Shown one piece after another: positions 1 to 64,000 of a DNA stretch of 64,000 bases. A program made the position numbers and the translations under genes. The notes under the pieces are model-generated. The model had not been told where the DNA came from. It did not search any database and saw only the letters and a list, made by a program, of their open reading frames with translations. Origin of the DNA: Paraspadella gotoi. Lineage: Eukaryota > Animalia > Chaetognatha. Position 1 is the first letter of the stretch. Every line of letters begins with the position of its first letter. The stretch lies in the NCBI GenBank assembly GCA_051294375.1, contig CM119265.1, forward strand, positions 27,038,517 to 27,102,516. The letters are read 5' to 3'.

Positions 1-1535
<1,535 letters not shown>

Positions 1536-1957
1536 ATTTGCTTCTTTCTTATTTATTTATTTTGCGTAAAGTGAAAATTGTTTTTTTGACTCCAAATTTG
1601 ATTGACCGAGAGTAATTAATTTTTTGAAGTTTAAATTGTTCTTGACGATCGAAGGAAGTTTAAGGAATACCTTTTTTTATTAAATATAACTATAAATGGC
1701 GAAAACTGATTTCCCGTCTGAAAACTAATTTCCCGCAAACGATGTAATTAATAAACAATGGATCAACAATGGATAAAAACAATAGCAAAAAAATTGTTTT
1801 CCTTATTCCAACTACGAGCGAATCATAAATGTAGGCGAGGGCATTTTTTTTTTTCAAAAGACTTGGTCTTTTGCGAGAGAACGGCCTTCCGGAGCTCCAT
1901 GGTCGAAAAGTCGCTTGGAGGAAGGATCTTGATTTTTTCTTTTTTCCTCTAAAAAAA

Positions 1958-4090
1958 TTAAGATCTTCTTTCCCGTTCATCGGCGGCGACCAAGATGGCG
2001 GCGCAACCTTCTTTTGCAATTGACAATTGCTCTTCGCCCGCTTGCTTCATTGAATGCTAAAGTCAAATTCAATGCCATAAATCATTTATTAATTGCGGAT
2101 TTTGTAATTTAGTTAATTACCTTGAATTCTTCGTCCTCCATACTCTTTAGGTTAATCATGAGATTGTAATAGGCTCCCCAGACCCCAGTTTCGATCGCCT
2201 TTGCCGCGACTTGAAGATCGCTCTTGGTCGTGACGTTGTACAGATTGGCCAGTTCTTTCAACGGAGCCCAAACGTTGTTGGCCGTTTTGGCCACATGGAG
2301 AGGAACCAGAGCCGCTGTTTTTAATCCCAGCTCCATGGCTTTACTCCTGTTTTCGAAATTAAAATTAACCAACATTATATATAATCAGTTTCTATAATAT
2401 TTAAGCGCTTTTATCGAATGCAACATCGTTGATTCGGTACAATCATCGACAACAAACAAAACACAATGCGTGATATCAAAACCGACCTTAATTTAGCCTC
2501 TTCCGGAGTATTTTTAGGCAACTTCATGGCGGCCATGTATTCGTTGAAAGCTTCGGTATCTTTGTCGACGCAAGGAAGCAAAGCGTTCATGACTCGATGC
2601 AAAGTTGGAATGATTTTCCTCATTTCCGCGTCGCTGGCTTCGAATTGTCTTTTCCCGTAAGACAATAGACCCACCATGGTTCCCAAGGCGGCGCCCATCG
2701 CGGCGATGACGGCGGAGACGGAGCCGCCGCCGGGCGCCACGGATCTCGAGCCGACGGAGCGGACAAAGTCTTTCACCGTTTTGTCGATCAACTTGGGTTT
2801 GTCGTCGGCGAGCATGTACTCGATGATTCTCTCTTTGGGGACGAATTGCTTGATGGAATGCAAACCCAATTTGTCGACGACCAACCGGATTTTTTGCTCT
2901 TCTTCCAGAATGAAGAGATTCTCTTCCCGGATGTAGAACTCGGCGGCTTCGAGGAAACAGCCGAGAGGAACCATCCCGACGATCTCGGATCCAGCGACGG
3001 AGAGTTGGAGATCTCGAGCTTGTCGTCGGCACTCTTCGTAGACTCGGTGCAACGGCGTTTCTTCGATGTCCGTGAGATTAATTGAGATTTGAGCCAAATT
3101 GGCTTCGTCGAGATACCAACCGATGGCTTGGACGTGTTTAAACTTTCCCGGCACACCGTTTCCGCGGCCTGTGGGTAAAACAAAGTCGTTAATCCTTGCC
3201 TTTAGTTGTTTAAGTCAACCAAATCCTTGACCTTTCTCTCTTATATTCAAGGCGATCCGATGAGCTTGTTCTTTTGTTGCTAAAAGATTGACGTTGTAGG
3301 CGATGAGAAATTTCCGTGCCCCCGCGGCCGTGGCTCCCCACGAGGGAACGAAATCCGCGGGTCCGTAGTCGGGGGCCCACTCGGGCTGAACCAATTTGTC
3401 GATTAAACCCTCGTATTCCCCTTGACGAATATTTGGTAGGGCCTTTCTCGTCGGATTCACTGCCGCTTCTCCGTATAAATAAACCGGAACCTGAAAATGT
3501 GAAATAAATGTAAAGAATGTAACATAGTATATGAATTCAATTTATATTAGCCCACCCCTAATTCTTGAGCAAGTTTCGCCGAGAAACGGTTGGCGCACAT
3601 TACGCAATCTTCCATCGTTACTCCCTGAAAGTTTAAGGCGCATGTATGAATAAATTATCAATGTATTCTATTTATAATGCCGTGTCAAAGGATGACAAAG
3701 ATGTTTACATGAACTGGAATAAAGGGACAAACGTCGAGCGCCCCCATCCTCGGATGCTCTCCGTGATGAGAGGTCATATCGATCAAGGAAGCGGCTACTC
3801 TGGCTCCGGCCAAAGCTCCTTCTACAATCGCGTCCGGGCTGCCGACGAACGTGTAAACCGTCCTGAATAAAAGGATGGTATAAAATTGACTAAAATGATG
3901 GAAAGCTTAAAACGAGAATTGATTAAAAAAAAAAAACCAATTAGCATTACCGATTGGTGGAGACTCCCGGGTCGACGTCGAGCATGGTGACTCCTTCCAC
4001 TTTAACGATGGCGTCGGCGATGGCTTGGATCACGTCTTTCCGTCGTCCTTCCGAAAAGTTGGGGACGCATTCCACGATTTTAGTTTCCAT
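1958..4090 (-). CDS. FTCD: Formimidoyltransferase-cyclodeaminase (spliced)
   Basis: [16 protein letters not shown] start; [51 protein letters not shown] motifs; last exon ends ...ERERRS-TAA at 1958. Confidence 0.95.
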
Positions 4091-4716
4091 TTTTCTTTTT
4101 CTTTCTCTTTCTCTTTCCGAGAGAAAATCCAGGCGGAGGAATTGGGTCCGACGGAGAAGAATTTCGGTCGAACCCGTTCGACCAGGGGGACTTTCCTCTC
4201 TCTCCAGTCAAATTAATTAGGCCTTTATTAACGAGCATCCTAATTAATTTTTTGTTCCCCCCCCCCCGTGTTTCATACGGTTAATTTTATTAACTGATGA
4301 CTTTTGAAATTTTTGCGTCTGACCGATTTCCCAATTAGGTTTGTCCCAGCGAAGCGGAGAACAATAATGAGGAAGAACGTGCTAAAAGTTAGTGGGTTGT
4401 GGGGAGGGAAATTAAGACAGGTTTAGGAGTAGGAGTTATATATAAGTGGAGAATTAGTATATCAAGCATTAGGAAATATTGCACGATAATGCAAGCAGAG
4501 TAAGCCATCGAAATTAACGATTACAGCAGCGACAATGAAAAGAAATGGAAGATGAATAACAAAACGCAAAAAGTAACGGGATAAACCGTATTAATAATCT
4601 AAAGAACCGCTAAAGAATTATGATGATGTTGATAACATGAAATAGAGAATCGTGTGAATTTTTTGCAGCCATGAGAATTGACATCGTCGCTTCGCACCCA
4701 CGAGGGTTCGTTTGCT

Positions 4717-4776
4717 GACCTTGTCGCCGTTGGATTTCGCCGCGATGGACCAAAGACGAAATCCAACGACGAAGTC
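4717..4776 (-). other. ~60-nt near-perfect stem-loop (pre-miRNA-like)
   Basis: GACTTCGTCGTTGGATTTCGTC pairs with GGCGAAATCCAACGGCGACAAGGTC (~22 bp, G-U pairs favour the minus strand), ~13-nt loop. Confidence 0.4.
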
Positions 4777-5008
4777 GGAAGACTTAAAAAAAAAAACACT
4801 GCAACACAGACTGACGCGACAGACTGACCGGACCGGAAACCGCGTTAAAAATATGCCCAGGAAAGAAACCCGCTTACGTCGCCATTGAACGGCCATTGTA
4901 TTGTCTTGGCTTACGTAAGAAGAGGGAGAAGGAAAAGAAGAGGAAGAGGAGGAGGAAAGGTGCACTTGGGATCATCCTCCTCCTCTTCATTCGGGAGGAG
5001 TCGGCATC

Positions 5009-5018
5009 TGGCGGGAAA
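5009..5018 (+). promoter_or_regulatory. E2F-like site in the divergent FTCD/zinc-finger promoter region
   Basis: TGGCGGGAAA (reverse complement TTTCCCGCCA) between divergently transcribed genes; motif match only. Confidence 0.2.
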
Positions 5019-5196
5019 ATCCGGCAATGTTTAACATTTTTATAACATTTTTTGGTTTAGGGAATTCTAATTTAAATATCATTAAAAATTTAACAATTTT
5101 AGACAGAAACGTGTTAATTTGTCTGAATTTAGGTTTCCCAACACGTCCACTTGAAACACCCTCAACCCTCTCTATTCAGGATCCGCTTTCTTCCAA

Positions 5197-7608
5197 ATGC
5201 CTCGTCCGACCAGAGGCGGTCGGGCAGCGGACTGCATCGTCATTGATGACGTCCGCTCGACAAAGCCGCCTCCGCGAAGACAGGCACCACCGAACTCTAC
5301 CACGGACGTGCGTTTCAGCGCCGCCACGCCGACTCGTTCCGGCGACGGGAAAGACTGCATCGCCATCGACGATGACGACGAAGATGAGGCGCCGGAAGTG
5401 GAATCGATCCCGACTCGAAAAAACAAAACTTTGAATTTGATCGAAAGTAAAATCGTCGAGTATAAGAGGAGGTTGTCGTTTTTAGAGAGGAAGAAGAGAG
5501 AGGAGGAAGAGAAGAGGGAAATGGAGAGGCGGGAGAAAGAGAGGCTAGAGGCGGAGGAGAGGGAGATGGAGAGGCGGGAGGAAGAGAAGAGAGAGAGGGA
5601 AAGACGAGAAGCGAGGGAGAAAAAGGAGAAGGAACGACGAGAGGCGAAGACCCGGTTCAAGAATTCCCCCGCTGTTTTTTCGTGTCAGAACGAAAAATGC
5701 GGCAAGAGATTTTTGACGAAGATGGCGCTAAACAAACACCGGGCGAGGGCGCACTCGAGACCGAGGATGGCCGCGCGGAGGCGAGTGGAGCCAGAGGAAA
5801 TCATCGTGGAAGGAGAGAGCGAGGCGCTTGGAGTTCGACGAGGAGGGTTCGCAAGACGAGGAAGAAGATTAGCAAATCAAGAAAAGAATTTCGCGTTTGA
5901 AGAAAGAAACGGAAAGTCTCTTTCCTCGCAACGAAGATGGGAGAAGGACAATCGGGCGATCGTCCCAATAGAGGAAGCGCCTCTTCTTTCGCAAGAAGAC
6001 GAAGACGATGACGACCACCATCTAGAAATCGTCGAGAATCACAGAGATTATCAAATATTCAAAAGAAAGGATTTCCATTTTCAAGATGGAGATAAAGATC
6101 TCGAAATCCTCGAGAGAAACGATCCTCCTCCTCGTCATAAACCAAACAAAGAAGCAATTAAGTCGTCGACTTCGCCTCGAACTCGGAACCTCGACGACCA
6201 CGGAACGATCGTCATAGAGTGCGAAACGGCCCCGCCCAGCGCCAAGGTGCTGCGAGGGAGAGAGGCGTGGCCGTCGGCGCGGAAGCCGGTGAGGATAAGA
6301 ATCAAAGGAACCGATAGGAAAGAAGAGACTAAAGAAGATCGACGGAAAGAATCTCAGGAAAAGCCACCGACGGAAATTGAAAACAATAGCTTACTAGAAT
6401 CACCACCGCCAAAGAATGCTTTAAAAAGAAAAATCACAGCGGGACCACGCTTTACTAAAGAGCTAGCCACAAAAAGACCAAAAGCACCGGGAGTCTTTCG
6501 CTCGGCCGAACGACGGTCCAGCTTGGAGTCCAAACCAAACGAGATCCCTACAGAGGAGCGACAGTCCGACCCTCCGAAGGATTACCAGACCACCGCAGAC
6601 CCATCTCCTCATTGCCCCCTCCAATGCCGGCAACTCTCTTGCAATCGAAAACGCTTTTTCACCAGAAAAGCTCTGGCCGCTCACTACCACAGCATTCATC
6701 CTCATTTGATAAAGTCGGAACTAAGGTGCCAGCATCCTTCTTGCCGAAACAAAGTATTCTCGAGTCAAGAATCGCTGAGTGAACATTACGAGAAGGAGCA
6801 CTCGGCGAACGTCAAAGGGAAAGCGACAAGACCCAAACTCAAATGCAGCTTCATCTCGTGCGAAGCTTCTTACGTCACCAAAAAAGGTTTAATCGAACAC
6901 ATGAATAAATGTCATTCGACGCCCGAAGTCGCTAGGCAAGAGGAAGTAGCTAACTTACCCACTGAGAAAACTTGTCTTTCAATTGACTTGTCTCGACTTT
7001 TAAAGAGAAAAGAAGACTGCTTCGACGATTTGCAAGAAAACCCCAATCGGCGGGAGAAGCAAGCTCCGCAAAAGAAGGCGAGAGAAGAGAAAACTTTGCG
7101 TTCGAAATCCTCCAGAGCAAATCAAAAGCCAATGCCCCAGCAGCAACCCGAAGAACTACTGCCTCCGCCGCGATCGAAAAAGAAAAAGGCTTCCTCTAAG
7201 CCAACTTCAAAGCGTCCTCCGCCGGAGCCTTCGACGGACGAAAAGATCGAACGGATCGTCAACAGCATGGAGATTCACATTATTCCCACCGACTCTGCCA
7301 GTTCCCAGTGCGAGATTCGCGCTTTCGCTCGAACGGGAGTTGAAGACCGGCACAACCATCTCGTCAACTACCCGGACACCAACGTCCACCAGCGAAAGGT
7401 TCTGCCATCAAACATCCTCTCCGAATCCTTTGTCATTTCTCAGACGAAGATCGAGATCGTCCCGAAATCGGAGGGAGGCTTCGAGGCGGCGGATCTCGGC
7501 GAAGAAAAAAGCGACTCCACTTTCGATCAAGAGTCGGAAATTGGGGGGAAAGGGTTGGCGGCGATGCATTCCTTTCAATTGCCGATCGTGAAGCGAGAGT
7601 CAAATTAG
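5197..7608 (+). CDS. Single-exon C2H2 zinc-finger protein (4 atypical fingers, E/R/K coiled coil), 803 aa
   Basis: Long ORF with CQNEKCGKRF...HRARAH, CRQLSC...HYHSIH, CQHPSC...HYEKEH and CSFISC...HMNKCH. Confidence 0.8.
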   Translation: MPRPTRGGRAADCIVIDDVRSTKPPPRRQAPPNSTTDVRFSAATPTRSGDGKDCIAIDDDDEDEAPEVESIPTRKNKTLNLIESKIVEYKRRLSFLERKKREEEEKREMERREKERLEAEEREMERREEEKRERERREAREKKEKERREAKTRFKNSPAVFSCQNEKCGKRFLTKMALNKHRARAHSRPRMAARRRVEPEEIIVEGESEALGVRRGGFARRGRRLANQEKNFAFEERNGKSLSSQRRWEKDNRAIVPIEEAPLLSQEDEDDDDHHLEIVENHRDYQIFKRKDFHFQDGDKDLEILERNDPPPRHKPNKEAIKSSTSPRTRNLDDHGTIVIECETAPPSAKVLRGREAWPSARKPVRIRIKGTDRKEETKEDRRKESQEKPPTEIENNSLLESPPPKNALKRKITAGPRFTKELATKRPKAPGVFRSAERRSSLESKPNEIPTEERQSDPPKDYQTTADPSPHCPLQCRQLSCNRKRFFTRKALAAHYHSIHPHLIKSELRCQHPSCRNKVFSSQESLSEHYEKEHSANVKGKATRPKLKCSFISCEASYVTKKGLIEHMNKCHSTPEVARQEEVANLPTEKTCLSIDLSRLLKRKEDCFDDLQENPNRREKQAPQKKAREEKTLRSKSSRANQKPMPQQQPEELLPPPRSKKKKASSKPTSKRPPPEPSTDEKIERIVNSMEIHIIPTDSASSQCEIRAFARTGVEDRHNHLVNYPDTNVHQRKVLPSNILSESFVISQTKIEIVPKSEGGFEAADLGEEKSDSTFDQESEIGGKGLAAMHSFQLPIVKRESN

Positions 7609-7683
7609 GTTTGAAGATATTTTTGTTTTAGTTTCACTTCTTGATGCGTTAATCCTTTCTTTTTCGTTGTTCATAGGTATTAG

Positions 7684-7848
7684 AGAGAGCAATGAATTTT
7701 GAATTTAACGATTTTTTATTAGTAGTTGGACATGTTTCGGCTTGCTTATTTCAAGCCTATATGCTGATGAAGGCTTGAAATAAGCAAGCCGAAACATGTC
7801 CAACTACTAATAAAAAATCGTTGTTAAATTCAAAATTCTTTGCTCTCT
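7684..7848. mobile_element. Penelope-like element remnant: ~75-bp inverted repeat (inverted pLTR fragment)
   Basis: Arms 7684-7758 and 7771-7848 are reverse complements except one mismatch and a 3-nt indel. Right arm carries a hammerhead motif followed by AATAAA (7809-7814). A 13-bp direct repeat AGTTTCACTTCTT lies at 7630-7642 and 7852-7864. Confidence 0.7.
7764..7800 (+). ncRNA. Minimal type-I hammerhead ribozyme motif (Penelope type)
   Basis: CTGATGA-A-GGCTTG(AAATAAG)CAAGCC-GAAA-CAT-GTC: core boxes, 6-bp stem II, palindromic ACATGT stem III, GUC cleavage triplet ending at 7800. Stem I is only ~2 bp. Confidence 0.65.
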
Positions 7849-8675
7849 TTAAGTTTCACTTCTTAAATCTTTACAAATATGACAATATTTTTTACTTCCC
7901 CCCCACCTATTTGATGTCGGCAACAGCTTTATATTTTCTTTCTTATTCATTCCAGCCGCGTTGAAGACACCGATATAATAATTGGCCAAAGGAATAAATG
8001 TTAGTTATGATTAATGAATTATGCATAATATGTATGCTCTGTGATATAAGCCAATTTGAAAGATTAGGCTTATTCTCGTCTAGGTCTTGATTTCGTCGAT
8101 TAGCAACTTGCACAATTGAATCAACTTCCATTTTTAAATTCTTTTATACAAACCTATGACTGTTGTTGTTTTCATTTACTTACAAAATCTACCATAGTTT
8201 ATCAAGACTTATTTACCTATTTATTTCTGGAGTTACAGACGAGACAGATAGAAGCTAATATAAAAAGACACCTAAACACATTAAGTAAGAACATGGTCTT
8301 TATCGCCCGCGTTGCAACGAACCCTCACAACTTTCGACGAACCCGAAATAATCCAACCTCTCTTTCTCTCGTCTTGTCACCCGATTTTCGAATAAGTAAA
8401 CAAGTCGATATTGGAAACCACAACTCGCTTAATTTCGCTCCAATTTTTTTTATTTTCGAGCAACAAAAACTGAAGAGTCAAAACTCTGAGATCGTGTCGA
8501 GTTTCGTGCAAAGATTTTTTTTTTATTCCGATTTGAAGAATCTAAAATCCAACGACACATTAATCCTAAGCCACGTTGTCTTTTTAAAGTTTTATTTAGT
8601 ACGAAAACTTGCTCTTCCATTTTTTTTCCGCAACAAGATTTAATTTGGAAATCCAACTCCTTCAAAATTTCTTAA

Positions 8676-10290
<1,615 letters not shown>

Positions 10291-10719
10291 AATTCATTCC
10301 TTTTTTTTTGAAATCTTGAAATAGATCTGTGATACAAATGAAAAAAGATTTTATTCCGACTAGGTAAGGCAAGTTCACCGGGAATATAAAAAAAGAATTA
10401 TCACAAAATAAAATTCGGTATTTCCAATAAATCTTTTAAAAAAATATACAAGAGACCGAAACCATACAAAAATAATCTTGCAAAAAAGCGCAGAAAACGA
10501 GGAACCCTGATGAAAAAAATTATAAAACTTGATAAGTAATAAAGGTTGCAACATGAACGTGCTCAGTTGCAAAGCTTAAATTATTCAGCAATTTGATTCG
10601 ATAGAATTAGAATTCGCTCATCAGAATTAGTTTCCGATGTCAGGTTAACAATCAAAATGCCCATAAGCTCATACGTTCAAATTAACAAAAAAAGCTTAAA
10701 TAAAATAACAGGGTCTTCG

Positions 10720-12192
10720 CTACGACGGGGGAGCATCCTGCGGCGGCGGTGGATCGACATGCGCGTCTGTCGATTTGTATTTCTTGGACATGTTTTGAAG
10801 GCACTGGACCAGTTTGGCTTCGTCTTCAGGAAGCGACTTCGTGCGCGCTAATGGAAGATGCGTCGGGGCTGGTTGCCGGTCCTGAAATATTACAAAGAGA
10901 ATTATGAGTTAATAAATAAATGAGAAGAGAATTGATTCGGGATAGAAAAAGTAAAGTAAGGTGATGGCTTATGTTAAAGGGGGAAAATAAAATATGTACC
11001 TAAAAAAGAAATATTCATACTAAAAATAAAAAGATACCAAGACCCAGGATTCGATAGCTCATTTTCCTCACCTGAAAGAAAAGACCGGAAGGCATCTTGA
11101 CCGCGGCCTCGGACACGGCCAGCCACACGATGGTGTCGCTGCCCTGCTGCGGCGTCCGCAGTTTGTCCTTCATCTTCTCATAGAATCCGGGCATCGACGT
11201 CCGTACGGCGGGTGTGTCCGCCCATCCTGGATGTCCGCAGCTGAAATGTACTTCCGGGTTGTTCTTCGCCCAGAGCTCCGTGAGCACTACCTGCTGCCGC
11301 TTCTGCTGCGCGTAAGCCATCGTCCCGTCGAAGTTGCCTCGCTCGCTCATCAAGTCCGTCGTGTCCAACTTTTGCGTCAACATTCCGCCCGAGGTGACTG
11401 TGACGACGCGTGGGGTGTCGCCCGCCGCCGCGTGATGGCGCAGCACCGCCAGCAGCTCCGTGGTGAGCACAAAAGTACCGAGGGTGTTGGCGGCGAAGTT
11501 GGCCTCGACCTCGTCGGCGGTGAGGGTTCGCTCGTTGATCATGCAGCCGGCGTTGTTGACGAGGCAGTGGAGAGGTTGGCCGGAGGCGGAGAAGTCGCGG
11601 ACGAAGGCGTGGACGGCGCGCGGGTCGGAGATGTCGAGACGATGGACGTGGAGGGAGGCGGAGGAGAATTGGGAAAGAATCTCCGATTTGGCCTCTTCGC
11701 CTGAGGTTGAGACCAGGAGCCTTTACATACATTTATTATATACATTCATATTTAATGTCTTCATTACAATTGGTAGTAATTTCTTAATACTTAAATTACA
11801 TCTTGATTACAGAAATAATTTACTCGTGAGTTATTTAAAAATCAATTACTATTTTATTACAACAATCACTAACTATTCCACGGTCCAAATCTTAAACATA
11901 TCTCCCCCACATTTCCACACACTATACCCACACAGCGTTCACCCACACATCAGAAATCCTCACCTCTCTCCACGTTTCGACACACCAAATGAACGGTGCC
12001 ACCGCGCTTGGCGATCTCTCTCGCCGTCTCCTTGCCGATCCCGCTATTGGCGCCGGTGATTAGAAACGCCTTTCCGGTCAGATCCACGTCCAAGTCTCCC
12101 GGGTGGAATTTTTTGGCGGCGGTTTCGTAGCCGGACTTGGTGTACTCTCTCATTCCCTTCACGAACCAAACGGCGTTTCGATAAAACGTCAT
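10720..12192 (-). CDS. DHRS12: Dehydrogenase/reductase SDR family member 12 (3 exons)
   Basis: [75 protein letters not shown]. Confidence 0.92.
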
Positions 12193-12493
12193 TTTATTGT
12201 TTCGTTAGTTTTTTTTTTAGATCACGACGTGGCTCTTGTTTTGTTTTGTTTTTGACTAGGTTTTTTGTTTCAGTTTTTTTCTTTTGCACACTTTACATTT
12301 TAATTTCGGACCTTGGGAAAAATCTATAACAAAAAAAGGGGGGAAAAATAACTAAAAAATGCTCTCGAAACTTTAATAAGTTAACAGCGATAAATATATT
12401 AGTCAAGTAACGATGTTTTAACAACGAAAGAGAGATACTCTCCTCCGCAATTTCGCAAGAGTTAAGCCAATACGGGGCCTTGATCGTCTTTAA

Positions 12494-12583
12494 TCTTCAC
12501 AGCACCGTAACGAACCTCCTGCCGTCCCCGTCTTCCGCGCCCCTTCAGTCTTCACAGCACCGTAACGAACCTCCTGCCGTCCC
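12494..12583. repeat. 35-bp direct repeat (55-bp period) duplicating the MTFMT stop-codon region
   Basis: TCTTCACAGCACCGTAACGAACCTCCTGCCGTCCC at 12494-12528 and 12549-12583. Confidence 0.85.
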
Positions 12584-14822
12584 TGCCGACCAAGAGCGAG
12601 TCGTGTCCGTGAGCGACGCTGACGAAGGCGTCGCGGTTGGGACAGGCGAGAGTTCGTCGCACGCGCGAGTGGAAAATATCTTCGTTGAGAAAGTTTGGTC
12701 GACTGAGGAAGAGGGCGTCGGCGAAGGGAGGTTTGGAGAGGAACCCGTTGTGAAAATCCGTCGCGCTCATGGGTTTTTTGCCTGAAAAAAAAAAAAAGAG
12801 AAAAGATTTAAAATAAAACTTTTGGATAAAACTAAACTAAACTCGAAATAACCTTTGATTTTGACTTTGGAAAAAGCGACCCAACCGTCGAGACATCGAA
12901 TGCAGAGCAATCGACGGAGTTTGTGAAAATAATGAGTCCCGGGTCTCTTCTCGTCGACGGGAGAATCGATGGTGACTCCACGGATGTCCTCTAGCTCGAG
13001 AAAAGAGACCTTGAAGCGGAGTCAAGGGGTAATACTAATTGTTAAATTGTTAAATAGAATGAAAAGAAACGAAAAAAAAAGACTAACATTTTCGTCCAGC
13101 AACAACAACAACCCCCCAACAATCCCAAAACCCCCCCCTTTCCCCTTTCATCTCACCTCCATTCCCCCGATTTCCGACTTCAACCCCACGTTTCCCGCCA
13201 AAGCCAAAAACTGTCTCGCCACTTCCGTCCTCATGTTTCTCTCCCAATCAACGTTCCCCATTTCCTGTCGAACTTTGTGGGCGTAGGTGACTCCCGCCAT
13301 CGGCTGCTCCGTCGGTCGGTGGGTCAGCTTCGGCAGCCGATCCAGCGTCTCGAACAGGAGCTTCCCGCCCTCGCGCGCCATCCAGGCCGCGAGGCGCTCG
13401 GTGGTGAGACTAGCCTGAGCGGGAGGGCGAGGAGCGAGGAAGCGGCGCTGCGCCACGAGGGGTCCGATGTCGAAGTGGCGAGGAGCCACCTGGCGGAAGT
13501 AACAGGGATTCGAACGAATTTAGTCAAAACTGAGCCCGAATTATCTAAAATTGCTGTCTCTAAGATTATATATATAAAACCACCAATGATTGTTCCCATC
13601 CTCACAACTATCTGAAGGAGACAATTCTCTGACCTTACTTACCTTACTCCCCTCACCTCCCAAAAACAACGATCCAAACTCATCACCGGCGCTGGCCAGT
13701 GGCCAGTGGCCAATCCACTGCCGCTTTTCAATCCTCGCTCACCTCCTTACCTGCATGATGCTGACTCCGACGACGACGTCTCCGTGCAGTACGGAATAAA
13801 GACAGGGCGATGCCCCGCGCCATCTGGGCAGCAGGGAAGGGTGCACGTTGAGAATGCCGTAGGGGAAGGACTGAATGACTCGGGCGGGGACGAGGTGGCC
13901 GAAAGAGGCGAGGAGACCGACGTCGTAACCGACGAGAGGCGACTCCACGGGATAGTCGATCACTTTGAGCTTTTGTTGGAGGGCATAGCGGAGGACGGGG
14001 TTTTGGGTGTGGTCTGGGGAAGTGGGTTGGCGGGGAAGGTGTTTGGCGGGGGAAGGGGGGTTGGCGGGGGATGTGAGAGAAGTTTGTTGATAAGTTTTAA
14101 GCTTGAATGAAAGATTTAAAATTCGTTTGCATATTGTAGCATTTGAAAAGACGGAATGATTTTTATATATAAGTCAACTGACGTCATATATAATTGAATT
14201 AAATTAAAATATAAAATTAAATTAAAGTAAAAATATTCAAATAACCCCCGCCCTCCATTTCTTATCCCGCGAATTCACGCGACTGACTCGGTCCGTCGTT
14301 CCTCGTCGTGCAGACGTCGAGCACCTCCAACAGTCCGTCGCCTTTAAATAGCGAAAGCGCGGAGCCATGGAGCCGCTTGAGGATCCGCAGCGAGAACTCG
14401 TCGGAGCCGAAGAAGAGGGCGCGCCAAGGCGGCTCCACTTTGGCGGCGTCGCGATCTCCGAATAACTGGAGAAAGTCTTTGCGTCGCAAGGAGAGGGCGT
14501 GACTGTTGGCGCGAAAATCGTCGGGGAAGAAGAAAGAGTCGCAGAGACGAGGAGGAGGAGCGGGAGGAGAGAAGGGGCGAGGAAAGCGGGAGAAGGCGAC
14601 GCGGAGCCGAGATTGGCGGCTTTGACGCGAAGGTAGGGAAACGGGATGGCGGCGTGAGAGGCGGTCGAAGGCTTCTCGGAGGCGGCGGATTGAGCGGGAA
14701 GATGGGGCGGGGGAGGAGGATGAAAAGTCGCGGGTTGGAGGCGTGACTAAGGACCACGCCCACTTGACGACGGGGGCGGAAGATCCGGGGTGGAGATACA
14801 AACGAATCGTCAAGTGCTTCAT
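12552..14822 (-). CDS. MTFMT: Mitochondrial methionyl-tRNA formyltransferase (spliced)
   Basis: PPWRALFFGSDEFS, YDVGLLASFGHL, GILNVHPSLLPRWRGASP, APRHFDIGP, GVTYAHKV, KKPMSATDFHNGF. Confidence 0.9.
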
Positions 14823-15334
14823 CGTTCTCGACGGCGAATGAACGAAACTGTCAATTTAATTGTCTCATTTCTTTTCGAAGGAGAAGACGCAATCAATCTT
14901 TCCTAAAATCTGTCTCATCTAATAATAAACGAAATAACATCATCTACGACAAAGATAAAATTTTAAAAAGTACGGCCGAAGGAGAGCGAAAGACAGAGAG
15001 AGAAAGAGCGAAAGACGGAGAGCAAGAGAGAGAGAGAGAGACACGTTACGGTTAAAAAAAAAATAATCGGTAAAAAATTGATAAAGTAGAGAATGAGTAA
15101 AAAGATCACATAGAACGACGACACCGAAAAAAAAAAAAATTAAAAAAGGCCTGCGCACGAGCAGTTCACTTTCCCCCAGGTTCCGAGCGTTGAGAATGAA
15201 TACAAGTGTGAGAGAGGAATGCTTCCACGGTGTTTAACTGTTTATGTTATATTTCACTGTTTTATGTAAATTCGTTTTTTTTTGATCGGCGCGATAATAG
15301 ACGCTCTCGACGGGGCGAAAGATAATATCTTTTT

Positions 15335-16831
15335 TTAATCGTCCTTCCCCTTTTGATCTTTGCCTCGGCGTCGGAGGCCCTCCGGAGATTCGCCCTCGGC
15401 TCCGTCCTCCGGAGTCGTCGCCAACTCCCCCTTCTTCTCTTTCTTCTCCTTCTTCCTCTCCTCCTCTTTCTCCTTCTCCTCTCTCTCCTTCTCCTCCGCC
15501 TCCTCGGCCGCCGCCTCCTCCGCCGCCAGCGTCTTGGATTTCCCGAGGAGGATTTGGCAGACGAATCCCTCGACGGCGCTGAATGGATCCACCTTTGGAT
15601 GGGGGATGGGAAGGGGGAAAGGGTAGGGAATGGGGTGGTAATATGGAGTCAATTTACAATGTTTCAACTCATTAAATATAAAATAAAATATTATAAAATA
15701 TTAAATCTTATTTGCATATTGTAGTATTTGGTATAATTGACAAAATTTGGTGCTGAGATTCAAAAACAAATCAATAAAATTGATGAGTCAACTGCTAAAT
15801 CAAACTAAAAATCAAGAAGTGGAGTCTTTTTGAGGTGACTGCACAGTTAATTATCCAATATTTGCCCAAATAATGACCAGAAATTGATCACAAATTCGTC
15901 AGTATTTGACCATTTTAAAAGATCCCGCGACGACGCTTTCGAAGAAAAAAAAAATTTCGACGCGTTAAGATTAAAAGAAATCTATCACAATCAAACAAAT
16001 TTCCCCAGAATTCCTCCCAATTCAACCCACCTGATCTTTTGACTTGGGAGCCAGTGTGAGCAGCAGACGTTGAGTGAGGCAGAAGAAGTGAATGGAGACG
16101 TTGAGCATGGCGTAGTCCATGTGGGCGGGGAGTTGACCCGTCCAGAAGAGAGTCCACACCAGCGCCGCGCCGAAGGACAACTTGGTGAAGAAGGAGAGCG
16201 AGAGGATCTCGTGCAGCGCGGGTTTCTCCCCCTCGGGCAATTCCTCGACGGCGCCGTCGCCGATGCTGCCGGACCGCAGCAGCCGCACAAGAGCGCGGAC
16301 GAAGCTGCCGCCGGAGCCTTTGGCCGTGCCCACCGCCAGCATGAGGACCTGCTTGAGTTTGACGTCGCGCGCCAGGGAGGATTTGAGCGCGTAGCGGACG
16401 CCCGACTGGACGTTGCCCTGACGGTAGAGCTCCGAACAAATGGCCAAAGCAGCGTTGAAGGGGAACCGATTGGCAAAGCGGCCGACGAGGTCAAAGGGAG
16501 AATAAAAGACGACATACCAAGCGGCCGTCACGTACATCAGCGACATGGGATTGCAGAAAGGCTTGGCCACCGACTCGCCCATCAAGAAGCAGGAGAGGAC
16601 GGAGCCCGCGTAGGCGGTTAGGAACGCCGAGAGCCACGTGGCCAGCGGGTGGCGCTTGGGGAAATCGGCGGCGTCGGCGGGGGACTTTGAAGTGCGCCGG
16701 ATGTCCTCGCGAAGGAGGAGGACGGAGAGGAGCACCTTTCCACCCTCCACGACCGGGTGCTTCTTGTGGGCGTCGAGTGTGGCCGAAGAGAGGAGGATGT
16801 AATGGCGGAGGCCGCGGGCGAAGTCTTCCAT
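15335..16831 (-). CDS. TMEM38: Trimeric intracellular cation channel (TRIC), 2 exons
   Basis: RHPLATWLSAFL, FLMGE, WYVVFYSPFDL, AKGSGG, FFTKLS, final-exon DPF motif and acidic tail; start codon chosen by position. Confidence 0.85.
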
Positions 16832-17392
16832 CGTCTCGTGCGAGAGTGAGAAATTCAAGCGATAGAGACAAAGTCCGTTACACGGGGCTCGCCGGCACGG
16901 TAGGAAAACTATCAATAAAGCTTTAGATTATAAATATTTTAAAGATCAACGACCTTAAAATTTGTGAAAAAAATATTTTTTCCCTTTTTTTAAAATCGGA
17001 AGTCAAACAAGTTCAAACAACTATAACGTAACGAACATACAAAAAATTTATTTGTAAAGTAGAAGCATTAAAATGAAGAAAACTTAAAATAGATGATGTA
17101 AATAGTAATTAATAAGGCACCAGTAGCGACTAGTAAAATAAAAATTATCCGCGTCCCAACGAAAACGACTAACTAGTACAATGAATCATGAAAAAAGAGA
17201 TCAAAGGTTAACGTGATTTTTGAATAATCAAAATACGATTGTAAAAATCTTTACCCTTCACCATCAAATGTTTGTACAATTTTGTAAAGATTAAGTTCCC
17301 AGTCCGCTGGAAAGGGTTCTTCTTCAATGCAATGTCAAATCGAGATATAAATACAGCTCCGCCCTTCCTTCCCACCGTCTCCACATCTTCCG

Positions 17393-18814
17393 TCAATCGA
17401 CGCAGGCGATGTTGCTGTGTTGATGCTCTTTTTTGTGCCTCGACTTCCAGTCCTTCTTGCCGCATTCCTTCGAACAGTACATCCTAGGCACAAAGTTCCA
17501 TGAATCGTCCGTTTTGCACTTGGAGCAAACCACGAAGGATTTGGGGATCGTCTGCAGACTCCCACACTCGAGGGATCCGCAATAGGTTGGCCGGTATCGC
17601 ATGAAGAGCGGATGGGCGGCCGCTTCCGGCTTCCAATTCTCTTCCGTCGGGACGGTGAGAACGAATTGACAGACGCATTCGGGCGGCAAGGGGATCGTGT
17701 TATCTTTGGTTGAGCCCTCATCGTTTTCGCCACGACGTCGACGACCTCCCTTTTTCTTCCTCTCCTCTTTTTCCTTTTCCTTTTGCCGCCAAACGACTTC
17801 GAATCCGATCCGCATGAACATCCTCACGATCTGCTCGTGACCCCGCCGCGCCGCCCGGTGGACGACGTTGACGTCGGCGCCGCTGGTGGCGCCGGCGACG
17901 TCGACGCCGCGCTTGACGAGCCAAAGGACGAATTCCGGATCGTCATCGATCCCGGCGGCGGCGAAGGCGAGCGGAGTGTAGCCCGAATGATCCTTCTCCT
18001 CAAAGTCGCATCCTTTCTCGAGACAGTAGAGGATGCAATTCTTTAGTCGCGTGGAGCAGAGGGCGTGGAGTACCCGAGAGTCCTTCACCGTCGCCCCTCG
18101 CGCCTCGAAGGCTCTGATGTAGGTGGGGTCGTCGGGCGCGAGGGCGAATTGTCCGTTGAAAAAATGGAAGAGGACGGTGTAGTCGAAGTGGTCGCGGTCG
18201 TTGATGTCGAAGTCGCGTTGATAGAGGAGAAAGTCTATCACAGGAAGCTGGACGAGCGCCGCCGCTAGATGGAGGACCGTCGTTCCGTCGCCCGTCCGCC
18301 GCTTCAAGTTGGCGCCGTGGGATTCGAGGAAGCGGAGGAACCGGATTGCTTCCTCGTCCGTCTCGCGACGCTGGAAGGCGCCGACGAGACACTCGAAGGT
18401 CGGCGCCAGTCCGCGAGAACCGTCGTGATTGGTCTCCTCGTAGTTGATGTCGTGGCCCCATTCGAGTGCTTCTTCGACGCCGACGCGGTTTAATCCGTTG
18501 GCGGCGAGTTGGAGCAAGGTGCGCCCGCGGCAATTGAGGTGGTCCTTGTCGGCGCCGAGCTTCTTGAGGAGGCGGAACATGGCGCGATCCCGGCAACCGT
18601 AGAACACGTCTTGAGACAATGGGCGGCGGAGGCAGGTAGGAACGTCGACGTCGCCGCCCACGCGGACGATCGACTCGATCCGCGCAAAGTCTCGACGGAG
18701 GTAAGCGTCGAAGAGGCAGGTAGGCTGCGATGCTGCATCGCAGATGCAGACGTGAGAGGAACTCTCGCGGACAGAGACAGGGAGACCCGACGAGGCGAAA
18801 CACAATTGACACAT
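17393..18814 (-). CDS. Intronless ankyrin-repeat protein with C-terminal MYND zinc finger
   Basis: GRTLLQLAA, GTTVLHLAA, GYTPLAFAA, VVHRAARRGH repeats; C-terminal CGSLEC...CSKCK...YCSKECGKKDWKSRH. Confidence 0.8.
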   Translation of the reverse strand: MCQLCFASSGLPVSVRESSSHVCICDAASQPTCLFDAYLRRDFARIESIVRVGGDVDVPTCLRRPLSQDVFYGCRDRAMFRLLKKLGADKDHLNCRGRTLLQLAANGLNRVGVEEALEWGHDINYEETNHDGSRGLAPTFECLVGAFQRRETDEEAIRFLRFLESHGANLKRRTGDGTTVLHLAAALVQLPVIDFLLYQRDFDINDRDHFDYTVLFHFFNGQFALAPDDPTYIRAFEARGATVKDSRVLHALCSTRLKNCILYCLEKGCDFEEKDHSGYTPLAFAAAGIDDDPEFVLWLVKRGVDVAGATSGADVNVVHRAARRGHEQIVRMFMRIGFEVVWRQKEKEKEERKKKGGRRRRGENDEGSTKDNTIPLPPECVCQFVLTVPTEENWKPEAAAHPLFMRYRPTYCGSLECGSLQTIPKSFVVCSKCKTDDSWNFVPRMYCSKECGKKDWKSRHKKEHQHSNIACVD

Positions 18815-19239
18815 GGTGCGAGAGAGAAATGGAGGGAAATGGAAGATTGGATCTATTTTAGTAGCTCACATTTCTCGGAAATTCACGGCCTTTCGCCGCT
18901 AGTTTTAATTTTAATTAGGTTTTTTTTTTCGTGTTTATTGAATGTAAAACTGTAGCGGAAAAAGGTTCACCATGCGTGAAATGAAAATAAAAAGTAAAGA
19001 GAATTAAACAAAGATAAACATAAATTTGAAAAATTAACCAACCGACAGAAACGGATGACGTGTAGAATTAAGTACTGTTTGGATTTTGAACATTTGACTA
19101 GATCTTACGTGATTGTCAGTGTATTTATCGAAAAAAAATTTGCAAAAGAAAAATATAACAGGATAAAGAGTTATAGAAATTTTCTTGACCGTGAAAATAA
19201 AGCGTAATTAGAGAAGTAATAAAGAATAACAACCGTCAT

Positions 19240-19335
19240 TGAAATATCGATTTAAAGAAAACCGTATCGGGTATAAGTGATCTGTGATTTATAAACAAAT
19301 TATCAGAAAATCAGTTCATTTAAATCGATATTTCA
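19240..19335. repeat. 17-bp perfect inverted repeat bounding 96 bp (MITE-like or 3' UTR hairpin)
   Basis: TGAAATATCGATTTAAA (19240-19256) and TTTAAATCGATATTTCA (19319-19335). Confidence 0.55.
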
Positions 19336-19852
19336 CTGCGTTTGACCGTCTCGGTCAAGTCGGATTTGATGAGCTACTTCAGATAATATCGATGTTCATT
19401 ATTCAATAACTAATGCGTAATGTGAATACAAATAGAAGCGCAAAGGTTAACCGTACGATTAAGTAACTGGTAGTCTGATAAACAGATTAATGCGACGATG
19501 CCAAATTAAGGTCCCGCGAAGACAAAACTGAAACGATTAACTGAAAAAATGGTACCGTCACAAATGAAGATCAAAAAGTAATTCGTGTCATCGAATTTTC
19601 ATGTCCAAAAACTTCCCTTTTCCTCGAAACAACAAACGACAACAAACTGGAATTGCTTGGCCTTTAACGATTGACCGTCAGTGTTTCTTCGTTTGTTTTT
19701 GTTTTTATGTTTTCGGGTAACAATTTTGAGCCAAAACGCCCCAATGTTTAAAAGGTTTACAGGATGGAAGGAGAGAGATTAAAAAAGAGAGAGTACGGCG
19801 GGTAAAGAGAATTTCTTAAAAAATAAAAAAAAAGAATAAAGTGCGATTCGTG

Positions 19853-20546
19853 TTAGTTGTAAGGGTTCCTCCTTCTGGCCGTCCTCTGCTTGTCGAATCT
19901 CGCTTCCATCTCCTCCAATACTTTGGGGGTGTAGCGGACGACGAGCTTGACGGATCCGGCGGCGGCCTTGAGCAGCTCGACGGCCTTCTCGTGGTGCTCG
20001 CCCTCCACCGAGACCCCGTTGACGGAGAGGAGCTGGTCCCCGCGCTTGAGGCCCCCGTGCCTGTCCGCCACGCCCCCAGGGATGATGCGCGAAATGTAGA
20101 TGGGGCTGTTCTGCTCTTTGCCTCCCATCACGTTAAAGCCGAGACCTTGGGAGGGAAATGGGAAAAGATTGTCATTGATAATTACGTAATATGTATTAAT
20201 AGAATAACATTCAAAAAGATCCAACCACCATCAAACCTCCCCCCCAACCTTCTTCGGTCTTGGGCAGCTCGACGACCCTGGGATGGGCGTGTCCTTCGGA
20301 GGCGGCGAAGGCGGCGACGGTGGCTTTGGCCGTGGCCGAGGCCCTCACCTCGGCCGACCCTTCAACGTCCACCGTCTCGTACATGTGTTCGTAGACGTCG
20401 CGAACGGCGCGGAGAAAGTCCGACTGCAGAACTTTCTTCAAGGCCTCCGTCTTGGAGGCGTCCACCTCTCCAGACTTCTGCAGATTCTCCAGCAGCTCCA
20501 CGGCGCGGTTGATGTCGCGCTCCAGCGTCAGCGCCGTCGACGCCAT
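19853..20546 (-). CDS. LIN7: LIN-7/Veli (L27 + PDZ), 2 exons
   Basis: [45 protein letters not shown]|[24 protein letters not shown]. Confidence 0.97.
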
Positions 20547-20930
20547 CTTTTGTTCTTCTATTTTTTTGGGTTTTTTTATAGAGAGAGAGTTTGGGAGGCG
20601 GTTGTTGTTGTTGTTGGACGGGTTTTTTTTCGTGATTTTTATTTTGTCGCGCGAACTTTCCTTTTCTTTTCCTTTTTTTTTCTTTTCTTTTTCTTTTTCT
20701 TTTCTTTTCCCTTCCGGTGGCAAGCAAAGGTCGAAGAGGACGTCAAACCCGGGGAGATTTATATTTCGAAAATTTTTTTTCTTTTTTTTTCGTGTGCGAA
20801 AGATTAGTAAGGCGAATGTTTTTTGTTCGTTTTAGTTCTTTATTTAAAGGATAACTCGGTTAGTTGGTGCCCGAAGTAAGTTCGAAAAGGTAAGTTCTAG
20901 TTGTTCGATTACATGCGGTTTTTTATGGAA

Positions 20931-20990
20931 CTAAAAAAAAAAAAGCAATACGATTTCAATTCACGAGCATAATTTGAATTTTTTTTTATT
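20931..20990 (-). promoter_or_regulatory. Putative intercistronic element: poly(A) signal followed by an unpaired 3' splice site
   Basis: AATAAA at 20990-20985 after the C3orf38-like stop, then (T)12-AG at 20932-20931 upstream of LIN7; no good donor between them. Confidence 0.5.
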
Positions 20991-21108
20991 CAAAACGAAT
21001 TTAACGACGAAGGTGACAAGTTTTTAACAACAGAATCACAGATCATTTCAATCACCGATCATTTCACAAAAAAGTCGATCAAAAAACAAAAACCGGTTTC
21101 TTCACTGG

Positions 21109-22026
21109 TCAGTATTGAAGCCGCGGCAACGAGGTCTGCCCCGACAACGCCGGTTGAGGAGCGACTTGGCCTGCGGCGTCAACGGCGCCATCTCCACCTA
21201 CTCCGGCGATCATCTGCAAATAAGTCACTTGCACTTTCCACTGCTCGGAGGCGATTTCCTTGACGAGACCGAAGCTTTGATCGAAGACTCCAACGAGACC
21301 GGACCCTTTGTTCAGCGTTCCTTTGATCCGCAGCAGCACGAGCCCGTGCGGCTCCTTCTTCCCCCTGCAGCCCTCGGGGCTCAAGTTCGGACCGAAGAGG
21401 ACGCCGTCGTTCGCTACGAAGCTGCGGAGCCGAGCGGCGACGACACTGGCGCCGCGTAGCGTCTCCGCGTGCTGCGCGGCGTTATCGGCCACGCGGAGGT
21501 TGAGAGCGGCCGCGTCGCAAAAATGTTGCGGGCCGAAGACGTCGCTGGGAGGACGATCGGTATTCGTGGGTCCAGATTCGGCGTTGAGAAGAGAAAAGAA
21601 CCATTCGGCGAATCGCAGCGCCATCGTTTGAACACGATTATCGTTTTCTTGAGATGAGACGCCGGCGTCGTCGACTTCGGGTTCGTGCACAGCGTCGGGC
21701 GCCGCGACCGCAACCGGCGCCGCACTTCCACCTGACGCGTGATCCGCGATCCGCCGCACGAGCGTCCGTTTTTCGGAGTTGACGTCGACGCCGGCCACGC
21801 CCGTCGTCAACGCCCACCGCAAGAGGCGCTCTCGTTTCATCTTTTGTCGTCGCAAGAGTTGAGTCAAGTCGGCGGAAAATTCGAGCACCACCTCCTCCGC
21901 CTCCGCGGCCGAGGGGTGGGCGACAAGGCGTTGACAGACCGTCTCCGCCAGGGCGTGCATCTCTTCTTCCGGTAGAAGGCGAAGGATGGAACGAGCCACG
22001 CCCTTTTCGGCTGCCGTCAGCGGCAT
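21109..22026 (-). CDS. C3orf38: C3orf38-like (DUF4518) protein, intronless
   Basis: ALAETV, FAEWFFSLLN, FGPQHF, PNL, PHGLV, GVFDQSFGLV, WKV motifs typical of the family. Confidence 0.85.
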   Translation of the reverse strand: MPLTAAEKGVARSILRLLPEEEMHALAETVCQRLVAHPSAAEAEEVVLEFSADLTQLLRRQKMKRERLLRWALTTGVAGVDVNSEKRTLVRRIADHASGGSAAPVAVAAPDAVHEPEVDDAGVSSQENDNRVQTMALRFAEWFFSLLNAESGPTNTDRPPSDVFGPQHFCDAAALNLRVADNAAQHAETLRGASVVAARLRSFVANDGVLFGPNLSPEGCRGKKEPHGLVLLRIKGTLNKGSGLVGVFDQSFGLVKEIASEQWKVQVTYLQMIAGVGGDGAVDAAGQVAPQPALSGQTSLPRLQY

Positions 22027-22641
22027 CGCGCCATTCGAGGAAAGTCTCAGAGTTCTATTTTTAGCAACGACCGTTTTTTTTCGCTAGATTAAAGTGAAAG
22101 CCATAAACGTTAAACAAATTTAGTAAAAACTCATAAAACGTGATACGAGGGTGCAAACGGGGGAAAAAATAAAATAATCGACTAGAAAGTGATTTTGGCA
22201 CAAAGACAAGACGCTCAATAAAACCGGGAATATAAAATACATTAATGCATACAAATTTATACAAAATGATGTTGTAAAGGATGTGGCAGCCATACGGATC
22301 ATGTTTATGACTTAATAATAACGGATACATGGGGAAGATTGACAAAGATTGTAAAAAATTCTTCGAAGCGCACTTATTTCAAAAAGCGGTTAGAATATAA
22401 ATAAGGTAAAATACTACGCCGTTAAAATACCTTAAAAAATATTTTACCAGAGGGAAACAAATCACCGATCAGCAGTTTATTACAACATTAGTTTCCGAAT
22501 CAACAGAATGTAATTGCTAAGAGAAATGCTACAGCAATAAAACAAGAACCAAATCCGAGAGGCACTTCTTATATTTTTGTTCTGTTATCCTGTCTCTCAG
22601 AATCTGTGTTTTTCAATGTGCGTCTCTACGTCTCTTTATCT

Positions 22642-25600
22642 CTACGTGTATCGAATGAGATATCTGAGTGCGATCTGCCCCTCGTCAAAAATGATGTACT
22701 CGCTCTCACTCCGCCAACCGTAATGGCCCTTGGGCTTGACGAGGTCGCCGAGGGGCAGCACTGGTCCGCCGCCGACGACGAGTTGGAGGTCCTCGTCGGG
22801 TCGTGGCTCCGTCGATCCGCGGATCCATCGACTGTTGAAATTAGGTGGAAGAGATCCGCCAACGCTGGTTTTCTCTTCAGGTTTGCCGAGTGCCACCTCG
22901 AGGATAATGTGTAAAGAGGGAATTGTATTTTTATTAAATAAGATTATTATTGATTATGTTTCTCTCTCTCTCTTACACTCACAAGCTTGAATTATTTTGA
23001 ATTATTATGATGATTGTGTTGTTTTAATGTTGGCATAAGAACTAGGATCGAAAGCCCAGGTTCGATAGAAATCTTATTAAATTAAAGAACAAAAATCTTC
23101 CTTTCCTTGACACCAACCTGGCACACAAAAACGTAGTTGGCATCGATCTCTTCGTCCTTCCCCCGGCGAGTGGAGGATCTGTTGTATGTATACGCCGAGC
23201 TCTTGCAAAACTGATCGGCAAAGTAGACCCCCTTCCCGAATGCGTGTCCGGTCAAGTTGGCCTCTGGGGGAGCGATGAGCAATCCTCTGGCGAGGATGCT
23301 CAACACGTTCTCCTTCCCGGTTCCGTGAAAGAGCAGCTTGTGATTCCCGATCCCCTTGGCGACGACTTTTTCCAGCTCGCCCTCACGCTGAAGGGCATAG
23401 ATCCCGTGGACGGTGACTTTTTTGTTAGAGGCGTGGATGTAGCGAAGCAACCGTTGCGCCTCGTCGTCTTCCTTGGCCAAAGATCGAATCTTGCAGTCGA
23501 GGCTTTTGTAGATGTAATCGAACGGATGAACGATGGCGCTTTTGTGCTGAGCGCCGGCGAGGATCAACGCCGAAGTGTGAATGTCCAGCAGCTTCTTGAG
23601 AGTGGAGAGTTTCTCGAAATACACGGTCCTCGAATAAATGGGTTTGAGACTGACTTCGTTGACGTCGTTCAGCGGCACCAAGTGGTAAAACTCGTTGGAA
23701 AGTTGAAATATCTTTTCGTAGTTTTCTTCGTTTTTGTCTCTGAGATCCGCGTCGGTTCCGGCAAAGTCTTGGGCCGCCTCCCGCTCGTCGAGCAACTTCC
23801 CGATCGCCTTGAGGACGTCGAGGGCCTTGAGCAGGTAGTCCCGACTCGTGTTGCCGAAGGCGAGAAGGGTGGCGCTGCCCTCTTCGTTGGTCATTTGTTT
23901 CACGGCGACGGAGAGAACGTCGGGTCGCGTGAGATCCGCGAACATTCTCGTCACGAACTCGTCTTCGATCCCAGATTTCAGTTGGGATTTCAAGTTGAGA
24001 ACGTTCGAGTCGTTGCCTTCGAATTTGTCGCGGTTTGTCTTTTCCATCGGGAGAATTCGGTATTTGCGGGGAAAATTTTTATAGGATTCGAAGTTGTTGA
24101 ATTTGACCTGATCCCAAACGTTGCCAGTTTTGGCCTTGAAGACGCTCTTGAACTCTTTCACCGCGGCCTCTTTGGATTCAAACGGGGTGCGTTGATACTT
24201 GCCGCTGTCCCCAAACCTGCCCCACCGGGTGACAAGGATGTGCAGATCCTTACCCGCTTGGTAAACCACTTGCAATTTGTAATAGTTAAACAATCCGAAA
24301 CCTCCAGATCCTCCATAACCGACATCCACTTTGCTCCCGACATAATCGTAATGTATCTTCGCCTCTTCATCCAAAACAACGGAGGTAAAATCCCGCTCGT
24401 TCCTCGGGATCGCCTGTCGATCAACTTCGACATCGTTGGACTGCGATGCGGATTTCGAGAGCGAATCCAAAAAGCTTTTGCTGTCGGACCGATAATCGAC
24501 TCGAATCGACTTGGGCAAAACGTCCCTCACGTTGGGAAGATTGGGTTTCAACGGCGACTTGGAAAGTTTCTTTCCCATCAGTTTGTAAATCGTTTTCAAC
24601 ATGATCAAGTTTCCGTTTTCCAAACTGGAGGCGAGCTGAACGACGGAATCGTCGAGAATCATCCCGTTTTTGTAGAGAGTGCTCAAAATCTTCACGTTGC
24701 AAAAAGTGGCGCCTTTAACGGGCGCGACGAGGTGATGACCCAGACTCCATTTGTTGGCGTCTTTTTTCAAAAGGTCAACGCGACTAGTCTTTATGATTTC
24801 CTTCGCCTTTTTCACTTCCGCCTTTTTTTCAGGCTCGGGTTTTTTCGTTATGTTTAAAAACAAGTTTCTCGAAGTCAGTTTTCCAGTATTATCTTCCTCC
24901 TCATCTTGTTCCATGTCCGAATTCTCATCTTCTTTCTCGTCTTCTTGTTCGTTTTCTTCTTCATTTTCGTCCTGATCCATATTTTCGTCTTCATCTTTAT
25001 CCTCGGCTTCACTTTCTTGTTCATCGTCTACTTCATTTTCTTCTTCGTTGTCGGCGTCGTTCTCTTCATCGTAATCTTCATCCTTTTCATCTTCGTTATC
25101 TTCCTCCTCTTCTTCTTCGTCGAAAGATCCATCACTCTCGACGACGGCCTCGTATTTAGGCTCGTGATCGATAACGTAGTCGTGCGCTAGTATGACGTTA
25201 ACAATGTGTTCTTGATTGTATCTAATGGCGGTCATGAGCGGAGTCCTCTGGTTCAGAGGTTCCGCGAGATTAACGTCCGCTCCGAGATTGAGCATCTTCT
25301 TGACGAATTCGAACCAACGAAGTTCGATCCCAACGATCAACGCCGACTTTTTCACTTTGTTCACGTTTGTTCCGGAGAGAAAACCGTCGATCCTCTGAAA
25401 GAACCACTCAGTCTCGTCGAAATACAGCGGATCCATTTGAGGATAATAGGCCAACGCGTTGAGGTCGGCCCCGTTCTGCTTGCAAGTGTCCATCCAGGGC
25501 AAAATCTCCGTCTTGCAATACTCGTGGGTTCCCGGTTGGGATCCGATCTTCCAAAGGGCGCACGTGACCACCGTGTGATCCATTTTGGTTCTGGCGGAAA

Positions 25601-28600
25601 AGACTCGAGCTCTTTCCGCGGCGGCGACGTTTGACAACAACAACCTGGCCAGTGTAAAGTCGTGCAGGTAAACGCAATAGTGAAACGGAGAGCATCCGTA
25701 ATCGTCGGGTTGCAAAAGAGATATTCCCGCTTTTATCAATTGATCAACCAGTTTGGCGATCGTGTCTCGATTCGAATTGTGTTTCGAATGAAGCGCCAAA
25801 AAGTGGAGCAGGTTCCGTCCCTTTTCCACGGTGCGAGAAAGATCCTTGGGATTGGTGCATTTGCGAGCCAATCTGAAGGCCACTTGCAATTGGCTGCAAG
25901 TGATGGCGTATTTGATGACGTCTCCAAGGGTCAGTCCCCATTTTTCTATCATGTCCATCATGACGTAGAGCTCGCCCTGCCAATTATGCTGCATGACTTT
26001 TTGAATGATGGGTATTATGTCTTCGGGATCTTTCTCAACCTTCTGCGATGGCAACCAACGCCACGGTTCCGGTTTCTTCTCTTCCGGTTCTTCCTTTTCC
26101 AGTTTCTGCAACTTGAAGGGATAAATATTCGCGTTCAAATTAGAGTCGCATTGAATCAAATGCAAGACGCAACTCCGGTGAGAATTCCTGATCGCGACGG
26201 AGAGAGGAGAGTTTCCCTCCAAGTTCTTCTTATTAATATTCGCTCCTCTCTTCAGCAAATGCATGCAGCAGACTGTGGCCCCGTGTCCGGCGGCGTAATA
26301 CAACGGGGTAGACCCGAACTTGTCTTCAGTGTCGATCCTTTGAAACTTCATGCTGTTTGTCATCAGAGTGCAAGGTTCGATGGGATCAGAGACCCTGTCG
26401 TCATTGGCGGCGCCGATTTTAACGAAGACATAATGCAGCGGCGTCCGGCCGCGAGAATCTTGTGCGAAAACGTCGGCTTTGTGGGCGATCAACTTTTCAA
26501 CGACCTCCGTGGATTCGTCGGTGTGACCCTTCAGCGCATTGACGGCCAAATGCAACGGGGTCCTCTGATTATTATCCTTGGTGTTCGGCGACGCTCCGTG
26601 CTTCAAAAGAATATCGATCACGCTTAATGTTCGCTGACTTTGAAAGGCGACGGCCGTGTGCAAAGGCGCGTAGGAAGAACTTGCATCCTTCAAGTTGACG
26701 TCCGCTCCGTGAGACAACAACAAAGTCATTTTCGAGACATTGCCCGATTTCACGGCGATGGAAAGCGGGAGAAAATCTTTATCCTGGAAATTGGGTTTGC
26801 ATCCTTGATCTAAAAGGATCTTGACCGCGCGATCGGAGCCATTGCGAACTGCCACGTTCAAAGGAGTCCGTCCGTTTTGATCATCACGATAACTTATCCG
26901 ATGCAGATTGGGCTTCAAACTCAAGACGGAATCGAAAACGGTCTGCCAGAAATCGTTGAATCCTCCGCATCTGCTGATGGAATGCAAGGGAGCGTCGCCG
27001 TCGCTGACGAGACCTCCGCTCCTCACGACTCGCTCCGCTTGATTAACGTCTCCCTTCAACTCTTGCAAATACAATTTGAAAAACTTCAAACAAGTTTGTT
27101 GTTTTTTCTCGATTTCCTCGCGACTCAGACGCTGATTCGGGTGAAGATTGTAAACCTGAAACAACTTTTCCAAGACGACGTGCAACGGAGCCTTTTCAGA
27201 ATGAAAATGATTCATGAGCGACTTGAGATGAGAAATCGTCGTCGAGTTTTTCTTATCCGTCAAAATGGATTCCATGAAAGCCAAGAATTCCGGATCCTCG
27301 GCGTGTCGCGCCATCAAGTGTAAGATGTTCTCTTTGTTCTCCTTCTCCGGATCCGTCTCGGCTCGAACGAGCGAGGCTCCCGATCTGAGCAAAAGCTTCA
27401 TCAACTGGACGCAACCGTTGGAGGCGGCGAAGGAGAGAGCCGAATTTCCTTCTTCGTTGTAGACGTCGACGGGGCATCCCGCGTCGATGAGGATCTTCGC
27501 CGCTTTGATGACGAACGAGGAGAAAGTCTGCTTCTCCTTGACGGCCTCTTGGGCCAAGGAGGCGTCTCGGTCGATCAGATTACTGTTCAAACACAAATAA
27601 TGCAAGCAAGAGTTGCCTCGGACGTCTAGGAAATCGCAGATAGCCTTCTTTTCCTTGACCAAATATTCCAGCTGATCGACGACCAGTTTGGGTTCGGACC
27701 CTTTGAGGATGTGCATGACGAGAGAACTGCCTTCCAAGTCTTTGTAGTTGATGTCCACGGAGGTGGAGCAGTCGAGGAGGTACTCGAACAGACCCAAGTG
27801 ACCCTTGAGAAAGGCGATGCCCAGCGGAGGAACTTTCCAAGTGTTGGGAAGATTAATGTCGGCTCCGCTCTCGATCAACAACTTCGTGGAGAAGAACCAA
27901 CCGTAGGCGACCGAATAGAGCAAAGCGGAATTCCCCGACGTGTCCACGTGATTAACATCGACTCCGGCGTGAATCAAGAAAGAAGCGGCGGCCGTTTGAC
28001 CGTTGATAACGCAGTGCATGAGCGAGGATCTTTTCAACTTGTCCTTCGCATCGATCTTCGCTCCGTGTTTCACCAAAGACTTCATCATGGCCAAGTTTCC
28101 TCTTTGACAAGCGAGCATGAAGGGCGTCACTTTATTTTTAGACGCGCTCAGGGGTTTCTCCACGTCAGCCCCGTTTTTGACGAGAAGCTCCACGACTTCC
28201 GCGTGACCGTTGGTGACGGCCTCGTGAATCGGCGCGTAGGAGAACCGGTTGCCTCGATTGACGCCGGCGACGCCGAATTTGTCGACGACGCCGATGGGAT
28301 TCTTTCCTTTTCCGTGTTCGATCAAAGCTTTGATGACTTCGCCTCGTCCGGCGCGACAAGCGTATATCATCGCCGTGTTGCCCTGAGAGTCGACTTCATC
28401 CGGAGACGCCCCGCGGTCCAGCAGCAACCGTAAACATCCGGGGGACTTATTGACGGCAGCGTAGTGAATCGGACGTTTGCGCCGTTTGTCTTGCAGATTG
28501 ACGTCGGGCGTGATCATTAAGAGTCTGTCCAAATAATCGGGCTTGGGGTTGATGCAGGCGAAATGCAGAGGAGTCATCGAGGACCCGTATTCTTTCTTGA

Positions 28601-30011
28601 CGATGGAGGCGTGGCGCAAGACCGCCTTCGGTCCCAAGACCGGATCCTCAGTATCCTCCGTTTTTCCTTGTCCCTTTTTCGATCCCTTCGCTTTCGACTT
28701 ACATCCGGGATAAGTCAAAACGTCCCGAAAGAGATTGGAATAACCGCAGCCGCCGGCGAGAACCTTCTCGTCTATCAAGTGGTAGAGCACCTCGTGGTTT
28801 CCGCGCTCCACAAACTTTTCCACCTCCAAATTGTTGAAGTCCCCGTGCTTGTCGATGAGGGGCTTCAACGACTGCAAGTATTGCCAGGAGACATCGATGG
28901 CGGCCAAGACTTTGGAGAGCTCATCCATCTCGATCCCTTGCCAGTAATAACTATCGTCGTCTTTGATGAGAGCGTTGTTTCCCTCGCGCGATCCACGGCT
29001 GAGCTCGATCTTCCTCACCGCGTGACCCAGACTCTTGAAATTGTAATCCCCGGTGCCTTGCTTGGTCAAGAGACACGGGGGCGTGTTCACCCTAGTGAAC
29101 TTGGGCTTTTTGTCCGCCTCCCTCTGCTCGAACAAGAGCTTGACGGCCTCCACGTTTTTCAAGCGAAAAGCCCGCTGCATGACCGTCTCTCCCACGTCGA
29201 CGGACTGCTTGACGCTGTCGTAGCCCGAAGGAACCTGCGAGGCGTTTTTGAGGATTTTCTTAAAGAGGGCGTTGTCGTTCGTGTTGAGGGCTCTGAAAAG
29301 CAGCTTGGCCTCAACGACGGGAGAGACGAAGCTGTGTTTGGCGGGGGACTGGAAGAAAGGATCCTTGTCCAAGACTTTGACGTCGTCTCTGACTCGCAGC
29401 CTTTTTCCTCCTCGTTTCTTCGTCTCTTTCTCTTTATCTTTCTTCTTCTCCTTCTTCCCTTTCCCCGCTTTCTCCTTCTTCGGCGCCGCCTTCCCTTTTC
29501 CCTTTTTCGCCGCCGCGGCGCTCTTACCCCGCGCCGGCTTCGATTTAGCGGCCCCCTTCTTCCCCGCGGCGCCGCCCTTCTTCTTGGCCGGCCCCTTCTG
29601 CGTCTTCGTCTTCCTCTTCGAGCCGCGTCCCTCGACGCCGATCCCTTCGTCGGAATCATCATCATCATCGTCATCGTCGTCATCGTCGCTAAACCCTTTT
29701 CCCATTATGGAGTGATCCAGGGCGTCCTTGACGTTGGCCCGTTCCTTGTCCGACATTTCGTAGTAGTGTTTGTCGACCTTCTTCAGCTTGACCGGGGTCA
29801 TGATGGAATCGACCGGGATGGCCTGGTGCTGACCGAACCGGTACTGGACGACCCCTCCCGACCGCCTCTCTTCCTCCAGCCACCAGATCCTGGCGTTCTC
29901 CAGCCCGACGTAGACGTGCTGGAGAAGACGGCCGAGGTAGAAGTCGTCGTCTTCGCTGCGGACGGCGACGATCTCGCCTTTCTTGAAGAGGCGCTCCGAC
30001 GAAGAACTCAT
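22642..30011 (-). CDS. Ankyrin-repeat + WGR + PARP regulatory + PARP catalytic protein (C. elegans PME-5/TANK-1-like); exons 23118-30011 and 22642-22896
   Basis: Many TPLH-type ankyrin repeats, acidic tract, NYYKLQV...TRWGRFG (WGR), LSNEFYHLVP, LLFHGT, FGKGVYFAD, ESEYIIF (H-Y-E triad intact). Confidence 0.9.
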
Positions 30012-30382
30012 GGTGGAGGGCGGGGGAAGCGAGAGACGCGACGGCGGAGGGAAGATTCAGCCGAGTTTTTGTCAGTGGGGAGAATTTCCTCCACCACCTA
30101 AAATCAAATCAAAACAATTTAAAACGAGAAAAATAAATTAAAAAAACGCTCAGTAAAATTACAAATACGTATATAAATGTCAAGTTTTACCCTAAGAATA
30201 AATTAGCGGATCGAGTTCATTAAAAACGATAGCAATGAAAGAGTTTAAATTAAGAAAAAAAAATTTCAAACAATAATTCAATACGGGGCACAAAAACACG
30301 AGATCGATGAGCAAATTTGGTTTTTCGGACGGCAAAGTCGCATCCGGGGAATTTTTTAAAAAAATGTTTTGGACGACCGCCT

Positions 30383-31084
30383 TCAAGAGGCCGGTCGGCC
30401 GCAGTGATTGTCGACGAGCCACTGTTGAACGGCCCCGAGTCCGACGCCTGTCATGGCGCTGGCTTCCACGACGGTGATGGGTTGATTGGCGTGGTGCATG
30501 ATGTCGTCGAGTCTGACGACTGAGGCGAAGTAGTTGCGACGCATCCTCGAAGGCGCGTCGGTTTTGTTGAGAACGATGAGCGCCGGCTTCTTGGCCAATC
30601 GCGCGTCGGAGAAGAGTTCGAGCATTTGGATGCAAGACGCGCCCACAGCGGCCTAATTTGTAATTAAAATTATCATCGAACAGGATTCAGAAAATTCCCC
30701 TTCTTTCTTCCCGCTTTGCCATACCTGATTAGAAAGGTCGACCACGTAAATGATCGACCCACAGTCGTCCAAGTAGTTCTTCCAAATGGGCGCCATGCAG
30801 CCGCCGAGCTCCCGCAGAGTAAGTTCCATCTTGCGGCTGAGAGGAAGTTTGACGAGATTGGTGCCGACGGTGGGTAAGGTGGAGGGAGCGTCGGGCAGAG
30901 GGAAAGCGGGCGACGGGGTGGTGGAGGATGGGGAAGATGGCGTGGCGGCGGCGCCAACGACGGCAGCGTTGGCTAAGGAAGAGGACGAGGCTTTGGAGAC
31001 GCCCGAGGGATGACGGCAGAGGGCCTGAAGGCGTTTGAGGAGGAGCGTCTTTCCGCTTCCGGTGCAGCCGATGACGAGACACAT
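30383..31084 (-). CDS. ARL16: ADP-ribosylation factor-like 16, 2 exons
   Basis: MCLVIGCTGSGKTLLLKRL, TLPTVGTNL, RELGGCMAPIW, LNKTD, EASA. Confidence 0.92.
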
Positions 31085-32282
31085 TTCTTGTGTTTTATGT
31101 TTGTCGCGTTTTTAGTTTCATCGAGTTTAGAAATTGATGGCAACTGCAACCAAATTCCGCCCTTCCGGCGAAAATCTTGGAGTTCTTAGTTTTTCATTTT
31201 AAATTTACGTTTACAATTCCTGAGAAAATCAATGATCAGCGTATAAAGTTAATTAGCCACCAGACATCCAAAACGACACCAATACAATAAAATTTATAAA
31301 GATTTATAACATTTCTGGTGAAGAGATTTATATAACAAGGGTTGACGGCTGACAAAGTTTAGGAGCAAAAGCCAAGGGCGACGTCTGTTAATTTGAAAGA
31401 CGTTGACAATTTCAAGACTTGCCAGGAACGTTGACTGTTCGCTTCCATCGCAAATGGCAAAGATTCCGGTAACTGATCCACTTAGAGACGGCGTTGGACG
31501 GCGATCAAGTCAGACGCGCCGTTCCGATGAAAATGGTCTCTCGCTCAATTGGTCTGCATCGAACTGCTAGTCAAAGGGTAAACAAGTGACTCAAGCTACT
31601 CCAGCTCATCTCGAAAAAACGAGGATGAGAAAAAATTTAAAAGGAAATTAAAAAGAAAAGGAAATAAAAATAAGGGGGTGACCCGAAGGGGAAGGGAGAT
31701 CAGAAATGCGCATAACGTCGGACAGGGATCGATGATTGCGATTCGCTCCTTGTACAATGTACTTCGAAGAGCTCTCAATTTTTAATAAGTAGCTGCGTTC
31801 AAAACCCAAACCCTCTGTTTCTCCCGCGGCACAAAATAAATTAAATATGTAAAGGAAAACTCATTTTCTTCTTAGTATATAACACGTCAAAGAACTGTAC
31901 AAAAACAGTATATAGCATACAAAAAAAAAAGGTTTCCTAGCTGAGAGAGAGAAAAAAAACGCGACCGTAACAAATTTCGTAGGGTATATCGATTCGCAGC
32001 AGGGGGCAGATGAAATTTCAACATTGAACTATAAATAGCCGATTCTACAACTAACGGGTAAAAGCGACACAAATCCTTTTCCTCGTCTTCTTCTAATTCT
32101 AATTCTTCAAATCCCTAATTTGGAAAAATAAGGTTATCCAAAATTCCCTCATTGCATAGAACATTTTTTTTCGGTCTAATGTGCAAGAAGGGAAGTCACA
32201 ATATATTGCATAGATCAGCTTAGACTGTCTAAATATTCGGCCAGAATAACGTTTGAACTAATATAATGTATGGAGGGAAGTC

Positions 32283-32327
<45 letters not shown>

Positions 32328-32820
32328 GAGAGCCAGCCCTCAATGTCAAGGAATCCCGTGGTGCTGATTAGATAACTTCTTTTCACGATGTTGGTCTCCG
32401 CGTTCTTACGCTAAAGACCCTAAAACGTCGTTCAATTACCATTTTATTTTCCCTCCAAAATTTCGCAGCTGAAGAACAAAAAGAAATACTAAGATTTGTC
32501 AATATCGGCGACACCCCCCCCCACTTAAAAAAAAAAAAAAAGGAAGACGAGAAAATGAGGGAATCCGTAGCCAAACTTTATCGACGACAAGATCAACGAA
32601 GTCCAAGAAAAAAAGGGGGAGGAGGGAGACATCGAATTATCTACTTACCCCCCCCCACCCTTCCCCCCCTCCACTCCAAAATTAGTGTAACCCCCTCCTC
32701 GACTCGATACCAGCGCCTAATCTATTTTAATTTTAATCTATTTTATTCCCTAATTCTTCCCCCTACTCATTCCCTTCCCCCCCCCCACCCCACCCCCGCC
32801 AGTTCGGTCGGCGCGGTTTT

Positions 32821-35800
32821 CTAGGCGACGTAAGTGTAGATCTTTCGATCCTCGGCGGTTCGGGCAATGTACTCTCGCTCGATGAGAGACTCGATCCGCT
32901 TCTTGATGACCAGCGGGGATGGCAAGAACCGCGACTTGAGCTGCAGGGAGGGTGGAAGAGCGGAGAGAGTGGTTTTGGGGTGGCGGAGGGGGGGGAGGAG
33001 TGAAAGGAGAATTTCAGTCGTGTGAAAACAACAACAACAAAAAAGGGGAAGAAGAAAAGAATGGAATTTTTGGATCGACGCAACCTGCACACATTTGACA
33101 GGCCTCACCTGCTCCGTGCACTCCGTGATGAGGACGTTGTGTTGCATCTTTTTTCGCGCCTTCATGATTCTCACGATGGCGGCTTCGATCTCGTGCTTTC
33201 GATCCTCGTCCACCTTGGATTTAATTAATTAATTAAATTTAAAGTTATACGTTAAAATGAATACCATCTATCTGACCTTGGATCGAGTCTCCTTCCGCTC
33301 GGGATCGCTCTCCCCTTTGGCGGCGACGGTTTGGATTTTGACGCGATGAAGTTTCGAGTAAAATCCGTCGTTGACGATGAACACGTGACCCGACTCGATG
33401 TCCTTCGCCTAAATTGAGAATCGCGAGACGGGAAGGGGAGGAGGAGGAAGGGGTCGTGGCTTATTACGAACCTCTCCATACAAGTCTTTGTCAAGTTTGA
33501 AACGGTCATTAAAGCCGGAAATTGAAAACTTTACGCACTACAGATATATTTACAACCTTACTGTTCATTTTCTCGCTTACTACAACTTCTTAATTAAAAT
33601 TTTGATATTCCGAATTCTGAAACAGAAGAAATAATAAAAAAAACTCATTACTTTGCGCCGCCGAAGAAAAAGAATATACACCGCCACTAAGATGACGAGA
33701 AGTAAAATCAGAGAGGACGTGACGGTTTTAATTTTTTGGTCCCAGAAGAGTATCTGCACGACCTCCCCAAAGAATTGGGTTATTTTTAGAGTAAAGTCGG
33801 TGATCGGCCACCGAAACGTAAACCAAATTTTCATGGCAAACTATTTGGCTTAAATATTAAAGAGGATGAGAGTCTGTTAATGAATTAACTTTCTTCCACT
33901 GATATAACTTCGTACATCTCTAGGCCCGCATCATCGTCAAATGATAATCATAAAATGGAAATTAACAATTACAGTCGCTCTAACCTTTTACTTAAGTTTT
34001 CGAGTCGACGTGTCTTTGATCTAGTAATAATTTTATATCGACAAGCGTCGCTCAGAAAATCATTAAACCAAACACAATTGTATACGTATTGTTCGAAAAA
34101 ATAGCGCCTAAATTTTACTATATTCTTTACGTATATTATTAAGTTCAATCTAACAAACCTTGGATCCCTCGCCGATTCTGGCCAAAACCCGCTGGCCGAT
34201 CTTGCCCATGGCCAACGATTGCATGGCGCGCATCAAATCTTTGTCCGGGATCTCCGTTTCGTCGGCGATCTCCTGATACGACCACTGAGGGCGCTGATTA
34301 AATTTTAGCAGGATGCACATTTGATACGTAGAGACCTAAAAATAGAGAAGAAAGCCATACTTTTGTAAAATCCCTATTTAAGAAGGAAGAATTAATTGAA
34401 AAAATAAAATATAAAATATAAATTATTAACATTCATCGTTAAACCTGAATGATGTGCTTTCGCGCGACTTTGCATCCTTCGGCGGGCGGAGGGGCTTCGT
34501 TCTCCAGATCTCCGCTGCTGGAATCCACAAGAGAAGTCGCGCTTTTCTCTTCCTTTTTGGCTCCGTAGAAAACGGCGTTGAGATCGGCCGACCCCAATTG
34601 CGGCTGGAAAGGGTTGGATTTATTTATTCATTATTTATGTTTTTATTACGGAGGTACAGGACCATCCTGATAAATTAATAATAACAACATTAATTAATAA
34701 AGGTTTAAGAAGACAAATAATGAAAATAACCTTTCAAAGCAACAGATGAAAAATATAAATATTCTCAATCGCCATACGACAATATGCAAATGAGAATGAT
34801 TATTTTTTTAATTAATTATTTCCCCGGTCGCACCTGCAAAGTCACGATTCTCCCCGAATGTTTTCCCAAATAGAATCTCTTGAACGCCTCGAAGGCGGTG
34901 GCGGGAGGGTGGGGGATGTTACACTTGGGCGTGGCCGATTGCGTCGGCCAGAATCCCGTCGTCAAGACGCGAACGAAGAGATCGACACCGTTTAGATTAA
35001 CGTTCGACGCTGTTGACGATGAAACACAAAATGAAAAAAAACAAAAAAAAAACAAACAAACATAAGAATGGAAAACAATTTTAATTTATTTCTTAAAAAA
35101 CCTAAAATTCTTACAAGTGACGTGATTCCTGAATTCGTCCATCGTCGTTCCCGAGACCGTCATATCTCGGAACATTCCTTCAAGCTTGGACGTGAACTGA
35201 CAGCCGCACTCGTGCTTCAGTTTGGAAATCATGTTCTTCTCGCTGTCGTCGGAGACGCTCTTGTTCAACAACAAGCGTTTGGCTGAAGGACCAAAGACGC
35301 AATCGATTGCATAAGCAAAGAAATATGTATGGGATGAAGTTATCATTGAACATGAAATGAGATGTAGTTGTACAATTTCATTTGCATATTGCAGTATTTG
35401 GGATAACTTCGAATAATTTAAAATTCATGTCCACTAATATTACAGGTTCACTGGGAGTGAATAAATAAGACTGTGAGAGAGTCTTGATTGAAAGCTTACA
35501 GAAACCTGCTATGTTATTATCTTGTAAGTGTGATGGAGGCCTTAAACCACCAAAGCCTGTCCAAAGTCAGGGACAAGATAGCTTATTTATTAAATGAATG
35601 GATAATTTTTATATTGGTTGTACCAATTTCATAAAATTCACCTCCTTGTATTTTGATGCTAGTGCGGAGTACAATATAGTATTCCCCGATCTAATACTTA
35701 AGGGAGTGGTCTTTTCATACAATTGAAACATTCTTTGAAATATTTTCCACTTCATTGATAGGGAAGCCAGGTACTCTGGGAGTGAATAAACGAGACTGTG

Positions 35801-37834
35801 AGAGAGTCTTGATTGAAAGCTTGCAGAAACCTGCTATGTTATTATCTTGTAAGTGTGATGGAGGCCTTAAACCACCAAAGCCTGTCCAAAGTCAGGGACA
35901 AGATAGCTTATTTATTAAATGAATGGATAATTTTTATATTGGTTGTAGCAATTTCATATACGACGCGCCTCCCATAAAAATACATCACAAAAATGAGAGC
36001 AATAAATGTACCGAGATGCTGCTTGTAGTATTTTTCGAAGACGTCTTTCTCCTGCAAGAAGCGGAAGAGGACCATCGATTTGTCAAGAACAACTTCGACC
36101 TCGACTTCGGTGAGGCCCTTCACTCCCTTCTTCAGTTTGTCATCGATGAAGAGGGACAAGTATTCCGGACTCTGGCAAGGAAAGAAAGTGGGATTGCAGA
36201 ATGCGGATGGGTCGTGTGAGTTCAATCCAAAAAGCTAGGAAGAAAGAGGTAAGAAATCCGTTTTCAAACCCTCGATTTACCTTACTATTAAGATTGAGAA
36301 AGTACTCGAAATCTCTGGAGATCATCTGTTTGAATAGTTGGTCGGTACTGAACGCTTCGTGGAGAAAGTGATCGAAACGGTCCTTCAGATCCAGTAGCGA
36401 TTGAATATATGTGATGGGATTCTTCATCTGGGGGAGAAACGATCGGTTGTGATCGCAGAAAAACATTCACGTGGATAAAATAAAGCCAGAGACGCTCACG
36501 GAGGCAGGAGGTGGGGCGGAGGATGTGGAGGCTTCGGCTTCGGGTTCTACGACGAGCGCTTTGCCCTGTTCTCGCAAATAAGTGGAGATGCAGTCCACCA
36601 TCGTTCGCAGACCCTGGAAAGGGTAAACATATTTTTGTCTGTCATTATCGTCGACCACCAAAATGCCGTAAAACAATCGCACTCACCTGAGGAACCCGGC
36701 TAAAGAGTTTGTACATGCAAGCGAGGTCTTGAGTCTTGTCGTTCTTGAGCATGTGGACGACTCCAGAATTCTCCATCTCGACGACGGTCTTCATGTGTTT
36801 GCAGATTAACTCCTCCTCGAGCACGGAGACGATGGGACCCTGACGGGGACGCGTAGATAGACAGAATGAGAGCATTCTTTGTATACCGGGTCGAAAGTTC
36901 ATCTTCTATATCTATTGCTTAACTACTCTCTCACCGAGATTAAATGTGGGAAACAAAGAGGTCCCGGAAAAAATGTATTCGTTCGTTCTTACCTCCGTTG
37001 ACTTGTCCAAGTAATGGGTGGCACGCTCGGCCTCCTCGTTGATGCGCTGCTCCACTTTTTTGATGTAGACGGAGGCTGAGTTTTCGGCGAGGAACTTTTG
37101 ACTCTCGAGTCGATAGAACTCGGCCGACTGTTCGAGGAAAGGCTTCTCGAAGTCTTCCTCGTAGACGGCGCGCGACTCCACGCCCAACACCATCAGCATT
37201 TGACAAGTGTTTTTCACCGCCTGTCGGTCCACCACCTCGTTCTTTCGCTCGCGGGCCACCATGTCTTTCGAAGTGGGTGTTGGGGTGAGGGTTAAGGAGA
37301 GGAGGTTGGAACATGTGTCATCGCTACCGTTTTAACTTCACCTCGAAACTTACCTAGTAACGTTTTCTTGAGGTGAGTTCTGATTTCTGGGTGCCTCACC
37401 ACCTGATCCCTGAACGTGGCCAGTCCCAGGTTGTAGACGTTCTCGACGTTATTCTGCGTGACGTAGACGCGGTCCATGTACATGAGAATGTCCCTGATCA
37501 TGACCATGGAGGTGTGGTGGTCCTGCCACGACATGTTCAGCGTGTGGAGGAAATTGTTGTGAAGGGATTCGAGGACGTCGGAGCGAACTTTGCCGACGAG
37601 GTGCTCGGTGACCACCTCCCGCAGGCCCGTGTACAGCTTCTCCCCGTGCTTGTGAAGCACCATGGTGTAGGCGTTTCTGTAGAGCTCCTCGAAGGAGAGT
37701 CCGCTGTTGTTTTTCTTCTGGATCTCCTGGATGGCGTTGCGCAGGAGCGACCAGATGTTGTTCACGTACTTTTCGTCCATCGTCATGGGGAAGGCGCGAA
37801 TGCGCATCTTCGTGTCTTTCTTTCCCTTGTTCAT
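32821..37834 (-). CDS. CUL3: Cullin-3 (multi-exon)
   Basis: [91 protein letters not shown]-stop. Confidence 0.97.
33652..33834 (-). CDS. Candidate alternative first coding exon (61 aa, one TM helix + RRRK) inside a CUL3 intron
   Basis: TTTAAG acceptor and gccATG context upstream; [22 protein letters not shown] ends at AAA|GTAATG, phase 0, matching the phase-0 CUL3 exon starting at 33408. Confidence 0.35.
35451..35958. repeat. ~325-bp-period satellite-like repeat (~1.6 units) in a CUL3 intron
   Basis: 35451-35633 and 35776-35958 differ at only ~4 positions; the same family occurs at 62137-62429. Confidence 0.9.
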
Positions 37835-38413
37835 CTTGGAACTCGAAGGGGAGGGGAGTCAGGAATCGGACGCGCTTAGCTTTTTTTTCTTCAGTCCCGC
37901 TACAATTCTTTTTCTTTTTTTCGCGTTTCGGGTTTTTTTTTTTAACAGTTAATTACATAAATAAATCGGGCTTCATCTGCGTGCCGGAGGGAAAGTAAAA
38001 TGATAATTTTTGGATGAGGAACGGGAAGAGGGAGTTTCGTCTGGCGAGATAGTCCCGCTTGTCAACGTTGGCAAGAAACCGATTTTTTTTTCTATTTTTT
38101 TTTTTTTTAATGAAAATTCTTCCTGGGGGAGGGGGAAGTTTTGATTGGGATCCTGCTAAAACAAAATTCGCGTTTGGAAATATAGTTTTTTGTTAAGTCC
38201 ACTATTGCACTGACATTTAAAAAAAAAGCAAAACACGACAAAAACTCTACCGCTCATCTTTTGTCTCAATCGTTTACCATCGATTTGCTTTTCGGGGAGA
38301 ACAAAAATACAAACAAAAAATATAACGCAAGTGAATGTGACCCCGCACTGGAGGCGCAATATCACAGCTGGCTTGTCATACAAAATATATTTGAAAATAA
38401 TCTCCAGCAAATG

Positions 38414-38677
38414 AATACTATCACAGTCACTGGTGATGAGTATGAAATTAAACACCCGTTCCTGAAACGCCGTGCATTTTTATTTGGTCTTAAGCATGAG
38501 ATTATACGAATTGTACGAAATAGTTCGTACGTAAAGCGAAAAACAAAAAAAAAAAGGTTAAGTTTTGAGGTTCATCATCTTCCTCCCTGGAGATTCAAGC
38601 GCTTCCAAAATGTACGGGGTTTAGAACTAGGCGATTTAAAGTATTGTAAATACTATCACAACACTGGTGATGAGTAT
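38414..38677. repeat. Short imperfect direct repeat (~30 bp, ~235-bp spacing)
   Basis: AATACTATCACA(GT/A)CACTGGTGATGAGTAT at 38414-38443 and 38649-38677. Confidence 0.6.
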
Positions 38678-38923
38678 ATAAAACTATACTCTTTTATTAA
38701 ATGGATGGCGCACGCATTTATTCCCATTTACGGAGATAAATATTGTATGAAAAAAAAAATATGGTAAAGGAAAAAAAAAATTCCTTGGGTGAAATAAACT
38801 AAAATAATACTATACTTCTTGATGACTGAGATCTGAGAAATATTGTTCTCCTCGTTTAATTTGTATAATTTCTTAAAGTCTAAACACTCGACAAAAAAAA
38901 AAAAAAAAAAACAGCGCCACAAT

Positions 38924-41777
38924 CTAGTCGGCTTTAGTAAAATCGATATCTCCTCCGTAGGCGGCCATGAGGTACATGATGACGAAGCCGATGATGATTC
39001 CACTGTGTTGAATCGCAACCACGAGCAAAGTGTTCGATCCACTTCGAATCATTTCCTCCGCCTGAAGAAAAAAAAATCGAATCGAAATTAAATATCAACT
39101 AGGGTTTAAAACCAATACCCTGACCATTCGAATGAAGACCCGCAAATTAAAACACTGTGGCGAATCCTAAATTCGCCTCCCGTATAGCTTGGTGAAACTA
39201 AGCTCGTCCCATTGGCTTGGACAGCTAAGCACTCGTTCACCAACCGTGAGTTCCGGGTTCAATCCCCTCACAGTCACGCTGGTTAAAGTTGTGATGGTGT
39301 CGGCATAAACACGCCAGTGACATGGGGTGGTCACTGCAGGTCCAAAGCCCTGAGCGCCAGCTAGCGGGAGATGCCTCACACCCCATGCATCACACATGTC
39401 CCCCCGTTGCCATAACACTACAATATGCAAATGAGTTTAAACTGTGTAGTTATCATTCACCGAAGTCCCGCCGTTTCAATATTTTTGTTAAGCAAGAACC
39501 TGTTGATTGAGTTCTGGCACCATATCCACCAGGGCGATGTACAAGAACATCCCAGCGGCGATGGCGAAAATCCACTGCGCGCTCTGTGTCGTGTCGCCCA
39601 AGATGATTCCGAATATAAGTCCGCAGTAGCACATGCAAGCCGACAAAAAGTTGTACAACAGTGCCTGGTGAAAACGTAAGAAGAAATGAAAGCTTAATTT
39701 TACATGCATTAGCCGATTGGGGTTGGGCGGGTGTTTAGGGTTAGGGTAGTTAAGTGACACCATTTACCTTTTTTTTTAGTAATAAAATTGATATACGTTG
39801 TTATTCATAAGCGAAAATCAAAGCCGACCCCAAAATGAGTTTTTTCCCCCAACCTGCTTGAACTTCATCCCCGAGTTGAGCAGGATGGCGAAGTCCCCGA
39901 GCTCGTGGGGGAATTCCTCGCAGACGACGGCGACGGAGATGCTGATGCCGGAGAGGACGGACTCGGTGAAGGCGGCGCCAATGGAAAGACCGTCGATGAA
40001 GTTGTGGAGTCCGTCGCCAAAGATGACCATCCAGGCGACGGTGGCGATGTCCGAACCCGAAGTTGGCGCGTCGTGGGAGTGGCCGTGGTGGGCGTGGCCG
40101 TGGGGAACCACGCCGTTGGGGGCGTCGCGGAGGAGTACGTCGGAGAATGATTCGGGAGAAACCTGGCGAACGAGAGTCTTTAGGTCAAAATTCTTTTAAA
40201 AGAATATAACCAATCACTAATCACTTGGTCCTCTAGAGGTTTGAGCGCCTGTTGACTCTCGCTGTGCTTGGGCGTCCTCGCCTGATGATCCCCTTTCTTC
40301 ATGTGGGGGACTTTCATCTCCGCGGCTTCGTTGGTCTGTACGCTCTGCGCTTTGATTGAACAGATGGGCGGAATCTCGGCTTCCGGCGACTCGGATCGTT
40401 CGGCGTCGGCGTCGTACTTCCGGTCGGCCGACTCGTGGCGCCGCCGCTCGTGCCGCAACTCTCGCTGCCTCTTGCGCCAAGTCTCCGCAGAGCGGAGGAC
40501 GCGCTCCGTGACGAGGAAGAGGTAAATGCCGGCGAAGATGGTCGAGGCGCGGTGGAGGTAACTGCGTGAAAAAAAAGAATTAACTTACCAAACCCTTACC
40601 CATAATGACGCTCCCCCCCAATTTCCTCCTCACCCGAGACCGCCCATTTCTTCGGGCGTCATCCCGAAGGTGTGCGGCATGAGGTGCAGCAGCCCCGAGC
40701 CCGAGAGGGTGCCCACGGCCAGACCCACCATCCACATTAGGCACTTCTTGTACATCCGGGTCTCGATAAAGGGCATGACGACGGCGCCGCCCAGCGAGCA
40801 GAAGCTGATGATTGTGACGAAGAGGAAACCGTAGCCGATGCTCGTAGTGAGAGGGAGACGACGTTCTTTGGGAAGAGATGGGGAGCACGATCTGGAGAGA
40901 GAGAGAGAGAATCCTTGAGCTTAATTTTTATATTATCTCAACGTAAGAAATAATGACGGAATAAAATTTTGAAATTGACAGAGACGTGTTAGTATAGTAA
41001 ACATCGAATGCTTTAAAAAAATAATGAAAGCCAGCGAGAATCGTTAGCTAAGAAAAGCAAACGCATAAGCAAGGGATTTGGGAGACTTGTTTTTTAACGT
41101 AATTCTATCAAAAAAATAAATAAATATGAATATTTTTAACAAATTGGAAATGATCAGTTGATCACCTGCAAGATTACTGACTTAGATTGGTCGTTGTTTA
41201 ATGTATAATCTTTTTTTCTTTTTCACTGAAATTTTGATTTATCCACATTTTGATAAGTTAACATCTTCAATTAGGAATTGCAGCATAAAAACAACACCGA
41301 GAATTAACGAAGTTAATAAAGTGATTTAAGCTCATTAATTCTATCTCCATCTCACTTTTTACGAGATTCGAAATCCACGAGGAGCGCCGGCGCTAACTTC
41401 TCCACGCATCCGGCGTCAAGGTCCATGGCGCCGCTTTCGGCCAAAAAGGCGCCGACCGAACGGATTTCGGCGGCGGCGTCCTTGAAGGACGCCGTCGCCA
41501 GGCAGTCGGCGGCAGAGAGGGACCCGCAATCATAGAGGGATAGCGGCGACGACGAGGAAGACGACGACGACGACATATTGCAGGGAGGCGAAGCGATGAA
41601 GGACGCGAGGCCCTCTACCGACGTCAGCGCCGACTCGGGAAAGAAAGAGTCGACGCTCGCCGAATAGAGGGCGCTGAGATTCTGGACAAAGTCGGGGCGC
41701 GTGGCGGCGACCGCAGAGAGAAAGGGGAGACAGAGAAAAGAGAGGAGAGAGAGGAGAAAGAGAGAGGTAGACGGCAT
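38924..41777 (-). CDS. LIV-1 family ZIP metal transporter, ZIP8/ZIP14 type (spliced)
   Basis: Signal peptide [84 protein letters not shown]. Confidence 0.9.
39156..39413 (+). mobile_element. 258-bp solo-LTR-like element with tRNA-type Pol III promoter (Helenus/TRIMp3-like), copy 1, in the last ZIP intron
   Basis: TGTGGC...GCCATA ends; 4-bp TSD ACAC (39152-39155, 39414-39417); A-box-like TGGCTTGGACAG (39213-39224); B-box GGTTCAATCC (39256-39265); homologous to 53979-54236. Confidence 0.8.
39302..39391 (+). ncRNA. Twister-like structured RNA domain within element copy 1
   Basis: GGCA-TAA-ACAC-GC-[CAGTGAC..GTCACTG]-CAG-GTCCAAAGCC-CTG...ATGCC; stems covary with copy 2. Confidence 0.5.
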
Positions 41778-42485
41778 TTTAAGATTTAACGGCTCCAGTT
41801 TTCTTTCGATCTGTTGAAACAACAAAAGTTTCAATTTTTTTAAGAGTTTTTTTTTCTTTTTCGTTACAGAAGGGTTCACGATTGGATCACTTTTTAAACC
41901 GAGTTGATTACGTACGTAGGAAATGAAAATACATGTGAACTAAGGCCTATAATTGGTAAATACTAAAGGGGAATGACAGTGGGCGCCCTCTAATTAAGCT
42001 TTTTATATTAGGAGAATATACATATGCATGTATTTTATGCAGTATCGATAGTTTGTTTTGAAACCTCATTGATCTTTTTTTAGCAGGTAGATCTGAATCG
42101 CTAATAATCTGTAATGAAAAAAAGTTGGTGGGTATTATCTTTTGGTGAAAAAGATATGCTACAGTCATTTTCATAAATCATCATTATTAATAACGATAAA
42201 CCATTCAACAAGCAAAATATAAATTTCAAGTTACTGACACTTTACGAGCGCATAGACTAACTATCATTAAGCTAATTCTCAAGCTCACAACGTAAACTCG
42301 AGCAACAATATGTAGAAGAGAGGGAGATACGAGAAAGTTTCAAGTATCACAGAGAACGCGTTATTGAGTTTCAAGAAGAACAAAATGACTGAGAGGAAAA
42401 GGGAAGTTTTGTAGATCCGTTGACGCGTCAATGCAAACGCCGTAAATCACTGAAAAACCCCCGGGGAGGGGGGGGGGATCCCCGT

Positions 42486-44655
42486 TCACTTGATCATTTG
42501 TCTGGCGTCGCTGAAGGTGAGATAACCGAGGGCGCCGACGACGTTGATGAACGAGGCGAGGACGAAGACGGGGAACCAACGATTTCCGGATTGCGAGACC
42601 AACTCAGCCGTGAAGGGACCGCACACGATGCCCGGCACCGTGGCGAGAGTGTTGGAGATAGCGAAAGTGACGCCGGCGCTGTGCGGCGCCAGGTCGGCGT
42701 GGTTGGCCAAGTGGCCGGACGAGTTGAATGCGCAGAGGCCCATGGAGCAGGCGACGAAGAAGAGTGCGAACCGGAGATCGCTGGCGGCGCAAAAGGCCAG
42801 CAGCGCCGCGGCGGGGCCGAAGAGGCCGACGGAGGTCATCAGGCGCCGCACGGCGAGGAGGGACCAGCGACGCCGCGTCACCAGGAAATCCGCCACGTGA
42901 CCCGAGACGATGTTGAGGAGAAAGTTGAGGAAGAAGGGAACGGCGATGTAGCTGACCGTACGGGCCTCGGCGCCTGGTAGGAATTCGTCGTTAATTGATC
43001 AAATTATCTCAGACTTATGAAATTTCAGTAAATTAATTATCTGGCTTTCCCTATCAAAGAAATAGTATAATATTTTATGAACCGTTTTAATTGAATGGAA
43101 GAACCTCCATATTCTTACATGGCAGGCCGGCCTTGCTATATTACTATCAGGTCCTTGAAGCTTTCAATAGAGACAAGTTCATCGACGCCTTACCCAACTC
43201 GTCGGTCAAGTAGGTTGGGAGCCAGTTCATCACGATGTAGTTGGACCAGTTCATGGAGAAGTGGGCAATATAGATCGCCCACAATGGACACCGATTGAAG
43301 TACTTTACGCTCGAGTCCCACAATTGCTTAGAGCGACCCCACAACTTGCGCCACCTTGAAAAATATAAGACGATTTTAAAGGCAAACATAACAAGCAAAG
43401 AATCAATTTGATTATTAGTAGCAGATAAATAAATGAAACCCTCCTTGCACAATATGTTTCATGCATAAGTGATCACCGTAAAATATGGTCATACAACCAG
43501 AAAGTCAATGCAAATACTAAATTCAATATTGATCAATAAAGGATAAACGCCATAAAACGCTAGTCCCTATTTCGATTTATACACGAGAAATCATCGTTCC
43601 TCGTTTCTTTACTTTTCAAAATATCTCACCGCCTTCCGTCGTGCCTCGCCATCCGCTGGACGTCCACCTCGTCGACGACGATCAACAACCCTTCCTTCTC
43701 TTCCTCCCGTCCATCCCCTCCCCCCACCGCTCCTCCTCCTCCTCCTCCTCCCCGGTTCTCCTCGTAAGCGCAGAGCCAGATCGGCAACCAGGCGAATCCC
43801 ACGAGGCCCAGCGAGTGAAAGCTCAGGCTCCAGTGGGAAGCCCGCGGCGCGAAGACGGCGGCCAGCACCTGCCCCGCCGAGCCCATGGCCACCAGGTAGC
43901 CGAAGGCGCGGGAACGTTCCTCGACGGGCACGTCGCGGCCAAAGGCGTGGAAGATGGCCGGGAGGCCGAGGCCTTCGCCGAATCCGAGGGCCACGCGAGA
44001 GACGATGAGGAGGAGGGGGAAAGGAGTGAGGAGGGGAGTCAGGAATGTGGTGAGGGACCAGAGGAACACCGCCGCCGCCAAGACTCGCTTGGCGCCGAAA
44101 CGTTGGGCGGCTTTTCCGCCGAGGAGTTGGCTGCAAGGATGGGAGGATTTTTGTTGTGTTAAATGAAATTGGTATAAGCATTATAAAAATTATCTATTCA
44201 TTTCATCAATAAATTATCTTGCCCCCGATTTAAGCAAGGCTATTGTTTCGCAGAGAAGAGAATCACAACATTAACAAGTTACAAATTCGGTATGTACAAC
44301 TTTTCAAAATTGTTGTGGGTCGCCCGATAAATCATTAACTTATAACGTCACACCGTCACGCGTATGATTCGCAAGAATCGATAAACAAAACGGAGCATCC
44401 TCTCGCTTCCCGCCACGCCCACCTTGACACGTAGCCAATAGGAAAGGCGCTGAGTATCCACCCTTGGGACCGGATGTCAATCTTGTACTCTTTGGCGATG
44501 GGGACGATGGCGATGGGCATGAGGATGCGGTCGGCCGCGTTGACGAGGTTGGCCGCCGCGCAGAGGCCGATCAACGTCGAAGTGGCTCGTCCGCGCGGTT
44601 TCGCGGAAACGCTGGCGCTTCCTCGATCCGCGTACGAGTCCGTGGAGATCGTCAT
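42486..44655 (-). CDS. SLC17-family MFS anion transporter (SLC17A9-like), 4 exons
   Basis: NAADRILMPIAI, ILSAFPIGY, RVALGFGEGLGLP, ERSRAF, WAIYIAHFSMNW, WLPTYL, NHADLAPHSAG, SNTLATVPG. Confidence 0.85.
43041..43080. repeat. Degenerate, inverted fragment of the 325-bp repeat family
   Basis: CTGGCTTTCCCTATCAAAGAAATAGTATAATATTTT resembles the reverse complement of 62208-62242. Confidence 0.55.
44163..44241. repeat. Degenerate, inverted fragment of the 325-bp repeat family
   Basis: ATGAAATTGGTATAAGCATTATAAAAATTATCTATTCATTT...TATCTTGCCCC resembles the reverse complement of 35570-35632. Confidence 0.65.
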
Positions 44656-44973
44656 CGCGTCGAGTCTTTTTCTCAATTCCTCCGTCGTCTTTCAAATTCC
44701 TTTCATCTCATTTCCATTTCAGTTTTTCCATTCTTTAGTTTGAGAGAATTTCCTCTTCAATAATGGAATTTCGAGACTCGAGCTCACGATCATAAAAAAA
44801 AAAGTTCTAAAAAGGTCGATAATGAAATATAAACGTGAGTAACGATAACAAAGGTAGAGAACTGTGTTCTAAAAGGTAAGGCCACTCCTGATATTTACGG
44901 TAGCGAATATTAATGATGACTAATGAATGATCGACTCGAGTAAAAAAAAGAAAACTGAAACAAAAGACAAATC

Positions 44974-46474
44974 TCATTTCTTCTTCTTCTTTTTTCCGCT
45001 TTCAGTTTCTTTATTTGCCTCAACATTTCCATCGACCGATGGCCTCTTCGTGCCCATCCCGCGGCCCGTTCCGCCGCTCGCCTCGCCGCTCGACCCGCTT
45101 CCCAGCATCGCCCGACTCCAAAAGGCGGTCTCGACTTTGGACGGCGTCCAGTCCACCTCCTTCTGCTCTTTGTTCCATCGCCTGACGATGTCCGCAACTT
45201 TTTCGGCGAACCTCAAATAGGCCGTCAGAGTGTAGTCGATCTTGGCCACGCCCAAGACGGCCGTCACAGCCTCGTCGGACATGAAGGGAACTTTCTCGGG
45301 TGCGTAGCGAGAGAGGACGAGGGAGGCCGTGGCGGGGCCTACGCCCTGAGTGAGGAACGGGGAAGGAAAGAACAATGGCGGCGGCGTTTCTTGTCACTGC
45401 CAAGCATAAGTTGGAACAATGATTGCTACGACGTCCATAAACCAGGATGCTATGCGACCAAGGGAGTGGAAGGGCAAACAGACGCTCAACGAATCTCGTT
45501 ATATTGTCATCTCAATGGTAAGGACATTCGCTACAAAAAAGGAGTGGTGTTGGACTCAAATTTTTGAAGAATCACTGGAACTTTCAACATCTATTTGTAA
45601 CTCGTTTAATAAAACATTGGTTTATATTCTAATTAATTTTGATTGATTATCGTTGCGCGTTAATTTATATTATTGGCCTCTTTTTCCTTTTATGCTGATC
45701 AGTGTCAGTCGGGGTTTCAAGAGTTAATTAAGAGGTTTCAATCGTTTCAATCCGTTTAAGATGTTTTAAGTCGTTTTAGATTAAGCCCGCTCTTGATCAC
45801 TTGATTAATGCTCATGGCTGCCCAAATATTTCCTGCAGGTTATGACTTATATCAGAACCGTCTTTGTACCATTGACAAACATTAAGACGATTCATGTCGT
45901 ATCAAGACGAGCCATCCTACAAAAATTTTCACTCTACACTGATGCATCTGCCAGTTCACTTCAAGTGAGAGAATTTCTTGGGCATCCCCTTACTAACACG
46001 CCAATTACGGTTCATCAGTGGCACCTTCGGAAATAATGCTTAATGCGGTCTCCCTAAAATTGTGCCTCTATTTATTTCTGATCCTATTTGTTAAATCCCA
46101 CAATCGAACCTTTCTACCTTCAATAGACACATTTCCTTCAGCCCCGAGCTCAGGTCGTCCGCGTCGACCCTCTCGAAGGCTTTCTTAGACGATTCCCTGA
46201 CGACTGCCTCCGCGTTCGACTCTACGAGCTTCTGCAGCCGGGGACGGAACTTTCCGCGCGCCAACTTCCATCGCGTCAACTCGGCGAGTTCGGCGGCATC
46301 AAGAAAGGGCGGGCGGCGTCGCCGAAGACGATCGTCAAAGTCGCCCGAAATCCAGGCGTCGATGCGGAGGAGATCCGCACCGGTTTTAGAGTCTTTTTTC
46401 TCGGCGGCGCGATGTCGAAGGGCCGATGGGTAAGAGAGGAGAAACGGCGCCATCGACGCAGAGTCAACAGACAT
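44974..46474 (-). CDS. Amun-like protein (HhH DNA-glycosylase-like fold), 2 exons
   Basis: ELTRWKLARGKFRPRL, LLK|GVGPATASLVLS, PFMSDEA, YTL, WTPSKVETAFW. Confidence 0.8.
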
Positions 46475-47315
46475 TTTTTGATCGAGTTTTTCTTTTAATT
46501 AATTATTTTTGTTTGTTTATTAAATTATTTTTTTTTTGATCGACGCCGCTAGAGAAGAAAAAAATGATATAAAAAAATTGAAAGATTCGGAACAGAGATT
46601 CGCGAATAAGTTTTCATTGCGAAAAGAATTGTAATGGGATTCGATTACTCCGCACTATCCTTGTTTCAATTGTGAGATTCAATTTCCTGACAACTTCATT
46701 ATATTAGAACATTAAGACTAAGGTAATAGCGTTCCACTGTTGTCAAGGACTAATCTACTTTTTTTTAGTAACGCGCGAGAGAAAATCCTCAAATTGATCT
46801 CCTAATGAGACGAGAGGTTATCACTGATAAAGATCATGAATGCGAACGGCATTTTTTACGCGGCAAAAAAACGAGCTGCACTTTCTTCGTATATTTCGTC
46901 AAAAAAGGCAAAGAAATGTTTCATTCAACGTGAAACGAACAGTGTTCGAACATAGCGAGAAATCTGACCCACAGGAGCGTCATTATGTAATGAACGTCAT
47001 AACGAAGCATGCATACTGCAAAAAGGGAAAACGATGATAGAAATTAAATTTCTACAAGAGACATGCTTTTTTTTTCACATGGCGACTTTTTTTAAGAATC
47101 GAAAAAAACAAAAAAACAAACAAAACAAAAAGATAAACGATCAAGCGATAAAAAAAATCACTAGTAAACAGTAGAGATACACAGCGAGACTGTTTGGCCG
47201 GGTTTCTGAATATCAAAAAGAAAAGGAGAGCGGGAAGAGGAGGGGTTGTAGCGCCGTACGATCACCGGCGCCGCTCAAAAAAAGGTTTGGTTTTTTTGGT
47301 TGTCGTTGATGTTGT

Positions 47316-50280
47316 TCATAGCGGACGAGGCTGATGAAGGGCGAATAGGCCGGCGACGAGCGGCGGCTCGCTTTTTAAGTTCTTCAAAGGATTTGCGGTG
47401 GAGGAAGTGGAGAGGCCCATCCACGAGCTTATTGTGCTGCCTGAAAGGAGGATCGAGGGCGAGGTTTTATTTTAATATTTAATTTATAAATGTATTTCGA
47501 TTAATTTATTCATTGATTGAACAATGAACATCTTTCTACCTGAAACGGGAGCGGGTTGGTGAGAGAGTCGATGCGAGAACGAATATCCTTCGCTCTGCTC
47601 CAACTTGGACAGAATCATGAGGACCTGTCGATACATGGGCGGGACGCGGTCCGACGTCCGAAGAGCGCCTCTGGTGGAGACGACGTTGAAGGACTCGAGA
47701 CAGTCGCACTGCACCTGGAGGAAGCGGTCAGAGTGGCGGTTCTCCACCACCACGCAGAGACCCGCCCATCCGTGGGTGAGGTAGTAGGCGGTCAGGTGGG
47801 AGCCCATCGACTCCACTTTGCCCGACGAGGTCGCCATCTCGATCATGGCGTCGGCCAGCGTCTCCGGAGCGGCCAGGCGCTGCTCCACCTAGGGGGGGGG
47901 GGAAGACAAAGTTGGAATTCACAAATAAAACATTTCGTTAGGTGGATAATTATTATTCATTATATTTCTTTTTTAGTTATCATTACAGAAGATCGAGAAA
48001 CTCAAAAGATGGAATCAAATGGAACCGGACGGAATCGGATCATAGACTCGGAGAGAAATCACCGAAAATGGAATCGAGCTCTCCGATTGGTCGAGACTCA
48101 GATGGAACCGGCCAATAGGCAGATGGGCTTCCATCCGCCAGGAAATTCTATCCACGTCTCTGATCCACTTGATCCACTTGATCTAATTGTATTGGTTTTT
48201 GTACGAGATCATTCTGTCCAAAAATTGACACCGTCTTCTTTTCTATTTTCTCTCAATAAAATCCACTTTGGTTTCATGCTGAAATCCCTGTCTTCTTACC
48301 TAAAGAATTGTTAATAAAATGTAAACAATGTAGGAAAACAATGGTTCTCGTCGTGTCTCTTCTCATCTATTACAGATAAGTGCCTAGTCTGTAAACTCAA
48401 CGCTGTCATCGACCCCTGGTCGACATTCACCAAAGCCGAGATCTGCGATGCTCCTTTAGTACCAAGGAATCCAAGGATTCGCCGCTCAAACATAATAAAA
48501 AGCGCTCACCATGACTTTTTTGGAGGAGTGAAGAGCGACGATGAATTTGGGCCTGGGGGCGCTCGCGGCGGGTGTAACTCCCTCCGTTGGCGACGAGGCG
48601 TTCCAGTGATTGAAGGCGGTGCAGACGACGACGTAGCGACCCGGTTCGAGCATCACAGTGCAGGTTACGAAGGGGTAAACCTAAAAAGATGGAGGTCAAC
48701 TCGGACGATTTCGTCGTCATACAAAATTGTCATGAATGAGTCCAGAGACAAACCTGTCGCTTGGAGTGGCCGATGTGCTTGCCGACGAGCGGACCCGATC
48801 CGCTCGCTGCCCGAAACACCATAATGCAGAGATCGACGGGCGATCGCCGAAAGGCGTCTCCATTAGCGCCACAGGCTCCGCCGCCGCCACCGCGGGTTCC
48901 CTCTTGAAAGAGACAGAGTTCCATCTCGGTCGGGGTGAACACCGTCACCTCGGTCGTCATGAGCGGCTCCTTGGCGTCGGCGGGGAACTCCCCCTGCAGT
49001 CGAACTTCTCTCCAGTTGTCGCGGATTTTGCAGACGTCGATGCGATCGAAGAATTTGAGGACGTCGTCGAGGCCGATCCAGAAGATGCCCTCGCTGTTGC
49101 GGTGAGCGGTTCCCTGAGATATTCAAATATTATCAGCAAACGTCTCAGTTTAAGTTTATATAAACTTTTTACTAACCTTGACCAGCTTCTTCAGCTCTGG
49201 AGTCCAACTCTTAGAGGAATCGCTCCAGTCGCCCTTCCACGAAAAGGTTCCCCACGGGTTCCGCAGCTGGAGTAAGCGATGCCCGCCCAGCTCCTCCACG
49301 TTCATCACGGAGTAGGCGTGGCGAGGGCGAAGTCCCAACGCTTGATATTCTGGAAGGTGGAAATGATTTTGAAAACTATCTTCTTGTGATGAGCGGGGTT
49401 TTCCGCCTCTTGTTTATGTCCAACACTTGTTTGAGATTTAGGTTTTCCCATGAAACTGTTCCGAAATATTAATGAACCTGGAGAATGCCTAATATCCTGC
49501 GTTGGCATAAATTTACAAAATATTTGTATCATTCCAAATGAAGCAATATGCAAATGAGATTTTAGTAATTCGATTAAATAAAAAACCCCGGGCCTCTCCT
49601 CACCGTCGTCGTCGACCCGCATGTTCCCTCCGCCGCAAGAGGCGCCCATGAGAAACCCGGCGGCGCGAGAGGAGACGAGCAGCGCCCAGACGAGATCGCG
49701 ATCCATGGGGGCGTCGCCGGGGGCGTAGGAGGAGTGGTGGAGGGGGATGATGTCGCAGGGGGCGCCGGTGAGGGTGGCTAGGCCTTCCACGCAACGACCC
49801 GAGACCAGGGCCTTGAAAGAGGGGCAATCGGATGAAGTAAAATAATTGTTTTAAATAATACCGAATATATAATAAACAGAGGAACTCCGTTGCTAAGACT
49901 CACCTCGTAGCATCCGTGCATCTTGGCGACGGCCTTCTCTATGAGCGGCACCCACAGTTGCTTCTTCTTCGCCTGCGAAAAGACGAGATGTCCGCCGTCG
50001 TCGCAGGGCAGCAGATCGTCCACGAGCACCATCGTCCATTGGCCGTCCTTACAGAGGCGAACCTTGTGTTTGGTAGAAAAACAGTTCATTAATAACGTTT
50101 GCAATAAATTAAAAAAGAAGAAAGATGGTCACATAATCGGTTCTCACCTGGTAAGCTCCCTCGGGACAAACTTCTCGAGTGACCATGACTCGGCGGACGA
50201 GTTCAGGTTTCTCCGCCAAGACGGCCAAGGCACTCAGGAGCCAACAGTTCCCAAGAATCCCCTGGAAGAGAAATATGAGG

Positions 50281-50322
<42 letters not shown>

Positions 50323-53300
50323 CTACCTGAGAAATGTCAGTGGGGGAAGGATTGTTGGTAAACACAGAAATTTCGTTCCGGTTCGAAGAGGAAAAGTTAA
50401 GTTCTTGCGGTCGCCGCCAATGGGAGACGGGGTAAGGCGTCGAGGGGCGGCCTTAAGAGGGTGGGGCGGGGGTAGATAAATGGGTAAGTGAGGATTGAAG
50501 AAAGAAATATGAAATTCAAAAAAAGGCCGGAGTTTTGACCGAAAAGCGATTAGGGGCCGCTTGAAACTTGACAGTGATAAATCGAGGGTAGGGAAGGAAG
50601 ACAAAAAAAAGCCTGTATTTCGTCATTAGTATAGTATTGAGTTAAATAAAACGCATCTGTACGTAAAAGAAACACGCGTAAAAAGTATGTATAGACGGAA
50701 TTTAAGAAAAAACAGTCGGCGTGAGCGATCGCTAATTCATTGACAGGAAAAAAAGAGTGTGACCCAAGCGGCCAAGCCCCAAGCCTCGGCCGGGAAAAGC
50801 TACAGCTATAGAGAACAGTTCAAGTTAAATGTGCGCGAGAGAGAGAGAGAGACTTTATAATTTTCATATAAATTAATATTAAATATTATTAGGTATATAA
50901 ATTCCTTGTTTATGCAAAAGAATCCCCCTAATCTTTTTTGAGTACAAAAACCTATCTTACACGATTTTCTTCTTTTTTTTTAGGTTTTTCATTTCACCTC
51001 GGGACACGCCCACCCGCCAACAAAAGAGCAACCGGATGTAACCAGGGCACAGACTTACTTGACTGCCACTCGAAGAGTTTCAAACCGAAAACTCGACATG
51101 TGACAGTTTTGGGGAAAGTCTCGTAAATCTCCGTCGGGGTTCCGTCTTAAGCGGAGATTCGAGATTCGAAAAAATGGGAAAGTATTTTTTTTAAACGTCG
51201 AGCCTCGGGTTTTTCTTTTTTAATATTAATTTATTCTTAAGTAAATTCCTAGGATATTTATATTAACTTGGTAACAAACACGAGCGCTCGAGAGAAAGAT
51301 AAACTACACATAAATTTAATCCACCGAAAAAAAAAATAAAAAGCGGGAAAAATAATTTCTCATGAGACAACCTAAGACACCAACCGAATAAAAAAATAGA
51401 AACTAGGCATTTCCAAATAAGGACAACAAAAAAAAAAAAAAAAACAAACCAAATTCCATGATTGACGCTTGGATCGCCTGGCAGATGGAACTTACCCGGA
51501 CCAGAGTAGAGGCTCTTGTCACAGGGCGGGAAGGAATCGTCCACAAAGGGAAGTCGATTCTCCCGACAATAGGCGACGATGTTGGACCACAAATCTCGCG
51601 CCTCCAACTCCTCGATCTTACGCAAATCCTGACATGGGAATGAATATCAACACAAAATGTATTATTATTATTATTATTATTACTATTAACTAGATTGAAT
51701 CAAGAAACGGGGAAACCAAAAAGCATCGAAAATTCAAGACCCGACTGAGGTTAATTTCTAGAATTATAGTTTATATTATATTATATTTATTTTTATATTA
51801 ACCTTCATCGATCATCATCGCACCTCAATGTACTGACTCTCCCTCCGCTGCAGCGGACGTCGCGGCGGCAGAGCCGCTTCGCCAGCTTCGTCGCCGGCAG
51901 AGCCACACATCCTGCAGCGACGACGCCCCTTCCGCTCTCCGGCGTTGGTGAAGGTGCAGGTGCGGCATTGCCACCTGGCGGAGGCGTTGAGAGATGCAGA
52001 GGGGGCGGGTCCTGACGAGAGAAGAAAGAGGAAGTCGTTAGAGTGAGTGAGTGAGAGGGAGAAAGAGAGTTTCAGTTCCTTACTTGATTCGTCCACGCCC
52101 TGTTGTCGCTTAATTTGTGGCCGCGGCAAAGGGTGGGCGTTACCTGCGACGCCACTTTGACCGGAAGGGGCGACGAGACGCTGCATTCCGCAGGCGCCGC
52201 ATTTGGATGCCGACGCCGCGTTATCGAGCGTGCAGCGTCGACAGGTCCAAGCCTTGGAGTGAGCGACGAGGGTGATAATTACATTTTTTTAATTTTTCAA
52301 TATTCTCGTAATAATACAAATTTAAAAAATATATATCCTTACCTTTTAAATATAATAGATAATTCAATAATTTAAGAATTACATTTACAATTACATCTTA
52401 AATTTGTAATCACATGATCAATTTTGAAATAATTACATTAGTATAATACACAATTACAAATGCACATAAAAAATTTAATAATTTTTTATTAATTATAAAA
52501 TTAATTTAAAAATTGTAGTCCTATTATGTTTTCTGTACTGAATCAACCATGTTGCATTCGAATAAAACGCTTGTATTATAAAAGTGACTTATAGAATTGC
52601 TCATACTTTGACCCGATCTCCGTCGTCTTTGGAAACGGGCCTTTTAGGCGCGGGCGCGCCGCACGCAGTGCAGAAGGAACTGGCGGTGGCGTTGAGGAGC
52701 GTGCAGGCGCCGCAAGACCAAGAGGGAGTTTTAGCGGCGCCGGCGGTAGGCGCGGTGGAGGAGGCGGCGCCGGTTCCGGATTGAGATTCCGTTTGGTTCT
52801 GAAGACGAAAAAACGGATCGTCGAAAAAACAAGACAACGACCAAACAAAAACAATAACAATAACAAAAGACAACAACAACAAGACGAACCCGATGTTCGT
52901 CGTTGCCGACGACGAAGACGGAATCGTCTTTGGCTTCGAGCGACGAAGATCCGTCCACCTCCATGAGCGAATCGGATCGAGGCTTGGCGATGTAGCGAAC
53001 GCAGTCGTCGCCGCTGGAGTCGGGCAAAATCAGGAGGAAAAGTAGGAGGTAAGTCGTCGTGGAAAAATTAAGTCATTTATGAGGAAAAAAGTAAGTTAAT
53101 AAGGGTTTTCGCGTTGCAAAGATCGTGGGAGCGGAGTGAAAAAGAGATGGGGAATTAAAGTCGTTAAAAGGAATTAATTCCGGATTCATTTAAAGCTGAA
53201 ATCGAGGAAAAAAGTCTGGGTGTTTGAGTAACGAGAGAAAACAAAATGGTCAGATTAATTCCATTTAGTCTTTTTCGGGACGTTTCGGGGAAAATACGGG

Positions 53301-53728
53301 TTAGATCCGATGGGTTAGATCCAATCGGTTAGATCAAATCGATTAGGGGTCGATTCGGGTGAGTTTGATTCTATTCGAGTCATTCCAGTTCAGTTAAGAT
53401 CTTTTCAGATTAGTTAGGGTCAAGTTAGGGTCATTGAGGGTCAGTTCGAACCACCTCTTCATTCGTATCGGTGACTCCGGTTCGTCTTCTGTCAGACGAA
53501 GATTCGACGGCGGTCGGGTCGTTCGAACGGCGGCTGCGGCGGCCGACGACGTAGACGGCATTAAACGTTTCTTCTGCGGCGAAACGTCGGGCGACGTCGC
53601 ATTCGTCGCTGAGGATTCGTCGTCGTTGTCGTCGTTTTTCGTCTTCGGCCGAATTAAGTGGGATTCTTTCGAGTTCTCTCCCTTCTTTCGAGGATCGTCT
53701 GCGACGAGGCGAGGAGAGCGAAGCACGC

Positions 53729-53768
<40 letters not shown>

Positions 53769-56700
53769 TATGTTTTTTATTTCCAGATTTTTTTTTTCGG
53801 GAGGATTTCATAAGGATTTGCGGTCGTTTCTTTTTTATGTCGGTGGAATTAAAGAAGAATTTAAAATTCCAAATGAAAAAAATAAATTTAAAAAAGTTTT
53901 TCTTATGTACCTAATTTTTTTCCCTCTGTATTAGTGTCTACCCGAGAAAAAAAATTGTTAGTTTTAAATTCAACATATTGTGGCAGCAAGACTTAAAAGC
54001 TGCCTCACTGCTGTCCGTCCTCAGCCTCGTCTCAATGGCTGAGCAGGCTAAATCATCTCATTCCATCCGTGCGTCCCGGGTTCAATCCCTGGGTATCCCG
54101 GTTCTGGCTTAAATGTGACGGTGCCGGTATAAACATGCCAGTGACAGGAGGCGGTCACTGAGGGTCCGCAGCCCCTATGCCAGTTGGTGAGATACCCCGC
54201 GCCCCGGGTATCACAGGCTATCCTCCCGTTGCCATAATATTTCATTACAAAACGTTTTTTGTCGACTCGCAGACTTTCCGTAAGAACAGCGTTGGACAAA
54301 CTTTTGATGAGAATTTGAAATTGAATAAAATTTTTCATTCGCGTTTTAATTAATAAAAGTACCCCAAGACTACATTTAAAAATTGAATTAACAAAACGCG
54401 AATGAATTAGTCAAGAACTCAAAATCTCAAATCCACCTTCGGGAGAGACTTCCATATCGACGGGCGAGCGCGGCGCCGAAGCGTGTCGCGGCGTGGTCGG
54501 CGTCTCTTGGACCGGCGTCGTCAGGGGCGTGGACAACGGCGACGCCAGCGGCGAAGAGATGGGCGAGGCGAGCGGCGACGACATGGCGGCGATGACGTCG
54601 GCGGCATCGAAGTTTTCCGGGACGCCGACGGGGACGTTGCAACGACGCGGGGCCTCGCAGAGCGTGCACCGTTCGTTGGGGAGAGGGTTCTCAAGGGTGC
54701 AGCGTCTGAGGAAAAAGGTAAGATAAATAGGTAAGGATAAAGGGAATGATTGTACATAAGGTTTTACAAGTTTAAGTGGGGAGATTTTTTTTTTAAGCCT
54801 TCACGACGCGACGGCTCATGAACGAAAAATAGGGAGAAGAGAAAAGAAAAAAAAAGATAAAAACCCGATCAGAATTATACGTAGGATTCCACGAAAACAA
54901 AAATATAAAAAAGCGAATCAAACTGCAGAATTGGTTTGACAGGGAGAACACGAGGTTAAATTAATTGCCTTCTGCTCGAGCGAATTGAGGGGAAGAATTC
55001 GTAACCTCTTTTCAATTAGCAAATTAGCGCCCGACCGAGCGAAATTCTACTACGTAAACTTTTTAAAATAGAGGAAAAAAAACATTATTTGGTTTTTACT
55101 CTATTTCGTCCTTAATTAATCGAATAAATAAAAGATATAAACGACGAACCGACAGGTCCACACGTCTCGAGGTTTTCTGGCTCGGAGCTCGGAGGACGTC
55201 TCGGGGCGGACGATCTCCTCGGCGTCGAGTTCGGAGGGTAAGGCATTCTGGCCGGACACTGGGAGGTTTCAAAGGGGGAGAGGAGTGATTTGCTTTCTTT
55301 CTTTCTCATTTTTTGGTAGATCGAAACTGGTAAGTATCTTTGCTGAATTCTCTAATTAATTTCCCCAATACGTACACCGTACGTCGTACTGGTCTTTTTT
55401 CTTTGGTGATTTCAAAATTTTGCTTTTAAAATTTCTTTTTTCTTTTTTCTTTTTCCTGTTTCTTGTTTTTTCTTCTTTTTCGATCTTGCTTCTCATCCTC
55501 ATTCTCTCACTGATTGGCTTTCAATTATCGCAGATCTCTCTTTTTCACTCACTCACAGATTAGCTTTCAATTATCACACATCTTTCATCTACATTCCCTC
55601 AACGATTAACATTCAGTTATCACACATCTTTCATAGTCATTCTCTCATCGATTGTCTTACCCTTATCACAGATCACTCATCTTCATTCTCTCACCGATTG
55701 GCTTTCGATTATCACAGCTGTTGACGTTGTCAGCGCTGAAGACTGGCGCTACGGCGGGTGGGTCGGAAGTAGAGGGCGTGACGACGTTCGTCGACGCGAG
55801 AGACGACGTCGAGGCGAATCCGGGCGGCCTGGGTAAAACGGCGCCCTCTGACGAGGCCGTCAAAATATATCAATTAGATGCCGAGTTGACGAAATCGTTA
55901 AGAGCAATGCTGACAAAGCTGACCGGGATATTTGGTGACTATATTCACGTAGAAAACGGAAGATGAATACGAGTCATTTTTTGGTAAATTATAGAAAAGC
56001 GAGGAGAAAGCCATTTTATGAATGAATGAATTTACGGAAAAAAAAGAGCACCAGGGCGACTATACCTATTACTCAAAATAAATAAATGATCTCTAGTCTA
56101 GACAGACCACCGTATTATGACTGCGGTAAAAAAAACAGTTAAAACAAAAGAACTCGACAGGAATGAGACAAAAATGTCCTGGAGAGGCGGTTCTTCAATT
56201 TTTCTTTAAAACAAAAAACCAAAAATAAAATGTCTTTACAAAACAGAATCTGTGATACTTTAATCGCGACGTGTACTTAAGGGAAAATAATGAGCGAAAC
56301 CGAATCCCGCGCCTCGTGTCGTGACGTCACGCACGCGGGATCGCTGCCTCACCTTCGCGCTCATCACCTTTCTCCAGTTTGCCTCACCTTTATCGTCGTC
56401 CCCGCTCGCGACGCCGTTCGACGGCAGCACGCGAATCGTCATCGTCGTTGCTGCGCCGTTGGACGGCGCGGCGATTCCGGCTGCGGCGCCGTTAACGGCG
56501 GCGGCGTCCTCGTAGAGGAAGGTGGGTTTCTTCTTGCGATCGTTTTGGCCGGAAGAAGAAGCGAAGGCGAAGGAGCAGACGGAACAGGTGCGGCGGGAGA
56601 CGCTGGAGTCAGGGTGAGTGAGAGTGAGGAACGTGAAAAAGGGTAAGGAAGGGAAAGAAAATAAAAGGGTAAAAGAGAAGGGAATCATTGAAAAATGGTT

Positions 56701-57110
56701 AAAAAAGTTAATAAATAATAATAATAATAATAAATAATAAACGGGTAAATGAGAAGGGAATGATTGAAAAATGCAATTTAAGTACAGGATTGAATCGATG
56801 AGAATAAAATGAAGTCAATGTGACTGAACGGGAGTGAACGAGAGTGAATGAAAAAGAAGAGAAATTTTGAAACCCGAAAGGAAAGAATCTTTTCACAAGT
56901 TCAAATCGGGCGAAGTAATCTCAAAGTTCTCCATTTTTAACCTAATAACCCTAATAGTCTGTAGCTTTCTATTATGAGCAGATGGCAATGTTATTCCGTC
57001 TATCGCACCTGTTCTTGAACGTGCATCTGCCGCAATTCCAGGACTCGAACTCCGGACTTTCGTCTCTCTCCGATGAGGTTAGAGCCACGGGGCCGTATTC
57101 GTGCACATCG
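47316..57110 (-). CDS. CAPN15: Calpain-15 / small optic lobes (RanBP2 zinc fingers + CysPc + SOH domain); start codon not resolved
   Basis: [40 protein letters not shown] fingers; FVDDSFPP; [13 protein letters not shown] (Cys), RHAYSV (His), LRNPWG (Asn); SFNVVSTRG; HQPRPL-stop. Confidence 0.92.
51059..51145 (-). CDS. Candidate 87-nt frame-preserving cassette exon in calpain-15
   Basis: TTAAG acceptor, A|GTAAGT donor, phase 1-1 like the flanking exons, no stop ([29 protein letters not shown]). Confidence 0.45.
53979..54236 (+). mobile_element. 258-bp solo-LTR-like element with tRNA-type Pol III promoter, copy 2, in a calpain-15 intron
   Basis: TGTGGC...GCCATA ends; 4-bp TSD ATAT (53975-53978, 54237-54240); A-box-like TGGCTGAGCAGG (54036-54047); B-box GGTTCAATCC (54079-54088). 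Confidence 0.8.
54126..54212 (+). ncRNA. Twister-like structured RNA domain within element copy 2
   Basis: GGTA-TAA-ACAT-GC-[CAGTGAC..GTCACTG]-AGG-GTCCGCAGCC-CCT-ATG...ATACC. Confidence 0.5.
55492..55717. repeat. 46-bp-period minisatellite (~5 diverged units) overlapping a calpain-15 splice donor
   Basis: CATTCTCTCAC.GATTGGCTTTC.ATTATCACA-like units start at ~55500, 55546, 55592, 55638 and 55684. Confidence 0.8.
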
Positions 57111-57199
57111 CGGATGAGGTGGTTGATAGAAGCGAAGTAGAAAGGGGGGGGGGGGTTCGAATGAGGGAGGGGGAGTCGCGTCAGTGAGAAAGCGGCCGC

Positions 57200-57287
57200 G
57201 CCCTCAGATCATAGGCCATATGATATCATATGATATCATATCATATCATATCATATCATATCATAGGCCTATCATATGCCCTCAGAT
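57200..57287. repeat. (ATATC)n microsatellite flanked by a 10-bp direct repeat
   Basis: GCCCTCAGAT at 57200-57209 and 57278-57287 brackets the ATATC/ATATG array. Confidence 0.75.
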
Positions 57288-58216
57288 GGGCCGGCGAGGG
57301 ATTCGTTTTATCTATGCATTGTCGTCGTCTTTCTCGACGCTCTCTTCGTTTCTTTTTTTGACCTTTTCGTTTTGATGAGACATCTTTAAAAAAAAACTAA
57401 TTTTAAATAAAATTCCATGTATCGAAAAAACAAAATTCTCTCTATACATAAATATTTATTTTCATTCAATTCGCTGGAAGCCTCAGCGTGCGATTAATAA
57501 AAAAGGAAATAAAAAGAAAAATGTTTCTCGAGTCCAACGGAGAGAAAGTATCGAGGGGGGGGGGGAATAATGGAAAGTGAGAAATGAAAAATACTTTCAA
57601 TTCACCGACCAAGTAAAAAATATTTGAAAAATACGAAAAATTAACTAATATTTATTGTATTTGCGGGAAAATTGTCTCAAGTCGGCTCGAGAAGGAAATA
57701 AAACTCTGCTATGTCTTTTAGATCAAGCTAATTTATTAATAATAAAAAGAAAAAGGAAACACTATTTTTCGTTTATTCAAAACCAAAACAACTACGACGA
57801 ATGAACAACAATAAAAAAAAAACTACGTCATGTTGCAAAAAAACAAACAAAAAAACAAACAAACATAGAAAACAAAAACGATTCGTTTTATGTCTAAGAG
57901 AGACAACTGGCAAAAGAAAAGTTAAATAAAAAAGTAATAAAAAGAAAGGAAAAAGAAAGGAAAAAGAAAGGAAAAAGAAGTTAATCTGAAGCGAGGAAAA
58001 GTAAGAGAGGGAAGAGGGGATAAGAAAGAAAAGAAAAGACACTGTGCTTTTATTGCTCCTTGGAAAAATAATCGTTAGCACGTTTTGTCGGAGTTCCGGG
58101 CGCAAAAAAACAACAACAACAACGAAATTTGATTCCTATTTTCCGCGGGTGGAGGACGAGCGGGTTTTGGAAAAAGGGGGAGAGAGAGCGAGAAGGAGTC
58201 GTTCTCAAGCGGCTCG

Positions 58217-59464
58217 TCAAGTCTCGGCGGCGGCGCCGCGGGACAAAGAGTCCCACTTGTTGTGGAGGTGAAGGGAAGTGTAAGACTTTGCCGGTTCCGG
58301 CGCCGACGCCGCCGTCGCGCGGGCGCTGCGTTGCCCGCCGAGAGAAGGAAACATTTCCTGGGAAAAAAGAAATATTTAAAAATTATTAAACTAAATTAAC
58401 TAAAGAAAAAAAAACAATACTACAGTTGCTTTATTTTTTCCTTCCTTCCTTGTACCTCACTATTGACGTCCAAAGGCGTTCTGGCGTTCCGCGCTCTCCG
58501 CTGCGCCGGCTGTTGCGCCGCTTGCCGCTGCGCTGCTCTCACCGAGGGAGGCACGTATTTCGCGGGGGCGGTGGGGGTTGGCTGTGAAAATGAATGGGTG
58601 GAGTAGTTAAGTTAAGAATAAAATAAATATATAAATAAATAAATACATAAAATAAAATACACGTAAGAATGAAAGAAATTTCGCTTTAGTGACGTAAAAT
58701 CACTAGCAGTTGAATAAGTCTGTCCAGTTCATCAAACAACAAAAGAAGAAACAACAACAACCACCTCACTCTCACCTCTTTCGTCTCCATGACAACCTCC
58801 GTCGTGGCCTTCTCCTCCACAGGCGCCGCCTCGATCTTCTTCCACGGTCCATCGGGACCTCCAACGGCGGCGGCCTCCGCCTCGGCGGCCTCTTCCGCCG
58901 CCTTGGCCGCCTCCTCCTTCTCCGCGACCCGCAAGGCCTGAATCTTGAGTCCCGAATAGTCCTTGTCCGCCTCATCTTCCAACTCGATCCAATCCTCGTT
59001 GGCGCCAGCGACTTCCTCTTTCTTGGCGGCCGTTGGCGCCGGGGACGGGGCGGCCGGCGCCTCGGCAGGGCCGGCGTCCGGCGCCGAAGGAGAAGAGGCC
59101 GTCTTCTCTTTTTTCTTTTTCTGTTTTTTTTTTTTGAAAAGATTAAGGAAGGTGAATTTAAATGCGATAACAAAAATAATGAGATTTCAATAGACTGCAA
59201 TAATATAACTATAATATCTCTATTTTCATATATTAAACTTTTATATTCGTTTTAAAATAAAGTCTAATTTAGTTTAATATAGCAAAACAAGTAATCATGC
59301 AATCATTTATAAGAGGAGATGAGATCAGAGATTACGCCCCTCCTACCCCCCCCCCCTGCCCCAGTTTCCTACTCGCCTCCTTCGCGGGGGCGTCCCCGTT
59401 CGCCGCCAGATTCTTCATCTTTTTCGATTTCTTTTTGTCTTTTTTAGCGAAAAAGTCGTCGAGG

Positions 59465-59502
<38 letters not shown>

Positions 59503-59520
59503 TTCCGCTTCGGTAGACAT
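58217..59520 (-). CDS. CDV3: CDV3 homolog, 4 exons
   Basis: SLDDFFAKKDKKK, DWIELE...DYSGLKIQAL, GPWKK, KYVPP, PLDVNSE|EMFPSL, LHNKWDSL; poly-Thr (ACG)n near the N-terminus. Confidence 0.88.
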
Positions 59521-61361
59521 AGTTGGCTCTATTTTTTTTTATTTTTCGCTAAACAGATTTAAAAGTGTTTTTCTAGTTTTGTTTTTTCGATACTGATGAA
59601 TCTGTAAACCAAGATTTTTTTTTTTTTCTGAATGATCAAAGAAATTTATCATCGGCAACGACTCATCAACGGCATCCATGTGATTTTTGCATGAAATGTA
59701 TTGACAAGGTATATATATATATTTAACGTAGAGGAAGTATTACAATTTTTTTTTATTTTCGTCAGCGGACTGTACACATTGTACATATTGCTGGAATTAG
59801 CGTATGGCATACGTAACCATCCATTAAATTTTTGTTTCAAATACTTAAAAAATTATTATTTTTTTTTTCGTTTTCAATTTAAATTAGCGGAGGGTATTTT
59901 TTAAAAAAAGGAAACCCTCGAATAAAAAAAAATTATTGAAATAAACCAAATATTATTTACAATAAAAAAAAAAAAAAAAAACATAATTAGGAACGAATCT
60001 TTTGATAATATATTTTTTTTTATTCCCTGCTCCTCAGGAACAAGAGAGACTTTAATTCATCCGACGATTTTTTTTTTCTTTCGTTGGTTTAACTTTTTTT
60101 TCCAACGTCCCAACTTTGTCGCCACGAAAACCGATTGTTCACGTGACCTCAGTTGAAGCTGGAAGGAGCACAAGCTTCCGATTTATATTTATAAGACTAA
60201 TTAACCGGATAAAAGGAATTTAAAAAAAAAAAAAACAATTACATGCCTATTCCCCAGGGCATCAACGAAATATAAAAAAATATATATATAATTAAATATA
60301 AGAAAAAAATATATTAATCTCCCACGATCCTAAAAACCTTCGAACGTCCAAACTTATCCATTTTTTTTCTTTTTCAACAATCGTAGTAAATACGGAATAA
60401 ATACTCCTAGCGAAACGACCAGCGAGAGAGAGAGAGAGAGATAGAAAGAACCAACTACGACGGACATAGAAATAATAATATTAATATGACACACCCCACG
60501 GGACTGTACACGATAAAGTTAATGCTGGCCGATTAATTAACAAAAAAATATAAAAAAAAGAAGAAGATAATCGTTTCTCGATTTTGTTACTATAAACTAA
60601 AATCAAGGAACTTCTAGCATAAAAAGATACTTCGACCATTTCTTGTATTTTTGTGGGTTTCCATTTTTAATTAATATAAGAGACAAGAGACAAAAAAAAA
60701 AGCACTAGAAAGAAGCGAATTTTCAACCCCCACTAAATATTCTCCACGACCCTTACCGGCTTTTCTTTTTTTTTTTTTATACGAGAAAGTTCTTCACGAA
60801 ATCGTAAGGGTCGGGAGGGAGAGAGAGGACGCGAGGAAGGGGGGGAGTTCTAAAAAATATCGCGTCGACGTCAAATCTCTTCGCGATTAAAAAAGCGCCG
60901 CGGGACGGGCCGGGGGTGGGGAAGGAAGGGGAGTGAGAAAGGGAAGGAGGGGAAAAGGGCGGGGATAAGTGTGTGACGGGATCGGGGAAGAGGGTGTGAG
61001 AGTCGGGATGGCGAGGGCGATGGGGAGAGGGGAGAGGAGGGGGGGCCGAAAAGAGCGCATAGTAAGCGAGGCCACCCTCGCCAAGATGATGTCCAAGATT
61101 AACTAAACATGCAAAGCGCGACTGGAGGAGATTGTGGGGTCAGGGGAGAGGGAGGGAGAGGTGGGGAGGGATGGGGACGCGCGGCGTCAAAAGTGAAGAA
61201 AAACGGGGATCTCGCACCGAAAAATATTCTGAGCGACGAGAAAGTATTTCGAGTTCCATCCGAAGTTATTTCTGTGGATGCAACCGGAAAAAGTTTTCGG
61301 CGGGCGATGGAAAATTAATAGAGAGATAGAGGGCGAGAGAGAGAGAGAGCGAGTGGCGTCT

Positions 61362-63649
<2,288 letters not shown>

Positions 63650-63689
63650 TCACGGAAGGGAAGCCGAATTTTTACTGTCTGTCCGTGTA

Positions 63690-63729
<40 letters not shown>

Positions 63730-64000
63730 GCACACAATAATAAAATCGACGTCTGGCCATTCAAGAGAAAGAGCCTCAAAATCCTCATCCTTTCGATTGA
63801 TTTTCGATCGATTTTCATCTTCGCTTCTTGTCGTTTACTTTCATGAATGGAAACACGTGTTCAATGTTTACCGTCAATTGCAATGTTTGCCATATTTTCA
63901 ATATTTGCCCTCCAATAATTCAACGAATTTGACAAAAGGGCCACGACAATGACACTATACATAGTAGGCCGGAACAGGTTGAAAACTAGAAGTTCTCTCA

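Follow-up and report, generated by a model that had tools for sequence, protein, structure and literature searches.

The window analysed here is a stretch of 64,000 nucleotides from the chaetognath Paraspadella gotoi and contains two copies of a solo-LTR-like element (Table 1). Copy 1 lies in an intron of a gene for a ZIP zinc transporter, and copy 2 in a predicted intron of a calpain gene that also encodes RanBP zinc fingers, this intron being one of several candidates and the Pfam matches lying in other exons. The antisense placement reported in the earlier note was confirmed for both copies, for copy 2 with respect to the predicted intron, and each of the four loci of the window that have a twister-like core runs antisense to its host gene, for which the chance is 1 in 16. 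Another repeat of the window, unrelated to this element, has a P5 twister core of similar kind, so that the genome may contain a donor; a hammerhead match was not obtained in the window. Among the other genes, cullin-3 is 79-83% identical to named relatives and FTCD about 60%.

Table 1 Features of the two element copies and their surroundings (positions in the window)
Feature	Position	Strand	Basis or detail
Copy 1, 259-bp solo-LTR-like element	39156..39414	+	sequence; contig ends of the family accumulate at 39156 and 39414/39415
Copy 2, 258-bp solo-LTR-like element	53979..54236	+	sequence
TSD of copy 1 (ACAC)	39152..39155 left, 39415-39418 right	.	sequence
TSD of copy 2 (ATAT)	53975..53978 left, 54237-54240 right	.	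sequence
Host intron of copy 1, ZIP zinc transporter	39062..39499	-	spliced contig (run X9), open spliced frame, Pfam Zip
Predicted host intron of copy 2, calpain gene	53729..54436 (about)	-	GT-AG, open spliced frame
5' hairpin, copy 1	39159..39177	+	two double-sided changes vs copy 2
Pol III boxes, copy 1	39213..39266	+	degenerate A box 39213-39224; B box 39256-39266
Pol III boxes, copy 2	54036..54089	+	A box 54036-54047; T-arm with B box 54079-54089
Predicted type-P5 twister, copy 1	39278..39361	+	descriptor, pairing, folding
P5, copy 1	39278-39283/39356-39361	+	predicted helix
P2, copy 1	partner 39289-39292, P2 39309-39312	+	3/4 pairs
General base and G-A strand, copy 1	G39293; 39293-39297	+	sequence; upstream of UAA
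Pseudoknots, copy 1	T1 39295-39297/39342-39344; T2 39313-39314/39347-39348	+	predicted
Palindromic P1, copy 1	39298-39305	+	predicted cut 39306/39307, UAA 39306-39308
P3 and P4, copy 1	39315-39336; 39337-39352	+	predicted helices
3' hairpin, copy 1	39370..39391	+	5' strand alternatively pairs with 39302-39306 (possible blocking fold)
Predicted type-P5 twister, copy 2	54104..54183	+	descriptor, pairing, folding
P5, copy 2	54104-54108/54179-54183	+	predicted helix
P2, copy 2	partner 54113-54116, P2 54133-54136	+	4/4 pairs
General base and G-A strand, copy 2	G54117; 54117-54121	+	sequence; upstream of UAA
Pseudoknots, copy 2	T1 54119-54121/54166-54168; T2 54137-54138/54171-54172	+	predicted
Palindromic P1, copy 2	54122-54129	+	predicted cut 54130/54131, UAA 54130-54132
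P3 and P4, copy 2	54139-54160; 54161-54176	+	predicted helices
3' hairpin, copy 2	54191..54212	+	alternative pairing with 54126-54130

An abundant family with fixed ends

Both copies begin with TGTGGC, end with GCCATA and are flanked by their own 4-bp target site duplication (TSD), as had been described; the length of exactly 258 bp given for both holds for copy 2, while copy 1 has one base more. From the local intron composition, the chance of finding 4-bp TSDs at both copies is about 5e-5. The left terminus is TG and the right one TA, instead of the usual CA, and the terminal inverted repeats are imperfect (7-9 bp). Both copies are single units, neither in tandem nor followed by a 3' tail. 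They are 68% identical globally (BLAST E about 1e-20), the best-kept part being the twister core described below, with 78% identity versus 54-70% elsewhere. A two-LTR copy, a primer-binding site (PBS), a polypurine tract (PPT) or a partner element was not seen in the 64-kb window or among the 15 listed of 69 contig joints. A TGGTG motif within the element was considered as PBS and rejected, since copy 2 has other letters there and the motif covaries with the ribozyme loop.

The family was followed in contigs of public sequencing runs (X1, X2, X9) compared with the window; the RNA nature of run X9 is only guessed and its depth was left out, as was the biofilm run X10 (4 contigs). In run X1, the summed contig depth is 46,000-135,000 inside the element versus about 31 in the flanks, a rough measure and not a copy number. 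Loose contig ends accumulate at the left end of copy 1 (88, 88 and 17 contigs in X1, X2 and X9, respectively) and at its right end (55 + 53 and 52 + 48 contigs), and the target letters found there are of the ATAT/GTAT type. The element is non-coding and belongs to a very abundant family, the members of which have fixed ends and duplicate 4 bp of their target; the contigs show it to be dispersed and in high copy number. A search with a 19-letter core pattern yielded 87 metagenome loci, which were rejected as chance matches and one repeated unrelated family: none had the downstream twister loop or the remaining element, and the best nhmmer hit (E 0.004) extended little beyond the seed.

Predicted twister fold and tRNA-type promoter

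Both copies carry a predicted type-P5 twister fold with all catalytic residues and both pseudoknots. The UAA with the scissile U-A, the general-acid A and the following A is present in both, and the general-base G and an A (39293-39294 and 54117-54118) directly follow the P2 partner, upstream of P1. All pairs of the pseudoknots T1 (3 bp) and T2 (2 bp) are canonical in both copies, one T1 pair being changed on both sides (A-U to G-C); P4 has four of four pairs with two double changes, and P5 comprises 5-6 bp. The catalytic strand, which the earlier note could not recognise, lies upstream of the UAA, and so does the P2 partner; with this partner P2, which had appeared imperfect, has one mismatch in copy 1 and pairs fully in copy 2. 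The extra base of copy 1 in this partner is absent from most of the related contig depth (letter depth 16,848 at 39289 versus 55,050 at 39280). Copy 2 has an A-to-C change at the trans A.A pair (loop A); this change and flaws in P1 and P2 are tolerated in natural twisters (PMC11662667). Strand order and residues fit the table of natural twisters once permuted (PMC8501958). The assignment to the twister class was right, as a fold prediction, and the cleavage site predicted in the earlier note stays the same in the type-P5 reading.

P1 is an 8-nt palindrome which would form 2 bp and a 4-nt loop as a monomer and 8 bp as a dimer (self-duplex -9.5 and -10.9 kcal/mol); alone it forms no hairpin. This suggests cleavage by paired copies, although P1 of the twister is reported to be dispensable, so that the dimer step may not be needed. 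Strand order, the catalytic G and A, the pseudoknots, P2, P4 and P5 are shared with the type-P5 twister in Rfam (RF02684; PMC10085705, PMC6765202), whereas its P3 of 7 bp and its loop-less palindromic P1 are absent from the Rfam consensus and the score is below threshold. The Rfam search proposed in the earlier note gave twister-P1 as best clan match for both copies, with 22.3 and 19.1 bits versus a gathering threshold of 67.2, and listed no Twister-P5 row for either copy.

Descriptor and structure were written after the sequences had been seen. On both strands of the window the descriptor matches these two sites only; in 2059 shuffled windows the mean was 0.003 matches per window and never two. 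Over 30 pairs, 59 of 60 cells are paired, with four double changes (one in T1, two in P4 and one in the 3' hairpin), whereas slid controls reach 28-36% pairing and no double changes. Four double changes were reached by 34 of 500 shuffles, and the covariation rests on two sequences. The five stems listed previously all pair in both copies, with the compensatory changes described. Free folding of either core produces P5; with the pseudoknots uncounted, the nested twister fold lies 2.7 and 3.7 kcal/mol above the free fold in the core, and 8.6 and 11.2 kcal/mol in the whole element, the folding of which is not unusual (z -0.89 and -1.15).

The tRNA-type promoter boxes described for both copies were confirmed: the B box is identical in both, and the A-box-like motif, 43 nt upstream of it, is good in copy 2 and degenerate in copy 1. 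About 50 bp of the element precede the tRNA-like part. ARAGORN called no tRNA, and neither copy has a T-run terminator after the boxes or the ribozyme.

Likeness to Helenus elements and retrozymes

Animal Helenus (TRIMp3) elements have 4-bp TSDs, the same A and B box motifs as this element and Gypsy-like PBSs (Kojima 2024, PMC10886601). The element resembles them as a non-coding LTR-type unit with tRNA-derived boxes, a TG start and a length within the Helenus range; the 4-bp TSD was found in two of two copies, and solo LTRs are common in Helenus. These features support the Helenus-like layout suggested earlier. Compared by eye, several Helenus LTRs also start with TGTGG and end with a similar pyrimidine-rich motif. 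In contrast to Helenus, the element has a twister, lacks a T-run after the tRNA-like part, was not seen here in a two-LTR form and has TG...TA instead of TG...CA termini, although a few published Helenus LTRs likewise end or start with TA. In most Helenus LTRs examined, a T-run occupies the place of the ribozyme. The available text of PMC10886601 does not mention a ribozyme in Helenus, and none of four twister loop strings occurred in the available part of its sequence file, where line breaks can hide matches. Inspection of the supplement by eye indicated a type-III hammerhead in the same slot of Helenus-2_SyJa and Helenus-2_SyUm from Synergus gall wasps, unremarked in the available text. Both Synergus families start with TGTGG and a 5' hairpin and have A and B boxes without a T-run, after which an apparent self-cleaving ribozyme fold precedes the end of the LTR, and Helenus-2_SyJa has a 4-bp TSD (table row); they are likened by layout, and differ in carrying a hammerhead instead of a twister and in having known internal PBS and PPT parts. 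Because two wasp families carry an apparent hammerhead, ribozyme-bearing Pol III LTRs may form a wider, overlooked group.

Plant LTR retrozymes share the ribozyme in an LTR-like unit, 4-bp TSDs, solo LTRs and an inferred Gypsy partner (PMC4918200, PMC7761336), but their ribozymes are type-III hammerheads, their descriptions come from plants, and they reportedly lack a promoter (PMC7761336); their circles have been demonstrated, whereas a circle of this element is a prediction. Schistosoma repeats combine a Pol III promoter and a ribozyme as here, but are non-LTR, tandem and of hammerhead type (PMC6765202). In the twister T-variants of the RTE element Perere-3 a ribozyme processes retroelement RNA, but these are non-LTR, of type P1 and at the 5' end (PMC8501958). 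Of the combination considered novel in the earlier note, twister plus LTR was not found in the literature searched; LTR plus hammerhead (Cervera et al. 2016, PMC4918200) and Pol III promoter plus hammerhead (PMC6765202) are known.

Proposed replication and its biological meaning

With a probability of about 60%, we consider both copies to be solo LTRs of a Helenus-like retrotransposon with a predicted self-cutting twister, working by analogy like a plant LTR retrozyme. In a master copy with two LTRs, Pol III would start shortly upstream of the A box of the 5' LTR and read through, and the twister would cut at the U/A of both LTRs (element position 151-152), releasing a monomer that ends in a 5'-OH and a cyclic phosphate. 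The palindromic P1 probably pairs the two LTR ribozymes, which would favour cleavage of full-length RNA. A host RtcB-type ligase would close the monomer, by which a complete LTR and its promoter would be restored; renewed cutting of the circle may be prevented by the alternative pairing that spans the cut site. A Gypsy-type partner would reverse-transcribe and integrate the circle-derived monomer, and solo LTRs might arise when two LTRs recombine or when cDNA of LTR length is made from the circle, which has also been suggested for plant retrozymes.

It is unlikely, in our view, that a captured twister only trims the RNA of a Helenus-like LTR, either in place of the Pol III terminator that is missing or to define an RNA end, or rides as a passenger, replication being linear and without a circle. 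Neither circle nor junction was observed, the P5 core in the unrelated repeat offers a possible donor, and the T-run in the corresponding slot of most Helenus LTRs examined also speaks for this reading; but cutting both LTRs would eliminate the terminal repeat on which strand transfer depends, the reason for proposing circularisation in plant retrozymes (PMC4918200), and conservation of the core argues against a pure passenger. Less probable still is a unit-length SINE-like or non-LTR retrozyme of the Schistosoma Sm-alpha type, mobilised by a LINE or Penelope-like element. Schistosoma provides the precedent of promoter plus hammerhead (PMC6765202), but the non-LTR retrozymes of animals occur in tandem, with less than 50% GC and with TSDs longer than 4 bp (PMC7229834). 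The absence of a visible internal region and the TA end would suit such an element; the sequence preceding the tRNA-like part, the missing 3' tail, the single-unit copies and ends fixed across many contigs would not. Very improbable is a MITE-like DNA transposon with captured RNA motifs: Ginger- and Sola-type transposons make 4-bp TSDs, and the fixed ends and terminal inverted repeats would agree with this, but the repeats are very short and imperfect, and the double-sided changes in helices and pseudoknots suggest that selection has acted on an RNA. The degenerate type-P1 twister or different fold of the earlier note is scarcely credible: its closing downstream pairing is real, covaries and has a lower predicted energy than the twister fold, and the best Rfam alignment is of that type, but this pairing is not the catalytic P1, and the P2 partner and T1 strand are missing downstream of P4, where the Rfam alignment fits poorly, and instead exist upstream, where they covary with the loop.

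Reviews describe animal retrozymes as lacking LTRs and retrozymes as lacking promoters (PMC7761336), and a 2026 preprint ties LTR retrozymes to type-III hammerheads, mainly in plants. If the retrozyme-like reading is true, an LTR that combines a tRNA promoter with a twister would connect retrozymes with TRIMp3 elements and bring twisters, so far a matter of non-LTR elements, into LTR elements. It would also account for the way in which an LTR element transcribed by Pol III can define the ends of its RNA although it has no terminator. From the palindromic P1, a twister acting as a dimer is predicted. Tentatively, and at somewhat less than even odds, animals harbour an unrecognised group of very small, Pol III-driven LTR retrozymes with a tRNA promoter, replication through small circular RNA and an interchangeable ribozyme, which would be a dimer-forming type-P5 twister here and a type-III hammerhead in Synergus. 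Since this fold stays below the Rfam threshold, comparable families of high copy number may have escaped notice in other genomes. The Tornado system is an engineered combination of Pol III and twister for circular-RNA expression, and Pol III LTR retrozymes would be its natural counterpart.

Ends, promoter boxes and dispersal of the element

The two copies are flanked by 4-bp target duplications (TSDs) and lie where the earlier note had placed them (joint chance of both TSDs about 5e-5); the length of exactly 258 bp, which it had given for both, holds for copy 2, copy 1 being one base longer. Global identity between the copies is 68%; it is lowest over the first 49 bp (54%), amounts to 68% across the tRNA-like part and 70% across the 3' part, and peaks in the ribozyme core (78%). 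A third copy was not found in the window by BLAST or nhmmer. The host animal has a compact genome.

Coordinates of the solo-LTR-like copies and of further features in the window
Feature	Position	Strand	Details
Copy 1, solo-LTR-like element	39156-39414		259 bp, TSD ACAC
Copy 2, solo-LTR-like element	53979-54236		258 bp, TSD ATAT
Second repeat family, AT-rich, unit 36% GC	35443-35960	+	tandem, 325-bp period
Second repeat family	62125-62432	+
Second repeat family, fragment	44159-44246	-
Long near-perfect inverted repeat	7680-7852		52-bp arms, 12-bp spacer
Tandem repeat	55493-55716		46-bp units
Stop-to-stop frame, intronless	23082-30056	-	2324 residues
Inverted-orientation match	2380-2441 / 52534-52593		62 bp, 83% identity

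The family was viewed through contigs of four of the ten sequencing runs that contain the stretch, over 38900-39700, i.e. the copy 1 region only. Summed contig depth, a rough measure that is not a copy number, was 46,000-135,000 within the element versus about 31 outside in run X1 and 29,000-78,000 versus 14-28 in run X2, a contrast that points to thousands of element copies. Loose contig ends were piled up at the left end (88 contigs in X1, 88 in X2 and 17 in run X9) and at the right end (55+53 and 52+48 contigs), the AT-rich contig flanks agreed poorly with each other (0.42-0.45), and letters of the ATAT/GTAT type adjoin the element ends; together, these observations indicate a dispersed unit with both ends fixed and a target preference. 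Some Gypsy integrases typically use RYRY targets. Among the joints listed (15 of 69; contigs at the copy 1 region), none connected two units.

The A and B boxes are separated by 43 nt in both copies, which is a tRNA-like spacing; ARAGORN called no tRNA, and a run of four T is absent inside both units. Helenus elements of animals carry boxes derived from tRNA as well as Gypsy-like PBSs, are bordered by 4-bp TSDs and also occur as solo LTRs (PMC10886601, available parts). In the accessible supplement of that study, several of their LTRs share the TGTGG start, the B-box context and a similar pyrimidine-rich end with our copies, whereas most carry a T-run after the tRNA part, which copies 1 and 2 lack; no twister was recognized in these LTRs by reading, and four loop strings gave 0 matches. 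Copies 1 and 2 agree with Helenus, whose defining trait is the two-LTR form, in the features checked and are candidate members. The element is likely to be of the LTR type.

Anatomy of the putative twister

The domain downstream of the boxes had been described as twister-like, of the type-P1 layout and with an unrecognisable catalytic G-A strand. The class was retained, the layout was not: upstream of UAA, which holds the predicted cut site, there are a short A-rich linker, the P2 partner, the G-A itself and three bases pairing with the P4 loop (pseudoknot T1), an order that corresponds to the type-P5 permutation (PMC10085705; PMC6765202; both in part). After permutation, all blocks agree with the natural twister table in the accessible part of PMC8501958. 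The Rfam comparison proposed in the earlier note gave only sub-threshold twister-P1 matches (22.3 bits for copy 1; 19.1 bits, in a truncated alignment, for copy 2), and their poor fit downstream of P4 agrees with its remark on this part. Every core feature of type-P5 twisters is matched, the odd P1 and the sub-threshold Rfam score being the differences.

A type-P5 descriptor, composed after inspection of the sequences, matched only 39289-39352 and 54113-54176 when both strands of the window were scanned; in 2059 locally shuffled windows, the mean was 0.003 matches and two were never reached. For 30 named pairs in two copies, 59 of 60 cells pair and four pairs are changed on both sides, compared to 28-36% pairing and no double changes with slid partners. 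At one T1 position, copy 1 has a U-A pair where copy 2 has C-G; in P4, two pairs differ on both sides, whereas T2 and the 7-bp P3 do not vary. Free folding of either core also yields P5, the helix that closes the domain. As only two sequences are compared, the covariation is not significant (four double changes were reached in 34 of 500 shuffles). Only one pair is broken: in copy 1, the outer pair of P2, next to the extra base of this copy, a base that most of the related contig depth lacks (16,848 versus 55,050 nine bases away). In an assay of about 1,950 natural type-P1 twisters, flaws in P1 and P2 and an A-to-C exchange at the trans A.A pair were tolerated, but changes in the catalytic A and G and in the 2-bp pseudoknot were not (PMC11662667, available parts); copy 2 carries this A-to-C exchange, and the latter three features are intact in both copies. 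Whole units of neither copy folded better than shuffles, and with pseudoknots excluded, the nested twister fold lies 8.6 and 11.2 kcal/mol (full unit) or 2.7 and 3.7 kcal/mol (core) above the free fold. The predicted fold is very probably real, and catalytic activity of the putative twister in some copies appears quite probable.

P1 is an 8-nt loop-less palindrome in both copies, maintained across two wobble exchanges; alone it forms no hairpin, the self-duplex having -9.5 and -10.9 kcal/mol. Such self-pairing resembles that of amphibian and Penelope hammerheads, which cleave as dimers. What had been named P1 previously consists of the bases right before the cut and a strand also used in the 3' hairpin, and all three strands involved change together between the copies. 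This alternative pairing possibly represents a blocked state, and the co-change could also derive from one common change by chance. In plant retrozyme RNAs, the hammerhead is predicted to be held blocked (PMC4918200, in part).

Further candidate ribozyme-bearing repeats and other features

The second repeat family has a core with an 8-bp P5, a 6-nt palindromic P1, a minimal P3 and a short P2, and one T2 pair differs on both sides from that of the LTR-like element. Rfam Twister-P5 reached 25.6 bits at 35529-35571 and 35854-35896 (threshold 37.6, not reached), and the type-P5 descriptor gave no match. The repeat resembles a non-LTR retrozyme or else a tail of the Penelope type that includes a twister-like core. 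Where the core is present, the repeat lies antisense within introns of cullin-3 and HECT genes; the only fragment in sense orientation is missing most of it. As reported in the earlier note, both LTR-like copies are antisense and intronic: copy 1 lies in a ZIP-transporter intron (39062-39499), which one X9 contig skips exactly, and copy 2 in an intron predicted for a calpain gene. All four window loci with a twister-like core are antisense to their host genes (chance 1 in 16), which agrees weakly with the idea that sense-strand cleavage is harmful.

In the accessible supplement of PMC10886601, all parts of a type-III hammerhead can be read by eye after the B box in Helenus-2_SyJa-LTR and Helenus-2_SyUm-LTR, both from Synergus gall wasps: a GUC site, a CTGATGA and GAAA core, three stems, and 12 bases over which loops I and II are complementary. 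This hammerhead occupies the slot of the putative twister in copies 1 and 2, likewise without a T-run. Both elements possess an internal part (Helenus-2_SyJa: LTR 277 bp, internal part 485 bp, TSD 4 bp). The available text of that paper mentions hammerheads only within a reference title, its author being silent on these folds, and a literature search found no report on hammerhead ribozymes in Synergus. We regard these elements as candidates for LTR retrozymes of animals that possess a Pol III promoter.

As for the remaining features, the long inverted repeat, for which Rfam miRNA matches were sub-threshold, is probably a MITE or hairpin element, and the 62-bp match is possibly another small repeat. 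The intronless frame, located in an intron-rich region, resembles the coding sequence of an ankyrin-repeat protein whose end is PARP-like (domains assigned by eye). A recurrent, often paired inverted motif at metagenome pattern loci (L003, L044, L055, L061 and about 30 more) was rejected as unrelated to the LTR-like element and looks like prokaryotic insertion sequence ends.

Proposed life cycle and relation to known retrozymes

The fixed ends, TSDs, boxes, absent terminator and twister anatomy are observed directly; the steps from Pol III transcription to the solo LTRs we infer. In a master copy with two LTRs, Pol III would start in the 5' LTR and read through, the twister would cleave in both LTRs, probably aided by P1 pairing, and the cut monomer would be ligated into a circle, which may then be reverse-transcribed via tRNA priming and integrated by a Gypsy partner. 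In vitro, RtcB closes the monomers of animal retrozymes into circles (PMC7229834). Solo LTRs would arise by recombination or straight from the circle, both of which have been modelled for plant retrozymes (PMC4918200, in part). Replication by the circle route is a tentative proposal.

Plant LTR retrozymes have a similar proposed working, but the element is not one of them because its ribozyme belongs to another class. In the literature covered (subscription journals, Repbase and bioRxiv supplements, which may hold a precedent, lie outside it), the accessible parts of the sources place twisters only in non-LTR elements (PMC8501958; a remark in PMC7761336) and describe only hammerheads, mainly from plants, as LTR ribozymes (PMC13570524). 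The element is real, and its ribozyme has a firmer basis than the earlier note had judged, the LTR life cycle being putative; we assign a probability of roughly 0.6 to the reading that it is an LTR element processed by its own putative twister.
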